DNA from: Escherichia coli
GTDB taxonomy: Bacteria; Pseudomonadota; Gammaproteobacteria; Enterobacterales; Enterobacteriaceae
DNA: 60,030 nucleotides
Assembly (NCBI RefSeq): GCF_003334405.1
Contig: NZ_QOWM01000020.1
Reading direction: 5' to 3' (one strand)
Translations under genes and position numbers: made by a program
The notes under the pieces: model-generated
The model's input: the letters and a program-made list of their open reading frames with translations, nothing else
What the model was told of the DNA's origin: nothing
The model's database searches: none
Part shown: positions 1 to 60,030 of the stretch, in pieces
Layout of the letters: every line of letters begins with the position of its first letter
Numbering within the stretch: the first letter of the stretch is position 1

Positions 1-898
1 GTGGCTTGCGCAGTGCGGGCTGACGGTGGAGCAACTGGCCAGACAGGTGGAGCCGGAATACACACCGGCGCGAAAAGCTCATCTTTATCACTGCGACCAC
101 CGGGGACTGCCGCTGGCGCTTATCAGCGAAGACGGCAATACGGCGTGGAGCGCGGAATATGATGAATGGGGCAACCAGCTTAATGAGGAGAACCCGCATC
201 ATGTGTATCAGCCGTACCGTCTGCCAGGGCAGCAGCATGATGAGGAATCAGGGCTGTACTATAACCGTCACCGGTACTACGATCCGTTGCAGGGGCGGTA
301 TATTACTCAGGACCCGATGGGGTTGAAAGGGGGATGGAATTTATATCAGTATCCTTTAAATCCACTACAACAAATTGACCCTATGGGATTATTGCAGACT
401 TGGGATGATGCCAGATCTGGAGCATGTACGGGGGGAGTTTGTGGTGTTCTTTCACGTATAATAGGACCAAGTAAATTTGATAGTACTGCAGATGCTGCGT
501 TAGATGCTTTGAAAGAAACGCAGAATAGATCTCTATGTAATGATATGGAATACTCTGGTATTGTCTGTAAAGATACTAATGGAAAATATTTTGCATCTAA
601 GGCAGAAACTGATAATTTAAGAAAGGAGTCATATCCTCTGAAAAGAAAATGTCCCACAGGTACAGATAGAGTTGCTGCTTATCATACTCACGGTGCAGAT
701 AGTCATGGCGATTATGTTGATGAATTTTTTTCAAGTAGCGATAAAAATCTTGTAAGAAGTAAAGATAATAATCTTGAAGCATTTTATCTCGCAACACCTG
801 ATGGACGATTTGAGGCGCTTAATAATAAAGGAGAATATATTTTTATCAGAAATAGTGTCCCGGGATTGAGTTCAGTATGCATACCGTATCATGATTAA
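1..898 (+). CDS. rhsD: Rhs-family protein, 3' portion (gene continues upstream of window): conserved Rhs core end followed by a ~168-aa variable C-terminal toxin domain
   Basis: Frame is open to base 1. Translation carries the conserved Rhs core-end block ([13 protein letters not shown]...[13 protein letters not shown], PxxxxDPxGL hallmark) then unrelated tip sequence. Locus assignment to rhsD is by synteny with ybbC/selU/allS. Confidence 0.75.
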
Positions 899-937
899 TT
901 TTAGTGCTTTTATTAGTGGGGCCTATAAGGAGATTCA

Positions 938-1306
938 ATGAAATATAGTTCAATATTTTCGATGCTTTCATTTTTTATACTATTTGCCTGTAATGAGACA
1001 GCTGTTTACGGTTCTGATGAAAACATTATTTTTATGAGGTATGTGGAAAAATTACATTTAGATAAATACTCTGTTAAAAATACGGTAAAAACTGAAACAA
1101 TGGCGATACAATTAGCTGAAATATATGTTAGGTATCGCTATGGCGAACGGATTGCAGAAGAAGAAAAACCATATTTAATTACGGAACAACCAGATAGTTG
1201 GGTTGTTGAGGGAGCAAAGTTACCTTATGAAGTTGCGGGTGGTGTATTTATTATAGAAATTAATAAGAAAAATGGATGTGTTTTGAATTTCCTACATAGT
1301 AAATAA
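938..1306 (+). CDS. ybbC: Rhs-associated immunity protein (YbbC-like), 122 aa, N-terminal signal-peptide-like segment
   Basis: Small ORF immediately 3' of the Rhs tip, the typical toxin-immunity arrangement; hydrophobic N-terminus [10 protein letters not shown]. Confidence 0.65.
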
Positions 1307-2016
1307 TGCTGGCGCTGATGGATGCGGATGGAAACATTGCGTGGAGCGGGGAGTATGATGAGTGGGGCAACCAGCTGAATGAAGAGAACCCGCATCACCT
1401 GCACCAGCCGTACCGGCTGCCGGGGCAGCAGTATGATAAGGAGTCGGGGCTGTACTACAACCGGAACCGGTACTACGATCCGTTGCAGGGGCGGTATATC
1501 ACTCAGGACCCGATAGGGCTGGAGGGGGGATGGAGTCTGTATGCGTATCCGCTGAATCCGGTGAATGGTATTGATCCATTAGGGTTAAGTCCCGCAGATG
1601 TAGCGCTAATAAGAAGAAAAGATCAACTAAACCATCAAAGAGCATGGGATATATTATCTGATACTTATGAAGATATGAAGAGATTAAATTTAGGTGGGAC
1701 TGATCAATTTTTCCATTGTATGGCATTTTGTCGAGTGTCTAAATTAAATGACGCTGGTGTTAGCCGATCGGCGAAAGGGCTGGGTTATGAAAAAGAGATT
1801 AGAGATTACGGGTTAAATCTGTTCGGTATGTACGGCAGAAAAGTAAAGCTATCCCATTCTGAAATGATTGAAGATAATAAAAAAGACTTGGCTGTAAATG
1901 ACCATGGGTTGACATGTCCATCAACAACAGATTGCTCAGATAGATGTAGTGATTATATTAATCCAGAGCATAAAAAAACGATAAAGGCTTTACAAGATGC
2001 TGGCTATCTCAAGTAA
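1306..2016 (+). CDS. Orphan Rhs C-terminal fragment (YlbH-like): Rhs core-end remnant plus a different ~142-aa toxin tip
   Basis: Repeats the Rhs core-end block ([14 protein letters not shown]...[13 protein letters not shown]...[13 protein letters not shown]) at ~85% nucleotide identity to 128-360, then diverges. ATG overlaps the ybbC stop. Confidence 0.7.
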
Positions 2017-2026
2017 TCTATCAAAG

Positions 2027-2257
2027 ATGATAATATTTATTTTTGCTATTATAATCATTGTTGTTTTATGCGTAATTACTTATCTTTATTTATACAAAGA
2101 TGAATCTCTTGTAAGTAAACATTACATAAACTATATGGCAATACCAGAAAATGATGGAGTTTTTACATGGCTCCCAGATTTTTTTCCGCACGTAGCGGTG
2201 GATATATCAATATACACAAATGTAGAAGATGATTATTTTTTTCTTATTTTTCCCTAA
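2027..2257 (+). CDS. Putative immunity protein for the orphan Rhs tip (YbbD-like), small membrane protein
   Basis: ORF directly after the orphan tip; strongly hydrophobic N-terminus (MIIFIFAIIIIVVLCVITYLYLY). Alternative start at 1997. Confidence 0.5.
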   Translation: MIIFIFAIIIIVVLCVITYLYLYKDESLVSKHYINYMAIPENDGVFTWLPDFFPHVAVDISIYTNVEDDYFFLIFP

Positions 2258-2289
2258 CAAATGATGATGGGGGTAGGTTTAAGAAAACA

Positions 2290-2487
2290 TTGACAGTGAG
2301 GGCCAGGGAACAAGTGGCGAAAATCGTATCAAAGAATGATCCAGATACAAAAAAAGTGTGGTGTAAATATGGTAAGATACCAGGGCAAGGGGATGGTGTA
2401 AACCTTTTTTTTGTTGGTGAAATTAATGTTACGCATTATTTTATAACAAATATTGGAGCTGGATTGCCTGATGCTTGTGCAGAGTAA
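2290..2487 (+). CDS. Hypothetical small protein (65 aa), possibly a remnant of another immunity/orphan cassette
   Basis: ORF only; AT-rich Rhs-accessory context; no recognisable motif. Confidence 0.2.
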   Translation: MTVRAREQVAKIVSKNDPDTKKVWCKYGKIPGQGDGVNLFFVGEINVTHYFITNIGAGLPDACAE

Positions 2488-3001
2488 TTGCTTGAATTAA
2501 GAGTCTATCCCATATCGAAGTCGTCAACTTCGTAGTGAGGAAAAGTAAAATTCCTGACTGAGAAAAGACATGTCGGCTATTGTGTAAAGCCATATAGCTC
2601 AGACGATGAATATCTACTCGTATTCAGTTGTTTATTGAGGGTGAGTTCCGACCCTGAAACAACAAATAAAATGAACAGTCAGAGAGTTTACATAGAATTG
2701 CACTGGTCTTTTACGATATCTGACATTGTGTAATACATATTCAGCCATGCATTAATTAAAATGTTACGTGTTTAATGTGAGTCCCTATCTGAAAATAAAT
2801 AATCCTTCCGGATTAAAATAAATTCTTGCCGGGAAAGAAAGAGGAAATAAACCATTAGCGGAAAACCAGCGGCACGCCAGGGTGACATGCCCCAGTACGG
2901 CGGCCCGATAGTCCAGGGTTCAGCGGGGGTACTGATAGTCGCGCCGACTGCATCGAGAACTCCATACAACTTTTTACGGAACGTCACCTGATAAAATTTG
3001 T

Positions 3002-3409
3002 TCAGTATCGTCTTTTGAGATTCTCAAGGTTATGGAGTAACCAGACAGAACGGACACCACTGTCGGAGATAAAAACCCCCTGTTTACGCAGCTCGTTGCT
3101 GGCCCGGTGCTGACCATGTGTCGGGAAAGCGACGGCGTAATCAACAACAGCCTGTTCAGTTGCCTCATCGGTACGGTTCTTAAGGTTAGGAGCGCGGCGA
3201 CTACGATTAATCTGCGCATCCACACCGCCTTCAGCGACCAGTTCGCGGTAACGATAAAACGTATCACGCGAAACGCCCATGATTTTACAGGCTTTTGATA
3301 CGTTGCTGAGTTCTTCAGCCAGATTGAGCAAACCGGCTTTGTGTTTGATGACGGGATTGGCAGTATGAAGCATGAGAGTTACCTCTTGTTTTGGATAAGG
3401 ATTCGACAC
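3002..3409 (-). pseudogene. ylbG: Truncated transposase-like HTH protein fragment (YlbG-like), degenerate IS remnant
   Basis: 135-aa ORF with an N-terminal HTH resembling transposase N-termini (GVSRDTFYRYRELVAEGGVDA ... ELRKQGVFISDSGVRSVW); the reading frame breaks and continues in other frames (2772-3267), with no intact catalytic domain. Confidence 0.5.
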
Positions 3410-3488
3410 TCATATCAAAACCGGTAACTCTCAACCTTTCAAGGCCATGTGTCAGATCAAGTCGCGACTAATACAAATACGTCCCTCA

Positions 3489-4598
<1,110 letters not shown>

Positions 4599-4651
4599 TC
4601 AAATCAGCTTGCGCGCTATTTTACGCGCCAACGCGCAAGGAAACTTGATTT

Positions 4652-5578
4652 TTAACTGCGTGGGTTGCCGAAAATTTCTAAAAATCCGCTGATTTCCGGC
4701 CTGCGCTGGGTAAACAAGGTCACAATATCTTCTACCGCTTTGCCGCTGCCAAATTTGCGCCATGCCAGACTCAATGGCGAAGGAGGGCGCATCGTTGGGA
4801 TTACCCGGCTGACCAGTTGTTGATTATCGATCATTGACTGGCAAAGCGATTTTGGCAAAAAACCAATGCCAACGCCCGCCAGATGGGCGGCGATTTTCGT
4901 TTCCATATCGGGAACAATAATCTCTTTTTGCCCTGGCAATCGCCAGGCGACGCGTTTGGTTAAGGTGCGGGCGCTGTCTTCAATATTGACCGCCGGAAAG
5001 CGCCGCAACTGCGCTTCTGTTAGCGGCTCTTCAACGTTCGCCAGCGGATGATCCGCCGCCATGACAAAGCGCCATTGCACCGATCCTAAGGGATCAAGAC
5101 TAAAGGTATTTGCCAGCGCCTCAGTTCCCGTGACGCCGATAGCCAGCGAAAAACCTTCGTACAATAGCGAGTCCCAGACGCCCATATAGATTTGTCGGGA
5201 GATGTGAAACTGGGTAAAGGGGTAACGCTCATTCAGCCACGCCAGCAACTGGGCGACGGCCTGGGGGTTGTAGAGCAGGTTGTTGATGACAATATTCACC
5301 TGGCGTTCCACGCCATCATTCACCTGTTGCAGCTCGCTTGGCATACTTTCCAGCCAGCTCAGCCAGTCTCTGGCCTGGGAAAGTAGATGCTCGCCAGCCG
5401 CTGTCAACGTCACGCTGCGAGTCGTACGGAAAAACAGCGCTACTCCGGTATTCTCTTCCAGAAGTTTAATGCGATAACTGATCGTCGCCGTGGTTTTACA
5501 TAATCGTTCTGCCGCTTTTGAAAAACTTCCTGTTTCAGCAACCGCAATGAAAGTCCGCAAGGTTTCTGGATCGAACAT
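4652..5578 (-). CDS. allS: LysR-family transcriptional activator of allD
   Basis: 308 aa; N-terminal LysR HTH ([33 protein letters not shown]); divergent to allA. Confidence 0.9.
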
Positions 5579-5685
5579 CTTCAGGTATCCCCTTTTAAAT
5601 CCGCAAGTTGCGTGATTTTCTTATCCTCTGATTTATCAGTATTTTTACATGATAACCCTGTTCAATTTGTGGACTAAATCTAGTT

Positions 5686-5702
5686 TTGGAAAAATATTCC
5701 AA
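5686..5702. promoter_or_regulatory. Candidate AllR operator in the allS-allA intergenic region
   Basis: Near-perfect palindrome TTGGAAAAATATTCCAA; a paralogous palindrome lies upstream of gcl. Confidence 0.55.
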
Positions 5703-5807
5703 CTTTTGTATTGATGTTGTTCTCTTAAGGTTTTAGATTGCCTGTTATTGAAACCAAGCTGACCGGTCGGCGGTGGTTGAACGGAATTATGTTACAAGGA
5801 CAAAAAG

Positions 5808-6290
5808 ATGAAACTTCAGGTATTACCGTTAAGTCAGGAAGCCTTTAGTGCTTATGGCGACGTAATCGAAACGCAGCAACGGGATTTTTTCCATATTAAC
5901 AATGGCCTGGTGGAGCGTTACCACGATTTGGCGCTGGTTGAGATTCTTGAGCAAGACCGTACGCTTATCAGCATTAACCGCGCGCAACCGGCGAATCTGC
6001 CGCTGACCATTCACGAACTCGAACGTCATCCGCTGGGTACTCAGGCCTTTATCCCGATGAAAGGTGAGGTGTTTGTGGTGGTCGTGGCGTTAGGTGACGA
6101 CAAACCAGACCTGTCAACGCTGCGGGCGTTTATCACCAACGGCGAACAGGGAGTGAATTACCATCGTAACGTCTGGCATCACCCACTTTTCGCCTGGCAG
6201 CGCGTCACCGATTTTCTGACCATCGATCGCGGCGGCAGTGACAACTGTGATGTTGAAAGTATTCCTGAACAGGAACTCTGTTTTGCGTGA
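5808..6290 (+). CDS. allA: Ureidoglycolate lyase
   Basis: 160 aa; synteny between allS and allR. Confidence 0.9.
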
Positions 6291-6367
6291 CGCCTGCAAC
6301 CGACTTGCATAAGATAAACTAATTGTTCATTGTTTATGCTCACTTGTAGGTCGGAGTTAACGTAGGT

Positions 6368-7183
6368 ATGACGGAAGTTAGACGGCGCGGCAGGCCAGGA
6401 CAGGCGGAGCCTGTGGCACAGAAGGGCGCACAGGCGTTAGAGCGGGGAATTGCGATTCTGCAATATTTGGAAAAAAGTGGGGGAAGTTCGTCGGTTAGCG
6501 ATATTTCTCTCAATCTGGATTTGCCGCTCTCCACGACCTTTCGCTTGCTGAAGGTTTTACAGGCAGCGGATTTTGTCTATCAGGACAGTCAATTAGGCTG
6601 GTGGCATATAGGATTAGGTGTCTTTAACGTCGGTGCGGCGTACATCCATAACCGCGATGTCCTCTCCGTCGCCGGGCCGTTTATGCGCCGCCTGATGTTA
6701 CTTTCCGGCGAAACGGTCAATGTCGCGATCCGTAACGGCAATGAAGCGGTATTAATTGGTCAGTTAGAGTGTAAATCGATGGTCAGGATGTGTGCGCCAC
6801 TGGGCAGTCGTCTGCCACTGCATGCTTCCGGTGCGGGCAAAGCGCTGCTTTATCCGCTGGCGGAAGAGGAGTTGATGAGCATCATTCTGCAAACCGGTTT
6901 GCAGCAGTTTACGCCAACTACGCTTGTGGATATGCCCACCTTGCTGAAGGACCTGGAACAAGCGCGTGAACTGGGCTATACCGTAGATAAAGAAGAGCAT
7001 GTTGTAGGTCTGAATTGCATAGCTTCAGCAATTTACGATGATGTCGGTAGTGTTGTTGCCGCTATCTCCATCTCCGGGCCTTCATCAAGACTGACAGAAG
7101 ATCGTTTTGTCAGTCAGGGTGAGCTGGTCAGAGACACCGCCCGCGATATCAGCACGGCGTTGGGACTGAAAGCACATCCATAA
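6368..7183 (+). CDS. allR: IclR-family repressor of the allantoin regulon
   Basis: 271 aa; IclR-type N-terminal HTH and C-terminal effector domain. Confidence 0.9.
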
Positions 7184-7195
7184 TGTCTGTCGCAT

Positions 7196-7220
7196 CCCGC
7201 TCTGCGGAGCGGGTTTTTTT
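7196..7220 (+). terminator. Rho-independent terminator after allR
   Basis: GC stem CCCGCTC-tgcg-GAGCGGG followed by a run of seven T. Confidence 0.6.
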
Positions 7221-7235
7221 GACAAAATTTGAAAG

Positions 7236-7252
7236 TTGGAAAAATTTTCCAA
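7236..7252. promoter_or_regulatory. Candidate AllR operator in the gcl promoter
   Basis: Perfect palindrome TTGGAAAAATTTTCCAA about 20 bp upstream of the gcl start. Confidence 0.6.
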
Positions 7253-7272
7253 TAAATAGAGGTAGGAATAAA

Positions 7273-9054
7273 ATGGCAAAAATGAGAGCCGTTGACGCGG
7301 CAATGTATGTGCTGGAGAAAGAAGGTATCACTACCGCCTTCGGTGTTCCGGGAGCTGCAATCAATCCGTTCTACTCAGCGATGCGTAAGCACGGCGGTAT
7401 TCGTCACATTCTGGCGCGTCATGTGGAAGGTGCTTCGCACATGGCGGAAGGTTATACCCGCGCAACGGCAGGGAATATCGGCGTATGTCTGGGGACTTCC
7501 GGTCCTGCGGGCACGGACATGATCACCGCGCTCTATTCCGCTTCTGCTGATTCCATTCCTATTCTGTGCATTACCGGCCAGGCACCGCGCGCCCGTCTGC
7601 ATAAAGAAGATTTTCAGGCCGTAGATATTGAAGCAATTGCTAAACCGGTCAGCAAAATGGCGGTTACAGTTCGTGAAGCGGCGCTGGTGCCTCGCGTGCT
7701 GCAACAGGCATTTCACCTGATGCGTTCTGGTCGTCCGGGTCCGGTACTGGTGGATTTACCGTTCGACGTTCAGGTTGCGGAAATCGAGTTTGATCCTGAC
7801 ATGTACGAACCGCTGCCGGTCTACAAACCTGCTGCCAGCCGTATGCAGATCGAAAAAGCTGTAGAAATGTTAATCCAGGCCGAACGTCCGGTGATTGTTG
7901 CCGGGGGCGGGGTAATTAATGCTGACGCAGCTGCACTGTTACAACAGTTTGCTGAACTGACCAGCGTTCCGGTGATCCCAACGCTAATGGGCTGGGGCTG
8001 TATCCCGGACGATCATGAACTGATGGCCGGGATGGTGGGTCTGCAAACCGCGCATCGTTACGGTAACGCAACGCTGCTGGCGTCTGACATGGTGTTTGGT
8101 ATCGGTAACCGTTTTGCTAACCGTCATACCGGCTCGGTAGAGAAATACACCGAAGGGCGCAAAATCGTTCATATTGATATTGAGCCGACGCAAATTGGTC
8201 GCGTGCTGTGTCCGGATCTCGGTATTGTCTCTGATGCTAAAGCGGCGCTGACACTGCTGGTTGAAGTGGCGCAGGAGATGCAAAAAGCGGGTCGTCTGCC
8301 GTGTCGTAAAGAATGGGTCGCCGACTGCCAGCAGCGTAAACGCACTTTGCTGCGCAAAACCCACTTCGACAACGTGCCGGTGAAACCGCAGCGCGTGTAT
8401 GAAGAGATGAACAAAGCCTTTGGTCGCGATGTTTGTTATGTCACCACCATTGGTCTGTCACAAATCGCTGCGGCACAAATGCTGCATGTCTTTAAAGACC
8501 GCCACTGGATCAACTGTGGTCAGGCTGGTCCGTTAGGCTGGACGATTCCGGCTGCGCTAGGGGTTTGTGCCGCTGATCCGAAACGCAATGTGGTGGCGAT
8601 TTCTGGCGACTTTGACTTCCAGTTCCTGATTGAAGAGTTAGCTGTTGGCGCGCAGTTCAACATTCCGTACATCCATGTGCTGGTCAACAACGCTTATCTG
8701 GGGCTGATTCGTCAGTCACAACGCGCTTTTGACATGGACTACTGCGTGCAACTCGCTTTCGAGAATATCAACTCCAGTGAAGTGAATGGCTACGGTGTTG
8801 ACCACGTAAAAGTAGCGGAAGGTTTAGGTTGTAAAGCTATTCGGGTCTTCAAACCGGAAGATATTGCGCCAGCCTTTGAACAGGCGAAAGCCTTAATGGC
8901 GCAATATCGGGTACCGGTAGTCGTGGAAGTTATTCTCGAGCGTGTGACCAATATTTCGATGGGCAGCGAACTGGATAACGTCATGGAATTTGAAGATATC
9001 GCCGATAACGCAGCGGACGCACCGACTGAAACCTGCTTCATGCACTATGAATAA
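7273..9054 (+). CDS. gcl: Glyoxylate carboligase (tartronate-semialdehyde synthase), ThDP enzyme
   Basis: 593 aa from ATG 7273 ([19 protein letters not shown]); the track ORF starts 30 codons upstream, inside the terminator/operator region. Confidence 0.9.
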
Positions 9055-9066
9055 GGGAGATAAATA

Positions 9067-9843
9067 ATGTTACGTTTCTCTGCTAATTTATCGATGTTAT
9101 TTGGAGAATATGATTTTCTCGCCCGTTTTGAGAAAGCTGCGCAGTGTGGTTTTCGCGGCGTTGAATTTATGTTTCCTTATGACTACGACATTGAAGAATT
9201 AAAACATGTGCTGGCGAGTAATAAACTCGAACATACGCTGCACAATTTACCGGCGGGTGACTGGGCGGCGGGGGAGCGCGGTATTGCCTGTATTCCTGGC
9301 CGTGAAGAAGAGTTTCGGGATGGCGTAGCAGCAGCGATTCGTTATGCCCGTGCGCTGGGTAATAAAAAAATTAACTGTCTGGTCGGTAAAACGCCGGCTG
9401 GTTTCAGCAGTGAACAGATTCACGCAACGCTTGTAGAAAACCTGCGTTATGCCGCGAATATGCTGATGAAAGAAGATATTTTATTACTGATTGAACCTAT
9501 TAACCATTTTGATATTCCTGGTTTCCATCTCACCGGAACTCGGCAGGCGCTGAAATTGATTGATGATGTTGGTTGCTGCAATTTGAAAATTCAGTATGAC
9601 ATTTATCATATGCAGCGGATGGAAGGTGAATTAACCAACACCATGACTCAGTGGGCTGATAAAATTGGTCACCTGCAAATTGCCGATAATCCGCATCGCG
9701 GCGAACCGGGAACCGGAGAAATTAATTATGATTATCTCTTTAAGGTAATCGAAAATTCTGACTACAACGGTTGGGTTGGGTGTGAATATAAACCCCAAAC
9801 CACCACGGAAGCCGGTTTACGCTGGATGGATCCGTACCGTTAA
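9067..9843 (+). CDS. hyi: Hydroxypyruvate isomerase
   Basis: 258 aa; TIM-barrel xylose-isomerase-like; synteny. Confidence 0.9.
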   Translation: MLRFSANLSMLFGEYDFLARFEKAAQCGFRGVEFMFPYDYDIEELKHVLASNKLEHTLHNLPAGDWAAGERGIACIPGREEEFRDGVAAAIRYARALGNKKINCLVGKTPAGFSSEQIHATLVENLRYAANMLMKEDILLLIEPINHFDIPGFHLTGTRQALKLIDDVGCCNLKIQYDIYHMQRMEGELTNTMTQWADKIGHLQIADNPHRGEPGTGEINYDYLFKVIENSDYNGWVGCEYKPQTTTEAGLRWMDPYR

Positions 9844-9942
9844 AACGTAACGCTATTCAGACAATGCTTTTTTAGGCCGCTAAGTTGGCAGGGGATCGTG
9901 TTGTCTGAATTCAGGAAAAGCGAAATTTAAAAGAGGTTAATT

Positions 9943-10821
9943 ATGAAACTGGGATTTATTGGCTTAGGCATTATGGGTACACCGATGGCCATTAATCTGG
10001 CGCGTGCCGGTCATCAATTACATGTCACGACCATTGGACCGGTTGCTGATGAATTACTGTCACTGGGTGCCGTCAGTGTTGAAACTGCTCGCCAGGTAAC
10101 GGAAGCATCGGACATCATTTTTATTATGGTGCCGGACACACCTCAGGTTGAAGAAGTTCTGTTCGGTGAAAATGGTTGTACCAAAGCCTCGCTGAAGGGC
10201 AAAACCATTGTTGATATGAGCTCCATTTCCCCGATTGAAACTAAGCGTTTCGCTCGTCAGGTGAATGAACTGGGCGGCGATTATCTCGATGCGCCAGTCT
10301 CCGGCGGTGAAATCGGTGCGCGTGAAGGGACGTTGTCGATTATGGTTGGCGGTGATGAAGCGGTATTTGAACGTGTTAAACCGCTGTTTGAACTGCTCGG
10401 TAAAAATATCACCCTCGTGGGCGGTAACGGCGATGGTCAAACCTGCAAAGTGGCAAATCAGATTATCGTGGCGCTCAATATTGAAGCGGTTTCTGAAGCC
10501 CTGCTATTTGCTTCAAAAGCCGGTGCGGACCCGGTACGTGTGCGCCAGGCGCTGATGGGCGGCTTTGCTTCCTCACGTATTCTGGAAGTTCATGGCGAGC
10601 GTATGATTAAACGCACCTTTAATCCGGGCTTCAAAATCGCTCTGCACCAGAAAGATCTCAACCTGGCACTGCAAAGTGCGAAAGCACTTGCGCTGAACCT
10701 GCCAAACACTGCGACCTGCCAGGAGTTATTTAATACCTGTGCGGCAAACGGTGGCAGCCAGTTGGATCACTCTGCGTTAGTGCAGGCGCTGGAATTAATG
10801 GCTAACCATAAACTGGCCTGA
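9943..10821 (+). CDS. glxR: Tartronate semialdehyde reductase
   Basis: 292 aa; Rossmann motif GLGIMGTPMA; synteny. Confidence 0.9.
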   Translation: MKLGFIGLGIMGTPMAINLARAGHQLHVTTIGPVADELLSLGAVSVETARQVTEASDIIFIMVPDTPQVEEVLFGENGCTKASLKGKTIVDMSSISPIETKRFARQVNELGGDYLDAPVSGGEIGAREGTLSIMVGGDEAVFERVKPLFELLGKNITLVGGNGDGQTCKVANQIIVALNIEAVSEALLFASKAGADPVRVRQALMGGFASSRILEVHGERMIKRTFNPGFKIALHQKDLNLALQSAKALALNLPNTATCQELFNTCAANGGSQLDHSALVQALELMANHKLA

Positions 10822-10852
10822 TACCCGCAATAAAAATGGCCGATATCAGAAA

Positions 10853-11131
10853 ATGAATCGGCCAGCAATATTAAAAAAGAAAGCAGCCAAAGATGTTGCT
10901 TCAGTATTAAAAATAATATTTTTATTTTATTTGTTCCTCATAGCTAGATTAAAACAACGTTATTCGATACGTGAAATTAAGAGGGATTTATGGAACATCA
11001 GAGAAAACTATTCCAGCAACGCGGCTATAGCGAAGATCTATTGCCGAAAACGCAAAGCCAGCGGACCTGGAAAACATTTAACTATTTTACCTTATGGATG
11101 GGTTCGGTTCATAACGTTCCCAATTATGTGA
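10853..11131 (+). CDS. ybbV: Small ORF upstream of and overlapping the permease start (YbbV-like, 92 aa)
   Basis: ORF only; overlaps the ybbW start in another frame, so it may be non-coding leader. Confidence 0.25.
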   Translation: MNRPAILKKKAAKDVASVLKIIFLFYLFLIARLKQRYSIREIKRDLWNIRENYSSNAAIAKIYCRKRKASGPGKHLTILPYGWVRFITFPIM

Positions 11132-12444
11132 TGGTCGGCGGCTTTTTTATTCTCGGCTTGTCTACCTTTAGTATTATGCTGGCAATTATCCTCAGCGCCT
11201 TTTTCATTGCCGCGGTAATGGTATTAAACGGTGCTGCGGGCAGTAAATACGGTGTGCCTTTTGCCATGATCCTGCGTGCTTCTTACGGTGTACGTGGTGC
11301 ACTGTTTCCCGGATTATTAAGGGGCGGAATTGCCGCCATCATGTGGTTTGGTTTGCAATGTTACGCGGGGTCACTGGCCTGCTTGATTCTGATTGGCAAA
11401 ATCTGGCCGGGATTTTTAACTCTCGGTGGTGATTTCACTCTGTTAGGCCTTTCTCTACCGGGCTTAATTACTTTCTTAATCTTCTGGCTGGTCAACGTTG
11501 GTATAGGTTTTGGCGGTGGCAAAGTTTTAAATAAATTCACTGCCATTCTTAACCCGTGCATCTATATCGTTTTCGGCGGTATGGCGATTTGGGCGATTTC
11601 ACTGGTCGGGATCGGTCCAATCTTTGACTACATTCCGAGCGGTATTCAGAAAGCAGAAAACGGTGGCTTCCTGTTCCTGGTGGTGATTAACGCGGTAGTT
11701 GCGGTCTGGGCGGCACCGGCGGTGAGCGCATCCGACTTTACGCAAAACGCCCACTCGTTTCGTGAGCAGGCGCTGGGGCAAACGCTGGGTTTAGTTGTGG
11801 CCTATATTCTGTTTGCGGTCGCCGGGGTATGTATTATTGCCGGAGCCAGTATTCACTACGGCGCTGATACCTGGAACGTGCTGGATATTGTTCAGCGTTG
11901 GGACAGCCTGTTCGCCTCGTTCTTTGCGGTACTGGTTATTCTGATGACAACTATCTCCACTAACGCGACCGGTAATATTATTCCAGCCGGTTATCAGATT
12001 GCCGCCATTGCACCGACAAAACTGACCTATAAAAACGGCGTACTGATTGCCAGTATTATCAGCTTGCTGATCTGCCCGTGGAAATTAATGGAAAATCAGG
12101 ACAGCATTTATCTTTTCCTCGATATTATCGGCGGAATGCTTGGTCCGGTAATTGGTGTCATGATGGCGCATTATTTTGTGGTGATGCGCGGACAAATTAA
12201 TCTTGATGAACTGTATACCGCACCTGGCGATTATAAATATTACGATAACGGTTTTAACCTCACTGCGTTTTCAGTAACTCTGGTGGCCGTTATTTTATCT
12301 CTTGGCGGTAAGTTTATTCACTTTATGGAACCGTTATCGCGTGTTTCATGGTTTGTCGGCGTCATCGTCGCCTTTGCGGCCTACGCCTTATTAAAGAAAC
12401 GTACAACAGCAGAAAAAACAGGAGAGCAAAAAACCATAGGTTAA
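10990..12444 (+). CDS. ybbW: Allantoin permease, NCS1 family
   Basis: 484 aa polytopic membrane protein; synteny within the allantoin cluster. Confidence 0.9.
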   Translation: MEHQRKLFQQRGYSEDLLPKTQSQRTWKTFNYFTLWMGSVHNVPNYVMVGGFFILGLSTFSIMLAIILSAFFIAAVMVLNGAAGSKYGVPFAMILRASYGVRGALFPGLLRGGIAAIMWFGLQCYAGSLACLILIGKIWPGFLTLGGDFTLLGLSLPGLITFLIFWLVNVGIGFGGGKVLNKFTAILNPCIYIVFGGMAIWAISLVGIGPIFDYIPSGIQKAENGGFLFLVVINAVVAVWAAPAVSASDFTQNAHSFREQALGQTLGLVVAYILFAVAGVCIIAGASIHYGADTWNVLDIVQRWDSLFASFFAVLVILMTTISTNATGNIIPAGYQIAAIAPTKLTYKNGVLIASIISLLICPWKLMENQDSIYLFLDIIGGMLGPVIGVMMAHYFVVMRGQINLDELYTAPGDYKYYDNGFNLTAFSVTLVAVILSLGGKFIHFMEPLSRVSWFVGVIVAFAAYALLKKRTTAEKTGEQKTIG

Positions 12445-12503
12445 TTAATCCCGATATTGAACATTGAGTTAAAAACCAATCTGTATTTTACAAGGAGTTT
12501 GTT

Positions 12504-13865
12504 ATGTCTTTTGATTTAATCATTAAAAACGGCACCGTTATTTTAGAAAACGAAGCTCGCGTTGTAGATATCGCCGTTAAAGGCGGAAAAATTGCTGCTA
12601 TCGGTCAGGATCTGGGCGATGCAAAAGAAGTTATGGATGCGTCTGGTCTGGTGGTTTCGCCGGGCATGGTTGATGCGCACACCCATATTTCTGAACCGGG
12701 TCGTAGCCACTGGGAAGGTTATGAAACCGGTACTCGCGCAGCGGCAAAAGGTGGTATCACCACCATGATCGAAATGCCGCTCAACCAGCTGCCTGCAACG
12801 GTTGACCGCGCTTCAATTGAACTGAAGTTCGATGCCGCTAAAGGCAAGCTGACTATTGATGCGGCACAACTCGGTGGCCTGGTGTCTTACAACATCGACC
12901 GTCTGCATGAGCTGGATGAAGTGGGCGTTGTCGGCTTCAAATGCTTCGTTGCGACCTGTGGCGATCGCGGTATCGACAACGACTTCCGTGATGTAAACGA
13001 CTGGCAGTTCTTCAAAGGTGCGCAGAAGCTGGGCGAACTGGGTCAGCCGGTGCTGGTGCACTGCGAAAACGCGCTGATTTGTGACGAACTGGGCGAAGAA
13101 GCGAAGCGTGAAGGTCGCGTAACCGCTCATGACTATGTGGCTTCGCGTCCGGTATTTACCGAAGTGGAAGCAATTCGCCGCGTACTGTATCTGGCGAAAG
13201 TTGCTGGTTGCCGTCTGCACGTTTGCCACGTCAGCAGCCCGGAAGGTGTTGAGGAAGTGACTCGTGCACGTCAGGAAGGTCAGGACGTTACTTGTGAATC
13301 CTGCCCGCATTACTTTGTACTGGATACCGATCAGTTCGAAGAAATCGGTACTCTGGCGAAGTGTTCACCGCCGATCCGCGATCTGGAAAACCAGAAAGGC
13401 ATGTGGGAAAAACTGTTTAACGGTGAAATCGACTGCCTGGTTTCCGACCACTCTCCATGCCCGCCGGAAATGAAAGCCGGTAACATCATGAAAGCATGGG
13501 GCGGTATCGCCGGTCTGCAAAGCTGCATGGACGTGATGTTCGATGAAGCGGTACAGAAACGCGGTATGTCTCTGCCAATGTTCGGCAAATTAATGGCGAC
13601 TAACGCAGCAGATATTTTCGGTCTGCAGCAAAAAGGCCGTATCGCCCCAGGAAAAGATGCCGACTTCGTCTTCATTCAGCCGAATAGCAGCTATGTTCTT
13701 ACCAATGACGATCTGGAATATCGCCACAAAGTCAGCCCGTATGTTGGCCGTACCATTGGCGCGCGTATCACGAAAACCATCTTACGTGGTGATGTGATTT
13801 ACGACATTGAACAGGGCTTCCCTGTTGCGCCGAAAGGTCAATTTATCCTTAAACATCAGCAGTAA
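12504..13865 (+). CDS. allB: Allantoinase
   Basis: 453 aa; amidohydrolase metal-binding motifs (DAHTHI ... HVCHVSS). Confidence 0.9.
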
Positions 13866-13921
13866 TCTGGCCCCTGCAATGCCCGTCCTTGCGGCGGGCA
13901 TTCTCCGGTTAAGGTGTGTTT

Positions 13922-15223
13922 ATGTTCAATTTTGCAGTCAGCCGCGAAAGCCTGTTATCAGGATTTCAGTGGTTTTTCTTTATTTTTTGCAACACGGTTG
14001 TGGTTCCTCCTACGCTACTTTCTGCTTTTCAGTTGCCGCAAAGTAGCCTGCTTACGCTCACGCAATATGCTTTTCTTGCTACCGCACTGGCCTGCTTCGC
14101 TCAGGCGTTTTGCGGTCATCGTCGCGCTATTATGGAAGGGCCAGGTGGCCTGTGGTGGGGAACCATCCTTACTATCACCCTTGGTGAAGCATCGCGCGGG
14201 ACACCGATCAACGATATCGCCACCAGCCTGGCAGTGGGGATTGCACTCTCCGGCGTGCTGACGATGTTGATTGGTTTTAGCGGATTAGGCCATCGCCTGG
14301 CACGGTTATTTACGCCGTCGGTGATGGTCTTGTTTATGTTGATGCTGGGCGCGCAGCTGACCACTATCTTTTTCAAAGGTATGCTCGGGCTGCCGTTTGG
14401 CATAGCCGACCCGAATTTTAAAATTCAGTTACCGCCGTTCGCGCTCTCGGTGGCGGTGATGTGCCTGGTACTGGCGATGATTATCTTCCTGCCGCAACGT
14501 TTTGCCCGTTATGGCCTGCTGGTCGGCACCATAACCGGCTGGTTGTTGTGGTACTTTTGCTTTCCTTCTTCGCACTCGCTCTCCGGTGAGTTGCACTGGC
14601 AGTGGTTCCCGCTCGGCAGTGGCGGTGCTTTGTCGCCGGGAATTATTCTGACGGCGGTGATTACAGGTCTGGTAAATATCAGCAATACCTACGGTGCGAT
14701 TCGGGGCACGGATGTTTTTTATCCGCAGCAGGGCGCAGGGAATACGCGTTATCGTCGTAGCTTTGTGGCGACCGGATTTATGACGCTGATAACCGTACCG
14801 CTGGCGGTAATTCCATTTTCACCGTTTGTTTCATCCATTGGTTTATTAACCCAGACTGGCGATTACACGCGGCGTTCGTTTATTTATGGCAGCGTTATTT
14901 GCCTGCTGGTGGCGCTGGTTCCTGCACTCACGCGACTGTTTTGCAGTATCCCTTTACCCGTGAGTAGTGCGGTCATGCTGGTTTCTTATCTGCCTTTACT
15001 CTTTTCCGCGCTGGTGTTTAGCCAGCAAATAACGTTTACCGCTCGCAATATTTATCGACTCGCATTGCCGTTATTTGTCGGCATATTTTTAATGGCATTA
15101 CCGCCTGTGTATCTGCAAGACCTTCCATTAACGCTTCGTCCTCTGCTCAGTAACGGCTTATTGGTCGGGATTTTACTGGCTGTTCTTATGGATAACCTTA
15201 TTCCGTGGGAACGCATCGAATAA
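13922..15223 (+). CDS. ybbY: Putative purine/uracil permease (NCS2-like membrane protein)
   Basis: ~433 aa polytopic membrane protein; ATG at 13922 (track ORF uses GTG 13916). Confidence 0.85.
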   Translation: MFNFAVSRESLLSGFQWFFFIFCNTVVVPPTLLSAFQLPQSSLLTLTQYAFLATALACFAQAFCGHRRAIMEGPGGLWWGTILTITLGEASRGTPINDIATSLAVGIALSGVLTMLIGFSGLGHRLARLFTPSVMVLFMLMLGAQLTTIFFKGMLGLPFGIADPNFKIQLPPFALSVAVMCLVLAMIIFLPQRFARYGLLVGTITGWLLWYFCFPSSHSLSGELHWQWFPLGSGGALSPGIILTAVITGLVNISNTYGAIRGTDVFYPQQGAGNTRYRRSFVATGFMTLITVPLAVIPFSPFVSSIGLLTQTGDYTRRSFIYGSVICLLVALVPALTRLFCSIPLPVSSAVMLVSYLPLLFSALVFSQQITFTARNIYRLALPLFVGIFLMALPPVYLQDLPLTLRPLLSNGLLVGILLAVLMDNLIPWERIE

Positions 15224-15244
15224 TTTGTTGAAAAAGGATTGATA

Positions 15245-16390
15245 ATGAAGATTGTCATTGCGCCAGACTCTTTTAAAGAGAGCTTAAGTGCAGAAAAATG
15301 TTGTCAGGCAATTAAAGCCGGGTTTTCGACCCTCTTTCCCGATGCGAACTATATCTGTTTGCCGATAGCGGATGGCGGCGAAGGGACGGTGGATGCGATG
15401 GTCGCCGCGACGGGCGGCAACATCGTGACGCTTGAAGTCTGCGGGCCGATGGGCGAAAAAGTGAATGCTTTTTATGGCCTTACCGGCGACGGGAAAACGG
15501 CGGTGATTGAGATGGCGGCAGCAAGTGGCCTGATGCTGGTCGCGCCTGAAAAGCGTAATCCGTTGCTGGCCTCCAGTTTTGGTACGGGGGAGTTAATTCG
15601 TCATGCGCTGGATAACGACATTCGCCATATTATTCTCGGCATTGGCGGCAGTGCGACGGTCGACGGCGGTATGGGCATGGCGCAGGCGCTCGGTGTGCGT
15701 TTCCTTGATGCCGACGGTCAGGCGCTGGCGGCAAACGGTGGTAATTTAGCGCGCGTGGCAAGCATTGAGATGGATGAATGCGATCCGCGTCTGGCGAATT
15801 GCCATATTGAAGTAGCATGTGACGTTGATAACCCGCTGGTAGGGGCACGCGGCGCGGCGGCGGTGTTTGGCCCGCAAAAAGGGGCAACGCCGGAGATGGT
15901 CGAAGAACTTGAACAGGGGCTGCAAAATTACGCCCGTGTTTTACAACAGCAAACTGAAATTAATGTCTGCCAGATGGCGGGCGGCGGCGCTGCGGGCGGT
16001 ATGGGTATTGCGGCGGCGGTATTTCTCAATGCGGATATTAAACCGGGCATTGAAATTGTGTTGAATGCGGTCAATCTTGCGCAGGCAGTGCAGGGCGCAG
16101 CACTGGTGATTACCGGGGAAGGGCGCATCGACTCGCAAACGGCAGGCGGTAAAGCGCCGCTGGGTGTGGCGTCGGTGGCGAAGCAGTTTAATGTACCGGT
16201 GATTGGGATTGCTGGCGTATTGGGTGATGGCGTGGAAGTGGTGCACCAGTACGGCATTGACGCGGTATTCAGCATTTTGCCTCGTCTGGCACCTTTAGCC
16301 GAAGTGCTCGCCAGCGGTGAAACCAATCTCTTCAACAGCGCGCGAAATATTGCCTGCGCCATTAAAATAGGTCAGGGAATTAAAAACTAA
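15245..16390 (+). CDS. glxK: Glycerate kinase II
   Basis: ~381 aa, [14 protein letters not shown] start. Confidence 0.9.
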
Positions 16391-16439
16391 CCCTTACCTT
16401 TAAAGCGGATGCGATTTATATCGCATAAGAGTGCAGTAC

Positions 16440-16550
16440 TCATGCCGGATGCGGCATGAGTACCATATCCTTCCTGAAAATCGCGCAAATTCTATATATT
16501 GCAGAGATCATGTAGGCCTGATAAGCGAAGCGCATCAGGCAATGTTACAA
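16440..16550. repeat. REP (repetitive extragenic palindrome) elements
   Basis: REP-type palindromes (GCCGGATGCGGC; GTAGGCCTGATAAGCG...CGCATCAGGCA) between convergent glxK and allE. Confidence 0.7.
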
Positions 16551-16617
16551 AAAAAGCCACGGTATAAACCGTGGCAAAATCCAACATAGCTAAAAATAAT
16601 CAGGCGAGTGGTATGAC

Positions 16618-17403
16618 TTAAATCTCTACGTCGCGGTTACAATCTTTCGAGTAAATATAGCTGAACGCTTCACCACGCCCTACACCATAACCAGCCTGTA
16701 AAGAATAAGCGCCCATAAAGATGTAATCGCCTTTTTTCACCGGGATCCAGTTATTGTCGAGGTTATAAACCCCCTGACCGGAAAGAATATAGGCACCGTG
16801 TTCCTGAACGTGTGTTTCGATATAACCGTGGCTGGCACCTGGTGCAAAAGAGAGGATATGCATGTTCATATCAAAACCTAACTCTTTGGGCAGAAAATCC
16901 AGCAGAATAACATCGTCCATGCCTTCATAATGAATGCGTTCCAGTTCGCTGGCATTGCCAGAAACCAGCCACGGTGCATAGCCTTCTACCGGAACATAGC
17001 GGCGCTTATATAAAAAGATTTGGCTGTCTTCGGCCTGGGCGTTAACAAACGTCATTAAGGAGCCTGGCGGGCAATAAAGATAGCCACCTTCGCTTAAGGC
17101 AAATGTTTTGCCTTCGGCTTTGGCAGTGATATTTCCAGAGATCACATACAGGAACGTTTCAATGCCTTCGCCACCGAAGCCCTGTTGGTTGCCACCGTTT
17201 TGATGCAGTGTGACCAGATAATCAACAAAAGAGGCACCCAGCTTTGGCGTGGAGAGGATTGTCGCGTCACAATTTTCAAAGCCCGGAATAATATTTTTTA
17301 CCAGACCATCCGGGGTTAACAGTGCGAAATTACCGTGTTTAACAATCGCACGGTTAGCCAGTAAATCTTCGCGGTAACCGGTGACGTTATTTAAATATCC
17401 CAT
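16618..17403 (-). CDS. allE: (S)-ureidoglycine aminohydrolase, bicupin
   Basis: 261 aa; synteny. Confidence 0.9.
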   Translation of the reverse strand: MGYLNNVTGYREDLLANRAIVKHGNFALLTPDGLVKNIIPGFENCDATILSTPKLGASFVDYLVTLHQNGGNQQGFGGEGIETFLYVISGNITAKAEGKTFALSEGGYLYCPPGSLMTFVNAQAEDSQIFLYKRRYVPVEGYAPWLVSGNASELERIHYEGMDDVILLDFLPKELGFDMNMHILSFAPGASHGYIETHVQEHGAYILSGQGVYNLDNNWIPVKKGDYIFMGAYSLQAGYGVGRGEAFSYIYSKDCNRDVEI

Positions 17404-17413
17404 TTATGACTCC

Positions 17414-18649
17414 TTATTTCTGCCAGGCAAGTTGATAAAGCATGAGTGCCAACGTTTTGACCCCTTCGGCAAGGTCGGTAATATTGGTGCGTTCCGCCGG
17501 GTTATGGCTGATCCCGTTGATGCTGGGGATAAAAATCATGCAGGTTGGTACGCGAGGCGCGAAAATTTGCGCGTCGTGCCCGGCACCACTGTGCATCACC
17601 CGGTAATTCAGTTTTTCTCTTTCACACAATTCTGTCAGGGTGGCGACCAGCTCCTTATTCATCGGCACGGGTTCTTCGTCCATCCATAAATCGATATCAA
17701 TACCAATGTCCATTTCATCGCAAATCGCCCGCATGTCGTTTTCTAACTGTTGGGTGAAATCGCGCAGCACGGCAGCGTCGGTATGACGACAATCAATGGT
17801 GAACGTGGTTTTACCCGGCACCACATTTACCGTATTCGGGCGCGGCTCTACTTTGCCAAAGGTCAGAACCAGCGGATCGCCCATCCTTTTCGCTTTTTCG
17901 ACCGACTGATGGCAAATGCGACTGAAAGCGTAAACTGTATCACGACGATAACCCATCGGCGTGGTGCCTGCATGGTTTGATTCGCCGTTCAGCGTTACCG
18001 TATAACGACGCTGCCCGACAATTGCATTCACCACGCCAATTGATTGCCCATTACTTTCCAGCACACAGCCCTGTTCAATATGCAGTTCAACAAAGGCTTT
18101 AATATCCTGACGCGGAGTTAGTGGGGCGTTCGGAAGAGTAAATCCGCAAGCCTTCATCGCATCGACAAAACTATTTCCTTTGGCATCACAGATATTCCGC
18201 ACGTCGTCAGGATTCGCCAGCCCAAAAATATTTTTACTGCCCCAGAAGACATACGGGAAGCGGCTGCCTTCTTCTTCTGCCATCGCCACCACTTCGACCG
18301 TACGTAGCGGCGCGCCGTATTGCGTTTTCAGCCAGTCAATTGCCAGCCACGCCGCCAGCGCGCCGAATTGCCCGTCAAGGTTACCGCCGTTAACCACGGT
18401 ATCGATATGCGAACCGCTCAGAACCACTTCCTGTGGATATTCGGTGCCATTCAGGCGACCGTATAAATTCCCCACTTCATCGAAACGTGTTTCCAGCCCG
18501 CTTGCTGCCATTCTTTTTTTAAATTGCTGCTGGGTTTCCAGCCATTCCGGCGAATAAAGTAAACGGGTCATCCCACCCGCTGGGTCAGCGCCAAAAGAGG
18601 AAAGCCAGGGCAGCGTTTCTTCTATAGCTTGACGGAAATGTGTAATCAT
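17414..18649 (-). CDS. allC: Allantoate amidohydrolase (M20 peptidase family)
   Basis: ~411 aa from MITHFRQAIE. Confidence 0.9.
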   Translation of the reverse strand: MITHFRQAIEETLPWLSSFGADPAGGMTRLLYSPEWLETQQQFKKRMAASGLETRFDEVGNLYGRLNGTEYPQEVVLSGSHIDTVVNGGNLDGQFGALAAWLAIDWLKTQYGAPLRTVEVVAMAEEEGSRFPYVFWGSKNIFGLANPDDVRNICDAKGNSFVDAMKACGFTLPNAPLTPRQDIKAFVELHIEQGCVLESNGQSIGVVNAIVGQRRYTVTLNGESNHAGTTPMGYRRDTVYAFSRICHQSVEKAKRMGDPLVLTFGKVEPRPNTVNVVPGKTTFTIDCRHTDAAVLRDFTQQLENDMRAICDEMDIGIDIDLWMDEEPVPMNKELVATLTELCEREKLNYRVMHSGAGHDAQIFAPRVPTCMIFIPSINGISHNPAERTNITDLAEGVKTLALMLYQLAWQK

Positions 18650-18670
18650 AAGAAAGTCCTGTCTCAATAA

Positions 18671-19720
18671 TTATTGCGCAAAGGGATTTTTCGTTTCGTA
18701 TGACGTGTTATAAAGCGCGTCGGAAATTAAATACTGGTAAATATCATCAACAATTTCGATGCCTTCGACGGCGGCTTTGCGTTGTTTAATATCCTGATCC
18801 TGTCCGGGATAATAAACCTGATTAAAACCGGGCGCGGGGGTAATGGCATTTAATTCGCGCATGGTCTGGCTAAGATGTTGACGGAATAATTCGCTGGAGG
18901 AGAAAAAGTTCGGATTAATAACTATATGTAATTGCCCCAAATTACGCCCTGCGTGTAAATCGTCATACATCGAACTAACCTGTCGCCCGAACGGTAAGCC
19001 GAGTAAGACGCCTGAGAGGACGTCAATCATCATCATCAGGCCATACCCTTTTGGCCCGGCGGCGGGGAGCAGAGCATGTACCGCGAACGGATCGGTTGTT
19101 GGTACACCGTTTTTATCGACCGCCCAGGTATCCGGGATAGACATATTACGCGAGCGGGCGTCGAGCACTTTTCCCCATGCCTGTACGGTAGTCGCCATAT
19201 CAAAGGTAAGGATCTCGTCGCCTTCTCCCGGCGCGGCAAAGGCCAGGGGGTTAGTACCGTAGTAAATTTCCGCGCCGCCAAACGGCACCACCATTGGATC
19301 GGACTGGCACATCGAAATGCCAATGAATCCGGCGCGGGCTGCCTGCTGCACAAAATAAGAGATTGCGCCGCTGTGACCCATCCGGCTGATACCGACCACC
19401 GCAACGCCATTTTGCTGGGCGGTTTTGATGGCATGTTCCATACCCATTTTCGCCGCGACCTGTCCGGCGGCATTGTCGGCATGTAAAATTGCCGAGCACG
19501 GCCCGGTTTCCTCAAGACGAAACTCCGGTTCGCGGTTGGTGCCGCCTTTTGAAATGCGTTCCGCGTAGTATTCCACGCGCACCGCGCCATGAGAGTGGAT
19601 CCCTCTGGCATCGGCGTAAACCAATACTTCAGCCACGGTTGCAGCGTGCTCACGTTTTAACCCAGCCTGGCAGAGTTTATTCTCAATTAGCTGGTGGAGT
19701 GTTTCCCGACTGATTTTCAT
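18671..19720 (-). CDS. allD: Ureidoglycolate dehydrogenase
   Basis: 349 aa; synteny. Confidence 0.9.
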   Translation of the reverse strand: MKISRETLHQLIENKLCQAGLKREHAATVAEVLVYADARGIHSHGAVRVEYYAERISKGGTNREPEFRLEETGPCSAILHADNAAGQVAAKMGMEHAIKTAQQNGVAVVGISRMGHSGAISYFVQQAARAGFIGISMCQSDPMVVPFGGAEIYYGTNPLAFAAPGEGDEILTFDMATTVQAWGKVLDARSRNMSIPDTWAVDKNGVPTTDPFAVHALLPAAGPKGYGLMMMIDVLSGVLLGLPFGRQVSSMYDDLHAGRNLGQLHIVINPNFFSSSELFRQHLSQTMRELNAITPAPGFNQVYYPGQDQDIKQRKAAVEGIEIVDDIYQYLISDALYNTSYETKNPFAQ

Positions 19721-20036
19721 CTGTCTTCCTTTTTAACGACGGTGTGAAGCATGACTGCAATTAACATACAGGGAAAATATCTGGATTATGTGATCCAGAC
19801 AGGCAAGAAAATATAGTTAGAATTTATTTGATAATCCGCTCACTTTTAACCTGATTTTTAAAACAACCACGCTTATTAAAAAATAATGAGTAATAGCCTG
19901 GCGGTTATTTGAATTCTTTTGTTAATAATTCCTGTGTGATATTCATCACCTTATTTACTCGTTGTCATCGATACCGTAATCGCCACATTAACACTGCTCG
20001 TGCAATTGCCATGGGTGCAATTTTTAAGGAGTTGTT

Positions 20037-21704
20037 ATGATCCACGCCTTTATTAAAAAAGGGTGTTTTCAGGATTCGGTCAGTTTAATGATTATTTCAC
20101 GAAAACTCAGCGAATCAGAAAATGTTGATGATGTTTCCGTAATGATGGGTACGCCCGCCAATAAAGCGTTATTAGATACCACAGGTTTCTGGCATGACGA
20201 TTTTAATAACGCCACGCCGAACGATATTTGCGTGGCAATTCGTAGCGAAGCGGCGGATGCGGGGATCGCGCAGGCGATTATGCAGCAGCTTGAAGAGGCG
20301 CTAAAACAACTGGCGCAGGGGTCAGGCAGCAGCCAGGCGTTGACGCAGGTGCGTCGCTGGGACAGTGCCTGTCAGAAATTACCCGACGCCAGTCTGGCGC
20401 TGATTTCAGTGGCTGGCGAGTATGCGGCGGAGCTGGCGAACCAGGCGCTGGATCGCAACCTCAACGTGATGATGTTCTCCGATAACGTCACGCTGGAAGA
20501 TGAAATCCAACTTAAAAGCCGCGCGCGGGAAAAAGGCTTGCTGGTGATGGGGCCGGACTGCGGTACGTCGATGATTGCCGGCACGCCGCTGGCTTTTGCT
20601 AACGTGATGCCGGAAGGCAATATTGGCGTCATTGGCGCTTCCGGTACCGGGATTCAGGAACTGTGTTCGCAGATTGCGCTGGCAGGGGAGGGAATTACTC
20701 ACGCGATTGGCCTTGGCGGGCGCGACCTCAGCCGTGAAGTGGGCGGCATCAGTGCGCTGACGGCGCTGGAAATGCTCAGTGCAGACGAGAAAAGCGAAGT
20801 GCTGGCATTTGTTTCAAAACCGCCTGCCGAAGCTGTGCGTCTGAAAATTGTTAATGCCATGAAAGCAACCGGCAAACCGACGGTGGCGCTGTTTTTAGGT
20901 TATACCCCGGCGGTGGCCCGCGACGAGAATGTCTGGTTTGCCTCCTCGCTGGATGAGGCCGCACGCCTGGCTTGCCTGCTTTCACGCGTTACGGCGCGAC
21001 GTAACGCGATAACGCCTGCCAGCAGCGGATTTATTTGCGGTTTGTATACCGGCGGTACCCTGGCTGCCGAAGCGGCGGGATTACTTGCTGGACACCTTGG
21101 CGTGGAAGCCGACGATACCCATCATCACGGCATGATGCTCGACGCCGATGGTCACCAGATTATTGACCTCGGCGATGATTTCTACACCGTCGGGCGTCCC
21201 CATCCGATGATCGACCCAGCCTTACGCAATCAGTTAATTGCCGATCTCGGCGCTAAACCGCAAGTGCGCGTATTGCTGCTTGATGTCGTGATTGGCTTCG
21301 GTGCGACCGCCGATCCTGCCGCCTCGCTGGTAAGCGCCTGGCAAAAAGCCTGTGCTGCGCGTTCAGACAATCAACCACTGTATGCCATTGCCACGGTGAC
21401 AGGCACTGAACGTGACCCGCAATGCCGCTCGCAGCAAATCGCCACGCTGGAAGATGCGGGGATCGCGGTAGTGAGTTCGCTGCCGGAAGCCACCTTGCTG
21501 GCGGCGGCACTGATTCGTCCGCTTTCGCCTGCCACTCAGCAACACACACCGTCATTACTGGAAAACGTCGCCGTGATTAACATCGGATTACGCAGCTTTG
21601 CGCTGGAGCTACAAAGCGCCAGCAAACCGGTTGTGCATTACCAATGGTCGCCAGTCGCCGGCGGCAATAAAAAACTGGCTCGTTTATTAGAACGTTTGCA
21701 ATAA
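20037..21704 (+). CDS. fdrA: FdrA, succinyl-CoA-synthetase-alpha-like/CoA-binding protein; proposed subunit of oxamate carbamoyltransferase
   Basis: 555 aa; synteny with ylbE/ylbF/ybcF. Confidence 0.85.
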   Translation: MIHAFIKKGCFQDSVSLMIISRKLSESENVDDVSVMMGTPANKALLDTTGFWHDDFNNATPNDICVAIRSEAADAGIAQAIMQQLEEALKQLAQGSGSSQALTQVRRWDSACQKLPDASLALISVAGEYAAELANQALDRNLNVMMFSDNVTLEDEIQLKSRAREKGLLVMGPDCGTSMIAGTPLAFANVMPEGNIGVIGASGTGIQELCSQIALAGEGITHAIGLGGRDLSREVGGISALTALEMLSADEKSEVLAFVSKPPAEAVRLKIVNAMKATGKPTVALFLGYTPAVARDENVWFASSLDEAARLACLLSRVTARRNAITPASSGFICGLYTGGTLAAEAAGLLAGHLGVEADDTHHHGMMLDADGHQIIDLGDDFYTVGRPHPMIDPALRNQLIADLGAKPQVRVLLLDVVIGFGATADPAASLVSAWQKACAARSDNQPLYAIATVTGTERDPQCRSQQIATLEDAGIAVVSSLPEATLLAAALIRPLSPATQQHTPSLLENVAVINIGLRSFALELQSASKPVVHYQWSPVAGGNKKLARLLERLQ

Positions 21705-21713
21705 GGGGTTCCC

Positions 21714-22973
21714 ATGTTTACATCAGTGGCGCAAGCCAATGCTGCGGTTATCGAACAAATTCGTCGCGCTCGTCCACACTGGCTGGATGTGCAACCGGCT
21801 TCTTCACTTATCAGCGAACTAAACCAGGGCAAAACACTGCTTCACGCCGGGCCGCCAATGCGCTGGCAGGAGATGACCGGACCTATGAAAGGGGCGTGCG
21901 TGGGCGCATGTCTGTTCGAAGGTTGGGCGAAAGATGAAGCGCAGGCGCTGGCAATACTGGAGCAGGGGGAAGTGAACTTCATTCCTTGTCACCATGTGAA
22001 TGCCGTCGGGCCAATGGGCGGTATTACTTCTGCCAGTATGCCGATGCTGGTGGTCGAGAACGTGACCGACGGCAACCGGGCGTACTGCAACCTCAACGAA
22101 GGTATCGGCAAAGTGATGCGTTTTGGCGCTTATGGCGAAGATGTCCTGACTCGCCATCGCTGGATGCGCGATGTGTTAATGCCAGTATTAAGCGCGGCGC
22201 TGGGGCGCATGGAGCACGGTATCGATCTCACGGCGATGATGGCGCAGGGCATTACCATGGGCGATGAGTTCCATCAACGCAATATTGCTTCCTCAGCACT
22301 GTTAATGCGTACGCTGGCCCCACAAATTGCTCGCCTCGATCATGATAAACAGCACATTGCGGAAGTGATGGATTTCCTCAGCGTGACCGATCAGTTCTTC
22401 CTCAACCTCGCGATGGCCTACTGCAAGGCGGCGATGGATGCTGGCGCGATGATCCGCGCAGGCAGCATCGTTACGGCTATGACCCGCAACGGCAATATGT
22501 TCGGGATTCGGGTAAGCGGGCTGGGTGAACGCTGGTTTACTGCGCCTGTAAACACTCCGCAAGGTCTGTTTTTCACCGGCTTCTCGCAGGAGCAGGCGAA
22601 CCCGGATATGGGCGATAGCGCGATTACCGAAACCTTTGGTATCGGAGGTGCGGCAATGATCGCAGCGCCTGGCGTAACGCGCTTTGTCGGTGCGGGTGGC
22701 ATGGAAGCGGCCAGGGCGGTATCTGAAGAGATGGCGGAAATTTACCTTGAACGCAATATGCAGTTGCAGATCCCAAGCTGGGATTTTCAGGGCGCCTGCC
22801 TGGGACTGGACATTCGTCGCGTGGTAGAAACCGGTATTACGCCACTCATCAATACCGGTATCGCCCATAAAGAGGCGGGGATCGGGCAGATTGGCGCAGG
22901 CACCGTGCGGGCACCGCTGGCGTGTTTTGAACAGGCGCTGGAAGCACTGGCTGAAAGCATGGGGATTGGTTGA
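21714..22973 (+). CDS. ylbE: DUF1116-family protein, uninterrupted reading frame
   Basis: 419-aa continuous ORF; I recall it as frameshifted in MG1655. Confidence 0.85.
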
Positions 22974-22983
22974 GGAACGCACA

Positions 22984-23799
22984 ATGACGATCATCCATCC
23001 TCTGCTTGCCAGTAGTAGCGCACCGAATTATCGCCAGTCCTGGCGGTTAGCGGGAGTGTGGCGACGGGCGATTAACCTGATGACGGAAAGCGGCGAACTG
23101 TTAACGCTGCATCGTAAGGGTAGTGGTTTCGGCCCCGGAGGATGGGTGCTTCGCCGCGCGCAATTCGATGCGTTATGCGGTGGATTATGCGGCAATGAAC
23201 GACCGCAGGTTGTGGCTCAAGGGATTCGCCTCGGGCGTTTCACGGTTAAACAGCCACAGCGTTATTGTTTGCTGCGTATTACGCCGCCTGCGCATCCTCA
23301 ACCGCTTGCAGCTGCATGGATGCAACGCGCGGAGGAAACCGGGCTTTTCGGGCCACTGGCGATGGCGGCAAGCGATCCGCTGCCCGCTGAATTACGCCAG
23401 TTTCGTCACTGTTTTCAGGCCGCGCTCAATGGCGTTAAGACCGACTGGCGGCACTGGCTGGGTAAAGGACCCGGATTAACGCCAAGTCATGATGATACGC
23501 TGAGCGGAATGCTGCTGGCGGCCTGGTATTATGGCGCTTTAGATGCGCGCTCTGGTCGCCAGTTTTTTGCCTGTTCCGACAATCTTCAACTCGTTACCAC
23601 AGCGGTGAGCGTCAGTTATTTACGCTACGCCGCGCAAGGATATTTCGCCTCGCCACTCCTGCACTTTGTTCATGCTCTGAGTTGCCCGAAACGTACCGCT
23701 GTTGCGATTGATTCGCTGCTGGCGCTGGGGCACACGTCAGGGGCAGATACGCTGCTGGGGTTCTGGCTTGGTCAACAATTATTACAAGGAACACCATGA
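22984..23799 (+). CDS. ylbF: YlbF, conserved protein of the fdrA-ylbE-ylbF cluster
   Basis: 271 aa from ATG 22984 with GAGGAA RBS; stop overlaps the ybcF start. Confidence 0.8.
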
Positions 23800-24689
23800 A
23801 AACACTGGTTGTAGCTCTTGGGGGCAACGCCTTACTCCAGCGCGGCGAGGCGCTGACGGCAGAAAATCAATATCGCAATATCGCCAGTGCTGTACCCGCG
23901 CTGGCGCGCCTGGCCCGTTCTTATCGGCTGGCGATTGTTCACGGCAACGGGCCGCAGGTGGGGCTGCTGGCATTGCAGAATCTGGCGTGGAAAGAGGTAG
24001 AACCGTATCCGCTGGATGTGCTGGTGGCGGAAAGCCAGGGGATGATTGGCTATATGCTGGCACAGAGTTTGAGCGCACAGCCGCAGATGCCGCCCGTGAC
24101 GACGGTGCTGACGCGCATTGAGGTTTCGCCTGATGATCCGGCGTTTTTGCAGCCAGAGAAATTTATTGGTCCGGTTTATCAGCCAGAAGAACAAGAGGCA
24201 CTGGAAGCGGCTTACGGCTGGCAGATGAAACGTGATGGTAAATATTTGCGCCGGGTGGTGGCGTCTCCGCAACCGCGTAAAATTCTCGACAGCGAAGCCA
24301 TCGAGTTGTTGCTCAAAGAGGGGCATGTGGTGATTTGCAGTGGCGGCGGCGGTGTGCCTGTGACGGAAGATGGGGCAGGGAGTGAAGCGGTGATTGATAA
24401 AGATCTCGCTGCTGCGTTGCTCGCTGAGCAGATTAACGCCGATGGGCTGGTGATCCTCACTGATGCTGATGCGGTATATGAAAACTGGGGAACGCCGCAG
24501 CAACGCGCCATTCGCCATGCCACACCGGATGAGTTAGCGCCATTTGCCAAAGCCGATGGTTCGATGGGGCCGAAGGTAACGGCGGTGAGTGGTTATGTCA
24601 GAAGCCGTGGTAAACCCGCGTGGATTGGGGCGTTATCGCGAATTGAAGAGACGCTGGCGGGCGAAGCGGGGACCTGTATTTCGCTGTAG
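23796..24689 (+). CDS. ybcF: Carbamate kinase-like protein (ArcC paralogue)
   Basis: 297 aa; amino-acid kinase fold start [18 protein letters not shown]. Confidence 0.85.
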
Positions 24690-24699
24690 TCGTAGGCAT

Positions 24700-24880
<181 letters not shown>

Positions 24881-24883
24881 CAG

Positions 24884-25951
24884 TTAACCGAACTTACTCT
24901 GCGCCCAAATCACGCCGCTGGCATATTCCGGCGGCAGCAGCGGGATTAAGGCTTCCAGCGTCGCAGTCAGACGCGATGTGTCGCTGTCGGTCAAATTCAG
25001 ATGCCCCACTTTACGCCCCGGACGGACTTCTTTGTCGTACCAGTGCAGATGCACCAGCGGCAATTTCAGCCAGTCATAATTCACATCGCTACCAATCAGA
25101 TTGATCATCACCGACGGATTATTCACTACTGGTTGCGGTAACGGCAGATCGGTAATCGCCCGCAGATGCAGCTCAAACTGGCTGATGCTGGCACCGTTTT
25201 GCGTCCAGTGACCACTGTTATGCACACGCGGAGCCAGTTCGTTGATCAGCAGACCTTGCGGGGTGACAAAACACTCCATCGCCATCACGCCCACATAGCC
25301 CAGCTCCTGCATAATCGCCGACAGCATCTCTTCGGCTTGCGCCTGCTGCTGTGCGTTGGCCTGCGGAAAAGCGACGCTGGTGCGCAAAATACCGTCCTGA
25401 TGCAGGTTATGCGTCAGCGGATAAAACACGGTGCTGCCATCAAAGCCGCGCGCGCCAACCAGCGACACTTCACCAGAGAAGTTTATGCCCTGCTCGACAA
25501 TACATTCGCCGTAGCATTCAGCCGGTAACTGTTCGGTTTCATCGGCGCGTAAACGCCATTGACCGCGTCCGTCATAGCCACCAGTGCGACGCTTAACAAT
25601 CGCCAGTTCACCTAAACGATCAAACACCGCAGGCCACTCGCTGCGATCGGCAAGTAACTGCCACGGCGCGGTCGGCAGGTGGAGCTTATCGAAAAGCTGC
25701 TTCTGAGTCAGACGGTCGGCAATAATCGGGAACACATCGCGGTTCACAAAGGCCGGATGGCGTGCCAGCTCGCGGGTTAATGCGGTTTCCGGCCAACGTT
25801 CGATCTCAGCGGTAATCACGCTTTGTTGAAAAGGCACCGCCGCCGGTTCAGCGTCCAGCCCGACCGGCCAGACAGCAATGCCTAACGGTTCGCCTGCCTG
25901 ACGCAGCATACGGCCTAACTGCCCGTTACCGAGGACGCAAACCTGTTTCAT
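24884..25951 (-). CDS. purK: N5-carboxyaminoimidazole ribonucleotide synthase
   Basis: 355 aa; ATP-grasp; overlaps purE by 4 nt. Confidence 0.9.
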
Positions 25952-26457
25952 GCCGCACCTCGCGGGTCCGGGTTTTCCAGCACTTCATCAGTTTGTGCTT
26001 TGCGCCAGTCATTCAGACGTTGGTGCAGTTCTTTATCATGAGTCGCAAGAATTTGTGCTGCCAGTAATGCCGCGTTTGCCGCGCCAGCTTTACCAATCGC
26101 CAGCGTACCCACCGGAATGCCGCGCGGCATTTGTACGATTGAGTAGAGGCTATCGACACCGCTCAGTGCGGCGCTCTGTACTGGTACGCCCAGCACCGGC
26201 ACCAGCGTTTTGGCGGCAATCATGCCTGGCAGGTGCGCTGCGCCGCCTGCGCCCGCAATAATCACCTGATAACCGTTCTCTTCGGCGCTTTCGGCGAAGC
26301 TGAACAGTTTATCGGGGGTGCGGTGAGCAGAAACCACTTCAACGTGGTGCGGGACATTCAGGATTTCGAAGATTTCGGCGGCGAACTGCATGGTAGCCCA
26401 GTCGCTTTTGGACCCCATCACGATGGCGACACGCGCCGGATTATTGCGGGAAGACAT
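25948..26457 (-). CDS. purE: N5-CAIR mutase
   Basis: ~169 aa from [20 protein letters not shown]. Confidence 0.9.
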
Positions 26458-26527
26458 GCGTCTTAAAACTCCTGTGGTGCACAACTCTCGGCTTTAGAGG
26501 GCACAGAGAATAGCACGGAAAGAGAGT

Positions 26528-26544
26528 AAGGAAAACGGTTGCGT
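26528..26544 (-). promoter_or_regulatory. Candidate PurR operator upstream of purEK
   Basis: Minus-strand ACGCAACCGTTTTCCTT resembles the PurR box (ACGCAAACGTTTTCNT); it sits upstream of the purE start. Confidence 0.45.
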
Positions 26545-26574
26545 GGCTGTGAAATCAGCAAAGTTGCGGGTTTT

Positions 26575-27297
26575 TTAAAACGGAAAATGAATCAGCTCAA
26601 CGTCATCCGCCGTGACTTTCACCATCGAACCTTCCGTATGCCAGGCACCCAGTACCACGCGAAAAGCAGGTTGCTGGTTGGCGATAAGTTCATGTACCGC
26701 CGGGCGATGGGTATGCCCGTGAATCAGCCATTGCACCTGATGTTTTTCCATCGCACTGACCACCGCGTTTTGGTTAACGTCCATGATCGCCAGCGATTTA
26801 CTGCTGTTGGCTTCTTTGCTGTTCGCGCGCATTCGCGCGGCAATGCGTTTGCGCACAAACAATGGCAGAGCGAGGAATAGCGTCTGCAGCCAGGGTTTGT
26901 GGACTTTGGCGCGAAAAGCCTGATAACCCGCGTCATCGGTGCACAGCGTGTCGCCATGCATAATCAACACCCGACGACCATAAAGTTCGAGCACCTTTTC
27001 TTCCGGCAATAACGTCATGCCGCTTTCACGGGCAAAGCGTTTGCCGAGCAGAAAATCACGGTTGCCATGAATGAAATAACAGGGAACGCCGGAATCGGAC
27101 ACCGCTTTGATCGCTGCCGCCATCTGGCGATGGAGTGGGTTGGGATCGTCGTCGCCAATCCACGCTTCAAACAGATCGCCAAGAATATACAGCGCGTCGG
27201 CCTTGCGAGCTTCCCCCGCTAAAAAACGCAGAAAACCGGCGGTGATCGCCGGTTCTTCCACGCAGAGATGAAGATCTGCAATAAAGAGTGTCGCCAC
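26575..27297 (-). CDS. lpxH: UDP-2,3-diacylglucosamine hydrolase (lipid A biosynthesis)
   Basis: 240 aa; calcineurin-like phosphoesterase motifs (DLHL ... GNRD ... GHTH). Confidence 0.9.
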
Positions 27298-27299
27298 GA

Positions 27300-27794
27300 T
27301 TACTCGCTAACGGTCACGCTTTCAATGATAACGTCTTCTTTTGGCACGTCCTGGTGCATACCGCTACGACCGGTTGCAACACCTTTGATTTTGTCTACCA
27401 CGTCCATGCCTTCAACCACTTCAGCAAACACGCAGTAGCCCCAACCTTGCAGGCTTTCGCCAGAGAAGTTCAGGAAGTCGTTATCAACCACGTTGATGAA
27501 GAACTGTGCAGTTGCAGAGTGCGGAGCCTGAGTACGGGCCATTGCCAGCGTACCACGGGTATTTTTCAGACCGTTGTTGGCTTCGTTTTTGATCGGTTCT
27601 TTGGTGGCTTTTTGTTTCATGCCCGGTTCAAAACCGCCGCCCTGAATCATAAAGCCGTTGATAACACGGTGGAAAATGGTGTTGTTGTAAAAACCTTCGC
27701 GGCAGTAGTCCAGGAAGTTTTTAACTGTTTCAGGTGCTTTATCGTCAAAAGTTTTGATGACAATATCGCCGTGATTGGTGTGGAAAGTAACCAT
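27300..27794 (-). CDS. ppiB: Peptidyl-prolyl cis-trans isomerase B (cyclophilin)
   Basis: 164 aa; cyclophilin fold. Confidence 0.9.
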
Positions 27795-27967
27795 TTTTGC
27801 ATCCTGTTCCGTTTGATTGGTGCTTCAACCCGGTTCGGGTCATATATAGGGTGGTGTTATAGCATAACCGCACGATCGGATCATCACGCAATGTATGCTG
27901 ATTCGCGCGGGAAATATGGGTATTATACGCAACTCAATTACCCACACATGTCTAAACGGAATCTTCG

Positions 27968-29353
27968 ATGCTAAAAATCTTCAATACTCTGACACGCCAA
28001 AAAGAGGAATTTAAGCCTATTCACGCCGGGGAAGTCGGCATGTACGTGTGTGGAATCACCGTTTACGATCTCTGTCATATCGGTCACGGGCGTACCTTTG
28101 TTGCTTTTGACGTGGTTGCGCGCTATCTGCGTTTCCTCGGCTATAAGCTGAAGTATGTGCGCAACATTACCGATATCGACGACAAAATCATCAAACGCGC
28201 CAATGAAAATGGCGAAAGCTTTGTAGCGCTGGTGGATCGCATGATCGCCGAAATGCACAAAGATTTTGATGCGTTGAACATTCTGCGCCCGGATATGGAG
28301 CCGCGCGCGACGCACCATATCGCAGAAATTATTGAACTCACTGAACAACTGATCGCCAAAGGTCACGCTTATGTGGCGGACAACGGCGACGTGATGTTCG
28401 ACGTCCCGACCGATCCGACATATGGCGTGCTGTCGCGTCAGGATCTCGACCAGCTGCAGGCAGGCGCGCGCGTTGACGTGGTCGACGACAAACGCAACCC
28501 GATGGACTTCGTTCTGTGGAAGATGTCGAAAGAGGGCGAACCGAGCTGGCCGTCTCCGTGGGGCGCGGGCCGTCCAGGCTGGCACATTGAATGTTCGGCA
28601 ATGAACTGCAAGCAGCTGGGTAACCACTTTGATATCCACGGCGGCGGTTCAGACCTGATGTTCCCGCACCACGAGAACGAAATCGCGCAGTCCACCTGTG
28701 CCCATGATGGTCAGTATGTTAACTACTGGATGCACTCCGGAATGGTGATGGTTGACCGCGAGAAGATGTCCAAATCGCTGGGTAACTTCTTTACCGTGCG
28801 CGATGTGCTGAAATACTACGATGCTGAAACCGTGCGTTACTTCCTGATGTCGGGCCACTATCGCAGCCAGCTGAACTACAGCGAAGAGAACCTGAAGCAG
28901 GCGCGTGCGGCGCTGGAGCGTCTCTACACTGCGCTGCGCGGCACCGATAAAACCGTTGCGCCTGCCGGTGGCGAAGCGTTTGAAGCGCGCTTTATTGAAG
29001 CGATGGACGACGATTTCAACACCCCGGAAGCCTATTCCGTGCTGTTTGATATGGCGCGTGAAGTGAACCGTCTGAAAGCAGAAGATATGGCAGCGGCGAA
29101 TGCAATGGCATCTCACCTGCGTAAACTTTCCGCTGTATTGGGCCTGCTGGAGCAAGAACCGGAAGCGTTCCTGCAAAGCGGCGCGCAGGCAGACGGCAGC
29201 GAAGTGGCTGAGATTGAAGCGTTAATTCAACAGCGTCTGGATGCCCGTAAAGCGAAAGACTGGGCGGCGGCAGATGCGGCGCGTGACCGTCTTAACGAGA
29301 TGGGGATCGTGCTGGAAGATGGCCCGCAAGGGACCACCTGGCGTCGTAAGTAA
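27968..29353 (+). CDS. cysS: Cysteinyl-tRNA synthetase
   Basis: 461 aa; class I HIGH (HIGH) and KMSKS motifs present. Confidence 0.95.
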
Positions 29354-29360
29354 TTGCGCT

Positions 29361-29389
29361 ATTGCCGGATGCGAGTTTTCGCATCCGGT
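29361..29389. terminator. Hairpin between convergent cysS and ybcI (REP-like palindrome, likely bidirectional terminator)
   Basis: CCGGATGCG-agttttc-CGCATCCGG inverted repeat immediately after the cysS stop. Confidence 0.4.
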
Positions 29390-29910
29390 TATCGTCTGTG
29401 CCACCACAACATTCCCATCAGTAGAATCCCCGGCAACCACACCCACATCAATTCAGAAATAATCACCTGATGCCCGTACGGCGTGGTGTAACGAGACAAT
29501 GCAAACGGCGCGACTTTAATCACCTGCCAGGGAGCGAAAAAGCGTTCATCTGACCACGGCCACAGCCAGCCAACCCCTTTACCGCCAGTGGTTACCGAAT
29601 CCAGCAAGCTGTGCGATAGCAACGAGACGGTTAAAAACAGCCAGCAGCGAATCAGCCCAGCCCTGAACCATCGGCGTCCAATCAGCACACATAACAGCGG
29701 GACAACAAACGCAAACACCAGCGAATGGGTAAACCCGCGATGACCAAAAACATTGCCGTAAGCAATGCCAAATTTAAACGACAATACGTCGGCGTCGGGC
29801 AGCATCGCCAGGATGATTCCGGCAAATAACAGACGCGGAGGGATGACTTTCGAACCCAACCCTAAACCAATGCATAGGGGAACGGCGGCGTGCGTAATAA
29901 CGGTTGGCAT
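29389..29910 (-). CDS. ybcI: Inner-membrane metal-dependent hydrolase-like protein (DUF457)
   Basis: 173 aa membrane protein; synteny. Confidence 0.8.
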   Translation of the reverse strand: MPTVITHAAVPLCIGLGLGSKVIPPRLLFAGIILAMLPDADVLSFKFGIAYGNVFGHRGFTHSLVFAFVVPLLCVLIGRRWFRAGLIRCWLFLTVSLLSHSLLDSVTTGGKGVGWLWPWSDERFFAPWQVIKVAPFALSRYTTPYGHQVIISELMWVWLPGILLMGMLWWHRR

Positions 29911-30017
29911 GATGGTCGCTTCGGCAAAATGTCGATGCTATCAGCATGGATGAACGGGGCGTAGAGGGCAAAAGTCTGAAAAGAGAACCGGCCTGTTGAT
30001 ACAGGCCGGGAAAGGGA

Positions 30018-30230
30018 TCAGGCAACAACCTGTACGCTGTGACCTGCAAAACTCACTGTCTGACCGGCGACGATTTTGCAGCGTTTGCGCGTTTCAACCG
30101 CGCCATCGACTTTCACCTGGCCTTCGGCAATCGCGATTTTCGCCTGCGCGCCGCTTTCGCTCCAGCCTTCCAGTTTCAGCAAGTCGCACAGCTCAACGTG
30201 CGGATGTTTACCTAAAGAAAATGTCGCCAT
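30018..30230 (-). CDS. ybcJ: S4-like RNA-binding protein
   Basis: ~70 aa from MATFSLGKHPHVEL; directly downstream of folD. Confidence 0.75.
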   Translation of the reverse strand: MATFSLGKHPHVELCDLLKLEGWSESGAQAKIAIAEGQVKVDGAVETRKRCKIVAGQTVSFAGHSVQVVA

Positions 30231-30231
30231 G

Positions 30232-31098
30232 TTACTCACCCTGTGGATCATGATATTCAACGCACGCCTGTAGCGTGTTTTCAATCAGCGTGGCAACCGT
30301 CATCGGGCCAACGCCGCCGGGAACAGGCGTAATGTATGAGGCGCGTTTAGCCGCGTCTTCAAACACCACGTCGCCCACAACTTTGCCATTTTCCAGACGG
30401 TTGATGCCGACATCAATCACAATTGCGCCTTCTTTGATCCAGTCACCAGGAATAAAGCCCGGCTTGCCGACGGCAACGATCAACAGATCGGCATTTTCTA
30501 CGTGATGACGCAGATTTTTAGTGAAGCGGTGAGTCACGGTAGTGGTGCAACCTGCTAGCAGCAGTTCCATGCTCATCGGGCGGCCAACGATATTCGATGC
30601 GCCAATCACCACGGCGTTGAGGCCGAAGGTATCAATGTTGTAACGCTCAAGCAGCGTGACGATGCCGCGCGGGGTGCAGGGACGCAGACGCGGCGCGCGC
30701 TGGCACAGGCGACCGACGTTATAAGGATGGAAACCGTCTACGTCTTTGTCCGGGTGAATACGTTCCAGTACTTTGACGTTATCAATACCCGCCGGTAACG
30801 GCAGTTGAACCAGAATGCCATCAATGGTGTTGTCGGCATTCAGCGCATCGATAAGCTCCAGCAGCTCCGCTTCGCTGGTGGTTTCCGGGAGGTCATAAGA
30901 GCGGGAGACGAACCCGACTTCTTCACAAGCCTTGCGTTTGCTTGCGACATAAATTTGCGATGCAGGGTTACTACCCACCAGCACAACGGCCAGTCCTGGT
31001 GCCCGCAGTCCGGCTGCAATACGCGCCTGAACTTTTTGAGCAACTTCAGAGCGCACCTGCTGCGCAATCGTTTTACCGTCAATAATCTTTGCTGCCAT
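30232..31098 (-). CDS. folD: Bifunctional methylenetetrahydrofolate dehydrogenase/cyclohydrolase
   Basis: 288 aa from [13 protein letters not shown]. Confidence 0.9.
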
Positions 31099-31577
31099 CA
31101 GAGAGAGGATTCCATCTGTTACGTAGGTCGAAGGGGATGCGCCTATTTTGTCAGAAGCGGGGCGCGCTGTCAGGTTTCGTTTCAGATTTATCACGTGAAG
31201 CGACCTCTTGCGAAGGTTAGGCGCACCGTCGCTGAGGTCGCTGAGATTGAAAGCTTCATTTTTCGTCCATGATGGCGTTGTAAATCTGGAACTGACTTAT
31301 TTCCTTGTCTAAGGATTAAGATAATTTAAGAAATACCTGACAATATAAAAAGAATTTTCAGCCTGGTAATTTACCGCTTCAGGTCTATATTTGTGTTGAA
31401 TATATTTTGCGCGGAAGTATTCATCTAACGGGGCTCTCTATTTTTTAGAATAGAGTGCATATTTTCAATTAAGACATTCTTAGAGGATAAAAAGGAATTT
31501 ACTACTATCAGTGTCTTAAATAAAGTAATCGGTTATATACGGATGTGGAGTCGATAAATGAGATTGAAGGAATATAT

Positions 31578-32120
31578 ATGAAATTAAGATTTATTTCGTC
31601 TGCGCTGGCTGCCGCACTATTCGCCGCTACGGGTAGTTATGCTGCCGTTGTAGATGGCGGTACAATTCACTTTGAAGGCGAACTGGTGAATGCTGCCTGT
31701 TCAGTGAATACTGACTCGGCAGACCAAGTTGTCACACTCGGTCAATATCGTACCGATATTTTCAATGCTGTTGGTAATACCTCTGCATTAATTCCATTCA
31801 CCATTCAGTTGAACGACTGCGATCCTGTTGTTGCCGCTAATGCTGCCGTTGCATTTTCTGGTCAGGCTGATGCAATCAATGATAATTTATTGGCCATTGC
31901 ATCCAGTACCAATACAACAACAGCAACGGGTGTCGGTATTGAAATACTTGATAATACATCCGCAATTCTCAAACCTGATGGGAATAGCTTCTCAACCAAC
32001 CAGAACTTGATCCCCGGGACCAACGTTCTTCATTTTTCTGCACGTTATAAAGGCACCGGTACAAGTGCATCAGCAGGGCAAGCAAATGCTGACGCGACTT
32101 TTATTATGAGATACGAATAA
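31578..32120 (+). CDS. sfmA: Type 1-like fimbrial major subunit
   Basis: ~180 aa with signal peptide ([22 protein letters not shown]) and fimbrin fold. Confidence 0.85.
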
Positions 32121-32339
32121 TCAAAACCACGTTGTTTTGAATTATATATCACGTCTTATAACAAAGTAATGTACCGGTTGTCTGAAGCGGTATGGTGGCA
32201 ATGTAAATCGAAATCATGTTCACTTTGTATCATGCCGCTTTATTAAATGAAAAGGGAATGATGTGTTGTAAGAAACCAAAGCAATCATTTCTTTATATTT
32301 CTTATTTTTGCCGTCAGGAATACACAAGGCGTATTAACT

Positions 32340-33032
32340 ATGATGACTAAAATAAAGTTATTGATGCTCATTATATTTTATTTAATCATTTCGGCCAGCG
32401 CCCATGCTGCCGGAGGGATCGCATTAGGTGCCACGCGTATTATTTATCCCGCTGATGCTAAACAGACTGCGGTATGGATTAGAAATAGCCATACCAATGA
32501 GCGTTTTCTGGTCAATTCGTGGATTGAAAACAGCAGCGGTGTAAAAGAAAAGTCATTCATCATTACACCGCCACTATTTGTTAGTGAACCCAAAAGCGAA
32601 AATACTTTGCGTATTATTTACACCGGTCCACCGCTGGCGGCAGATCGTGAGTCTCTGTTCTGGATGAATGTTAAGACGATCCCTTCGGTAGATAAAAATG
32701 CATTGAACGGCAGGAATGTTTTGCAACTGGCGATTTTATCGCGCATGAAGTTATTTCTCCGTCCAATTCAATTACAAGAATTACCCGCAGAAGCGCCGGA
32801 CACACTCAAGTTTTCGCGATCCGGTAACTATATCAATGTTCATAATCCATCACCTTTTTATGTCACCCTGGTTAACTTACAAGTGGGCAGCCAAAAGTTG
32901 GGGAATGCTATGGCTGCACCCAGAGTTAATTCACAAATTCCCTTACCCTCAGGAGTGCAGGGAAAGCTGAAATTTCAGACCGTTAATGATTATGGTTCAG
33001 TAACCCCGGTCAGAGAAGTGAACTTAAACTAA
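32340..33032 (+). CDS. sfmC: Fimbrial periplasmic chaperone (PapD-like)
   Basis: 230 aa; signal peptide; chaperone-usher synteny. Confidence 0.9.
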
Positions 33033-33062
33033 CCGAATCATCTGACAATATCAGAGCTAATT

Positions 33063-35672
33063 ATGAAAATACCCACTACTACGGATATTCCGCAGAGGTA
33101 TACCTGGTGTCTGGCCGGAATTTGTTATTCATCTCTTGCCATTTTACCCTCCTTTTTAAGCTATGCGGAAAGTTATTTCAACCCGGCATTTTTATTAGAG
33201 AATGGCACATCCGTTGCTGATTTATCGCGCTTTGAGAGAGGTAATCATCAACCTGCGGGCGTGTATCGGGTGGATCTCTGGCGTAATGATGAGTTCATTG
33301 GTTCACAGGATATCGTATTTGAATCGACAACAGAAAATACAGGTGATAAATCAGGTGGGTTAATGCCCTGTTTTAACCAGGTACTCCTTGAACGAATTGG
33401 CCTTAATAGCAGTGCATTTCCCGAGTTAGCCCAGCAGCAAAATAATAAATGCATCAATTTACTGAAAGCTGTACCTGATGCCACAATTAACTTTGATTTT
33501 GCAGCGATGCGCCTGAACATCACTATTCCTCAGATAGCGTTGTTGAGTAGCGCTCACGGTTACATTCCGCCTGAAGAGTGGGATGAAGGTATTCCTGCTT
33601 TACTCCTGAATTATAATTTCACTGGTAACAGAGGTAATGGTAACGATAGCTATTTTTTTAGTGAGCTCAGCGGGATTAATATTGGCCCGTGGCGTTTACG
33701 CAACAATGGTTCCTGGAACTATTTTCGCGGAAATGGGTATCATTCAGAACAGTGGAATAATATTGGCACCTGGGTACAGCGCGCCATTATTCCGCTGAAA
33801 AGTGAACTGGTAATGGGAGACGGCAATACAGGAAGTGATATTTTCGATGGTGTTGGATTTCGTGGTGTACGGCTTTACTCTTCCGATAATATGTATCCTG
33901 ATAGCCAGCAAGGGTTTGCCCCAACAGTACGTGGGATTGCCCGTACGGCGGCCCAGCTAACGATTCGGCAAAATGGTTTTATTATCTATCAAAGCTATGT
34001 TTCCCCCGGCGCTTTTGAAATTACAGATTTGCACCCGACATCTTCAAATGGCGATCTGGACGTCACCATCGACGAGCGCGATGGCAATCAGCAGAATTAC
34101 ACTATTCCGTATTCAACAGTGCCAATTTTACAACGCGAAGGGCGTTTCAAATTTGACCTGACGGCGGGCGATTTTCGTAGCGGTAATAGTCAGCAATCAT
34201 CGCCTTTCTTTTTTCAGGGCACGGTACTCGGCGGTTTACCACAGGAATTTACTGCCTACGGCGGGACGCAATTATCTGCCAATTACACCGCCTTTTTATT
34301 AGGGCTGGGGCGCAACCTCGGGAACTGGGGCGCAGTGTCGCTGGATGTGACCCATGCGCGCAGTCAGTTAGCCGACGATAGTCGTCATGAGGGGGATTCT
34401 ATTCGCTTCCTCTATGCGAAATCGATGAACACCTTCGGCACCAATTTTCAGTTAATGGGTTACCGCTATTCGACACAAGGTTTTTATACCCTTGATGATG
34501 TTGCGTATCGTCGAATGGAGGGGTACGAATATGATTACGATTACGACGGTGAGCATCGCGATGAACCGATAATCGTGAATTACCACAATTTACGCTTTAG
34601 CCGTAAAGACCGTTTGCAGTTAAATATTTCACAATCACTTAATGACTTTGGCTCGCTTTATATCTCTGGTACCCATCAAAAATACTGGAATACATCGGAT
34701 TCAGATACGTGGTATCAGGTGGGGTATACCAGCAGCTGGGTTGGCATCAGTTATTCGCTCTCATTTTCGTGGAATGAATCTGTAGGGATCCCCGATAACG
34801 AACGTATTGTCGGACTTAATGTTTCAGTGCCTTTCAATGTTCTGACCAAACGTCGCTACACCCGGGAAAATGCGCTCGACCGCGCTTATGCCTCCTTTAA
34901 CGCCAACCGTAACAGCAACGGGCAAAATAGCTGGCTGGCAGGTGTAGGTGGGACCTTACTGGAAGGCCACAACCTGAGTTATCACGTAAGCCAGGGTGAT
35001 ACCTCGAATAATGGGTATACGGGCAGCGCCACGGCAAACTGGCAGGCCGCTTACGGTACGCTGGGGGTCGGGTATAACTACGACCGCGATCAACATGACG
35101 TTAACTGGCAGCTGTCTGGCGGTGTGGTCGGGCATGAAAATGGCATAACGCTGAGCCAGCCTTTAGGGGATACCAATGTTTTGATTAAAGCGCCTGGCGC
35201 AGGCGGTGTACGCATTGAAAATCAAACTGGCATTTTAACCGACTGGCGCGGCTATGCGGTGATGCCGTATGCCACGGTTTATCGGTATAACCGTATCGCG
35301 CTTGATACCAATACGATGGGGAATTCCATCGATGTTGAAAAAAATATTAGCAGCGTTGTGCCGACGCAAGGCGCGTTGGTTCGTGCCAATTTTGATACCC
35401 GCATAGGCGTGCGGGCGCTCATTACCGTTACCCAGGGCGGAAAACCGGTGCCGTTTGGATCACTGGTACGGGAAAACAGTACCGGAATAACCAGTATGGT
35501 GGGTGATGACGGGCAAGTTTATTTAAGTGGTGCGCCATTGTCTGGTGAATTACTGGTTCAGTGGGGAGACGGCGCGAACTCACGCTGCATTGCGCACTAT
35601 GTATTGCCGAAGCAAAGCTTACAGCAAGCCGTCACTGTTATTTCGGCAGTTTGCACACATCCTGGCTCATAA
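33063..35672 (+). CDS. sfmD: Fimbrial outer-membrane usher
   Basis: 869 aa; synteny. Confidence 0.9.
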
Positions 35673-35684
35673 AGGAAATTATCA

Positions 35685-36692
35685 ATGAAGATAATCTGCA
35701 GATTATTATTGGCGATGGCATGTTTGTGTCTGGCAAACATATCCTGGGCTACTGTTTGTGCAAATAGTACTGGCGTAGCAGAAGATGAACACTATGATCT
35801 CTCAAATATCTTTAATAGCACCAATAACCAGCCAGGGCAGATTGTTGTTTTACCGGAAAAATCCGGCTGGGTAGGTGTCTCAGCAATTTGTCCACCCGGC
35901 ACGCTGGTGAATTATACATACCGTAGTTATGTCACCAACTTTATTGTTCAGGAAACTATCGATAATTATAAATATATGCAATTAAATGATTATCTATTAG
36001 GTGCGATGAGTCTGGTTGATAGTGTTATGGATATTCAGTTCCCCCCGCAAAATTATATTCGGATGGGAACAGATCCTAACGTTTCGCAAAACCTTCCATT
36101 CGGGGTGATGGATTCTCGTTTAATATTTCGTTTAAAGGTTATTCGTCCCTTTATTAACATGGTGGAGATCCCCAGACAGGTGATGTTTACCGTGTATGTG
36201 ACATCAACGCCTTACGATCCGTTGGTTACACCTGTTTATACCATTAGTTTTGGTGGCCGGGTTGAAGTACCGCAAAACTGCGAATTAAATGCCGGGCAGA
36301 TTGTTGAATTTGATTTTGGTGATATCGGCGCATCGTTATTTAGTGCGGCAGGGCCGGGTAATCGACCTGCTGGTGTCATGCCGCAAACCAAGAGCATTGC
36401 GGTCAAATGTACGAATGTTGCTGCGCAGGCTTATTTAACAATGCGTCTGGAAGCCAGTGCCGTTTCTGGTCAGGCGATGGTGTCGGACAATCAGGATTTA
36501 GGTTTTATTGTCGCCGATCAGAACGATACGCCGATCACGCCTAACGATCTCAATAGCGTTATTCCTTTCCGTCTGGATGCAGCTGCGGCAGCCAATGTCA
36601 CACTTCGCGCCTGGCCTATCAGTATTACCGGTCAAAAACCGACCGAAGGGCCGTTTAGCGCGCTGGGGTATTTACGCGTCGATTATCAATGA
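35685..36692 (+). CDS. sfmH: Fimbrial adhesin-like subunit
   Basis: 335 aa with signal peptide; FimH-like position in the operon. Confidence 0.8.
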   Translation: MKIICRLLLAMACLCLANISWATVCANSTGVAEDEHYDLSNIFNSTNNQPGQIVVLPEKSGWVGVSAICPPGTLVNYTYRSYVTNFIVQETIDNYKYMQLNDYLLGAMSLVDSVMDIQFPPQNYIRMGTDPNVSQNLPFGVMDSRLIFRLKVIRPFINMVEIPRQVMFTVYVTSTPYDPLVTPVYTISFGGRVEVPQNCELNAGQIVEFDFGDIGASLFSAAGPGNRPAGVMPQTKSIAVKCTNVAAQAYLTMRLEASAVSGQAMVSDNQDLGFIVADQNDTPITPNDLNSVIPFRLDAAAAANVTLRAWPISITGQKPTEGPFSALGYLRVDYQ

Positions 36693-36702
36693 GGTACGGA
36701 GA

Positions 36703-37218
36703 ATGAGAAGAGTACTCTTTAGCTGTTTCTGCGGGCTACTGTGGAGTTCCAGTGGATGGGCAGTTGACCCTTTAGGAACGATTAATATCAATTTGCACGG
36801 TAACGTTGTTGATTTCTCCTGTACCGTAAACACAGCGGATATTGATAAGACGGTAGATTTAGGCAGATGGCCTACGACACAACTACTGAACGCTGGCGAT
36901 ACCACGGCACTCGTCCCTTTTAGCCTGCGGCTGGAGGGATGTCCTCCGGGTTCAGTTGCGATTTTATTTACGGGAACGCCGGCATCCGATACCAACCTGC
37001 TGGCTCTGGATGATCCCGCAATGGCACAAACCGTCGCCATCGAATTACGTAATAGCGATCGCTCCCGGCTCGCACTGGGGGAGGCGAGCCCGACTGAGGA
37101 AGTAGATGCAAATGGCAATGTCACACTAAACTTTTTTGCCAATTATCGAGCGTTAGCCAGCGGTGTTCGGCCAGGTGTGGCGAAAGCGGATGCGATATTT
37201 ATGATCAATTATAATTAA
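36703..37218 (+). CDS. sfmF: Fimbrial minor subunit
   Basis: ~171 aa from MRRVLFSCFCGLLWSSSGWA. Confidence 0.8.
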   Translation: MRRVLFSCFCGLLWSSSGWAVDPLGTININLHGNVVDFSCTVNTADIDKTVDLGRWPTTQLLNAGDTTALVPFSLRLEGCPPGSVAILFTGTPASDTNLLALDDPAMAQTVAIELRNSDRSRLALGEASPTEEVDANGNVTLNFFANYRALASGVRPGVAKADAIFMINYN

Positions 37219-37220
37219 TA

Positions 37221-37853
37221 TTATATTAATTCGTATAATTTGGCGTAGTCGATAAGCTCTACAATTGAATGCAAACCTAGCTTGCCATAAATATTAGATT
37301 TATGCGCACTAACTGTTTTATTGCTAAGTAATAACTTATCGGCAATTTCTTTATTAGATAATCCGCTAACCAGATAACGTAATATGGTCACTTCACGATT
37401 AGATAGCACAGTGACCGTTGAACTATTCGTACTACATTTATTGCTTTTTATATAGTTAAGCGTTTCGCTGGGAAAAAACGTGTATCCGGAGAGGATCATC
37501 TGAACGGCATGAAAAATATCATTCTGATCATTGCATTTACTGACAAAACCGTTAGCACCAGCTTGTATCGCTCTGCCAGCATAAAAGCATTCTGATTTCG
37601 ATGATAAAAATAACACTTTCACTGTGCTCTGGATTTGTTTGATCCTTTTCAGGAAGGTAAAACCGTCTGTTCCGGGCAAGTCTATATCCATAATGATTAA
37701 ATCAACAGGACGGGTTCGGAGATAATCGATGGTTATGCGATAATCATCCGTTTTCAGGACAATCTGCAATTCACTGTTTTTTTGCAACAGAACTTCAATA
37801 GACATTCTGATGATAGGATGAGTATCCATAATGATCACCGACGTTGGTTTCAT
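37221..37853 (-). CDS. fimZ: LuxR/NarL-family response regulator of fimbrial expression
   Basis: ~210 aa from MKPTSVIIMDTHPI; receiver domain plus C-terminal LuxR HTH. Confidence 0.85.
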   Translation of the reverse strand: MKPTSVIIMDTHPIIRMSIEVLLQKNSELQIVLKTDDYRITIDYLRTRPVDLIIMDIDLPGTDGFTFLKRIKQIQSTVKVLFLSSKSECFYAGRAIQAGANGFVSKCNDQNDIFHAVQMILSGYTFFPSETLNYIKSNKCSTNSSTVTVLSNREVTILRYLVSGLSNKEIADKLLLSNKTVSAHKSNIYGKLGLHSIVELIDYAKLYELI

Positions 37854-38036
37854 AGTTACCAGTCTCATAGGAGCGGACAATTTTCCGTTAGGTCGGGAAA
37901 TTGTACTTTGATACATGAAAATACGGGTTTTCTTGATTCAGACGCGCAGCGGTGTGCGTTTGTTTGCCGCTATAGCGAAATAAATCAGAAAATCAGACGC
38001 GGTCGTTCACTTGTTCAGCAACCAGATCAAAAGCCA

Positions 38037-38064
38037 TTGACTCAGCAAGGGTTGACCGTATAAT
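38037..38064 (+). promoter_or_regulatory. Candidate sigma70 promoter for argU
   Basis: TTGACT (38037-42), 16-bp spacer, TATAAT (38059-64), about 30 bp upstream of the tRNA 5' end. Confidence 0.45.
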
Positions 38065-38095
38065 TCACGCGATTACACCGCATTGCGGTATCAAC

Positions 38096-38172
38096 GCGCC
38101 CTTAGCTCAGTTGGATAGAGCAACGACCTTCTAAGTCGTGGGCCGCAGGTTCGAATCCTGCAGGGCGCGCCA
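38096..38172 (+). tRNA. argU: tRNA-Arg (anticodon UCU)
   Basis: 77-nt cloverleaf GCGCCCTTAGCTCAGTTGGATAGAGC...CTTCTAAGTCG...GGTTCGAATCCTGCAGGGCGCGCCA with anticodon loop cuUCUaa and encoded CCA. Confidence 0.9.
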
Positions 38173-38217
38173 TTTCTTCCTCATTTATGCCCGTCTTATC
38201 CGTTTCCGCTTTGCCCT

Positions 38218-38979
38218 TCACCACATCACTTTTTGTCGCTGTTTGGCGAGATAATTCAACGGTGTCAGGCCGTAAAACGCCTTAAAAACAGAGATAAAGT
38301 ACGACGTGCTGCTATAGCCACATAATTGCGCCACCTGAGTGATATTTTTGTTATCCATCAATAACATCTGTACGGCGTAACGCATACGACACTCTGTGAC
38401 AATCTGGCTATAGCTGGTATTTTCGTTTTTTAATTTCTTTTTGAGCAGGCTGGGGCTTAAACATAGCGAACTGGCGACAATTCGCAGATTCCAGTAATGC
38501 TGAATATCGCTTTGAATAATGCGGCAGACGCTGTCGCGGACGCTGCTGCGTAAGATATACATCAGTAGGGCAATAAACCGCGATTGCTCAAGAAAGTTAG
38601 ACAATACGGTAAAAAGCAATGCGCGCGTCAACTCCGCTTCGCAGGGTCTGCTGGGTTGCTGCTTGCTGTGGTTGGCGGCTAGCCGGAACACTTCCGGTGT
38701 ACGGCTATGACAAGCGATAACCGGGGTTGCCAGCCGCGACCAGGGCTTTACACAGGTTAAGTTCTTATTTAAAAACAACAGATAATCGTTGATGATGTTA
38801 CGGTTGATGTGGGTGATTAATACGTGATTTAACGTTGAGAGTTCAATGACGTTATTGTTGCACGCGAAGGCGGCCAGGTAGTTTTTCGGAAGGGTAAACG
38901 TAGCATGGTTATTGACGCTTACCTCTACCTCTTTTTCGGTCAGGATCACCACGCAAGGTTCACTGCTGCTCAATTGCAT
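38218..38979 (-). CDS. envY: AraC-family transcriptional regulator (porin thermoregulation)
   Basis: 253 aa; C-terminal AraC-type HTH. Confidence 0.85.
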   Translation of the reverse strand: MQLSSSEPCVVILTEKEVEVSVNNHATFTLPKNYLAAFACNNNVIELSTLNHVLITHINRNIINDYLLFLNKNLTCVKPWSRLATPVIACHSRTPEVFRLAANHSKQQPSRPCEAELTRALLFTVLSNFLEQSRFIALLMYILRSSVRDSVCRIIQSDIQHYWNLRIVASSLCLSPSLLKKKLKNENTSYSQIVTECRMRYAVQMLLMDNKNITQVAQLCGYSSTSYFISVFKAFYGLTPLNYLAKQRQKVMW

Positions 38980-39161
38980 TTCGCACTCCTCAGATATCAG
39001 AAACTCCGCTCAAAGGATCTATGCTTCCTGCATGAGTGATCGGCCCGTTCGCCGATAACGATCTTCTTTCTTTAGCACGCTTTTTAGCAATTAATCTTGA
39101 TGGAATTCTGATGAGAGCGAAAGAGGTAAGCCAGGTCGTACCCGACTTACCTGGAGGAGAT

Positions 39162-40052
39162 TTAATACTCGAGAATGCCGTGCGCGACGGGCAAATAGCG
39201 CAGAGAGAAATAGAGAGTGTCTTTACCGCAAGAGGAACGTTTCGCTAACAGCGAGGCAATTTCTGCGTCCGGTTTCGGTTTCGCTGTAAAGGTTTTGCCT
39301 TTGCCGGCGACAAAAAGTTCATAAACAACGCCGCTGGCAGGGGCGGGACTTTGGCAATCGGCGCTGGCCTGTAAATAACGTTCACGCTGTTCAGCGGTCA
39401 GTTTATCCACGCCGCTGCCATCCTGTACCCAGACATTAACGCCGGTTGCTTTAACGTGTTCCAGCAGTTGGCGATAGCCATCGGGCGACATGTTTCCGGC
39501 GAAAAAACTACTGATATAAACCGGTTTTGCTGAAACATCGCTAATCAGCCGCTGCGCGTTGTTTAACCATGTTAGCAAAGGCTGACGGGCGGCTTCGCTG
39601 CGCCAGTTCAGGTCGTCAATTTCCGCGCTGATGTACCAGCCATCCGGCGTTATGCCAGGCGCGGCGCTCCATAATCTGGCTTGCTGGAGATCGGCAGCCA
39701 GCAGGCGATTAAGATAGCTTTCCAGCGCTGCGGACGACTGTTTCTGGTGCATAAAAAATTCCGGATCGGCGTTCAGCCCGACAATAAGCTTCAGACCAGC
39801 CTGTTGCGCAGCTGCGGCCCGCTTAAACAATAACGTGCGCTGTTCTGGCTGGGTAAATGCATCGCCGTAACGGGTCCATTGCAAAACAAGGGTATCGAAG
39901 CCTTGCAAACGTAACTGACTCATCAGCCCCTGCCACTGGGTATCGGTAACCTGACTATCTCGGTTTTGTGGTTGCCAGATAATACCTTTCATCGCAAAGG
40001 AAAAAGGGCTGACCAAAAGCAGTGTCAGCAATACGAAAATGAACTTACGCAT
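39162..40052 (-). CDS. ybcH: Periplasmic protein of the nfr locus (YbcH), secreted
   Basis: 296 aa with signal peptide MRKFIFVLLTLLLVSPFSFA; directly downstream of nfrA. Confidence 0.8.
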   Translation of the reverse strand: MRKFIFVLLTLLLVSPFSFAMKGIIWQPQNRDSQVTDTQWQGLMSQLRLQGFDTLVLQWTRYGDAFTQPEQRTLLFKRAAAAQQAGLKLIVGLNADPEFFMHQKQSSAALESYLNRLLAADLQQARLWSAAPGITPDGWYISAEIDDLNWRSEAARQPLLTWLNNAQRLISDVSAKPVYISSFFAGNMSPDGYRQLLEHVKATGVNVWVQDGSGVDKLTAEQRERYLQASADCQSPAPASGVVYELFVAGKGKTFTAKPKPDAEIASLLAKRSSCGKDTLYFSLRYLPVAHGILEY

Positions 40053-43025
40053 TTACCAGTGCACTCCAATGGTGAGAAACGCGTTGTTGCGCTCTCCGTT
40101 ACGTTGATTAATCGCCTTAAAGGTATGTTGATACTCGACGCCGAGACTGACTTTGTGCGGCCAGGCGTCGTAGTGCGTCTCGCCGGTCCAGATATTCCAG
40201 CGGACCCCGACTCCGCCAAGCTGCGCGCCCTGAGTGCCTTTATCACGATAGCCGTTGTCCTGAACGTGAGCGTAAGGCTCAATAGTCTGTCCGTTAGCTA
40301 CCTTCTGATGCCAGCTGACGCGATAATCTGCCGTCCACGCCTGAATATCCTGGCGGATATATTGCGCCGCATCGAGGTACAGGTTTTGGGCAAACCAGCC
40401 TGAACCGTTCGGGTGCCATTCGTCGCTGTATTTGCCGCCATTAAAGAATGAGGCGCTGGCGCGCAGCATGGTATCGGATGCGCCATTTTGGCCGTTCAGC
40501 GGCAACTGCTGTTCGACGGCGATGAAAAAGATCTGATCGCGCAGCGGCTTCCAGCGCAGACCGGTGCCGGACATCGGATTTTTCACCGGCATCATCACCC
40601 CGTTTTCTCCGGTATCGGCAAAGACGCGGCTATAAACTGAGAGCAGGTCGCCTTCCAGCAGCATATTGCGTCCGATGCGGTACTCGGCTTCCAGTTGTCC
40701 GTAGCTACGATAGCTTTTCCCTGGCGCTGCGCCGCCGACATTATTGTTAGCGGTACTCATTGCGCCGGAACGCAAGCCGATGGAAGAATCGAAACTGAAC
40801 GTCCAGCGGCGACCGACCTCCTCATGCAAACGGCGGAAATTGAAGCGTTGTTGATTTTGTTCTGGGGTCAGTGGGGTTATCAGCGCCTGATTATCAATGT
40901 CATCAATCACCAGCCGGGCGTAGTGCTGCGTCGCAGGCATGTCATCCAGACGCTGGTTCACGTAGGCCAGTTGTCGGATCAGTGCCGGATCGTCCGGAAG
41001 CCCTTTATGCGCCGGTTCGAGCATTTCCCGCGACTGTGCGATATCACCGCTATCCCACAAGGCGTAACCAAGCGCTGCCTGGGTGTTGCTATTATTCGGT
41101 TCCAGTTCCAGCGCGGCGCGCAAATCACTCACCGCGGCCGGGACATTATGACGTTGGCGATAAATTGTCGCCCGCGCAACGTAAGCGTTGGCAGAAGGCG
41201 CAATATTGATTGAGCGCGTGAGATCGTTCAGTGCGAGTTCCGGCTGACCAGGAATGTAACGTTGCGCATGCAGCCACCAGTAGAGGGCATTGCTTCCCAG
41301 TCCACGTTTTTCTGCCTGTTGTAGCCAGCGATCGCGAGCCGCACCATTTCCTGCCGCCTGGGCGGTATTGGCAGCAGCAAGCAGATCCTCATTGCTCATG
41401 TCGTGAAGACTGATTTTCTGCCAGGCCGCCAGTGCGGTGGCGTAGTCCTCAACCTGATACGCCTGATAGGCTACCGCACGATGTTGCCAGGCGCTCGGTT
41501 GTCGTTGTTCGGCCTGAAGCCATGCATACAACGCCACACCGGGTAGCGTGTCCCGATAACACTTTGCCAGACGGTTCCAGGCGGCGGCATCGTAGGAAGG
41601 CGACATATCGCCCAGCAAGCGAACTATTGCCGGGCAATTATCTGCAATACCCGGCAACTGACTTTGCCACTGATGTTGCTCCGCCAGCGGTAAGGGTTTC
41701 GATAAAATCGCCACCTTCGCCGGCGTTGCCAGGTAAGGATGACTTTCCAGCAGAGACGCCAGTCGCGCCATTAAAGTCTGGCTGACACGCGCATCGCCCT
41801 GGAAAGGATAGCGTTGCAGCAATAAATCGGCAGCTTCGCGTGACTGCTCGTTCTGCATCAGTTGCCAGGTTAGTTGATCCAGGCGGGTAAGATTTGCCGG
41901 TTCTTGCTGATACAGCAATCGTGCCAGACGCAGAGCTTCAGCCTTGTTACGGGTCGCCACGCTGACAGCATAACGCTCCTCAAGCATTTCATTGGCGGGG
42001 AGGGTGGCGAGCAGTTTTTGCGCTGCGTCGTACTGACCTTCTTTTAACAGCACCGGTAGCGTCGCGCCAACAACATACTGGCGGTTGTCGGCAAACTGTA
42101 CCGTATAATTCGCCAACGCCTGAACGGGGTTAGCGCTGTATTTAGATAACAGATAGAGCCAACTTTTCTCTTGTGCGTCCGTGGTAAATAGTGGCTTATT
42201 TTCAATGAGATAATGCTGGAGGCGTGCTTTTTCGCCACGATAAGCCAGCGCGGTCGCGTAAGTAATATATGACTGAGGATCGGTGAAGATCCCCTGTGAT
42301 TGCAGTGCCAGGATCCGATCGTCCAGCTGCCCGGCAAGAAGCACGTCAAACCACTGACGGCGTTCTGCCGCGCTTAATGTGTTCTGCTGGCGTGCTTCAT
42401 TGTATAGCGTATCTGCCTGGGACCATTGTTTCAGGTAGATTGCCCGTTGCAGCAGATCGGTTCGCAGCGTTTTTCCTTCCGGCGATGCAGCAAACGTCGC
42501 ATCGTTCAGTTGCGCTCTGGCGACAGGTAACTGTGCCAGCCGCAGGGCATTCTGCCCGACTTCACTGCGACAACGCAGGGTCGGCGCAGCATCGCACGCT
42601 TTTTGCTGGGCAAGCAGTTCTTCAACTGTCGTAACGCTTTTCACTTCAACCGGAATAGCCGCCAGACTGCGCTCAAGTCGGGCATCTCCTGGGTGACGTT
42701 TCAGTTGATCCTCAAGCAACAGCCGCGCCCGGTCATCATGACCAAAATGGCGATAGGCTTCCGCAAGGTATAAAGTCAGCGGAATATTATCCGGCACCTG
42801 CTGGTGTATATATTCAAATTCGCGGATGGCGGTTGCTTCGTCGTTATTTTTCTGTGCCTTCAGCGCTTTATCGAGACGGGGATAAATAACAAAATGGCGA
42901 TAATCGCTCAGCCCCAGCTCTTCTGCGCTGGTGCCGATATTGTCTGCGAGTGCGCTGGTACTCAATAAAGACGTCAGCAGTAAACCAGACCATCCGATGA
43001 CGCGATTAAGGTTATTCTCCTTCAT
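40053..43025 (-). CDS. nfrA: Outer-membrane phage N4 adsorption protein A (TPR-rich periplasmic domain plus C-terminal beta-barrel)
   Basis: ~990 aa; signal peptide; ends ...FLTIGVHW (aromatic C-terminus typical of OM barrels). Confidence 0.85.
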   Translation of the reverse strand: MKENNLNRVIGWSGLLLTSLLSTSALADNIGTSAEELGLSDYRHFVIYPRLDKALKAQKNNDEATAIREFEYIHQQVPDNIPLTLYLAEAYRHFGHDDRARLLLEDQLKRHPGDARLERSLAAIPVEVKSVTTVEELLAQQKACDAAPTLRCRSEVGQNALRLAQLPVARAQLNDATFAASPEGKTLRTDLLQRAIYLKQWSQADTLYNEARQQNTLSAAERRQWFDVLLAGQLDDRILALQSQGIFTDPQSYITYATALAYRGEKARLQHYLIENKPLFTTDAQEKSWLYLLSKYSANPVQALANYTVQFADNRQYVVGATLPVLLKEGQYDAAQKLLATLPANEMLEERYAVSVATRNKAEALRLARLLYQQEPANLTRLDQLTWQLMQNEQSREAADLLLQRYPFQGDARVSQTLMARLASLLESHPYLATPAKVAILSKPLPLAEQHQWQSQLPGIADNCPAIVRLLGDMSPSYDAAAWNRLAKCYRDTLPGVALYAWLQAEQRQPSAWQHRAVAYQAYQVEDYATALAAWQKISLHDMSNEDLLAAANTAQAAGNGAARDRWLQQAEKRGLGSNALYWWLHAQRYIPGQPELALNDLTRSINIAPSANAYVARATIYRQRHNVPAAVSDLRAALELEPNNSNTQAALGYALWDSGDIAQSREMLEPAHKGLPDDPALIRQLAYVNQRLDDMPATQHYARLVIDDIDNQALITPLTPEQNQQRFNFRRLHEEVGRRWTFSFDSSIGLRSGAMSTANNNVGGAAPGKSYRSYGQLEAEYRIGRNMLLEGDLLSVYSRVFADTGENGVMMPVKNPMSGTGLRWKPLRDQIFFIAVEQQLPLNGQNGASDTMLRASASFFNGGKYSDEWHPNGSGWFAQNLYLDAAQYIRQDIQAWTADYRVSWHQKVANGQTIEPYAHVQDNGYRDKGTQGAQLGGVGVRWNIWTGETHYDAWPHKVSLGVEYQHTFKAINQRNGERNNAFLTIGVHW

Positions 43026-45249
43026 TTTCGGACTCCAGTTGCGCAACCTGTTCTGTGTTTAAACCTGCTTTGAGTAATAGTGATTGCATCGAAACTTGTA
43101 ATTCGCGTTGAATTGTCAGGACGCGATCCAACGTTTCCTGGCTGATAACGCCTTCGGTGACCAAAAACTTGCCGAGCGGCAGAGAACTGCGTTCATGGCG
43201 CAATAACAACACGTTAATTGCTGAACGATTAATATGACCGAGCGTGGTCAGTATTTCGGCGAACAGGAACTGATGCGGCACATATTGCCGCCAGATTTCA
43301 CCGGCCTGCTGTTCCGTGAGCCACTGATGCTGAACCGCATTGTACAACATTGCCCGCGGATCGTGACCGCGTCGGCGTGCATACCAGTGACGTAACCCTG
43401 TGACAATTTGTCCCCGCAGAACAATGACGTAACGCACTTTGCGTCCGACTTTACGCGTCAGGGCCGCCAGCGAAACCGGGTCAATACCATCTTCACTGCC
43501 GACAATTAACTCGTCATTTTCCAGACGCAGCGGCAGTACCGCATAATGCAGCGCCACGGAGGCCGGCATTTCGGCAATCAGCGAGGAAGGGATCTGCCAG
43601 GCATCGATGGATTCCCACGCCACGCCGTTTTGCTCTGCCAGCGCCTGTGCCAGCTGCTCGGCGCTAATCAGCCCCTGCATCAGCATTGAACCGCCCAGGC
43701 GTAGACCTTCGACGCGATTACGCAGTGCTGTATCGAGTTGTTCTTCAGTGATGACCTGATTTTCCAGCAGAATTTGACCTAACGGGCGCAACGAGCGGGT
43801 ATCGCCAGTCACGCTGGGGAAGTCATGCGTTGTTTTATCCCACGCCACGCGACGTGGATCGCCGTGTTGAAGTACCTGTTTTAGCGCGCGCCAGTTGGCC
43901 ATGAAGTTAATCAGGTTGCCCCAGAAAAGACGCAGGACGGAAAGCAGCCCCTGCGTCAGGCCGTAGTAGCCAGTAACGAAAATCACCCGCTGCACGATGC
44001 GGTTAACCATCAAACCAAAGTTTAGCCACAGCAGGGTCATTAACCATGCGCTGCCGCTGAAAATAGAAAGGAAATGCCAGGCATCGGGCCACAAACTTTC
44101 ATACGCCAGCAACAGCAAAAGCTGGATCATCACCAGCATCGCGAGGAAGCTGACAAAGTTACTGATTGCCCCTTTGCGGTCGCGCCAGAGAAAGTAGTTC
44201 AGCGTCAGGCTGGAGGTCCATTTATGGGTTTTAAAGCCTTGGAAAACAATGCCGATGATCCAGCGGGATTTTTGTCGAACCGCAGTCGAAAAGGTATCGG
44301 GGAAATATTCGCGCACGCAGATCATGTTTGATGTCCGCGCGTGCTGTAAAAATTTACGCTGCTCGCGTTCTTTGGCTTCGTCCACCACCGGAAAACGGAC
44401 AAAAATTTCCGTCATACCTTTTTCTTTCAGGCGGAAGCCAATGTCGTAATCTTCAGTAAGACTCTGCACGTCGAAAGCAATACCGTCACCGTCAGCTAAC
44501 AGTGCGGTCACGGCGCGGCGGCTGAAACAGGTGCCGACGCCTGCGCTGGGCACTTGTCCGGCGAGGGCTTCACGCACCGGAACATCTTTGCCATGCAGCT
44601 CTGAAAACTCATCAATGTAAGTCATGCTGGTGAAGTGCGTCCATTCGCGTTCGAACGGATACACCGGGATCTGAATCAGATCTTTACGCTCGACCAGATA
44701 GTTGAACAGACGCAATTCCATCGGTGAAATCACATCTTCGGCGTCATGCAGAATAAAACCAGCAAAAGCGAAATTGGCGCTACGCTCAAATTGGGTGATG
44801 GCGTCCAGCACGTTGTTCAGACAGTCGGCTTTGCTGGTGGGGCCAGGACGCGCGCAGACTACCTTATGCACATTCGGGAAGCGAGCGCACACTTCGTCAA
44901 CATCACGCTGAGTATCGGGGGCGTTGGGGTAGGTGCCAACAAAGATATGATAGTTTTCGTAGTCGAGCGTGGTCGCCGCCAGCTCGGCCATATTGCCGAT
45001 GACGCCCGTTTCATTCCACGCCGGAACCATAATCGCTAACGGTTTTTCATCTGGTTTATACAGTTCGCGGTAACTCATTCGCGGGTAGCGGCGATAAACA
45101 CTCAACTTGCGTTTAATGCGGCGTACCCAGTAGACGACATCAATAAAAAAATCGTCCAGCCCGCTGATGAACATGATGACCGCTAACGTTATCGCGATTA
45201 CTTTTAAGCCGTAGAGCCAGGTAGCAAAAACATCAAGAAGCCAGTCCAC
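43012..45249 (-). CDS. nfrB: Inner-membrane family-2 glycosyltransferase with C-terminal MshEN-type c-di-GMP-binding motifs (phage N4 adsorption protein B)
   Basis: 745 aa; N-terminal TM helix; GT2 D-x-D-type motif (ILHDAEDVIS); C-terminal repeats RLGGSMLMQGLISAEQLAQALAEQ and LGKFLVTEGVISQETLDRVLTIQ; 14-nt overlap with nfrA. Confidence 0.85.
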   Translation of the reverse strand: MDWLLDVFATWLYGLKVIAITLAVIMFISGLDDFFIDVVYWVRRIKRKLSVYRRYPRMSYRELYKPDEKPLAIMVPAWNETGVIGNMAELAATTLDYENYHIFVGTYPNAPDTQRDVDEVCARFPNVHKVVCARPGPTSKADCLNNVLDAITQFERSANFAFAGFILHDAEDVISPMELRLFNYLVERKDLIQIPVYPFEREWTHFTSMTYIDEFSELHGKDVPVREALAGQVPSAGVGTCFSRRAVTALLADGDGIAFDVQSLTEDYDIGFRLKEKGMTEIFVRFPVVDEAKEREQRKFLQHARTSNMICVREYFPDTFSTAVRQKSRWIIGIVFQGFKTHKWTSSLTLNYFLWRDRKGAISNFVSFLAMLVMIQLLLLLAYESLWPDAWHFLSIFSGSAWLMTLLWLNFGLMVNRIVQRVIFVTGYYGLTQGLLSVLRLFWGNLINFMANWRALKQVLQHGDPRRVAWDKTTHDFPSVTGDTRSLRPLGQILLENQVITEEQLDTALRNRVEGLRLGGSMLMQGLISAEQLAQALAEQNGVAWESIDAWQIPSSLIAEMPASVALHYAVLPLRLENDELIVGSEDGIDPVSLAALTRKVGRKVRYVIVLRGQIVTGLRHWYARRRGHDPRAMLYNAVQHQWLTEQQAGEIWRQYVPHQFLFAEILTTLGHINRSAINVLLLRHERSSLPLGKFLVTEGVISQETLDRVLTIQRELQVSMQSLLLKAGLNTEQVAQLESENEGE

Positions 45250-45398
45250 ACAAAAACCTTACATTAACGCTGGTTATGTTTAGGGTGGCGTATATTAAGG
45301 TTTTTTATGAATTGTGACAGCTTTTTACCATTAATAGGTATGACTATTGCGGCACGTTATTTTTACACTGGTTATAAAAGTTGCCGTTTGCTGAAGGA

Positions 45399-46841
45399 TT
45401 AAGCGGGTAATGTGATAACAAACCTTGTCCCCCGCGCATCCGACGTTACCGCAACCGTGCCTTTATGCGCGACAACAATCGATTTCACTATCGCCAGGCC
45501 AATACCGCTACCTTCACCTTTTCGCTGGCGGGAGGGGTCAACGCGATAGAAACGGTCAAACAATCGCGGTAAGTGCTCGGGCGCAATGGGCGTACCGGGG
45601 TTTTCGACGATAACTTGCACCAGGTGATCGACCGTCTGACAGCGCACTACAATTGTCTCTCCGGTTGGCGTATAACGCAGGGCGTTCGAAAGCAGGTTGC
45701 TTAGCGCCCGACGCAGCATCAGCGGATCGCCCGCGACCTGACACTTGTCGCCAACAAACCGCAACTCCACGCCGCGATCTTCCGCTAACGCCTCGAAAAA
45801 ATCGAACACTTTGCCGACTTCATCCGCCAGGTTGAGCATTTTCTTTTCGGGGATTAGCTGGTTGTTATCGGCCTGAGCGAGAAACAGCATATCGCTGACC
45901 ATTTTCGCCATTCGCGTCAGCTCTTCGAGATTAGAGTAGAGCACATCTTCCAGCTCCTTCTGGCTGCGCGACTGGCTGAGGGCGATTTCGGTTTGCGTTA
46001 TGAGATTCGTAATTGGTGTGCGAATTTCGTGAGCGATATCCGCTGAGAAATTGGACTGGCGGGTAAAGACATCCTCAATACGCTCGATCATATGGTTGAA
46101 CGACAGTACCAGCTGTTCCAGCTCAATGGGCACGGTCTGCGGGTCAAGGCGAACGTCGAGATCTTTCGAGGTAATATTCTGGATTTGACGGCTGACGCTG
46201 CGGATCGGCGCGTGACCTTTATGTACCGCCAACAGCACGATAAAGACGATCAGGATGCTGATTACCGATGCGGTCATAATAAGTTTATTCATCAAATCAT
46301 TTATGTAATGAAGATGAAAATCGATCGAAAGCGCGATGTAGAGCGTATAAATCGGTTTGCCGTCAACCAGCGGGCCAACCGGTAAGTTAATCATCCGCCA
46401 GTTGCTGTGTTCCATATGCCCGTGACCGTGCCCTGGCATCATAATCGTCGGGCCGGAAAGGAGATACACCTCGCCGCCCCGCGCGTCTTTATCGGGTATG
46501 GCGTCACGCGTAAACTCGCGGATATCGGGCGCACCGGGGGAGTGATACACCGTTTTACCCTGACTATCTGCCAGGGAAATCAACACATTGGAATAACCAC
46601 TGACGATATCTTCCAGCGTCATTAAGCGTCGGGCTTGCGTTTCGTCAGGGTGATTTAGTACCCGTTCAAGGGTGGCGCTAATCTCTTTTAAATCATTAAT
46701 ATCCTGCTCGGCAAAATGCACTTTTACTGAGTGGATCATGATCCATGCAAAGGCGAAAAACGCCGCGATGGTGGCCAGGCTGATAAAAAAGGTCAGGCGG
46801 GTTGCCAGCGAAAACGGGCGCTGAAATGGCTTACTGACCAT
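45399..46841 (-). CDS. cusS: Copper/silver-sensing histidine kinase
   Basis: ~480 aa; two TM segments, H-box ([10 protein letters not shown]) and HATPase domain; overlaps cusR. Confidence 0.9.
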
Positions 46842-47514
46842 CCGGCACCTCAAGCATGTAACCCACGCCGCGCACGGTTTGAATCAGCTTCGGCTCAAAG
46901 TCGTTGTCGATTTTGCCGCGTAGCCGCTTCACCGCCACATCAATGGCGTTAGTGTCGCTGTCGAAATTCATGTCCCATACCTGCGAGGCGATAAGCGAGC
47001 GGGGCAGCACTTCGCCCTGATGGCGAAGGAAAAACTCCAGCAGAGTAAATTCTTTACTGGTCAGAGTGATGCGCGTGCCGCTGCGGGTGACTTTGCGGCT
47101 GACGAGATCGACCATCAGATCGGCAACCTGAAACTGACTTTCGATAATCACCGCCGCCCCGCGCCGCAGGAGAGTGCGCACCCGCGCCAGCAGTTCAGCA
47201 AAAGCGAACGGCTTCACCAGATAGTCATCGGCCCCCAACTCCAGCCCCTTGACGCGATGTTCAATGGTGCCAAGCGCGGTAAGCAACAGAATCGGCATCC
47301 CTTTATTGGCGGAGCGCAACATGCGCACGATATCCCAGCCGTTCACGTCCGGCAGCATAATATCGAGGATTATCAGGTCATAATCTCCGGTCATCGCCAG
47401 ATGGTAGCCATTCAGCCCGTTGTCGGCCAAATCGACCACAAAACCGGCTTCGGTTAACCCTTTGGTCAAGTATTCTCCGGTTTTCTTTTCATCTTCGACA
47501 ATCAGCAGTTTCAT
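46831..47514 (-). CDS. cusR: OmpR-family response regulator of the cus operon
   Basis: 227 aa; receiver plus winged-helix domain. Confidence 0.9.
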
Positions 47515-47568
47515 ATTTCCTCCACATGTTGCCCGGGCAATTCTAGAGTAGCGGGATCAGATGGCAAT

Positions 47569-47590
47569 CGCTTATTGGCAAAATGACAAT
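47569..47590. promoter_or_regulatory. CusR box in the cusR-cusC divergent promoter
   Basis: Perfect inverted repeat AAAATGACAA-tt-TTGTCATTTT. Confidence 0.7.
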
Positions 47591-47670
47591 TTTGTCATTT
47601 TCCTGTCACCGGAAAATCAGAGGCTGGCGAGTAAAGTTGGCGGCATAAAATCACCAGAAATTATGAGCCT

Positions 47671-49050
47671 ATGTCTCCTTGTAAACTTCTGCCATTTTGT
47701 GTGGCCCTTGCGCTAACCGGTTGTTCACTGGCACCGGATTATCAGCGCCCGGCAATGCCCGTACCGCAGCAGTTCTCACTCAGCCAGAACGGCCTCGTTA
47801 ACGCAGCAGATAACTATCAGAACGCGGGCTGGCGCACCTTTTTTGTTGATAATCAGGTGAAGACGCTGATTAGCGAGGCGCTGGTGAATAACCGGGATTT
47901 GCGCATGGCGACGCTGAAAGTGCAGGAGGCACGGGCGCAATATCGTCTGACTGATGCCGACCGCTACCCACAGCTCAATGGCGAGGGCAGCGGCAGCTGG
48001 AGCGGTAATCTTAAAGGGAATACCGCCACGACACGGGAGTTTTCGACCGGCCTTAACGCCAGCCTTGACCTCGATTTTTTCGGTCGCTTAAAGAACATGA
48101 GCGAAGCCGAGCGACAAAATTATTTAGCCACTGAGGAAGCTCAGCGCGCGGTGCATATTCTGCTGGTTTCTAATGTCGCGCAAAGCTATTTCAATCAGCA
48201 ACTGGCGTATGCGCAATTGCAAATAGCCGAAGAAACGCTGCGTAATTATCAGCAGTCATATGCGTTTGTCGAAAAACAACTGTTGACCGGTAGCAGCAAT
48301 GTTCTGGCGCTGGAACAGGCTCGCGGGGTGATAGAAAGTACCCGCAGTGACATCGCTAAACGTCAGGGGGAACTGGCGCAGGCGAATAATGCATTGCAAC
48401 TGTTATTGGGAAGCTACGGCAAGCTGCCGCAAGCGCAGACAGTAAACAGCGACAGTCTGCAAAGCGTTAAATTACCGGCGGGCTTGTCGTCGCAAATCTT
48501 ATTGCAGCGCCCGGATATTATGGAAGCTGAACACGCGTTAATGGCGGCTAATGCCAATATTGGTGCTGCGCGTGCGGCATTTTTCCCGTCTATCAGCCTG
48601 ACCAGCGGAATATCGACCGCCAGCAGCGATCTGTCGTCATTATTTAACGCCAGCAGCGGGATGTGGAATTTTATACCCAAAATTGAGATCCCCATTTTTA
48701 ATGCCGGACGCAACCAGGCCAATCTGGATATCGCCGAAATTCGCCAGCAGCAGTCGGTAGTGAATTATGAACAGAAAATCCAGAACGCCTTTAAAGAAGT
48801 GGCAGATGCGCTGGCATTACGTCAAAGCCTGAACGATCAAATCAGCGCCCAGCAGCGTTATCTGGCGTCGCTGCAAATTACTTTGCAACGGGCGCGGGCA
48901 TTATATCAGCACGGCGCGGTAAGTTATCTGGAAGTGCTGGATGCCGAGCGTTCTTTATTTGCAACCCGACAAACCTTACTTGACCTGAATTATGCCCGTC
49001 AGGTCAACGAAATTTCTTTATATACCGCACTTGGTGGCGGTTGGCAGTAG
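47671..49050 (+). CDS. cusC: Outer-membrane factor of the Cu/Ag RND efflux system (lipoprotein)
   Basis: 459 aa; lipobox LTGC. Confidence 0.9.
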   Translation: MSPCKLLPFCVALALTGCSLAPDYQRPAMPVPQQFSLSQNGLVNAADNYQNAGWRTFFVDNQVKTLISEALVNNRDLRMATLKVQEARAQYRLTDADRYPQLNGEGSGSWSGNLKGNTATTREFSTGLNASLDLDFFGRLKNMSEAERQNYLATEEAQRAVHILLVSNVAQSYFNQQLAYAQLQIAEETLRNYQQSYAFVEKQLLTGSSNVLALEQARGVIESTRSDIAKRQGELAQANNALQLLLGSYGKLPQAQTVNSDSLQSVKLPAGLSSQILLQRPDIMEAEHALMAANANIGAARAAFFPSISLTSGISTASSDLSSLFNASSGMWNFIPKIEIPIFNAGRNQANLDIAEIRQQQSVVNYEQKIQNAFKEVADALALRQSLNDQISAQQRYLASLQITLQRARALYQHGAVSYLEVLDAERSLFATRQTLLDLNYARQVNEISLYTALGGGWQ

Positions 49051-49076
49051 TAATTTTTAACTCCAGGAGAGAATAA

Positions 49077-49409
49077 ATGAAAAAAGCACTGCAAGTCGCA
49101 ATGTTCAGTCTGTTTACCGTTATTGGCTTTAATGCCCAGGCTAACGAACATCATCATGAAACCATGAGCGAAGTACAACCGCAGGTTATTAGCGCCACTG
49201 GCGTGGTAAAAGGTGTTGATCTGGAAAGCAAAAAAATCACCATCCATCACGATCCGATTGCTGCCGTGAACTGGCCGGAGATGACCATGCGCTTTACCAT
49301 CACCCCGCAGACGAAAATGAGTGAAATTAAAACCGGCGACAAAGTGGCGTTTAATTTTGTCCAGCAGGGCAACCTTTCTTTATTACAGGATATTAAAGTC
49401 AGCCAGTAA
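49077..49409 (+). CDS. cusF: Periplasmic Cu(I)/Ag(I) metallochaperone
   Basis: 110 aa; signal peptide; His/Met/Trp ligand region. Confidence 0.9.
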   Translation: MKKALQVAMFSLFTVIGFNAQANEHHHETMSEVQPQVISATGVVKGVDLESKKITIHHDPIAAVNWPEMTMRFTITPQTKMSEIKTGDKVAFNFVQQGNLSLLQDIKVSQ

Positions 49410-49424
49410 CCCAGGTTTAATGAT

Positions 49425-50648
49425 ATGAAAAAAATCGCGCTTATTATCGGCAGCATGATCGCGGGCGGTATTATTTCTGCGGCAGGTTTTAACTGGTTTG
49501 CAAAGGCTGAACCGCCCGCAGAAAAAACGTCGACCGCAGAACGTAAAGTCTTATTCTGGTACGACCCGATGTATCCCAATACGCGGTTCGATAAACCAGG
49601 TAAATCGCCGTTTATGGATATGGATCTGGTGCCGAAATATGCCGATGAAGAGAGTTCTGCGTCTGGTGTGCGCATTGACCCGACTCAGACGCAGAATCTG
49701 GGGGTGAAAACGGCTACCGTCACGCGCGGGCCGCTGACTTTTGCCCAGAGTTTCCCGGCGAATGTCAGTTACAACGAGTATCAGTATGCCATTGTGCAGG
49801 CTCGCGCTGCCGGGTTTATCGACAAGGTGTATCCGCTTACCGTGGGCGATAAAGTGCAAAAGGGCACACCGCTTCTCGACCTGACCATTCCCGACTGGGT
49901 GGAAGCGCAGAGTGAGTATTTACTGCTGCGCGAAACCGGCGGTACGGCGACCCAGACTGAAGGCATTCTTGAGCGGCTGCGACTGGCGGGAATGCCGGAG
50001 GCGGATATTCGCCGCCTGATCGCCACGCAAAAAATCCAGACTCGCTTTACGCTCAAAGCGCCCATTGATGGCGTGATCACCGCGTTTGATCTGCGCGCGG
50101 GAATGAATATCGCCAAAGATAACGTGGTCGCGAAAATTCAGGGTATGGACCCGGTGTGGGTCACTGCTGCGATCCCGGAGTCCATCGCCTGGCTGGTGAA
50201 AGATGCCTCGCAGTTTACGCTCACCGTTCCGGCGCGACCTGATAAAACACTCACCATCCGCAAATGGACCCTGCTACCCGGCGTGGATGCCGCGACCCGC
50301 ACGCTACAACTGCGTCTGGAAGTCGACAACGCCGACGAGGCGCTAAAACCAGGCATGAACGCCTGGTTGCAACTCAATACCGCCAGCGAACCGATGCTGC
50401 TCATTCCGTCACAGGCGCTGATTGATACCGGCAACGAACAGCGGGTGATTACCGTTGATGCCGACGGGCGCTTTGTACCGAAACGCGTTGCCGTTTTCCA
50501 GGCATCGCAAGGTGTCACCGCATTACGCTCTGGTCTGGCGGAAGGTGAAAAGGTGGTTTCCAGCGGCCTGTTCCTGATTGATTCCGAAGCCAATATTTCT
50601 GGCGCACTGGAGCGGATGCGCTCTGAAAGTGCTACCCATGCGCATTGA
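49425..50648 (+). CDS. cusB: Membrane fusion protein of the CusCBA efflux pump
   Basis: 407 aa; synteny. Confidence 0.9.
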   Translation: MKKIALIIGSMIAGGIISAAGFNWFAKAEPPAEKTSTAERKVLFWYDPMYPNTRFDKPGKSPFMDMDLVPKYADEESSASGVRIDPTQTQNLGVKTATVTRGPLTFAQSFPANVSYNEYQYAIVQARAAGFIDKVYPLTVGDKVQKGTPLLDLTIPDWVEAQSEYLLLRETGGTATQTEGILERLRLAGMPEADIRRLIATQKIQTRFTLKAPIDGVITAFDLRAGMNIAKDNVVAKIQGMDPVWVTAAIPESIAWLVKDASQFTLTVPARPDKTLTIRKWTLLPGVDAATRTLQLRLEVDNADEALKPGMNAWLQLNTASEPMLLIPSQALIDTGNEQRVITVDADGRFVPKRVAVFQASQGVTALRSGLAEGEKVVSSGLFLIDSEANISGALERMRSESATHAH

Positions 50649-50659
50649 GGGAATAACCA

Positions 50660-53600
50660 ATGATTGAATGGATTATTCGTCGCTCGGTGGCGAACCGTTT
50701 TCTGGTGCTGATGGGCGCGTTATTTCTGAGTATCTGGGGCACCTGGACCATCATTAACACGCCAGTGGATGCGCTGCCGGATCTCTCCGATGTGCAGGTG
50801 ATTATTAAAACCAGCTATCCCGGCCAGGCACCGCAAATCGTTGAAAATCAGGTGACTTATCCGCTAACCACCACCATGTTGTCGGTGCCTGGCGCGAAGA
50901 CTGTGCGTGGTTTCTCGCAGTTTGGCGACTCTTATGTGTATGTCATTTTCGAAGATGGTACCGATCCGTACTGGGCGCGTTCGCGGGTGCTGGAATACCT
51001 CAACCAGGTACAGGGTAAGCTGCCTGCGGGAGTCAGCGCCGAGCTGGGGCCAGATGCCACGGGTGTTGGCTGGATCTATGAATATGCACTGGTGGATCGC
51101 AGCGGTAAGCACGATCTGGCCGATTTACGCTCATTGCAGGACTGGTTTCTCAAATATGAGCTAAAAACCATCCCTGACGTTGCGGAAGTAGCGTCGGTGG
51201 GCGGTGTGGTGAAAGAGTATCAGGTGGTTATCGATCCTCAGCGCCTGGCACAGTATGGCATCAGTCTAGCCGAAGTAAAAAGCGCGCTGGATGCTTCAAA
51301 CCAGGAAGCGGGCGGTTCGTCGATCGAACTGGCGGAAGCGGAATATATGGTGCGCGCCAGCGGCTATCTGCAAACGCTCGACGACTTTAATCACATCGTT
51401 TTAAAAGCCAGTGAAAATGGCGTGCCTGTTTATCTGCGTGATGTTGCGAAGGTCCAGATTGGACCGGAAATGCGCCGGGGCATTGCCGAACTGAACGGCG
51501 AAGGCGAAGTGGCAGGCGGGGTGGTGATCCTGCGCTCCGGCAAAAACGCCCGTGAAGTGATCGCCGCCGTGAAGGACAAACTGGAAACGCTGAAAAGTAG
51601 TCTGCCGGAAGGCGTGGAGATAGTTACAACATACGATCGCAGCCAGCTCATTGACCGCGCCATCGACAACCTCAGCGGCAAGTTGCTGGAAGAGTTTATT
51701 GTGGTGGCGGTAGTCTGTGCGCTGTTTCTCTGGCATGTGCGCTCGGCGCTGGTGGCGATTATTTCGTTGCCGCTGGGGTTGTGTATTGCTTTTATTGTCA
51801 TGCACTTCCAGGGACTGAATGCCAATATTATGTCGTTGGGTGGCATTGCGATTGCCGTCGGGGCGATGGTCGATGCTGCTATCGTCATGATCGAGAATGC
51901 GCATAAACGGCTGGAAGAGTGGCAGCACCAGCATCCTGACGCCACGCTGGATAATAAAACGCGCTGGCAGGTGATCACCGATGCGTCTGTTGAAGTGGGT
52001 CCGGCGTTGTTTATCAGTCTGCTGATTATCACGTTGTCGTTTATCCCGATCTTCACCCTGGAAGGGCAGGAAGGGCGTCTGTTTGGCCCGCTGGCGTTCA
52101 CTAAAACCTATGCGATGGCGGGCGCGGCGCTGCTGGCGATCGTAGTGATCCCGATCCTGATGGGCTACTGGATCCGTGGCAAAATTCCGCCGGAAAGCAG
52201 TAACCCGCTCAATCGCTTTTTGATTCGTGTTTATCATCCTCTATTGCTGAAAGTACTGCACTGGCCGAAAACCACGCTGTTGGTGGCAGCGCTTTCGGTG
52301 CTGACGGTTCTCTGGCCGCTCAATAAAGTTGGCGGGGAATTTTTACCGCAGATCAATGAAGGCGACTTGTTGTATATGCCATCGACGCTGCCGGGGATTT
52401 CCGCAGCAGAGGCGGCGAGTATGCTGCAAAAAACCGACAAGCTAATTATGAGCGTACCTGAAGTGGCGCGGGTATTTGGCAAAACCGGGAAAGCGGAAAC
52501 CGCCACCGATTCTGCTCCGCTGGAGATGGTAGAAACGACCATCCAGCTTAAGCCGCAGGAGCAGTGGCGGCCAGGCATGACGATGGACAAAATCATTGAG
52601 GAACTGGATAACACCGTGCGTCTGCCGGGGCTGGCGAATCTGTGGGTGCCGCCAATTCGTAACCGTATCGATATGCTCTCAACCGGCATTAAAAGCCCCA
52701 TCGGCATTAAAGTTTCCGGCACTGTGCTGGCGGATATCGACGCGATGGCGGAGCAAATTGAAGAAGTGGCACGAACGGTGCCAGGCGTAGCTTCTGCGCT
52801 TGCCGAGCGGCTGGAAGGTGGGCGCTATATCAACGTTGAGATTAACCGTGAAAAAGCCGCACGTTACGGTATGACGGTGGCGGATGTGCAGTTGTTTGTG
52901 ACTTCTGCGGTGGGCGGGGCGATGGTTGGCGAAACGGTGGAAGGGATTGCCCGTTATCCAATTAATCTGCGTTATCCGCAAAGCTGGCGCGATAGTCCGC
53001 AGGCACTGCGCCAGTTGCCGATCCTGACGCCGATGAAGCAGCAAATCACCCTGGCAGACGTGGCCGACGTTAAAGTCTCTACCGGACCGTCGATGCTGAA
53101 AACCGAGAATGCGCGCCCGACGAGCTGGATTTATATCGATGCCCGCGATCGTGACATGGTGTCGGTGGTTCACGATTTGCAAAAAGCGATAGCTGAAAAA
53201 GTGCAGTTAAAACCAGGCACCAGCGTGGCGTTTTCCGGGCAGTTCGAGTTGCTGGAGCGCGCCAACCATAAGCTGAAACTCATGGTGCCGATGACGCTGA
53301 TGATCATCTTCGTGCTGTTGTATCTGGCGTTCCGTCGGGTGGGCGAAGCGTTGCTGATTATCAGCAGCGTACCGTTTGCGCTGGTGGGCGGCATCTGGTT
53401 GCTGTGGTGGATGGGCTTTCATCTTTCCGTGGCGACGGGCACTGGCTTTATCGCCCTCGCCGGGGTCGCCGCCGAATTTGGCGTGGTGATGCTGATGTAT
53501 TTACGTCACGCCATAGAGGCCGAGCCGTCGTTGAATAATCCGCAAACATTCAGTGAGCAGAAGCTGGATGAGGCGTTGTATCACGGCGCGGTACTGCGCG

Positions 53601-53803
53601 TGCGCCCGAAAGCGATGACGGTGGCGGTGATTATCGCCGGTCTGCTGCCGATTCTGTGGGGAACGGGGGCTGGTTCAGAGGTGATGAGCCGGATTGCCGC
53701 ACCGATGATTGGCGGCATGATCACCGCACCTTTGCTGTCGCTGTTTATTATCCCGGCGGCGTATAAGCTGATGTGGCTGCACCGACATCGGGTACGGAAA
53801 TAA
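50660..53803 (+). CDS. cusA: RND heavy-metal efflux transporter
   Basis: 1047 aa, 12-TM RND architecture. Confidence 0.95.
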
Positions 53804-53904
53804 AAGCAGGATACCCCGTTTAACCGTGTGGATTGTGTCTTGCGACGATGGGCACTAAATGTTAAAAGGTGCCCCTCAACAAAAAAGACACACAGGGGAA
53901 AGGC

Positions 53905-55281
53905 GTGAAAAACGCGTCAACCGTATCGGAAGATACTGCGTCGAATCAAGAGCCGACGCTTCATCGCGGATTACATAACCGTCATATTCAACTGATTGCG
54001 CTGGGTGGCGCAATTGGTACTGGTCTGTTTCTTGGCATTGGTCCGGCGATTCAGATGGCGGGTCCGGCTGTATTGCTGGGCTACGGCGTCGCCGGGATCA
54101 TCGCTTTCCTGATTATGCGCCAGCTTGGCGAGATGGTGGTCGAAGAGCCGGTATCCGGTTCATTTGCCCACTTTGCCTATAAATACTGGGGACCGTTTGC
54201 GGGCTTCCTCTCTGGCTGGAACTACTGGGTAATGTTCGTGCTGGTGGGAATGGCAGAGCTGACCGCTGCGGGCATCTATATGCAGTACTGGTTCCCGGAT
54301 GTTCCAACGTGGATTTGGGCTGCCGCCTTCTTTATTATCATCAACGCCGTTAACCTGGTGAACGTGCGCTTATATGGCGAAACCGAGTTCTGGTTTGCGT
54401 TGATTAAAGTGCTGGCAATCATCGGTATGATCGGCTTTGGCCTGTGGCTGCTGTTTTCTGGTCACGGCGGCGAGAAAGCCAGTATCGACAACCTCTGGCG
54501 CTACGGTGGTTTCTTCGCCACCGGCTGGAATGGGCTGATTTTGTCGCTGGCGGTAATTATGTTCTCCTTCGGCGGTCTGGAGCTGATTGGGATTACTGCC
54601 GCTGAAGCGCGCGATCCGGAAAAAAGCATTCCAAAAGCGGTAAATCAGGTGGTGTATCGCATCCTGCTGTTTTACATCGGTTCACTGGTGGTTTTACTGG
54701 CGCTCTATCCGTGGGTGGAAGTGAAATCCAACAGTAGCCCGTTTGTGATGATTTTCCATAATCTCGACAGCAACGTGGTAGCTTCTGCGCTGAACTTCGT
54801 CATTCTGGTAGCATCGCTGTCAGTGTATAACAGCGGGGTTTACTCTAACAGCCGCATGCTGTTTGGCCTTTCTGTGCAGGGTAATGCGCCGAAGTTTTTG
54901 ACTCGCGTCAGCCGTCGCGGTGTGCCGATTAACTCGCTGATGCTTTCCGGAGCGATCACTTCGCTGGTGGTGTTAATCAACTATCTGCTGCCGCAAAAAG
55001 CGTTTGGTCTGCTGATGGCGCTGGTGGTAGCAACGCTGCTGTTGAACTGGATTATGATCTGTCTGGCGCATCTGCGTTTTCGTGCAGCGATGCGACGTCA
55101 GGGGCGTGAAACACAGTTTAAGGCGCTGCTCTATCCGTTCGGCAACTATCTCTGCATTGCCTTCCTCGGCATGATTTTGCTGCTGATGTGCACGATGGAT
55201 GATATGCGCTTGTCAGCGATCCTGCTGCCGGTGTGGATTGTATTCCTGTTTATGGCATTTAAAACGCTGCGTCGGAAATAA
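53905..55281 (+). CDS. pheP: Phenylalanine-specific permease (APC family)
   Basis: ~458 aa from GTG 53905 (VKNASTVSEDT...), RBS-like GGGGAAAGG upstream. Confidence 0.85.
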   Translation: MKNASTVSEDTASNQEPTLHRGLHNRHIQLIALGGAIGTGLFLGIGPAIQMAGPAVLLGYGVAGIIAFLIMRQLGEMVVEEPVSGSFAHFAYKYWGPFAGFLSGWNYWVMFVLVGMAELTAAGIYMQYWFPDVPTWIWAAAFFIIINAVNLVNVRLYGETEFWFALIKVLAIIGMIGFGLWLLFSGHGGEKASIDNLWRYGGFFATGWNGLILSLAVIMFSFGGLELIGITAAEARDPEKSIPKAVNQVVYRILLFYIGSLVVLLALYPWVEVKSNSSPFVMIFHNLDSNVVASALNFVILVASLSVYNSGVYSNSRMLFGLSVQGNAPKFLTRVSRRGVPINSLMLSGAITSLVVLINYLLPQKAFGLLMALVVATLLLNWIMICLAHLRFRAAMRRQGRETQFKALLYPFGNYLCIAFLGMILLLMCTMDDMRLSAILLPVWIVFLFMAFKTLRRK

Positions 55282-55323
55282 GGCATTCACGCTACATCCG
55301 ACAAAACGATGTCAACCATCCGA

Positions 55324-55359
55324 AACCGCTCTCATCCATTCGATGAGAGCGGTTTTTTT
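55324..55359. terminator. Bidirectional rho-independent terminator between convergent pheP and ybdG
   Basis: AACCGCTCTCATC-cattc-GATGAGAGCGGTT followed by a run of seven T. Confidence 0.7.
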
Positions 55360-55361
55360 AA

Positions 55362-56657
<1,296 letters not shown>

Positions 56658-56716
56658 TTATGCAAATCAGGAGAATCTGAGAGGAAATAGCCGGGCAGAT
56701 GCCCGGCAAGAGAGAA

Positions 56717-57370
56717 TTACACTTCGGTTAAGGTGATGTTTTGCGGCAGACGAGATTTCGGCAGCGTAGCGTTAAAATCTTCAACGCTGTGATGACCTAC
56801 CGGAACAACCACCAGACTGGTGTAGCCTTTCTCTTTCAGACCAAATTCTGCATCGAGGATGGCGGCGTCAAAACCTTCGATGGGTACCGCGTCCAGACCC
56901 AGAGCCGCCACGCCGAGCAGGAAGTTACCGACGTTGAGATAAACCTGTTTTGCCATCCACTCTGCATCATCATGCAGATCTTTACGGTGCATATCAGCGA
57001 AGAACTTGCGACCTTTATCGTTCGCGGCTTTCGCTTCCGGCGTGGCAAAGCGGCCATCGGCATCTTCCTGGTCAACAACCAGCTTCAGCCAGACATCGTC
57101 CATCGCGGTTTTTGCACAGAACACCACGACGTGCGAGGCATCAAGCATTTTACGCTCGTTGAACACGTAATTACCGGCAGCGGATTTGGCAACACGCGCT
57201 TTACCTTCTTCCGTGCTGGCAACAATAAAATGCCACGGCTGGGAGTTGGTGCTGGATGGGCTGTATTGCAGTAGCGTTTTGATCTGCTCGGCCTGTTCCG
57301 GGGTAAGTTTTTTGCTGGCATCAAATGCCTTAGTGGAATGACGCTTTAAGGCGACAGAAATGATATCCAT
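56717..57370 (-). CDS. nfsB: Oxygen-insensitive NAD(P)H nitroreductase
   Basis: 217 aa from [17 protein letters not shown]. Confidence 0.9.
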
Positions 57371-57463
57371 AAAGACTCCATGTGAAAGTAATTTTGCGTG
57401 CCAGCAGATTACAAGGTTCAACGAGAAATGGTAAGCGAGAAAAATGCGCTATAGATTTCCGCT

Positions 57464-57832
57464 TTAGCCTGGACGCACTCTTTTTTGATCGCGTTTAGCC
57501 AGACCATCAACCACCAGATTCCACGAATCGTTGATCAGATCGCGAAGTAACGCTTCGGAGATTTCTTCGCCGGGATACACTGAAATCCAGTGCTTTTTAT
57601 TCATGTGATACCCTGGCTTAATGCTTGGGTATATTTGCTGATTTAACAGGGATTTTTGTGGATCGGACTTCAGATTGATAAAGGGGACGCCGCGTAGCTC
57701 CGACGACAGCATAAAAATCTTGCCGCCAATTTTAAAAACATCGAACTCCGGGCCAAAAGGCCAGCAAAGCTCGACAAAGGGTAACTCAAGGGCCAGGCGT
57801 TTCGCCGTTTCGTGCAGTGATTGCTTATCCAT
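57464..57832 (-). CDS. ybdF: Conserved protein YbdF (DUF419)
   Basis: ~122 aa from [18 protein letters not shown]. Confidence 0.75.
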
Positions 57833-57896
57833 AAACGTTCCTTTAGGCGAAGGAGAATAAGCAAAGTATGCCGCGAAGTACGGCGATAATCGACGT

Positions 57897-58145
57897 TTAA
57901 TCCGCCAGCGAGAACCAGCGTCGCCAGATAAAGCGCAGAACAAAATACTCAATAGCGCCCAGCACTAAAAACCACAGACAAAACAATAAAGTGTAAAGCT
58001 GACTAAGATCCATCAGATGGAACATGGTCACCAGTTTTTGTGCCAGCGCCAGCCCCAGTGCGGGGGCGGGCAGCAGCAGGCAAGAGAGGAAAGCCATCAG
58101 CAAAATGCCTGCTGCGGTGGTCAAGGTTTCTAAAGGGTGTTTCAT
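57897..58145 (-). CDS. ybdJ: Small inner-membrane protein YbdJ
   Basis: 82 aa, two hydrophobic helices. Confidence 0.7.
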
Positions 58146-58210
58146 AACATTGTTAAATGTAAGTTAAAACACCATTGTCAGGGATATTCTTCTGTAAGGC
58201 AATTCCCGGC

Positions 58211-59338
<1,128 letters not shown>

Positions 59339-59639
59339 TTATGTTGGCGTTTTCTATTCAGTATAGAAGTCGGAGCGGCTGGGCGAGATGCGGAAGTTCT
59401 GGAATGTTTCTTTTTTTTGGTGATGGTGAACTGATGGTGCCTGAAGCAATTTGGCTACTTTTGCAATGTGACAAGTTATGGCAGTGCTGACTGGTGGCGA
59501 AGAATTTTGACGATTGAGTCATGCAGAAAAAAACGGGTTCAGCTTCAGTTGATTAAATGAGGAGTGAGAAGTCCGAAACAGGACTCACTGTATAAATAAA
59601 CAGCTATTTTGTTGAGGAAGGGTAAGATAACGGCGGGTG

Positions 59640-59705
59640 CCTGAAGCTTTCCGGTTTCAGGTTTACTCTGAGGTCTGGAAAGATGAAGCCCCAGGAGATA
59701 TTTCT
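59640..59705 (-). ncRNA. sokE: Putative Sok-type antisense RNA (sokE), position approximate
   Basis: Inferred only from hok/sok architecture (antisense to the mok leader/start); no independent signal seen in the sequence. Confidence 0.2.
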
Positions 59706-59781
59706 ATCAACCCTGGGGCTGCCACTCCAAACCCGAACAATTTGGATGGTAGTCCCTTCTTCGCATGGAGGCAATATAAAC

Positions 59782-59934
59782 ATGCTGACGAAATATGCCC
59801 TTGCGGCAGTCATAGTGCTGTGTTTAACGGTGCTGGGATTTACGCTTCTGGTCGGAGACTCGCTGTGTGAGTTTACGGTGAAGGAACGTAATATTGAGTT
59901 TAAGGCTGTTCTCGCTTACGAACCGAAGAAGTAG
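59782..59934 (+). CDS. hokE: Hok-family type I toxin (small membrane peptide)
   Basis: 50-aa [53 protein letters not shown]; the in-frame upstream extension (59683) corresponds to the mok-like leader ORF. Confidence 0.85.
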
Positions 59935-59955
59935 CCGTTGTGCGGGGAGTAATCC

Positions 59956-60030
59956 CATAAGCGCTAACTTAAGGGTTGTGGTATTACGCCTGATATGATT
60001 TAACGTGCCGATGAATTACTCTCACGATAA
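59956..60030 (+). mobile_element. insL: IS186 left end (partial; element continues beyond the window), including the first codons of its transposase
   Basis: CATAAGCGCTAACTTAAGGGTTG... terminal sequence, then ATG AAT TAC TCT CAC GAT AA (MNYSHD...) at 60011. Confidence 0.65.

What the first reader, a model, noticed from the sequence alone, without database searches (positions are those of the whole stretch)
38096..38230. No prophage at the argU integration site: DLP12, ompT and appY are absent
The tRNA-Arg(UCU) 3' end is followed after only ~45 bp by the envY stop codon. In K-12 the DLP12 lambdoid prophage, as I recall through appY and ompT, lies between argU and envY. This strain therefore has the unoccupied (or cleanly vacated) attachment site and lacks the OmpT outer-membrane protease and the AppY regulator.
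Basis: partly seen in the sequence, partly recalled or inferred. Interest (0 to 1): 0.45.

Follow-up and report, generated by a model that had tools for sequence, protein, structure and literature searches.

The report
Empty argU prophage attachment site
This E. coli strain has an intact, unoccupied phage integration site at the argU tRNA gene where K-12 carries the DLP12 cryptic prophage with appY and ompT; about 46% of complete E. coli genomes have the same empty site, so it is an ordinary, already described polymorphism.

Summary
tRNA-Arg(UCU) lies at 38096-38172 (+). The envY stop codon is at 38218-38220 (minus strand), so the gap is exactly 45 bp.

In K-12 a 47-bp sequence, the last 45 nt of argU plus TT, occurs twice, 21,255 bp apart. 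The two copies bracket intD ... appY-ompT. The window has this core once (38128-38174). Its left side matches the K-12 argU-intD junction and its right side matches the K-12 ompT-envY junction, with no base added or lost, so it is a precise attB.

The 60-kb window holds no DLP12 DNA, no integrase, no OmpT and no second argU fragment.

The empty junction occurs in 2510 of 5426 complete E. coli genomes. Chromosomal ompT occurs in 3095 of them.

In 42 of the 43 closest empty-site relatives listed, including a perfect 24-kb match (NCTC9041), appY-ompT matches nowhere else on the chromosome. So the strain very probably lacks OmpT and AppY. This cannot be proved from one window, because O157:H7 has the same empty site yet carries ompT in another prophage.

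Whether the site was never occupied or was vacated precisely cannot be told from the sequence. The finding is already known and of low interest.

The parts
37221..37853 (-). fimZ, the left-hand neighbour of argU
   Evidence: It aligns at 100% to K-12 L001 305-937, annotated fimZ. The ORF listed starts at an upstream ATG.
38037..38064 (+). Promoter-like site upstream of argU (TTGACT-16-TATAAT)
   Evidence: It matches the consensus at 11 of 12 positions. This is a consensus match only; function was not tested.
38096..38172 (+). argU, tRNA-Arg(UCU), complete with encoded CCA
   Evidence: ARAGORN; Rfam tRNA at 72.1 bits; identical to K-12 argU.
38128..38174 (.). 47-bp attachment core, CTTCTAAGTCGTGGGCCGCAGGTTCGAATCCTGCAGGGCGCGCCATT, present as a single copy (attB)
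   Evidence: It occurs once in the window and twice in K-12, at L001 1212-1258 and 22514-22560, with 21,255 bp between the copies. The same 47 bp are described in PMC6379469.
38173..38217 (.). 45-nt spacer between argU and the envY stop codon; native chromosomal DNA, not a phage remnant
   Evidence: It is identical to the DNA that follows the attR core in K-12. It matches nothing in the DLP12 interior.
38218..38979 (-). envY, an AraC-family regulator convergent with argU
   Evidence: ORF. tblastn gives 100% identity over 253 aa to K-12 EnvY.
39162..40052 (-). ybcH, the next gene on the right, as in K-12
   Evidence: ORF; same gene order as K-12 and strain M217.

Best explanation
Window 38128-38174 is an intact, unoccupied bacterial attachment site (attB) for lambdoid phages that use a DLP12-type tyrosine integrase. 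The core is the 3' 45 nt of argU plus two bases. A phage integrating here brings its own copy of the core, so the tRNA gene is rebuilt at attL and a partial copy is left at attR. That is the arrangement in K-12, where 21.3 kb of DLP12, including the cargo genes appY and ompT, lie between the two copies. In this strain there is one core, argU runs straight into its native downstream DNA, and envY follows 45 nt later. The strain therefore has no DLP12 element at this locus, and very probably no OmpT or AppY at all. It is a natural K-12-like (phylogroup A type) isolate, not an engineered deletion strain. What is shown: the anatomy, the precision of the junction, the absence of prophage DNA from the window, and the population frequency. 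What is inferred: genome-wide absence of ompT and appY, and that the site can still accept a phage.
For: The three-way alignment shows the window following K-12 attL up to and through the core, then following K-12 attR from the core onward. The core occurs exactly once in the window and twice in K-12, 21,255 bp apart. The DLP12 interior has no blastn hit in the window. OmpT and IntD have no tblastn hit. AppY hits only its paralogue EnvY, at 44% identity. Only chance 10-14-nt matches to argU plus spacer exist elsewhere in the window. The empty junction is continuous in 2510 of 5426 complete genomes. ompT is present in 3095 of 5426. Natural isolates match 24 kb around the site with 0-5 mismatches, and NCTC9041 matches perfectly. 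A chimeric query (10 kb of window plus K-12 appY-ompT) matched in only one place in 42 of the 43 closest empty-site genomes, NCTC9041 included. Living temperate phages carry the same 47-50-bp core: PhiR29_1, PhiR68_2, 2G7b, ev243, Kati, Turner and Salmonella SEN22. Published work places DLP12 and appY at argU with a 47-bp duplicate at the far end.
Against: Only 60 kb of the genome is visible, so ompT or appY elsewhere, or on a plasmid, cannot be excluded directly. O157:H7-type genomes combine an empty argU-envY junction with ompT in another prophage next to minE. One close relative, A14, has a second match to the appY-ompT query. Megablast would miss diverged plasmid omptins. That the site can act as an integration target was not tested.
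Confidence: 0.95

Rival explanations
1. The site was cleanly vacated. A recent ancestor carried a DLP12-like element, which was lost precisely. The loss could have come from Int-mediated excision or from homologous recombination between the two 47-bp direct repeats. Either route restores exactly this attB.
For: The 10-kb block around the site (36.03-46.0 kb) differs from K-12 at only two real positions. K-12's DLP12 is heavily decayed, with IS3 and IS5 insertions and truncated genes. It is therefore unlikely to have entered K-12 as a phage since the two strains shared that block. ompT sits next to envY in genomes from many lineages, at 97-98.6% identity to K-12, which suggests the element has been at this locus for a long time. 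A paper states that Hha induces DLP12 excision in K-12.
Against: Precise excision leaves no scar, so the junction cannot tell this history from an ancestral empty site. Empty junctions also occur on flanks diverged 1-2% from the window, for example strain W and O157:H7. Both states are therefore old and widespread. The full K-12-type DLP12 is found in only 300 genomes. No ancestral-state reconstruction was done.
Confidence: 0.5
2. This lineage was never occupied, or it received an empty allele by homologous recombination. On this reading the empty attB is inherited, and K-12 obtained its decayed DLP12 by recombination from another E. coli.
For: The empty state is present in 46% of genomes on a range of flank haplotypes. 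Recombination is active in this region: patches 1.5-2% divergent from K-12 lie on both sides of the site, at 19-36 kb and 46-54.5 kb. Ramisetty and Sudhakari argue that cryptic prophages spread horizontally among E. coli strains.
Against: The immediate flanks, 2.1 kb to the left and 7.8 kb to the right, are essentially identical to K-12. Any imported segment would have to come from a K-12-identical donor or have very close crossover points.
Confidence: 0.42
3. The empty site is an artefact or an engineered product: either an assembly that collapsed the two 47-bp repeats and dropped the prophage, or a laboratory K-12 derivative with DLP12 deleted.
For: Laboratory DLP12 deletion strains of K-12 exist. 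The immediate flanks are K-12-identical.
Against: The window differs from K-12 by 1.5-2% over about 25 kb, so it is not a K-12 derivative. It matches natural isolates exactly. The same continuous junction is found in 2510 independent complete genomes. A 47-bp repeat is too short to cause that collapse in finished assemblies.
Confidence: 0.02

Closest known systems
DLP12 attachment site at argU in E. coli K-12 (attL at argU-intD, attR at ompT-envY; Lindsey et al. 1989 as cited in PMC10057817; the 47-bp duplicate is described in PMC6379469)
   Same: The 47-bp core is identical, as are the bacterial arms on both sides: the left arm is 100% over 1258 bp and the right arm 99.96% over 4491 bp.
   Different: The window has one core copy and no element, so it is attB rather than an attL/attR pair. 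intD, appY, ompT and the other roughly 30 DLP12 genes are absent.
Empty argU-envY junction in natural E. coli, for example NCTC9041, M217, strain W and O157:H7
   Same: The junction is the same and continuous. It is 100% identical in many phylogroup-A-like isolates.
   Different: The window shows no difference from NCTC9041 over 24 kb. O157:H7 differs in carrying ompT in another prophage beside minE.
tRNA-gene attB sites of temperate phages in general, where the phage carries the 3' end of the tRNA gene and integration rebuilds the gene (general principle as stated in PMC6379469, citing Campbell 2003)
   Same: The core overlaps the 3' part of a tRNA gene, running from the anticodon loop to the CCA end. 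Extant phages carry the same core.
   Different: No difference in kind was found; this is a textbook example.

Membership tests
Unoccupied attB of DLP12-type (argU-targeting) integrases | Exactly one copy of the 47-bp core, overlapping the 3' end of argU | tested here: met
   There is one exact match at 38128-38174 and none on the other strand. No degenerate second copy was found.
Unoccupied attB of DLP12-type (argU-targeting) integrases | Left flank equals the bacterial arm of attL and right flank equals the bacterial arm of attR, with no inserted or missing bases | tested here: met
   Three-way alignment with the K-12 junctions. blastn breakpoints fall at 38174 and 38125.
Unoccupied attB of DLP12-type (argU-targeting) integrases | No integrase or other prophage gene next to the tRNA gene | tested here: met
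   No IntD tblastn hit and no DLP12 interior blastn hit in 60 kb. envY begins 45 nt after argU.
Unoccupied attB of DLP12-type (argU-targeting) integrases | Phages exist that carry the matching attP core | tested here: met
   Escherichia phages PhiR29_1, PhiR68_2, 2G7b, ev243, Kati and Turner, and Salmonella phage SEN22, match window 38125/38128-38174 at 94-100% identity.
Unoccupied attB of DLP12-type (argU-targeting) integrases | Supports integrase-catalysed recombination | not testable with these tools
   This needs an integration assay with an argU-targeting phage or a cloned integrase.
DLP12 cryptic prophage (as a resident element) | intD adjacent to and overlapping the 3' end of argU, with a second core copy distal to ompT | tested here: not met
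   Searches show a single core, no intD and no ompT.
OmpT-negative, AppY-negative genotype (whole genome) | No ompT or appY homologue anywhere in the genome, plasmids included | tested here: inconclusive
   Both are absent from the 60-kb window. They are also absent from the chromosomes of 42 of 43 closest empty-site relatives. The rest of this strain's genome is not available, and O157:H7 is a counter-example in kind.

The most novel reading that the evidence does not exclude
The empty site may be the product of a very recent, scar-free loss of a decayed, supposedly 'grounded' DLP12-like element in a wild K-12-like lineage, given that the flanks differ from K-12 at only 2 positions in 10 kb. 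That would mean such cryptic prophages, together with their ompT and appY cargo, are still shed precisely in nature.
Probability: 0.4. Interest if true: 0.2.

Novelty: already known. Interest (0 to 1): 0.08.

Why it matters
The practical consequence is modest. A strain with this genotype is expected to lack the OmpT outer-membrane protease, which matters for recombinant protein stability and for resistance to cationic peptides. It is also expected to lack the AppY regulator, which affects acid stress, biofilm and motility according to PMC10057817. It offers a free integration site for argU-targeting temperate phages. As genome biology it adds nothing new. Presence or absence of DLP12 at argU is a described polymorphism: PMC6379469 reports it in 74% of 638 genomes. 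The empty state occurs in 46% of 5426 complete genomes here.

Tried and rejected
- Engineered K-12 prophage-deletion strain: rejected. About 25 kb of the window is 1.5-2% divergent from K-12, and natural isolates match the window perfectly.
- Hidden prophage remnant or partial argU copy in the 45-nt spacer or nearby: rejected.
- Dating the element from the spread of the K-12 DLP12 structure: uninformative. Only 300 genomes carry at least 80% of it, and the rest carry diverse mosaic lambdoid prophages.
- Using the intrinsic-terminator scan to see whether argU has its own terminator in the empty configuration: no convincing site lies between argU and envY, so no conclusion was drawn.
- Finding the second appY-ompT match in strain A14: the tools give no coordinates for secondary places, so this was not pursued.

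Full report
**The observation**

ARAGORN finds a single tRNA gene in the 60-kb window, tRNA-Arg with anticodon TCT, at 38096-38172 on the + strand. Rfam's tRNA model agrees. A strong sigma-70-like site, TTGACT-16-TATAAT, lies at 38037-38064 just upstream. On the minus strand a 253-aa ORF occupies 38218-38979. It is 100% identical in protein to K-12 EnvY, and its stop codon is at 38218-38220.

**Comparison with K-12**

In a K-12 chromosome (L001) the gene order is:
- fimZ and argU
- intD, which starts 15 bp after the tRNA
- a decayed lambdoid prophage with IS3 and IS5 insertions and truncated genes
- appY, ompT, envY, ybcH, nfrA

I aligned the window with the two K-12 junctions. The window follows the argU-intD junction up to and through a shared core. 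From that core onward it follows the ompT-envY junction.

The core is 47 bp: CTTCTAAGTCGTGGGCCGCAGGTTCGAATCCTGCAGGGCGCGCCATT. That is the last 45 nt of argU plus TT. It occurs twice in K-12, with 21,255 bp between the copies, and once in the window at 38128-38174. No base is added or lost, so the window carries a precise attB. The same 47-bp duplicate at the far end of DLP12 is described in PMC6379469. appY is placed within DLP12 at argU in PMC10057817.

- The DLP12 interior has no blastn match anywhere in the window.
- OmpT and IntD have no tblastn match. AppY matches only its paralogue EnvY.
- A sensitive short-word search with argU plus the spacer finds only chance matches of 10-14 nt.
- The repeat finder shows nothing relevant.

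There is no remnant and no partial argU duplicate.

**How common the empty site is**

- A 1.1-kb query across the junction is continuous in 2510 of 5426 complete E. coli genomes, or 46%.
- Chromosomal-type ompT is present in 3095 genomes, or 57%.
- The two sets must overlap by at least 179 genomes. In a spread sample, the empty-site genomes that have ompT elsewhere are O157:H7-type (H128-H131).
- In one such O157:H7 genome, ompT sits at the end of a different prophage beside minE. It is accompanied by the same methyltransferase and tail-fibre-assembly module as the right arm of DLP12.

An empty argU site therefore does not by itself prove that OmpT is absent.

**The strain and its relatives**

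Natural isolates match 24 kb around the site with 0-5 mismatches, and NCTC9041 matches perfectly. To ask whether such strains carry appY or ompT elsewhere, I searched with a chimeric query: 10 kb of window plus the K-12 appY-ompT segment. Of the 43 listed genomes with the empty junction at 100.0% identity, 42 matched in one place only, NCTC9041 included. They therefore have neither gene on the chromosome. One genome, A14, had a second place that I could not locate.

The strain thus very probably lacks OmpT and AppY. This remains an inference, and diverged plasmid omptins would escape megablast.

**Natural isolate, not a laboratory deletion**

Against K-12 the window is a mosaic:
- Positions 1-19.0 kb, 36.03-46.0 kb and 55-60 kb carry 0-2 differences each.
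- Positions 19.0-36.0 kb and 46.0-54.5 kb are 1.5-2% divergent.

The attB lies in the middle near-identical block. The apparent difference at 38127 is only the edge of the attR alignment.

**Vacated or never occupied**

Precise excision leaves no scar, so the junction cannot decide.

Points favouring recent precise loss:
- The flanks are nearly identical to K-12, whose DLP12 is too decayed to be a recent infection.
- ompT lies next to envY in many lineages at 97-98.6% identity.
- Hha-induced DLP12 excision in K-12 is reported.

Points favouring an inherited or imported empty allele:
- The empty state is frequent and occurs on diverged flanks.
- Recombination has clearly been active on both sides of the site.
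- Only 300 genomes carry the K-12-type element.

I leave the question roughly even.

**Mechanism**

The site is a standard tRNA-gene attB. An integrating phage brings its own copy of the 3' part of argU, so the gene is rebuilt at attL. Living temperate phages carry the same 47-50-bp core: PhiR29_1, PhiR68_2, 2G7b, ev243, Kati, Turner and Salmonella SEN22. The empty site is therefore a plausible current target. Recombination itself was not tested.

**Verdict**

The phenomenon is a described, very common presence/absence polymorphism. It has some practical meaning, namely a likely OmpT-negative and AppY-negative strain with a free attB, but no novelty.

Noticed in passing
window 19000-36030 and 46000-54500, versus 1-19000, 36030-46000 and 55000-60030: The similarity to K-12 is a mosaic. 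Two patches, allC to sfmH and cusS to cusA, are 1.5-2% divergent. They flank blocks that carry only 0-2 differences each, and the attB sits in the central near-identical block. This looks like two recombination imports on either side of the site.
   Followed up: partly
window 49047-49055 (cusC-cusF intergenic): K-12 has a 132-bp element here that the window lacks. From memory its sequence resembles an ERIC/IRU intergenic repeat.
   Followed up: partly
window 34533-34538 (sfmD) and 31237-31247 (folD-sfmA intergenic): There are two small tandem-repeat length differences from K-12. One is a 6-bp Tyr-Asp repeat expansion that gives an 869-aa rather than 867-aa usher protein. The other is an 11-bp duplication of GTCGCTGAG-like sequence.
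   Followed up: partly
L005 9001-9954 (O157:H7 strain Rafaela_II): O157:H7 carries ompT at the end of a different prophage next to minE. The same methyltransferase and tail-fibre-assembly module as the right arm of DLP12 accompanies it, while the argU-envY junction in these genomes is empty. The ompT module therefore travels with lambdoid prophage right arms.
   Followed up: partly
NZ_CP028760.1 (strain A14, Virginia opossum): This is the only one of the 43 closest empty-site relatives with a second match to the appY-ompT query. The location and identity of that match are unknown.
   Followed up: no
genomes H158-H168 (mostly human isolates, flanks about 97% identical to the window): These genomes carry a short element at this locus: integrase, methyltransferase, tail-fibre-assembly fragment and ompT. 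The features listed under the match name ybcH but not envY, suggesting that envY is missing or diverged there.
   Followed up: no
window 59635-59790; 16477-16611: Rfam hits were found for the sok antitoxin RNA of the hokE locus, and for the sRNAs STnc480 and ES036 in the allantoin region.
   Followed up: no

What the first reader, a model, noticed from the sequence alone, without database searches (positions are those of the whole stretch)
39162..45249. ybcH-nfrA-nfrB: three-gene envelope machine built like a synthase-dependent exopolysaccharide secretion system with a c-di-GMP receptor
NfrB combines an N-terminal TM anchor, a family-2 glycosyltransferase core (DAED motif) and C-terminal repeats matching the MshEN c-di-GMP-binding signature. 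NfrA is a TPR-rich outer-membrane protein with a barrel-like C-terminus, and YbcH is a secreted periplasmic protein; the nfrB stop overlaps the nfrA start by 14 nt. This resembles Bcs/Pga/Pel-type systems; the locus is known as the phage N4 receptor, and NfrB has been reported as a c-di-GMP-controlled glycosyltransferase, but the polymer itself and the role of YbcH remain poorly defined as far as I know.
Basis: partly seen in the sequence, partly recalled or inferred. Interest (0 to 1): 0.6.

Follow-up and report, generated by a model that had tools for sequence, protein, structure and literature searches.

The report
Known E. coli phage-N4 sugar-export operon
This is the ordinary E. coli nfrB-nfrA-ybcH operon, shown in 2021 to be a c-di-GMP-switched machine that makes and exports the surface sugar phage N4 lands on; the only addition here is that its uncharacterised third protein, YbcH, looks like a sugar-cutting enzyme rather than a scaffold.

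Summary
Window 39162-45249 (minus strand) holds ybcH, nfrA and nfrB. nfrB and nfrA overlap by 14 nt. NfrB has a family-2 glycosyltransferase core (DAED, TED, QxxRW) and an MshEN c-di-GMP module. NfrA has TPR repeats plus the NfrA_C domain. YbcH has a signal peptide.

Junkermeier & Hengge (PMC8669469) and Sellner et al. (PMC8669472), both 2021, showed c-di-GMP binding (Kd about 1 uM). They showed that glycosyltransferase and MshEN mutants resist N4, that the system depends on WecB/UDP-ManNAc, that DgcJ signals locally, and that YbcH is dispensable. RefSeq already names NfrB accordingly.

What I add:
- YbcH models confidently as a (beta/alpha)8 glycoside-hydrolase-like barrel. Two glutamates on strands 4 and 7 are invariant, and the gene stays fused to nfrBA across Gamma- and Betaproteobacteria. 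It is probably the system's periplasmic hydrolase.
- NfrB carries extra conserved MshEN-like repeats at residues 660-737.
- Natural nfrB lesions exist, and the window's own allele has D110A at a family-invariant Asp.

Novelty: already known. Interest is low.

The parts
43012..45249 (-). nfrB: inner-membrane, c-di-GMP-activated family-2 glycosyltransferase (745 aa, GTG start)
   Evidence: ORF and translation. NCBIfam NfrB equivalog scores 1328.7 bits against a cut-off of 1170. RefSeq annotation agrees.
45130..45231 (-). NfrB N-terminal membrane helix (about residues 7-40)
   Evidence: Kyte-Doolittle peak of 2.07. The AF2 model has a helix at 2-50.
44104..45042 (-). NfrB GT2 (GT-A) catalytic domain, residues 70-382
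   Evidence: Pfam PF13632 and PF13641. Foldseek finds BcsA, hyaluronan synthase and CesA.
44734..44745 (-). DAED (DxD) motif, residues 169-172
   Evidence: Regex hit. D169, E171 and D172 are invariant in 21 homologues. D169A abolishes N4 plating (PMC8669469).
44449..44457 (-). TED motif, residues 265-267
   Evidence: The D267A phenotype is reported in PMC8669469.
44260..44274 (-). QxxRW (QKSRW) processivity motif, residues 326-330
   Evidence: The W330A phenotype is reported in PMC8669469.
43864..44208 (-). Membrane and interface helices between the GT and MshEN domains (residues 348-462)
   Evidence: AF2 helices at 348-386, 401-429 and 431-462. Hydropathy peak at 360-388.
43630..43788 (-). 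Tandem 24-residue c-di-GMP-binding motifs of the MshEN domain (residues 488-540)
   Evidence: NCBIfam NF053729 scores 66.4 bits against a cut-off of 38. PDB relatives are MshE and PilF. G491L and G519S phenotypes are published.
43366..43626 (-). C-terminal alpha/beta half of the MshEN domain (residues 542-628)
   Evidence: Pfam PF05157, E 9e-14.
43030..43272 (-). Additional conserved MshEN-N-like helical repeats (residues about 660-740); ligand unknown
   Evidence: An HMM of residues 486-545 hits this region at 15-36 bits, against at most 9.6 in 420 shuffles. It is conserved down to 48% identity. Its four-helix pattern matches that of 490-541.
43012..43025 (-). 14-nt nfrB stop / nfrA start overlap (translational coupling)
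   Evidence: The sequence is ATGAAGGAGAATAA.
40053..43025 (-). nfrA: outer-membrane TPR + barrel export protein and phage N4 receptor (990 aa)
   Evidence: NCBIfam NF007302 scores 1888 bits. Pfam finds TPR repeats and NfrA_C.
40902..42926 (-). NfrA periplasmic TPR-rich region (residues about 34-708)
   Evidence: Pfam TPR_19, TPR_14 and TPR_11 hits. PDB TPR relatives.
40056..40883 (-). NfrA C-terminal putative beta-barrel (residues about 715-990, including Pfam NfrA_C at 809-977)
   Evidence: PF13283, E 1e-67. The terminal Trp is conserved in 16 of 17 homologues. The barrel itself was not modelled here; an AlphaFold model is shown in PMC8669472.
39162..40052 (-). ybcH: periplasmic DUF4434 protein, predicted (beta/alpha)8 glycoside hydrolase (296 aa)
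39993..40052 (-). YbcH signal peptide (residues 1-20, SFA|M)
   Evidence: Position -1 is Ala in 27 of 28 homologue N-termini that carry a leader, and -3 is usually small. Cleavage is inferred from the (-3,-1) rule and was not computed.
39621..39623 (-). YbcH Glu144 codon, candidate acid/base on strand beta4
   Evidence: Invariant in alignments A1 and A3, down to 25% identity. Lies within strand 138-146. Aligns to Glu of 4h41.
39318..39320 (-). YbcH Glu245 codon, candidate nucleophile at the end of strand beta7
   Evidence: Invariant in A1 and A3. Lies in strand 241-245.
45250..45398 (-). cusS-nfrB spacer, presumed operon promoter region
   Evidence: 149 nt and AT-rich. The simple scan found no sigma-70 consensus here. 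Low expression is reported in PMC8669469.

Best explanation
This is the E. coli nfrB-nfrA-ybcH operon, a synthase-dependent exopolysaccharide machine.

Steps shown in the literature:
- WecB supplies UDP-ManNAc.
- NfrB sits in the inner membrane. It needs its D,D,D,QxxRW active site and c-di-GMP binding by its C-terminal MshEN domain. The c-di-GMP is supplied locally by DgcJ.
- NfrA is needed for phage N4 infection. N4 first binds the secreted glycan (NGR) and then NfrA.

Steps inferred from homology:
- NfrB both polymerises the chain and threads it through the membrane.
- NfrA's TPR region guides the chain across the periplasm, and its C-terminal barrel is the outer-membrane pore.

Inferred here:
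- YbcH is a secreted (beta/alpha)8 glycoside hydrolase of the '4/7' type, with Glu144 as acid/base and Glu245 as nucleophile. It would trim or clear the polymer in the periplasm. That is the job done by BcsZ, the PgaB C-terminal domain, PslG, PelA and AlgL in sister systems.
- This fits YbcH being helpful but not essential.
- The extra MshEN-like repeats at residues 660-737 are a conserved part of the regulatory module. Their partner is unknown.
For: Identity of the locus:
- 100% DNA identity to E. coli chromosomes annotated nfrB/nfrA/ybcH.
- NCBIfam equivalogs score above their cut-offs for all three proteins.

Synthase:
- GT2 Pfam hits and invariant DxD, TED and QxxRW motifs.
- Best folds are BcsA, hyaluronan synthases and CesA.

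c-di-GMP sensor:
- NF053729 scores above its cut-off, and MshE/PilF c-di-GMP-bound structures are matched.
- Binding and mutant phenotypes are published.

Substrate:
- wecB lies directly upstream of nfrB, on the same strand, in 25 of 48 related loci. These are mostly taxa outside the Enterobacterales.

YbcH:
- The model has pLDDT 91.6.
- E144 and E245 are invariant down to 25% identity. The invariant residues sit at the C-terminal ends of all eight strands.
- The order nfrB-nfrA-ybcH is kept, with 0-8 nt gaps or overlaps, in every locus with enough upstream DNA except one.
- A ybcH disruption gives a moderate N4 fitness effect in droplet Tn-seq.
Against: - The polymer has never been isolated or chemically defined in any paper I could find.
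- YbcH hydrolase activity is untested. The published view is 'scaffold, possibly membrane-anchored'.
- The YbcH strand-4 motif is A-E, not the N-E typical of clan GH-A.
- The only solved relative, 4h41, is an uncharacterised structural-genomics target.
- NfrB has only about 3-4 membrane helices, against 8 in BcsA, so a channel may need oligomers or a partner.
- The NfrB model is only moderately confident (pLDDT 73.8).
- NfrA's barrel has no sequence relative in the PDB and was not modelled here.
Confidence: 0.88

Rival explanations
1. YbcH is a non-catalytic periplasmic scaffold or adaptor, possibly anchored by an uncleaved signal sequence. It would link NfrB to NfrA and would not cut the polymer. 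This is the published suggestion.
For: PMC8669469 and PMC10211494 describe it this way. TIM-barrel glycosidase folds are sometimes reused as binding modules. The strand-4 motif is AE rather than NE. Deletion does not abolish N4 plating.
Against: Two glutamates at the canonical beta4/beta7 positions are invariant down to 25% identity. Invariant residues cluster at the catalytic face of all eight strands. That pattern is typical of an enzyme. Position -1 is Ala, and -3 is usually small, in 27 of 28 leaders, which fits signal peptidase I cleavage. Hydrolases of sister systems are also dispensable.
Confidence: 0.3
2. NfrB is not a polymer-translocating synthase. It would transfer one or a few ManNAc residues onto a lipid or protein acceptor, in the manner of GtrB, ArnC or DPMS-type GT2 enzymes, and NfrA would be mainly a protein receptor.
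For: Foldseek also lists PcManGT, DPMS, GtrB and ArnC. NfrB has few membrane helices. No polymer has been isolated.
Against: The invariant QxxRW motif and the TED motif are typical of processive synthases. BcsA is the best fold match. A TPR + barrel exporter and a hydrolase-like partner are conserved in the operon. Overproduction hinders flagellar rotation, as cellulose does.
Confidence: 0.07
3. The copy in this window is a hypomorphic or inactive allele, because it carries Ala in place of the family-invariant Asp110 just after GT-A strand beta2.
For: Asp110 is present in all 20 other aligned homologues. The Ala allele is in 124 complete E. coli genomes and the Asp allele is in 4901. Other natural nfrB lesions exist.
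Against: D110 is not one of the motifs tested experimentally. I could not map it onto BcsA by sequence. The rest of the operon is intact.
Confidence: 0.3

Closest known systems
Nfr system of E. coli K-12 (NfrB/NfrA/YbcH; Junkermeier & Hengge 2021, Sellner et al. 2021)
   Same: It is the same locus. The gene order, the 14-nt overlap, the motifs and the domain layout all match. Protein identity to the common E. coli NfrB is 99%.
   Different: The window allele has D110A in NfrB. From my own knowledge of the K-12 map, this strain also lacks the DLP12 prophage, ompT and appY that lie between argU and envY in K-12.
Bacterial cellulose synthase system (BcsA-PilZ, BcsB, BcsC, BcsZ)
   Same: It has an inner-membrane processive GT2 with QxxRW that is switched on by c-di-GMP. 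It has a TPR + barrel outer-membrane exporter and a periplasmic glycoside hydrolase. A dedicated cyclase signals locally.
   Different: The sensor is MshEN rather than PilZ. There is no BcsB-like subunit. NfrB has far fewer membrane helices. The substrate is UDP-ManNAc rather than UDP-glucose. The hydrolase candidate is a DUF4434 TIM barrel, not a GH8 enzyme.
Pga system (PgaCD, PgaB, PgaA)
   Different: In Pga, c-di-GMP binds at the PgaC-PgaD interface and there is no dedicated domain. PgaB also has a deacetylase domain, which is absent here. NfrA's barrel has no detectable sequence link to solved structures.
MshE / PilF MshEN (GSPII) c-di-GMP receptor domains
   Same: The tandem 24-residue motifs and the fold match, with Foldseek TM about 0.7 to c-di-GMP-bound 5htl and 8pdk.
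   Different: Here the domain is attached to a glycosyltransferase rather than a secretion ATPase. It is followed by extra degenerate repeats at 660-737. G491 is replaced by D or E in the Rhodanobacteraceae homologues.
BT_0435 (PDB 4h41), a DUF4434 structural-genomics target
   Different: Identity is only 15%. It comes from Bacteroides, has no Nfr context, and has no known function.

Membership tests
Synthase-dependent exopolysaccharide secretion systems (Bcs/Pga/Pel/Alg type) | Inner-membrane processive GT2 synthase with D,D,D,QxxRW | tested here: met
   Pfam GT2 E 2e-40. DAED, TED and QKSRW are present and invariant. BcsA is the top Foldseek hit.
Synthase-dependent exopolysaccharide secretion systems (Bcs/Pga/Pel/Alg type) | Post-translational activation through a c-di-GMP receptor | tested here: met
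   The MshEN motif model scores 66.4 bits against a cut-off of 38. Binding itself is published, with Kd about 1 uM, and was not measured here.
Synthase-dependent exopolysaccharide secretion systems (Bcs/Pga/Pel/Alg type) | TPR-containing periplasmic scaffold joined to an outer-membrane beta-barrel porin | tested here: inconclusive
   TPR repeats, the NfrA_C domain, a signal peptide and a conserved terminal Trp were found. The barrel was not modelled here and has no sequence relative in the PDB. An AlphaFold barrel is shown in PMC8669472.
Synthase-dependent exopolysaccharide secretion systems (Bcs/Pga/Pel/Alg type) | Periplasmic polymer-cleaving or polymer-modifying enzyme encoded in the operon | tested here: inconclusive
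   YbcH has a glycosidase-like TIM-barrel fold and invariant E144/E245. Its activity is untested.
Synthase-dependent exopolysaccharide secretion systems (Bcs/Pga/Pel/Alg type) | No Wzx/Wzy or ABC-transporter genes and no lipid-linked repeat-unit pathway | tested here: met
   The operon holds only three genes, flanked by cusS and envY. Independence from wecA is published.
Synthase-dependent exopolysaccharide secretion systems (Bcs/Pga/Pel/Alg type) | A secreted high-molecular-weight polysaccharide product | not testable with these tools
   The evidence in the literature is genetic only. No chemical structure was found.
MshEN c-di-GMP-binding domain | Two tandem 24-residue motifs (RLGxx[LVI][LVI]xxG[LVI][LVI]xxxxLxxxLxxQ) about 5 residues apart, followed by an alpha/beta subdomain | tested here: met
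   Motif II (517-540) matches every position. Motif I (488-511) has PLG, with Q at the Gly position. Pfam MshEN covers 542-628.
Clan GH-A ('4/7') retaining glycoside hydrolases (for YbcH) | (beta/alpha)8 barrel with the acid/base Glu at the end of strand 4 and the nucleophile Glu at the end of strand 7 | tested here: met
   The model has eight strands. E144 lies in strand 138-146 and E245 ends strand 241-245. Both are invariant. The inter-carboxylate distance could not be measured.
Clan GH-A ('4/7') retaining glycoside hydrolases (for YbcH) | Asn immediately before the acid/base Glu (NE motif) | tested here: not met
   The sequence is S-A-E144. Ala or Pro precedes the Glu in homologues.
Clan GH-A ('4/7') retaining glycoside hydrolases (for YbcH) | Measured glycosidase activity | not testable with these tools
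   No paper in the library mentions DUF4434 or PF14488.

The most novel reading that the evidence does not exclude
YbcH is an active glycoside hydrolase specific for the ManNAc-containing NGR polymer. It would be the first characterised member of DUF4434, and so a new glycoside hydrolase family. Separately, the conserved second MshEN-like module of NfrB (residues 660-737) is a second regulatory site, for c-di-GMP or for docking DgcJ. Under this reading, natural alleles that delete exactly the c-di-GMP motif pair (residues 471-545), or that swap the N-terminus for a PAAR/Rhs fragment, are phage-selected switches of receptor production.
Probability: 0.35. Interest if true: 0.45.

Novelty: already known. 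Interest (0 to 1): 0.15.

Why it matters
The locus controls whether E. coli displays the glycan used as a receptor by N4 and several other phages. It is also a textbook case of local c-di-GMP signalling. That was established in 2021, so the finding as written adds nothing new.

The open parts remain the chemical identity of the polymer, what YbcH does, and how a synthase with so few membrane helices exports a chain. A predicted catalytic pair in YbcH gives a direct, cheap experiment. Natural nfrB variants could also matter for predicting phage susceptibility of clinical strains. These variants are D110A (the allele in this window), the deletion of the c-di-GMP motif pair, and the PAAR/Rhs fusion.

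Tried and rejected
- BLASTP between the two NfrB repeat regions gave nothing. The HMM test with shuffled controls replaced it.
- Sequence and profile searches of the PDB found no solved Nfr protein. For the NfrA C-terminus they found only TPR proteins. They found no BcsA match for the NfrB GT domain. As a result, D110 could not be mapped onto a known UDP-binding residue.
- YbcH has no relative in the phage collection.
- The Rfam scan of 37000-47700 found only tRNA-Arg.
- The consensus promoter scan found nothing in the cusS-nfrB spacer, and the terminator-like hits are all inside coding sequence.
- Literature searches for DUF4434, PF14488 and BT_0435 returned only unrelated papers. A search for post-2021 chemistry of NGR returned none.
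- Junction-specific 41-nt queries for the 225-bp deletion allele found only 1 + 5 complete genomes. The allele is therefore rare in that set, despite being seen in 823 blocks of the larger collection.
- I considered horizontal acquisition. GC content is 0.49-0.58 with no anomaly and the locus is in 97% of E. coli genomes, so I rejected it.
- Opposite-strand ORFs of 60-172 aa inside nfrA and nfrB have no support and were treated as chance.
Full report
**Observation**

Window 39162-45249 carries three co-directional genes on the minus strand.
- ybcH: 39162-40052, 296 aa.
- nfrA: 40053-43025 from its ATG, 990 aa.
- nfrB: 43012-45249, GTG start, 745 aa.

The nfrB stop and the nfrA start share ATGAAGGAGAATAA, exactly 14 nt, and the nfrA TAA abuts the ybcH ATG. 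The 6,088 bases are 100% identical to several E. coli chromosomes. 5244 of 5426 complete E. coli genomes carry the locus. RefSeq annotates the genes as 'cyclic di-GMP-activated glycosyltransferase NfrB', 'bacteriophage adsorption protein NfrA' and 'DUF4434 family protein'. They are flanked by cusSR on one side and by envY and tRNA-Arg on the other.

**Domains**

- NfrB matches the NfrB equivalog at 1328.7 bits (cut-off 1170). It also matches two GT2 Pfam families (E 2e-40 and 2e-34), the MshE-type c-di-GMP motif model (66.4 bits, cut-off 38, residues 489-540) and Pfam MshEN (542-628).
- DAED (169-172), TED (265-267) and QKSRW (326-330) are present. They are invariant in 21 homologues down to 48% identity.
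- An AlphaFold2 model (pLDDT 73.8) shows an N-terminal helix, a GT-A domain and three long helices at 348-462. These are followed by a disordered linker, the MshEN domain and a helical tail.
- Foldseek puts BcsA first, followed by hyaluronan synthases and plant CesA. For the C-terminal part it finds c-di-GMP-bound MshE and PilF.
- NfrA has a signal peptide, TPR repeats and the NfrA_C domain (E 1e-67). Its terminal Trp is conserved in 16 of 17 homologues.
- YbcH has a signal peptide and a full-length DUF4434 match (E 2e-69).

**Literature**

- Junkermeier & Hengge (mBio 2021, PMC8669469) describe the operon, including the 14-nt overlap. They show specific c-di-GMP binding by NfrB residues 414-745 with Kd 1 +/- 0.35 uM. 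D169A, D267A and W330A abolish N4 plating, and L490A, L490/537A and G491L reduce it. wecB is needed but wecC is not. DgcJ interacts with NfrB. YbcH is dispensable.
- Sellner et al. (mBio 2021, PMC8669472) reach the same model and name the product NGR.
- A 2023 review still calls the polymer uncharacterised and YbcH a potential scaffold.
- A 2025 droplet Tn-seq preprint reports a 'partial contribution' of ybcH to N4 infection.
- I found no later chemistry of the polymer and no paper that mentions DUF4434.

**YbcH**

- With a 29-sequence alignment, YbcH models at pLDDT 91.6 as an eight-stranded (beta/alpha) barrel.
- A family profile also reaches 4h41 (E 6e-4), with the GWY..E strand-4 motif aligned.
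- Glu144 (strand 138-146) and Glu245 (end of strand 241-245) stay invariant in an alignment reaching 25% identity. So do Q27, Q58, W59, G92, S181, Q210, G212 and F247.
- The conserved residues together lie at or just after the C-terminal end of each of the eight strands. This is the geometry of clan GH-A retaining hydrolases, although the usual Asn before the acid/base is Ala here.
- In 27 of 28 leader sequences, position -1 is Ala, and -3 is usually small. That fits signal peptidase I cleavage and disagrees with the published statement that no cleavage site exists. I could not run a signal-peptide predictor.

**Conservation**

- A scan of one genome per species with the YbcH alignment returned 48 loci. 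They come from Enterobacterales, Aeromonas, Rhodanobacteraceae, Chromobacteriaceae-like Betaproteobacteria, Halomonas and Motilimonas.
- The order nfrB-nfrA-ybcH is kept in every locus with enough upstream DNA except one, from Luteimonas. The nfrA-ybcH junction usually overlaps or is at most 8 nt.
- A wecB equivalog lies directly upstream of nfrB, on the same strand, in 25 loci. Nearly all of these are outside the Enterobacterales. This independently reproduces the published argument for UDP-ManNAc.

**Mechanism**

- Published experiments show that N4 infection requires UDP-ManNAc from WecB, an active and c-di-GMP-binding NfrB, NfrA, and DgcJ.
- Homology suggests that NfrB polymerises and translocates the chain, and that NfrA guides it and lets it out.
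- I infer that YbcH is the periplasmic hydrolase of the system. I put the probability at about 0.55-0.6, against about 0.3 for the published non-catalytic scaffold role.
- A lipid- or protein-glycosylating role for NfrB is unlikely but not excluded, because no polymer has been isolated and NfrB has few membrane helices.

**Extra features of NfrB**

An HMM built from residues 486-545 finds additional copies at about 660-737 in all listed homologues. Scores are 15-36 bits, against a maximum of 9.6 in 420 shuffles. The model gives this region the same four-helix pattern as 490-541, and its key residues are conserved down to 48% identity. The 2021 paper does not use the terms 'second MshEN' or 'stoichiometry'. 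Whether the module binds a ligand is unknown.

**Verdict**

The novelty class is 'already known'. The leftover value is a testable catalytic hypothesis for YbcH, plus some allele-level observations listed separately.

Noticed in passing
window 44920-44922 (nfrB codon 110): The window's NfrB has Ala110 (GCC). All 20 other aligned homologues have Asp in the motif YPNDPDT, just after GT-A strand beta2. SNP-centred queries find the Ala allele in 124 complete E. coli genomes and the Asp allele in 4901. This copy may have reduced activity.
   Followed up: partly
window 43613-43625 and 43838-43850 (13-nt direct repeats GCGTGGCGTGGGA on the gene strand); loci L050-L053: A natural 670-aa nfrB allele (P0195) has an in-frame 225-bp deletion between these repeats. 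It removes residues 471-545, which is the whole c-di-GMP-binding motif pair, while nfrA and ybcH stay intact. It is seen in 823 blocks of the protein collection but in only 1 + 5 of 5426 complete genomes. Two junction haplotypes occur, which suggests the deletion has happened more than once.
   Followed up: partly
loci L054, L055 (8001-11807); corresponds to window about 45088-45400: In many E. coli (P0150, 1231 blocks), a vgrG / DcrB-like / PAAR-DUF6531 (Rhs) module lies between cusS and nfrB. A 1268-aa chimeric ORF joins the PAAR/Rhs fragment in frame to NfrB residues 55-745, so the nfrB promoter and N-terminal helix are lost. The nfrB 5' segment is found in 5011 complete genomes and the whole locus in 5244, a difference of 233.
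   Followed up: partly
alignment A2, NfrB residue 491: Gly491 is replaced by Asp or Glu in the Rhodanobacteraceae homologues (Dyella, Rhodanobacter, Oleiagrimonas). Its substitution blocks N4 infection in E. coli. Motif II Gly519 stays nearly invariant.
   Followed up: no
window 38096-38172 and 38218-38979: tRNA-Arg (anticodon tct) lies 45 nt from envY. From my own knowledge of the K-12 map, K-12 carries the DLP12 prophage, appY and ompT between argU and envY, so this strain lacks that insertion.
   Followed up: no
locus L034 (Aeromonas tecta) 11296-13686: A pgaA porin gene (780 bits) follows ybcH about 400 nt downstream. Two synthase-dependent polysaccharide systems therefore sit side by side, and the nfr cluster there begins with wecB.
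   Followed up: no
locus L043 (Luteimonas panaciterrae) 10001-10801: This is the only YbcH homologue (40% identity) with no nfrB or nfrA within 10 kb upstream.
   Followed up: no
window 39131-39154: A hairpin-capable sequence (CCAGGT...ACCTGG, overlapping AGGTAAG...CTTACCT) starts 8 nt after the ybcH stop. It has no T-run and was not called by the terminator scan.
   Followed up: no

Follow-up and report, generated by a model that had tools for sequence, protein, structure and literature searches.

YbcH of Escherichia coli is a candidate periplasmic glycoside hydrolase of the Nfr exopolysaccharide system

YbcH, the product of the last gene of the nfrB-nfrA-ybcH operon, is probably the periplasmic polymer-trimming glycoside hydrolase of the Nfr system of Escherichia coli. 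We infer its catalytic activity, its substrate, the roles of two glutamates and the cleavage of its signal peptide. Not until 2021 was Nfr shown to be an exopolysaccharide system gated by c-di-GMP, through which phage N4 enters the cell. Junkermeier & Hengge 2021 (PMC8669469) named YbcH a “periplasmatic putative scaffold protein”, and the scaffold idea was repeated in a 2023 review by the same group (PMC10211494). Sellner et al. 2021 (PMC8669472), who postulated a WecB-dependent polymer based on N-acetylmannosamine (ManNAc), make no mention of ybcH. Our literature search found no paper proposing a hydrolase role for YbcH or characterising its family, DUF4434. The assignment proposed here would correct the published label and corresponds to what a specialist would expect to find in such an operon; YbcH would probably represent a new, uncharacterised family in a well-known role.

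The window analysed is a stretch of 60,030 nucleotides of the E. coli contig NZ_QOWM01000020.1. The 9 kb around ybcH are 100% identical, at the DNA level, to many complete E. coli chromosomes, where the genes are annotated as fimZ, envY, ybcH (“DUF4434 family protein”), nfrA and nfrB (Table 1). The NCBIfam assignments identify NfrB as an inner-membrane family-2 glycosyltransferase (GT2) with a match to the MshE-type c-di-GMP motif NF053729; its biochemistry has been published (PMC8669469). The open reading frame called for nfrA begins at a TTG at 43046 (997 aa), but its true start is probably the ATG at 43025 (990 aa), because the NF007302 alignment begins only at residue 8 and because this start reproduces the 14-nt nfrB/nfrA overlap of K-12 (PMC8669469). 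The tight nfrA/ybcH junction, together with the Shine-Dalgarno-like motif lying inside nfrA, leads us to conclude from the gene layout that nfrB, nfrA and ybcH are closely packed and transcribed as a single unit, in agreement with what is described for K-12 (PMC8669469). A simple scan of the minus strand 3’ of the ybcH stop codon (39000-39161) found no canonical intrinsic terminator. The sole feature between ybcH and envY is an imperfect hairpin, AGGTAAG...CTTACCT, at approximately 39126-39154 on the minus strand, which is not followed by a T-run. Further along, argU, the gene for tRNA-Arg(TCT) (38096-38172, plus strand), sits between fimZ and envY (38218-38979, minus strand), only 45 bp from the latter. 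In K-12, argU and envY are separated by the DLP12 prophage and the appY/ompT region, so that the argU attachment site is empty here, with ompT absent at that position. PADLOC defence models gave no match.

Table 1. Positions of the features discussed. Coordinates refer to the window, except those preceded by a locus name.
Feature	Position	Strand	Description
ybcH CDS	39162..40052	-	891-nt ORF, 296 codons + stop; DUF4434 family
Predicted Sec signal peptide, residues 1-20	39993..40052	-	MRKFIFVLLTLLLVSPFSFA; putative cleavage after Ala20, followed by MKG
Mature domain, residues 21-296	39165..39992	-	predicted eight-stranded beta/alpha barrel
Glu144 codon GAA	39621..39623	-	strand 4 (138-146), motif GWYISAEIDD; candidate general acid/base
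Glu245 codon GAA	39318..39320	-	last residue of strand 7 (241-245), motif VVYELF; candidate nucleophile
nfrA/ybcH junction TAAATG	nfrA stop TAA 40053-40055; ybcH ATG 40050-40052	-	read from the sequence
GGAG, Shine-Dalgarno-like	40064..40067	-	in the 3’-terminal part of nfrA, 11 nt ahead of the ybcH start codon
nfrA	40053..43025	-	TPR-repeat + outer-membrane barrel export protein; NCBIfam NF007302 “phage receptor”, 1888 bits
nfrB	43012..45249	-	c-di-GMP-activated family-2 glycosyltransferase (synthase), C-terminal MshEN domain; NCBIfam NF008411, 1329 bits
DUF2334 genes	L072:10174-11808; L073:13987-15621; L074:11218-12969; L078:15134-16942; also L071, L077		

The N-terminus of YbcH is laid out like a Sec signal peptide: a basic n-region precedes a hydrophobic core of 16 residues, Pro occupies position -5, and the sequence at -3 to -1 is S-F-A, as is characteristic of signal peptidase I substrates. 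In a set of 36 orthologues (43-89% identity), position -1 is Ala in 35/35 and position -3 is A, S, V, T or G in 34/35. Because this A-x-A pattern is conserved, we consider that the signal peptide is likely to be cleaved. The AlphaFold2 model displays a detached N-terminal helix (residues 2-12) and low pLDDT at residues 14-17. No lipobox Cys follows the signal peptide, and YbcH was ruled out as a lipoprotein on this ground. Junkermeier & Hengge 2021 (PMC8669469) described instead a signal-like region with no signal peptidase site and a membrane-anchored protein. Such an uncleaved signal could be part of a non-catalytic function, in which YbcH would be a periplasmic scaffold or a polysaccharide-binding chaperone, perhaps anchored to the inner membrane, that bridges NfrB and the TPR region of NfrA or guides the chain. 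The conserved A-x-A pattern favours cleavage and thus speaks against the anchored version of this scaffold, but the globular domain should face the periplasm either way. Since NfrB is an inner-membrane GT2 and NfrA consists of TPR repeats and an outer-membrane barrel, YbcH is, judging from the protein sequences, the only small soluble exported product of the operon. This agrees with an earlier sequence-only reading of this DNA, which had described it as a protein with a signal peptide and as the sole soluble secreted product of the operon.

YbcH is matched almost end to end by Pfam DUF4434 (PF14488; i-Evalue 1.8e-69, residues 21-291, model positions 1-282 of 283) and by NCBIfam NF007404 (520.4 bits, against a cutoff of 344). 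A phmmer search of 1.84 billion representatives returned only 448 relatives. No other Pfam family was found in any of 64 relatives, the best glycoside hydrolase (GH) hit being Cellulase in a single member (E 0.056), and the Pfam and PDB searches revealed no significant sequence similarity to any characterised GH member of CAZy. Searching the PDB with the YbcH sequence alone yielded only noise (aminopeptidase N, E about 1), and the family profile retrieved a single entry, 4h41 (E 3.6e-4), in which the strand-4 motif GWY-x-x-E is kept. This entry is BT_0435 of Bacteroides thetaiotaomicron, deposited as a “putative alpha-L-fucosidase”; it is 15% identical to YbcH, with a profile match over strands 1-5 only, and is not known to come from an Nfr-type locus. 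As an uncharacterised structural-genomics entry, 4h41 transfers no activity to YbcH. Several E. coli database entries (P0121-P0123, P0096, P0023) contain a YbcH that is truncated or fused to neighbouring ORFs (589-718 aa, or with an AraC-family domain). Such entries probably reflect assembly errors or frameshifts, or else pseudogenes of certain lineages, for which the 268-aa variant of Shigella flexneri in AFDB may be an example.

The AlphaFold2 model, computed from a 36-sequence alignment, has a mean pLDDT of 91.9, a pTM of 0.89 and eight strand-helix units, with strands at residues 22-26, 54-57, 88-92, 138-146, 178-183, 206-210, 241-245 and 278-282. YbcH is therefore predicted to be a single (beta/alpha)8 barrel, and the TIM-barrel-like fold that the sequence-only reading had guessed at is borne out by the model. 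The interpretation given in that reading passed the comparison with GH-like folds which it had called for. GH families figured among the top structural matches, with scores of 19.7 for 4h41, 17.1 for a GH164 beta-mannosidase, 16.9 for a GH5 mannanase, 16.5 for both GH42 and GH14, 16.2 for both GH2 and the hydrolase domain of PgaB/BpsB (6au1), 16.1 for GH113 and about 15 for GH53. On the other hand, the Foldseek matches in the PDB were weak (TM 0.4-0.5), and UlaE, phosphotriesterase, KDO8P synthase and other unrelated TIM barrels appeared there among the glycoside hydrolases; against AFDB50, Foldseek returned only unnamed DUF4434 proteins. Enzymes active on beta-mannans seem enriched among the top matches to the model, with score gaps too small to indicate specificity: the clan GH-A beta-mannosidases and beta-mannanases (GH164, GH5_7, GH113) score barely above GH42, GH14, GH2 and GH53, and they have no significant sequence similarity to YbcH.

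The conservation pattern points to a catalytic barrel. In an alignment of the 64 full-length relatives (24-48% identity, mean column identity 22%), only Q27, Q58, W59, G92, E144 and E245 are invariant (64/64). The two glutamates persist in nearly all of the YbcH-like ORFs from all fetched loci, very divergent Comamonadaceae versions included (E144 in 81/81, E245 in 80/81). TIM-barrel enzymes bind their substrate at the C-terminal ends of the strands and in the adjoining loops, which form the active-site face. When the alignment was mapped onto the AlphaFold2 model, 17 of the 20 invariant or near-invariant positions fell either in the C-terminal end of a strand or within the loop behind it, all eight strands being represented. 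An invariant Glu pair on strands 4 and 7, with the conserved positions clustered on the catalytic side of the barrel, is what one would expect of an enzyme, unlike a protein-protein adaptor, and hence argues against a scaffold. In clan GH-A, the “4/7” superfamily of beta-specific retaining enzymes, the acid/base Glu is carried by strand 4 and the nucleophile Glu by strand 7. The placement of E144 and E245 in the model matches this pattern, and we infer their respective roles from it.

The register of the two glutamates was checked with hhalign in local mode, by aligning the YbcH family profile with a profile of 117 beta-glucuronidase (GH2) catalytic domains. E144 fell exactly on E413, in the NEP motif of E. 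coli beta-glucuronidase (UidA), although the match was weak (pairwise P 0.006, probability 6%). When the alignment was relaxed, E245 lay one residue from E504. E413 and E504 are, respectively, the acid/base and the nucleophile of UidA. Against the single UidA sequence, the probability was 1.7%. This alignment is a register check only and by itself is no evidence of homology. YbcH lacks the Asn of the NEP motif: position 143 is Ala in E. coli and differs among family members (E, A, L, D, F, G). Because this Asn is missing, we describe YbcH as GH-A-like and assign no clan membership.

To place YbcH in its genomic context, one genome per species (GTDB) was scanned with an alignment of the NfrB glycosyltransferase domain, which gave 80 loci from Enterobacterales, Aeromonas, Vibrionaceae, Alteromonadales, Rhodanobacteraceae, Neisseriales and Burkholderiales. 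Their six-frame ORFs were searched with HMMs of YbcH, NfrA, NfrB and WecB, and the 72 loci with enough DNA beyond nfrA were considered informative. A ybcH-like gene lies downstream of nfrA on the same strand in 71/72 of these, and it abuts or overlaps the nfrA stop codon in 65 of the 71. Likewise, metagenomic contigs encoding YbcH relatives (26-41% identity) always show the order GT2 (MshEN present or absent), TPR/NfrA_C, DUF4434, and in some of them a UDP-GlcNAc 2-epimerase gene is found directly upstream (e.g. L006:2697-3830). A gene for a WecB-type epimerase is located directly 5’ of nfrB in 44/80 loci and directly 3’ of the ybcH homologue in six. Most Enterobacterales loci have no adjoining wecB-type gene, as their wecB is in the ECA cluster. 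As far as gene order can tell, this adjacency provides independent support for the ManNAc-polymer hypothesis of Sellner et al. From the synteny and the linkage to WecB, we conclude that YbcH is a core, co-inherited third part of a ManNAc-linked synthase system and no oddity of E. coli.

The same linkage bears on the idea that YbcH hydrolyses something else, peptidoglycan or another envelope glycan, and thereby enables assembly of the export machinery. We regard this as quite improbable: ybcH is coupled tightly and almost exclusively to nfrB-nfrA, and frequently to wecB too, which designates the ManNAc polymer as the shared partner, and we know of no synthase-dependent exopolysaccharide system that needs a peptidoglycan hydrolase.

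Two loci depart from the common order. In Lysobacter xinjiangensis (L075:12196-16400), rimM and trmD come after a shorter nfrA (808 aa), and there is no DUF4434 gene. In Algicola sagamiensis (L079:9998-13110), the ybcH-like gene is directly behind nfrB, and the search of the 21-kb locus yielded no homologue of NfrA. Photobacterium sp. GB-56 carries the wecB-nfrB-nfrA-ybcH cassette twice in tandem on the same strand (L086:1375-8514 and L086:8931-16052). One metagenomic locus encodes, immediately 3’ of the ybcH homologue and convergent with it, a CBS/PAS protein and a GGDEF-EAL protein (L001:8997-11518), an arrangement that recalls the dedicated DgcJ-NfrB signalling pair of E. coli.

In six loci of the Comamonadaceae type, one additional gene separates nfrA from a divergent DUF4434 gene (Table 1). 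Found in Comamonas, Polaromonas, Diaphorobacter and related Burkholderiales, it encodes a protein of 545-600 aa matching Pfam DUF2334 (E 7e-42); NCBIfam and PDB sequence searches with this product gave no match, and a literature search for DUF2334 found no functional work. We take DUF2334 to be a member of the glycoside hydrolase/deacetylase clan. If this placement holds, the DUF2334 and DUF4434 pair would, by analogy, resemble a PgaB whose two domains are encoded by two different genes. These six loci show that such clusters can recruit extra processing functions, and to that extent they favour a different assignment of YbcH itself, as a polysaccharide modifier that is not a hydrolase, e.g. 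a de-N-acetylase of the type of PelA or the PgaB N-terminal domain, or an esterase. A deacetylase had been named as an option in the sequence-only reading, and synthase-dependent systems often include one, as PgaB and PelA exemplify. However, the YbcH relatives share no conserved His, so the Asp-His-His metal triad and the catalytic His of CE4 enzymes are lacking; a metal-dependent deacetylase was ruled out for this reason, and we hold modification by YbcH to be very improbable.

A hydrolase would have well-studied counterparts. Synthase-dependent systems usually hold a periplasmic glycoside hydrolase or deacetylase, such as BcsZ, PgaB, PelA or PslG, and, as in the hydrolase class, ybcH shares an operon with a synthase and a porin, an arrangement conserved across taxa. 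PslG of the Pseudomonas aeruginosa Psl system (GH39, clan GH-A) is a periplasmic (beta/alpha)8 enzyme with its catalytic Glu on strands 4 and 7, and is accessory, being non-essential for polymer output. It has in common with YbcH a signal sequence, an exopolysaccharide operon, a (beta/alpha)8 barrel and a Glu on each of strands 4 and 7, those of YbcH being candidates. BcsZ (GH8), of the cellulose operon, holds the position proposed for YbcH, that of a periplasmic hydrolase beside a c-di-GMP-activated GT2 synthase and a TPR-barrel porin, and it is needed for optimal, not basal, polymer production. By contrast with the YbcH barrel, BcsZ adopts an (alpha/alpha)6 fold and is inverting. The C-terminal domain of PgaB/BpsB (GH153), which acts on poly-beta-1,6-GlcNAc, displayed no sequence-profile relationship with YbcH when PgaB residues 310-672 were compared by hhalign. 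PgaB is moreover a lipoprotein and is joined to a CE4 deacetylase; YbcH has no lipobox and consists of its one domain, and the E. coli Nfr operon, unlike the PgaB system, contains no deacetylase.

We propose the following mechanism, by analogy with BcsZ, PslG, PelA and the C-terminal domain of PgaB. The Sec signal peptide would deliver YbcH to the periplasm, where it would act as a glycoside hydrolase, or hydrolase/transglycosylase, on the NfrB-made polysaccharide bound for the NfrA channel, i.e. the ManNAc-based N4 glycan receptor. As an inverting GT2 that uses UDP-alpha-ManNAc, NfrB should make a beta-linked polymer, beta linkages being the bond type that clan GH-A enzymes cut. Glu144 would serve as the general acid/base and Glu245 as the nucleophile, as in the retaining enzymes of that clan. 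YbcH could trim, release or clear nascent or stalled chains, with length control also likely, and so would tune the amount or length of the exported polymer while being non-essential for export. A more specific version, in which DUF4434/YbcH is a new GH family of endo-beta-N-acetylmannosaminidases acting on the N4 glycan receptor, is tentative and in our judgement rather unlikely as it stands; to our knowledge, no enzyme family with this activity has been described. In that case YbcH would be the tool with which to solve the structure of the polymer and to remove the receptor from the cell surface. The NEP-motif Asn of clan GH-A normally contacts the sugar 2-OH, and one may speculate that its absence from YbcH would suit an axial 2-acetamido group. 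Since N4 infection does not require wecC, nor therefore ManNAcA (PMC8669469), the Nfr product is probably not composed of uronic acids, and a polysaccharide lyase identity for YbcH was rejected on this basis.

The published phenotypes can be read in two ways. ybcH is not needed for N4 plaque formation (PMC8669469), and ybcH mutants had a moderate fitness score under N4 selection in a 2025 preprint; a 2009 functional atlas had tied YbcH to the Rff/ECA pathways. The gene is nevertheless not dispensable for all nfr phenotypes: Nfr-dependent motility inhibition is partly, and only partly, relieved by its deletion (PMC8669469). This partial, modulatory phenotype matches, by analogy, the pattern typical of BcsZ, PslG and related enzymes. 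That the effect is only partial also speaks for a scaffold, which is the published view (PMC8669469, PMC10211494), although the scaffold label rests on operon position and hydropathy, with no test behind it (PMC8669469). A further point for a scaffold is that there are TIM-barrel pseudo-enzymes which do no more than bind sugar. With the invariant Glu pair in mind, we consider a scaffold unlikely. Taken together, the fold, the Glu pair, the synteny and the partial phenotype support the proposal of the sequence-only reading that YbcH is a candidate periplasmic polysaccharide-processing enzyme.

If YbcH is the cognate hydrolase, E144Q and E245Q would be the point mutants with which to test it, and the protein would become a reagent to digest and characterise the Nfr polymer. 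It would also offer a handle on how receptor display is tuned and, thereby, on motility and susceptibility to the phage. DUF4434, the companion of NfrB and NfrA across Gamma- and Betaproteobacteria, would gain a function, and the Nfr system would become a full counterpart of Bcs, Pga, Pel and Psl.

What the first reader, a model, noticed from the sequence alone, without database searches (positions are those of the whole stretch)
47569..47590. Perfect 10-2-10 palindrome (CusR box) in the cusR-cusC divergent promoter
AAAATGACAA-tt-TTGTCATTTT lies between the divergently transcribed cusRS and cusCFBA operons and matches the binding site for the phosphorylated CusR response regulator that controls both.
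Basis: partly seen in the sequence, partly recalled or inferred. Interest (0 to 1): 0.3.

Follow-up and report, generated by a model that had tools for sequence, protein, structure and literature searches.

The report
Known CusR operator in E. coli

Summary
The perfect 10-2-10 palindrome AAAATGACAA-TT-TTGTCATTTT exists, but at window 47580-47601, not 47569-47590. It is the only match in the 60 kb window to the published CusR-box consensus AAAATGACAANNTTGTCATTTT, even with 3 mismatches (0 of 100 shuffles). The window is E. coli chromosome. The palindrome lies mid-way in the 156-bp spacer between cusR (minus strand) and cusC (plus strand). Both are annotated in RefSeq and confirmed by NCBIfam models. 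The box-bearing 30-mer is exact in 5148 of 5426 complete E. coli genomes and identical in K-12. The literature reports CusR and HprR binding to this spacer and copper-dependent cusC activation. The core ATKACA-N4-TGTMAT recurs 42-115 bp upstream of CusR/CopR/SilR homologues across Proteobacteria and almost nowhere else in those loci. One addition: a third half-site (TGTCAC, 47604-47609) lies 11 bp from the right arm, and a -10-like hexamer (TAAAGT, 47632-47637) lies 22 bp further. Both are conserved in phase in distant relatives. This suggests the palindrome is part of a longer operator locked to the cusC promoter. That is an inference, not a demonstrated mechanism.

The parts
47580..47601 (.). 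CusR box: perfect inverted repeat AAAATGACAA-TT-TTGTCATTTT (arms 47580-47589 and 47592-47601; conserved core ATGACA-N4-TGTCAT at 47583-47598)
   Evidence: Searches show the sequence and its uniqueness. One search finds the box-bearing 30-mer exact in 5148 of 5426 E. coli genomes. One search shows it conserved in K-12, Citrobacter and the sil plasmid. One search shows the family-wide core. Searches give the literature.
47604..47609 (+). Third half-site TGTCAC, in direct repeat with the right arm core TGTCAT (47593-47598), 11 bp start to start. Inferred extension of the operator on the cusC side.
   Evidence: CCTGTCACC is invariant in E. coli, Citrobacter werkmanii and the silC/silR spacer. In 20 non-enterobacterial CusR-homologue loci, GTCA is exact at this offset in 12 of 20, against at most 2 of 20 at any other offset. 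Function is inferred, not shown.
47632..47637 (+). TAAAGT, candidate -10 hexamer of the cusC promoter. It has no good -35, as expected for an activator-dependent promoter.
   Evidence: Invariant in the alignment. An nAnnnT hexamer sits at the same offset from the box in 15 of 20 distant loci, against at most 5 of 20 elsewhere. The start site was not measured here; a start near 47644 is an inference.
47540..47567 (-). Candidate sigma-70 promoter of cusRS: TTGCCA (47567-47562), 16-nt spacer, TAGAAT (47545-47540)
   Evidence: Consensus scan, 10 of 12 matches. The -10 block CAATTCTAG is invariant in the alignment. Not verified experimentally here.
46831..47514 (-). cusR, OmpR/PhoB-family response regulator that binds the box
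   Evidence: RefSeq annotation of an identical genome. NCBIfam NF007346 equivalog, 507.9 bits against a cut-off of 420.
45399..46841 (-). cusS, Cu(I)/Ag(I) sensor histidine kinase
   Evidence: RefSeq annotation. NCBIfam NF007345, 984 bits.
47671..49050 (+). cusC, outer-membrane channel, first gene of cusCFBA
49077..49409 (+). cusF, periplasmic metallochaperone
49425..50648 (+). cusB, periplasmic adaptor
50660..53803 (+). cusA, RND permease

Best explanation
The palindrome at 47580-47601 is the CusR box, the operator of the E. coli copper/silver two-component system. CusS senses periplasmic Cu(I)/Ag(I) and phosphorylates CusR. A CusR dimer bound to the two ATGACA/TGTCAT half-sites then activates the weak cusCFBA promoter on one side and raises transcription of cusRS on the other. 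The paralogous regulator HprR (YedW) recognises the same sequence, so peroxide/hypochlorite signalling can feed into the same site. Binding and copper dependence are shown in the literature for the identical K-12 sequence. Identity, location and conservation are shown here. Two points are inferred here. The operator extends by a third half-site (47604-47609) to about position -38 of the cusC promoter. The cusC -10 is TAAAGT (47632-47637), so the promoter-proximal CusR contact would be of the -35-replacing kind seen with PhoB-type regulators.
For: The site is an exact and unique match to the published consensus (consensus quoted in 10.1101/2023.09.26.559466). The flanking genes are cusRS and cusCFBA. 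The K-12 box is identical. The 30-mer carrying the box is exact in 5148 of 5426 complete E. coli genomes. One variant found changes only the central NN dinucleotide (O39:H21). Literature read here reports a single CusR ChIP-chip peak in this spacer, gSELEX peaks for CusR and HprR in this spacer, cusR and cusC both up in activating cusS mutants, and copper-dependent cusC promoter activity in Reg-Seq, attributed to CusR. Comparative footprint: all 11 exact ATKACA-N4-TGTMAT sites in 426 kb of CusR-homologue loci lie 42-115 bp upstream of the regulator gene. With one mismatch allowed, there are 21 hits in 15,089 upstream positions against 11 in 407,980 elsewhere, about 50-fold enrichment. The divergent neighbours there are copper-resistance genes: CopA oxidases, CopI, CusF-like and TolC-family proteins. 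The sil plasmid has the same core between silC and silR and again upstream of silE. The third half-site and the -10 hexamer are conserved in phase.
Against: Nothing here contradicts the identification. Four limits apply. No binding or expression experiment can be run with these tools. The primary papers (Munson 2000; Yamamoto and Ishihama 2005; Urano 2017) are not in the held library, so they are cited second-hand. The transcription start sites were not verified. PMC8249747 describes unphosphorylated CusR as bound to this spacer and as repressing cusCFBA without inducer, so phospho-CusR-only binding is too simple. OmpR/PhoB-family regulators usually bind direct repeats, so how a dimer sits on an inverted repeat is not settled. 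No CusR-DNA structure was found by sequence search of the PDB.
Confidence: 0.95

Rival explanations
1. For cusC activation the working unit is not the palindrome as such. It is the direct repeat TGTCAT-N5-TGTCAC (47593-47609), bound head-to-tail as in PhoB, PmrA and PhoP. The left arm of the palindrome would mainly serve the oppositely oriented cusR promoter or a second dimer.
For: Hexamer-N5-hexamer with an 11-bp period is the usual geometry of OmpR/PhoB-family sites (established knowledge). The third half-site is invariant in enteric and sil loci and present in phase in 12 of 20 distant loci. It sits a fixed 22 bp from a conserved -10-like hexamer. CopR footprints in P. putida span 27-47 bp and contain several TGACA-like half-sites (PMC12428095).
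Against: Published work defines the site as the inverted repeat. In a Pseudomonas CusR system, a 4-base mutation of the palindrome abolished activation of the cusRS promoter (10.1101/2023.09.26.559466). The left arm is as strongly conserved as the right. No mirror-image extra half-site exists on the cusR side in E. coli.
Confidence: 0.3
2. The site is chiefly an HprR (YedW) operator, with CusR binding secondary.
For: The single strong gSELEX peak of HprR lies in this spacer, with higher affinity than at its own hprR/hiuH spacer (PMC8249747).
Against: The adjacent regulator is CusR. Copper induction of cusC requires CusRS (PMC8966772). The CusR ChIP-chip peak is here. Distant CusR/CopR homologues carry the same core next to their own genes. 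The two readings are complementary rather than exclusive.
Confidence: 0.04
3. The palindrome acts through nucleic-acid structure (cruciform, RNA hairpin or terminator) rather than as a protein-binding site, or it is a chance palindrome.
For: The single strand folds better than shuffles (-7.3 kcal/mol, z = -3.8), as any perfect palindrome must.
Against: The stem is A+T-rich, has no T-run context and lies upstream of both promoters. No terminator-like site and no Rfam match was found. Distant relatives keep the half-site sequence itself (ATKACA/TGTMAT) rather than merely keeping complementarity through compensatory changes. A chance origin is excluded by the exact match to a pre-defined 20-base consensus.
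Confidence: 0.01

Closest known systems
E. coli K-12 CusR box (AAAATGACAANNTTGTCATTTT; Munson et al. 2000 and Yamamoto and Ishihama 2005, as cited)
   Same: The 22-bp sequence is identical, in the same spacer between cusR and cusC, with the same flanking genes.
   Different: Nothing in the box differs. Compared with K-12, this strain differs just outside it: C for T at 47602, G for C at 47623 and A for G at 47524.
HprR/CusR box of the hprR-hiuH spacer (CATTACAAAATTGTAATG; PMC9302797)
   Same: It has the same half-site family (ATTACA/TGTAAT against ATGACA/TGTCAT) and the same N4 spacing. It is bound by both CusR and HprR.
   Different: It is at a different locus, not in this window. It uses the T variant of the half-site and has lower HprR affinity according to PMC8249747.
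Copper boxes of the plasmid sil/pco systems and of Pseudomonas CopR/CusR
   Same: The core ATKACA-N4-TGTMAT lies upstream of the regulator gene and faces a divergent copper-resistance gene. The third half-site and the -10 spacing are shared.
   Different: The A/T-rich outer flanks (AAA...TTT) of the E. coli box are not conserved outside enterics. The regulated genes differ (copA, copI, pcoE, silE).
Pho box / PmrA box (direct-repeat operators of OmpR/PhoB-family regulators)
   Same: The regulator family is the same. The 11-bp spacing between the right arm and the third half-site, and a promoter without a good -35, resemble these sites.
   Different: The defining element here is an inverted repeat, not a direct repeat. 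No structural or footprint evidence was obtained here.

Membership tests
CusR box (E. coli CusR/HprR operator) | Sequence matches AAAATGACAANNTTGTCATTTT | tested here: met
   20 of 20 specified bases match at 47580-47601. It is the only match in the window with up to 3 mismatches, and 0 of 100 shuffles match.
CusR box (E. coli CusR/HprR operator) | Lies in the spacer between the divergent cusRS and cusCFBA operons | tested here: met
   The spacer is 47515-47670. Gene identities come from RefSeq annotation of 100%-identical genomes and from NCBIfam models above cut-off.
CusR box (E. coli CusR/HprR operator) | Identical to the site in the strain used for the experiments (K-12) | tested here: met
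   Alignment with NC_000913.3 shows no difference within the box.
CusR box (E. coli CusR/HprR operator) | Bound by CusR (and HprR) in vitro and in vivo | not testable with these tools
   Literature only: ChIP-chip (10.1101/2020.08.17.251918) and gSELEX (PMC8249747).
CusR box (E. coli CusR/HprR operator) | Required for copper-induced transcription of cusC and cusR | not testable with these tools
   Literature only: copper-dependent cusC promoter activity in Reg-Seq, attributed to CusR (PMC12132413), and CusRS dependence of PcusC-gfp (PMC8966772). The primary deletion analysis (Munson 2000) could not be read.
Copper box of the CusR/CopR/PcoR/SilR regulator family | Inverted-repeat core TGACA-N4-TGTCA upstream of the regulator gene, conserved among homologous loci | tested here: met
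   All 11 exact sites are upstream of the regulator gene. With one mismatch allowed, 21 of 15,089 upstream positions match against 11 of 407,980 elsewhere. The consensus is quoted in PMC12428095.
Copper box of the CusR/CopR/PcoR/SilR regulator family | Cognate regulator belongs to the heavy-metal response regulator subfamily | tested here: met
   TIGR01387 cztR_silR_copR, 323.9 bits against a cut-off of 279.2.
Direct-repeat operators of OmpR/PhoB-family regulators (pho-box type) | Two or more half-sites in the same orientation about 10-11 bp apart, overlapping or replacing the -35 | tested here: inconclusive
   TGTCAT (47593) and TGTCAC (47604) are 11 bp apart and conserved in phase. However, the defining element of the site is the inverted repeat, and neither occupancy nor the start site was measured.

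The most novel reading that the evidence does not exclude
The CusR/CopR copper box may be a conserved composite operator rather than a simple palindrome. The arrangement would be ATKACA-N4-TGTMAT-N5-TGTCA, followed in many loci by a weaker TGnCAG 11 bp further on. The whole unit would be fixed 22 bp upstream of the -10 hexamer of the target promoter. The promoter-proximal pair would then form a PhoB-like direct repeat that replaces the -35, while the distal arm serves the divergent regulator promoter or a second dimer. If so, one operator would drive two promoters by two different geometries. The P. putida footprint paper already notes multiple half-sites, so part of this may be described elsewhere.
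Probability: 0.35. Interest if true: 0.3.

Novelty: already known. Interest (0 to 1): 0.08.

Why it matters
It matters little as a discovery. The site is a textbook operator of E. coli copper/silver homeostasis, and it is one of the few regulators reported to have essentially a single chromosomal target. The check is useful for three reasons. It corrects the coordinates. It shows the box is nearly invariant across more than 5000 E. coli genomes. It also shows that the conserved unit across Proteobacteria is longer than the palindrome and is phased with the target promoter, which bears on how an OmpR/PhoB-type regulator uses an inverted repeat. The same site is relevant to copper and silver resistance, because the sil and pco plasmids use the same box.

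Tried and rejected
(1) RNA element: an Rfam scan of 47300-47900 at E up to 1 gave nothing. The terminator scan gave nothing. The DNA hairpin is weak. This reading was rejected.

(2) Chance palindrome: rejected on the exact match to a pre-defined consensus. Perfect 10-nt-arm palindromes as a class are not rare enough to argue from.

(3) My first family-motif scan used the wrong spacer (N6) and found nothing. It was corrected to N4.

(4) The primary papers were requested by PubMed id and are not held: Munson 2000, Yamamoto and Ishihama 2005, Urano 2017. The published footprint limits and start sites therefore could not be checked. From memory, the box is centred near -53.5 of the cusC promoter. 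That would fit TAAAGT as the -10, but it is unverified.

(5) A second box-like site in the window, 53970-53985 (ATTACATAACCGTCAT, one mismatch), lies inside pheP. It is within chance expectation, since 6 of 100 shuffles reach 2 hits.

(6) A mirror-image extra half-site on the cusR side is absent in E. coli and present only in some distant loci.

(7) A sequence search of the PDB found no CusR-DNA complex. Only distant relatives and the PcoR DNA-binding domain were found.

Full report
**Observation**

The repeat finder reports arms 47580-47589 and 47592-47601, 10 nt each, 100% complementary, 2 nt apart.

A search with AAAATGACAANNTTGTCATTTT, allowing up to 3 mismatches, finds this one site in the 60,030-base window. 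It finds none in 100 dinucleotide-preserving shuffles.

Perfect palindromes with 10-nt arms and spacers of 0-6 occur 4 distinct times in the window, against 0.52 expected. One third of Markov simulations hold at least one. The shape alone is therefore weak evidence. The exact match to a pre-defined operator sequence is strong evidence.

**Context**

The 601 bases around the site are 100% identical to several complete E. coli chromosomes and occur in 5337 of 5426 complete genomes. In the RefSeq annotation of an identical genome the order is nfrA, nrfB, cusS, cusR on the minus strand, then cusC, cusF, cusB, cusA, pheP on the plus strand.

In window coordinates:
- cusR is 46831-47514 (minus strand).
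- cusC is 47671-49050 (plus strand).
- The spacer is 47515-47670 (156 bp).
- The box centre, 47590.5, is almost in the middle of the spacer.

NCBIfam models confirm all six proteins above their curated cut-offs. CusR scores 507.9 bits against 420 for the copper/silver response regulator equivalog. It also exceeds the cut-off of the heavy-metal response regulator subfamily TIGR01387.

**What is known**

A preprint on Pseudomonas copper regulation states that E. coli CusR preferentially binds the palindrome AAAATGACAAnnTTGTCATTTT between the divergent cusRS and cusC(F)BA operons. It adds that no other chromosomal site could be identified, and that the plasmid gene pcoE carries TGACAAnnTTGTCAT (10.1101/2023.09.26.559466).

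Other papers read here report the following:
- A ChIP-chip study found one CusR peak, in this spacer, at 2 mM copper (10.1101/2020.08.17.251918).
- Genomic SELEX found a single peak in this spacer for unphosphorylated CusR and more than ten targets after phosphorylation.
- The same SELEX study found a single strong peak in this spacer for HprR, which recognises the same sequence with a different affinity (PMC8249747).
- The second CusR/HprR box, at hprR-hiuH, is CATTACAAAATTGTAATG (PMC9302797).
- Activating cusS mutations raise both cusR and cusC (PMC10920338).
- Reg-Seq finds cusC promoter activity at 2 mM copper (and in single replicates of two other conditions), which its authors attribute to CusR activation (PMC12132413).
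- PcusC-gfp needs CusRS (PMC8966772).

The K-12 spacer fetched here has the identical 22-mer. The primary papers are not in the held library and are cited second-hand.

**Conservation within E. coli**

A 30-mer ending at the last base of the box (47572-47601) has an exact match of at least 28 bases in 5148 of 5426 genomes.

A 30-mer shifted 4 bases to the right matches only 3404 genomes. This is because 47602, just outside the box, is polymorphic: C here and T in K-12.

One sampled variant (O39:H21) changes the central TT to TC, that is, the unspecified NN of the consensus.

**Conservation beyond E. coli**

A scan of one genome per species with the CusR protein returned 80 loci with 45-98% identical regulators.

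The core ATKACA-N4-TGTMAT occurs exactly 11 times in the 426 kb of those loci. All 11 lie 42-115 bp upstream of the regulator gene. With one mismatch allowed there are 21 hits in 15,089 upstream positions and 11 in 407,980 others.

The genes facing the regulator across the box are copper-resistance genes: CopA multicopper oxidases, CopI cuproproteins, a CusF-like protein and a TolC-family channel.

An IncHI2 sil plasmid has ATGACAATGTTGTCAT between silC and silR, and ATGACAAAGATGTCAT upstream of silE. The E. coli site is thus the local member of a family-wide copper box.

The alignment of E. coli strains, Citrobacter werkmanii and the silC/silR spacer shows three invariant blocks besides the box:
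- CCTGTCACC, directly after the box.
- TAAAGT at 47632-47637.
- CAATTCTAG on the cusR side.

TGTCAC (47604-47609) repeats the right-arm core TGTCAT (47593-47598) in the same orientation, 11 bp away.

I then examined 20 non-enterobacterial loci whose flanks are otherwise unalignable (mean 27% ungapped identity). The window was left out of this set. The results were:
- GTCA is exact at this offset in 12 of 20, against at most 2 of 20 at any other offset.
- An nAnnnT hexamer sits at the offset of TAAAGT in 15 of 20, against at most 5 of 20 elsewhere.
- A weaker G..AG, 11 bp further on, is also frequent.

The spacing from the third half-site to the -10-like hexamer is 22 bp (21 in one locus) in 19 of the 23 sequences compared; four loci show no such hexamer.

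I infer that TAAAGT is the cusC -10 and that the start is near 47644. The half-sites would then be centred near -58, -48 and -37. The promoter has no usable -35 (CCGGAA at the expected place), as expected for an activator-dependent promoter.

On the other side, the consensus scan finds a good sigma-70 promoter for cusR: TTGCCA, 16-nt spacer, TAGAAT at 47567-47540. This would put the box centre about 57 bp upstream of the cusR start, a class I-like position. None of these start sites was measured here.

**Mechanism**

Established by the literature for the identical sequence: CusS senses periplasmic Cu(I)/Ag(I) and phosphorylates CusR. CusR binds this spacer. cusCFBA and cusRS are induced. HprR shares the site.

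Shown here: the identity, location, uniqueness and conservation of the site.

Inferred here: the operator extends to a third half-site and is phase-locked to the cusC -10. This fits the long CopR footprints with several TGACA-like half-sites reported in P. putida (PMC12428095).

How an OmpR/PhoB-family dimer, which normally binds direct repeats, sits on an inverted repeat remains open. No CusR-DNA structure is in the PDB by sequence search.

**Rivals**

A structural (hairpin or terminator) role is very unlikely. There is no terminator-like site and no Rfam match, and the stem is weak and A+T-rich. Relatives conserve the half-site sequence itself rather than only its complementarity.

An HprR-first reading is complementary rather than a true alternative.

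The reading in which the direct repeat is the working unit for cusC is plausible but untested. It sits inside the main explanation rather than against it.

**Verdict**

The feature is already known. Interest is low. The only mildly new element is the conserved, phased third half-site and -10 hexamer.

Noticed in passing
window 47604-47609 (and 47632-47637): A third half-site TGTCAC lies 11 bp from the right arm. A -10-like TAAAGT lies 22 bp further on. Both are invariant in enteric and sil loci and conserved in phase in distant CusR/CopR loci: GTCA in 12 of 20 and nAnnnT in 15 of 20, against at most 2 and 5 of 20 at other offsets.
   Followed up: yes
window 47615-47620: A weaker fourth element (AATCAG here, TGnCAG in relatives) lies another 11 bp downstream of the third half-site. 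G at core offset +33 and G at +37 each occur in 18 of 21 sequences. In E. coli it is degenerate. Its role is unknown; it lies in the spacer between the expected -35 and the -10.
   Followed up: partly
L086 8915-8930 and 11164-11179 (Salmonella plasmid pSH111_227, NC_019114.1): The sil silver-resistance cluster carries two copper boxes, one between silC and silR and one upstream of silE. The silC/silR spacer also keeps CCTGTCACC and TAAAGT at the same spacing as the cus locus.
   Followed up: partly
window 47524, 47602, 47623: Three single-base differences from K-12 lie in the spacer, all outside the box: A for G next to the cusR Shine-Dalgarno sequence, C for T one base after the box, and G for C between the third half-site and the -10. 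Position 47602 splits E. coli genomes roughly 3400 to 1750.
   Followed up: partly
L084 (E. coli O39:H21, NZ_CP062865.1), position equivalent to window 47591: A natural variant of the box has the central TT changed to TC. This is the unspecified NN of the consensus, consistent with no constraint there.
   Followed up: no
window 16437-16462, 29365-29388, 55327-55351: Three other perfect inverted repeats with arms of 10 nt or more: TACTCATGCCGGATGCGGCATGAGTA, CCGGATGCGAGTTTTCGCATCCGG and CGCTCTCATCCATTCGATGAGAGCG. They are G+C-rich and look like REP elements or terminator stems. They were not examined.
   Followed up: no
window 53970-53985: ATTACATAACCGTCAT matches the copper-box core with one mismatch. 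It lies inside the pheP coding sequence and is within chance expectation (6 of 100 shuffles give 2 hits).
   Followed up: partly
E. coli plasmids (e.g. NZ_OY754386.1, 42.7 kb): Five of the E. coli matches to the cusR-cusC spacer are on records labelled as plasmids, one with a 100% identical CusR. These may be mis-assigned chromosomal contigs or a mobilised cus locus. They were not examined.
   Followed up: no

Follow-up and report, generated by a model that had tools for sequence, protein, structure and literature searches.

The window analysed here, a 60,030-nt stretch of Escherichia coli DNA (contig NZ_QOWM01000020.1 of assembly GCF_003334405.1), ends within the first nucleotides of an insertion sequence that follows the type I toxin–antitoxin locus hokE/sokE. 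Features at this end of the window are as follows.

59635–59790, plus strand: hokE mRNA leader, overlapped by the antisense RNA SokE (Rfam RF01794, matched along the whole model at 84.4 bits and E 8e-19, where the gathering score is 59)
59679–59738, minus strand: sokE antisense RNA (antitoxin), 60 nt, an exact match to MG1655 sokE placed by coordinate transfer (NC_000913.3, b4835)
59782–59934, plus strand: hokE, an intact open reading frame for a 50-aa type I toxin (WP_000956455.1 in matching genomes; Pfam HOK_GEF, PF01848)
59942–59956, plus strand: GCGGGG AGTAAT CCC, read directly, which is the left half of the target hairpin and includes the left copy of the duplicated IS186 target (flanking repeat GGGAGTAATCCC in MG1655)
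59956–59978, plus strand: IS186 left terminal inverted repeat, 23 nt, the sole exact match in the window, whose right-hand partner is found in MG1655, NCTC9041 and ST540
59956–60030, plus strand: first 75 nt of IS186, 100% identical to MG1655 IS186 and ended by the window edge (IS186B/insL2 on the K-12 map)
60011–60030, plus strand: start of the IS186 transposase gene (ATG at 60011; translation MNYSHD...)

The hokE product matches PF01848 over residues 5–46 of its 50 amino acids (E 9e-8), and the locus shares with hok/sok of plasmid R1 a 50-aa Hok protein, an antisense RNA over the leader and a GC hairpin after the stop codon. Unlike its plasmid counterpart, it lies on the chromosome, and IS186 breaks it ahead of the 3′ regulatory segment. 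The GC-rich target hairpin starts 8 nt past the hokE stop codon, and IS186 itself begins 21 nt after that codon, in the 3′ untranslated region and in the same direction as hokE. In MG1655, NCTC9041 and ST540, NCBI annotates a pseudogene (‘frameshifted hypothetical protein’) on the minus strand of the interval corresponding to 59545–59813, antisense to both the leader and the start of hokE; overlapping as it does a structured hok/sok RNA, this pseudogene is probably an annotation artefact.

The window closes in the order ...GAAGAAGTAG CCGTTGTGCGGGGAGTAATCC CATAAGCGCTAACTTAAGGGTTG TGGTATTACGCCTGATATGATTTAACGTGCCG ATGAATTACTCTCACGATAA. Positions 59956–59978 read directly as CATAAGCGCTAACTTAAGGGTTG, the exact 23-nt IS186 terminal inverted repeat, which has a single match in the window even when three mismatches are allowed and none in 100 shuffles. 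All of the IS186 sequence present is identical to K-12 IS186B (75/75 nt), and the transposase CDS start of MG1655, at position 4182 of the compared MG1655 stretch, maps to window position 60011. The original prediction, that the last 75 bp are the left end of IS186 and carry the first codons of its transposase (MNYSHD), is thereby borne out on both counts, the translation of 60011–60030 agreeing with the codons proposed. When the 201-nt tail was compared by megablast with 5426 complete E. coli genomes, it gave full-length, 100% identical matches taking in both hokE and a gene labelled ‘IS4-like element IS421 family transposase’, IS186/IS421 being the NCBI name for IS186, a member of the IS4 family; at least 80% of the query lay in one place in 1740 of the 5426 genomes. 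The shortness of the segment alone might raise a suspicion of chance similarity or of another insertion sequence, but this explanation is refuted by the full identity of the 75 nt to the MG1655 element, by the shuffles and by about 1700 genomes that share the identical junction with an IS186/IS421 transposase annotation. The copy is, moreover, an already known and ordinary one: the curated annotation of the K-12 reference NC_000913.3 lists ‘insertion sequence:IS186B’ with insL2 (b0582) between hokE (b4415) and entD.

Near-identical genomes indicate how the sequence continues beyond the window edge. The closest, NCTC9041, agrees with the last 25 kb of the window at 100% identity and is colinear with window positions 1–44542 (5 mismatches, no gap), and many other genomes match the last 25 kb with one or two differences. 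Against E. coli K-12 MG1655, the last 4201 nt of the window show no mismatch: the 75 nt of the element and the 4.1 kb upstream agree at 100% with the K-12 copy IS186B (insL2, b0582; NC_000913.3 608007–609351) and its flank, and the insertion point, the orientation and the upstream hokE are shared, as is entD downstream in the near-identical genomes. Both NCTC9041 and MG1655 continue as a complete IS186 of 1339 nt (measured between the outer inverted-repeat ends), beyond which lie GGAGTAATCCCCGCATATCC... and then the convergent entD gene. The right inverted repeat, which falls outside the window, is present in MG1655, NCTC9041 and ST540, and a target duplication is seen in MG1655 and NCTC9041, where in the latter GGAGTAATCC stands on both sides of the element. 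Over the 1339 nt, no difference separates the NCTC9041 and ST540 copies from each other or from the two compared K-12 copies, IS186A and IS186B. The complete element encodes a 370-aa transposase (WP_001300563.1), of which the window holds the first 6 codons only; the full NCTC9041 protein scores 133 bits against NF033592 (NCBIfam IS4 family transposase; cut-off 115) and contains the Pfam domain DDE_Tnp_1 (PF01609, E 4e-26).

Because the window stops after 75 nt of IS186, and IS186-associated rearrangements do occur, as in the BL21 cysH–iap copy with its non-matching flanks described below, the window genome might instead carry a solo end or a truncated remnant. Yet NCTC9041 and MG1655 both possess the complete 1339-bp element with its target duplication and with entD beyond it, and we consider a remnant highly improbable. 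That a complete IS186 lies in the GC hairpin 3′ of hokE, in the direction of hokE and as the same insertion found in K-12, is by our estimate nearly certain; its consequence for the locus is one that we infer below. Under this complete-IS186 reading, the window genome would be expected to continue through the right inverted repeat into GGAGTAATCCCCGC and then entD.

Immediately before the element, positions 59940–59955 read GTGCGGGGAGTAATCC, as had been quoted at the outset in support of an IS186 preference for GC-rich targets. The preference is confirmed in a more specific form than ‘GC-rich’, in that the site is a perfect GGGG(N6)CCCC. Rebuilt from the two flanks and one copy of the duplication, the empty site is TGCGGGGAGTAATCCCCGCA, a perfect palindromic GGGG(N6)CCCC with the hairpin GGGG-AGTAAT-CCCC. 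The empty site GGGGAGTAATCCCC occurs in other genomes, and 2899 genomes covered the whole 301-nt query built around it, Combat13F7 at 100% identity. The left half-motif, GGGG AGTAAT CCC at 59944–59956, is by itself not enriched in the window (5 observed against 8.4 expected); since the half-motif alone is not rare, the evidence lies in the full site together with the duplication.

Part of the palindromic target recurs in the tips of the element, CCC-ATAAGCGC...GCGCTTAT-GGG. For this reason the longest direct repeat around the MG1655 element is 12 nt (GGGAGTAATCCC), and the left boundary of IS186 is ambiguous, falling anywhere from 59953 to 59957. The start coordinate 59956 is good to within about 3 nt, and its difference from the curated NC_000913.3 ‘IS186B’ start, which maps to 59953, is likewise a matter of definition.

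GGGG(N6/N7)CCCC is the published target motif of IS186, which inserts there in either orientation (Lee et al. 2016, PMC5009759). Of 59 new IS186 insertions, nearly all fell at such sites, and the K-12 genome holds only 19 GGGG(N6)CCCC sites, some of which were struck many times (PMC5009759). The IS186 transposase recognises the palindromic GGGG(N6/7)CCCC and duplicates the core of the motif, and the perfect GGGG(N6)CCCC site formed by the hairpin 3′ of hokE accounts for where the element lies. Another published IS186 site, from 2001 work as cited in PMC3446290 and PMC6925257, offers a parallel: the target rule is likewise GGGG(N6/7)CCCC, and insertion is recurrent and in either orientation. 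According to the same accounts, promoter activity is lost at that site, whereas the hokE insertion lies in a 3′ untranslated region.

The possible effect on hokE can be approached from the uninterrupted mRNA rebuilt in silico. Here GCGGGGAGUAAUCCCCGC forms a stable hairpin. A 7-nt complement of the mRNA 5′ end (AGGCACC versus GGUGCCU) occurs just once, 31 nt past the insertion point, and a long GC stem-loop follows AGGCACC. In plasmid R1, the full-length hok mRNA is kept stable and silent by a 3′ fold-back-inhibition (fbi) element, which pairs with the mRNA 5′ end. The rebuilt hokE transcript resembles that of R1 in having a 3′ segment complementary to its 5′ end, and this complementarity makes AGGCACC the likely fbi element. 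No 3′ fold-back-inhibition element is present within the window, the sole candidate, AGGCACC, being on the far side of IS186. The insertion would therefore part the hokE mRNA from its 3′ portion, comprising the 5′-complementary segment and the terminal stem-loop; cut in this way, the transcript could not take its stable, translationally silent full-length form, and the toxin–antitoxin locus would be functionally crippled despite an intact reading frame.

Minimum-free-energy folds of the rebuilt hokE mRNA did not contain the proposed 5′/3′ pairing: in one truncation the 5′ end paired with other downstream segments, and in a longer one with its own leader. We therefore infer the consequence for the locus from the complementarity and from known hok architecture. 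A promoter and terminator scan of the MG1655 locus and element found no promoter-like site and two terminator-like sites, none of the latter on the plus strand in the left part of IS186.

In K-12, hokA, hokC and hokE have reportedly been inactivated by IS150 or IS186 insertions just downstream of their reading frames. For gef/hokC, disruption of the fbi element by IS186 is a published reading, and for that gene the likely effect of IS186 on a hok mRNA has already been discussed in the literature (PMC3562002). The same source reports that gef/hokC carrying IS186 is still transcribed and still regulated by its antisense RNA, so that ‘inactivated’ may overstate the effect on hokE. This persistence of expression also bears on a second explanation, in which the element is complete and its position reflects target preference only, the insertion being neutral because hokE regulation is not materially changed or because the locus was already non-functional. 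Such neutrality would fit the site itself, a perfect copy of a rare motif that is repeatedly struck in mutation-accumulation lines without selection (PMC5009759), as well as the occurrence of both orientations at hokE. It is harder to reconcile with an insertion that physically takes the 5′-complementary segment and the 3′ stem-loop off the transcript, or with the finding that hok/sok genes of E. coli and Klebsiella are enriched near hotspots of mobile-element insertion, which its authors read as possibly adaptive disruption (bioRxiv 10.1101/527788). We regard a neutral insertion as a serious possibility, though somewhat short of an even one.

Across the 5426 complete E. coli genomes, the hokE site was found in three states.

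IS186 in the window orientation: 1740 genomes by junction count, of which up to 49 are possibly the paralogue, or about 1640 by a longer query, a figure from an evenly spaced sample of its matches
IS186 inverted at the same point: about 280 genomes
Empty site: about 3400–3600 genomes

The inverted-junction query matched 840 genomes, a number that we rejected as a count of inverted hokE insertions. In an evenly spaced sample its matches fell into two classes, true hokE at 97.9% identity or above (about 280) and about 561 records of an 88.7–89% identical ‘Hok/Gef family protein’ paralogue with an IS186 of its own. Compared base by base, ST540 (NZ_CP007391.1, 2027–3365 of the examined stretch) carries IS186 inverted at exactly the same point; its element, read as the reverse complement, shows no difference from the K-12 copy, and one substitution is present in the right copy of the duplication (GGAGCAATCC). 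The two orientations imply a minimum of two hits on the hokE site, one in each, and the number may be higher. The window-orientation copy stands mostly on a flank haplotype identical to that of the window, and also on flanks 98.8% and 97.0% identical.

Several further rearrangements were seen around this small locus. Combat13F7 (NZ_CP019245.1, 10–1379 of the examined stretch) has an empty IS186 site whose flanks agree with the window at 100%, but directly ahead of its hokE stands an IS150, so that this locus has been struck by another insertion sequence as well. In REL606 (NC_012967.1) and other B-type genomes, about 300 records as estimated from an evenly spaced sample, the match to the window begins only near 59710; ahead of the hokE leader (window about 59600–59710) they differ from it by an insertion or deletion. 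Among empty-site genomes, about 4 of 30 evenly spaced rows had an intact target followed, about 80 nt on and before entD, by diverging sequence, which suggests another rearrangement or insertion in the hokE–entD spacer.

Two other hok paralogues are also associated with IS186. K-12 IS186A (NC_000913.3 15387–16731; 591–1929 within the examined 14800–17600) sits about 20 nt after the hokC stop codon in an equivalent GC hairpin, GGGG-ATCACT-CCCC. This identical element at hokC/gef has been interpreted as removing the fbi element (PMC3562002); it differs from the hokE copy in its locus and in being inverted relative to the hok gene, with the right IS end facing hokC. In the cysH–iap interval of BL21 (NZ_CP053601.1, 2450–4257 of the examined stretch), a third hok paralogue, WP_000956460.1, is followed by IS186 and then directly by a CRISPR array, with no cas genes annotated between the element and the array. 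At this paralogue in B strains, IS186 lies directly against the left half of a GC-rich motif equivalent to that of hokE. The flanks of the BL21 element are unmatched, GGGGGTAAAACC on the left and GGGTTTTTCCCC on the right, and it is thus not a simple insertion; it looks like the product of an IS186-associated deletion or recombination. The BL21-type left junction is common to about 560 records.

Taken with both orientations at hokE, the hokC and cysH–iap cases form the basis for a broader proposal, that the conserved GC hairpin after hok genes is a recurrent landing site for IS186 across paralogous chromosomal loci and that its occupancy, in over a third of genomes at hokE, goes beyond target preference and reflects either selection for silencing the chromosomal hok toxins or a safe harbour in which the element is maintained. 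We think this proposal unlikely as a whole, and the idea of a landing pad or of silencing is largely anticipated in the literature.

It had further been suggested that the IS186 copy, together with the absence of DLP12 and an intact ylbE, might help to place the strain lineage. Two features elsewhere in the window bear on this.

21714–22973, plus strand: ylbE, an intact 419-aa open reading frame, annotated as a DUF1116 protein in the colinear NCTC9041 genome
38096–38172: argU, tRNA-Arg(tct), the sole tRNA in the window

By the colinear NCTC9041 annotation, argU is directly followed by envY (window 38096–38979 for the two), then ybcH and nfrA, with no prophage after argU and with appY and ompT absent. 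DLP12 is therefore missing, as had been claimed, envY coming straight after argU in place of the K-12 prophage with its appY and ompT genes. The claim for ylbE also held, its reading frame being uninterrupted, unlike the K-12 pseudogene. The window genome is accordingly not K-12: it differs from MG1655 in lacking DLP12 after argU and in its intact ylbE, and its best match is NCTC9041. As a lineage marker, however, the insertion proved only partly useful. Roughly one in three complete E. coli genomes has its junction in the window orientation, with K-12, B strains and ATCC 8739 among them, which makes the marker a coarse one; the site is also occupied by inverted copies, the insertion stands on at least three flank haplotypes, and a marker of this kind is at risk of recurrence.

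Beyond correct annotation, in which the hokE locus should be described as disrupted and its reading frame as intact, and beyond its use as a coarse, recurrence-prone marker, the insertion matters little. The hokE copy of IS186 is also a substrate from which IS-mediated deletions can run towards the ent/fep genes, and ‘hokE_large’ deletions have been reported in evolved B strains (PMC4557228). At the opposite end of the window, which is the rhsD end, two 221-nt segments (143–363 and 1339–1559), each about 86% identical to the NCTC9041 counterpart of the other, form an internal repeat of the Rhs region.
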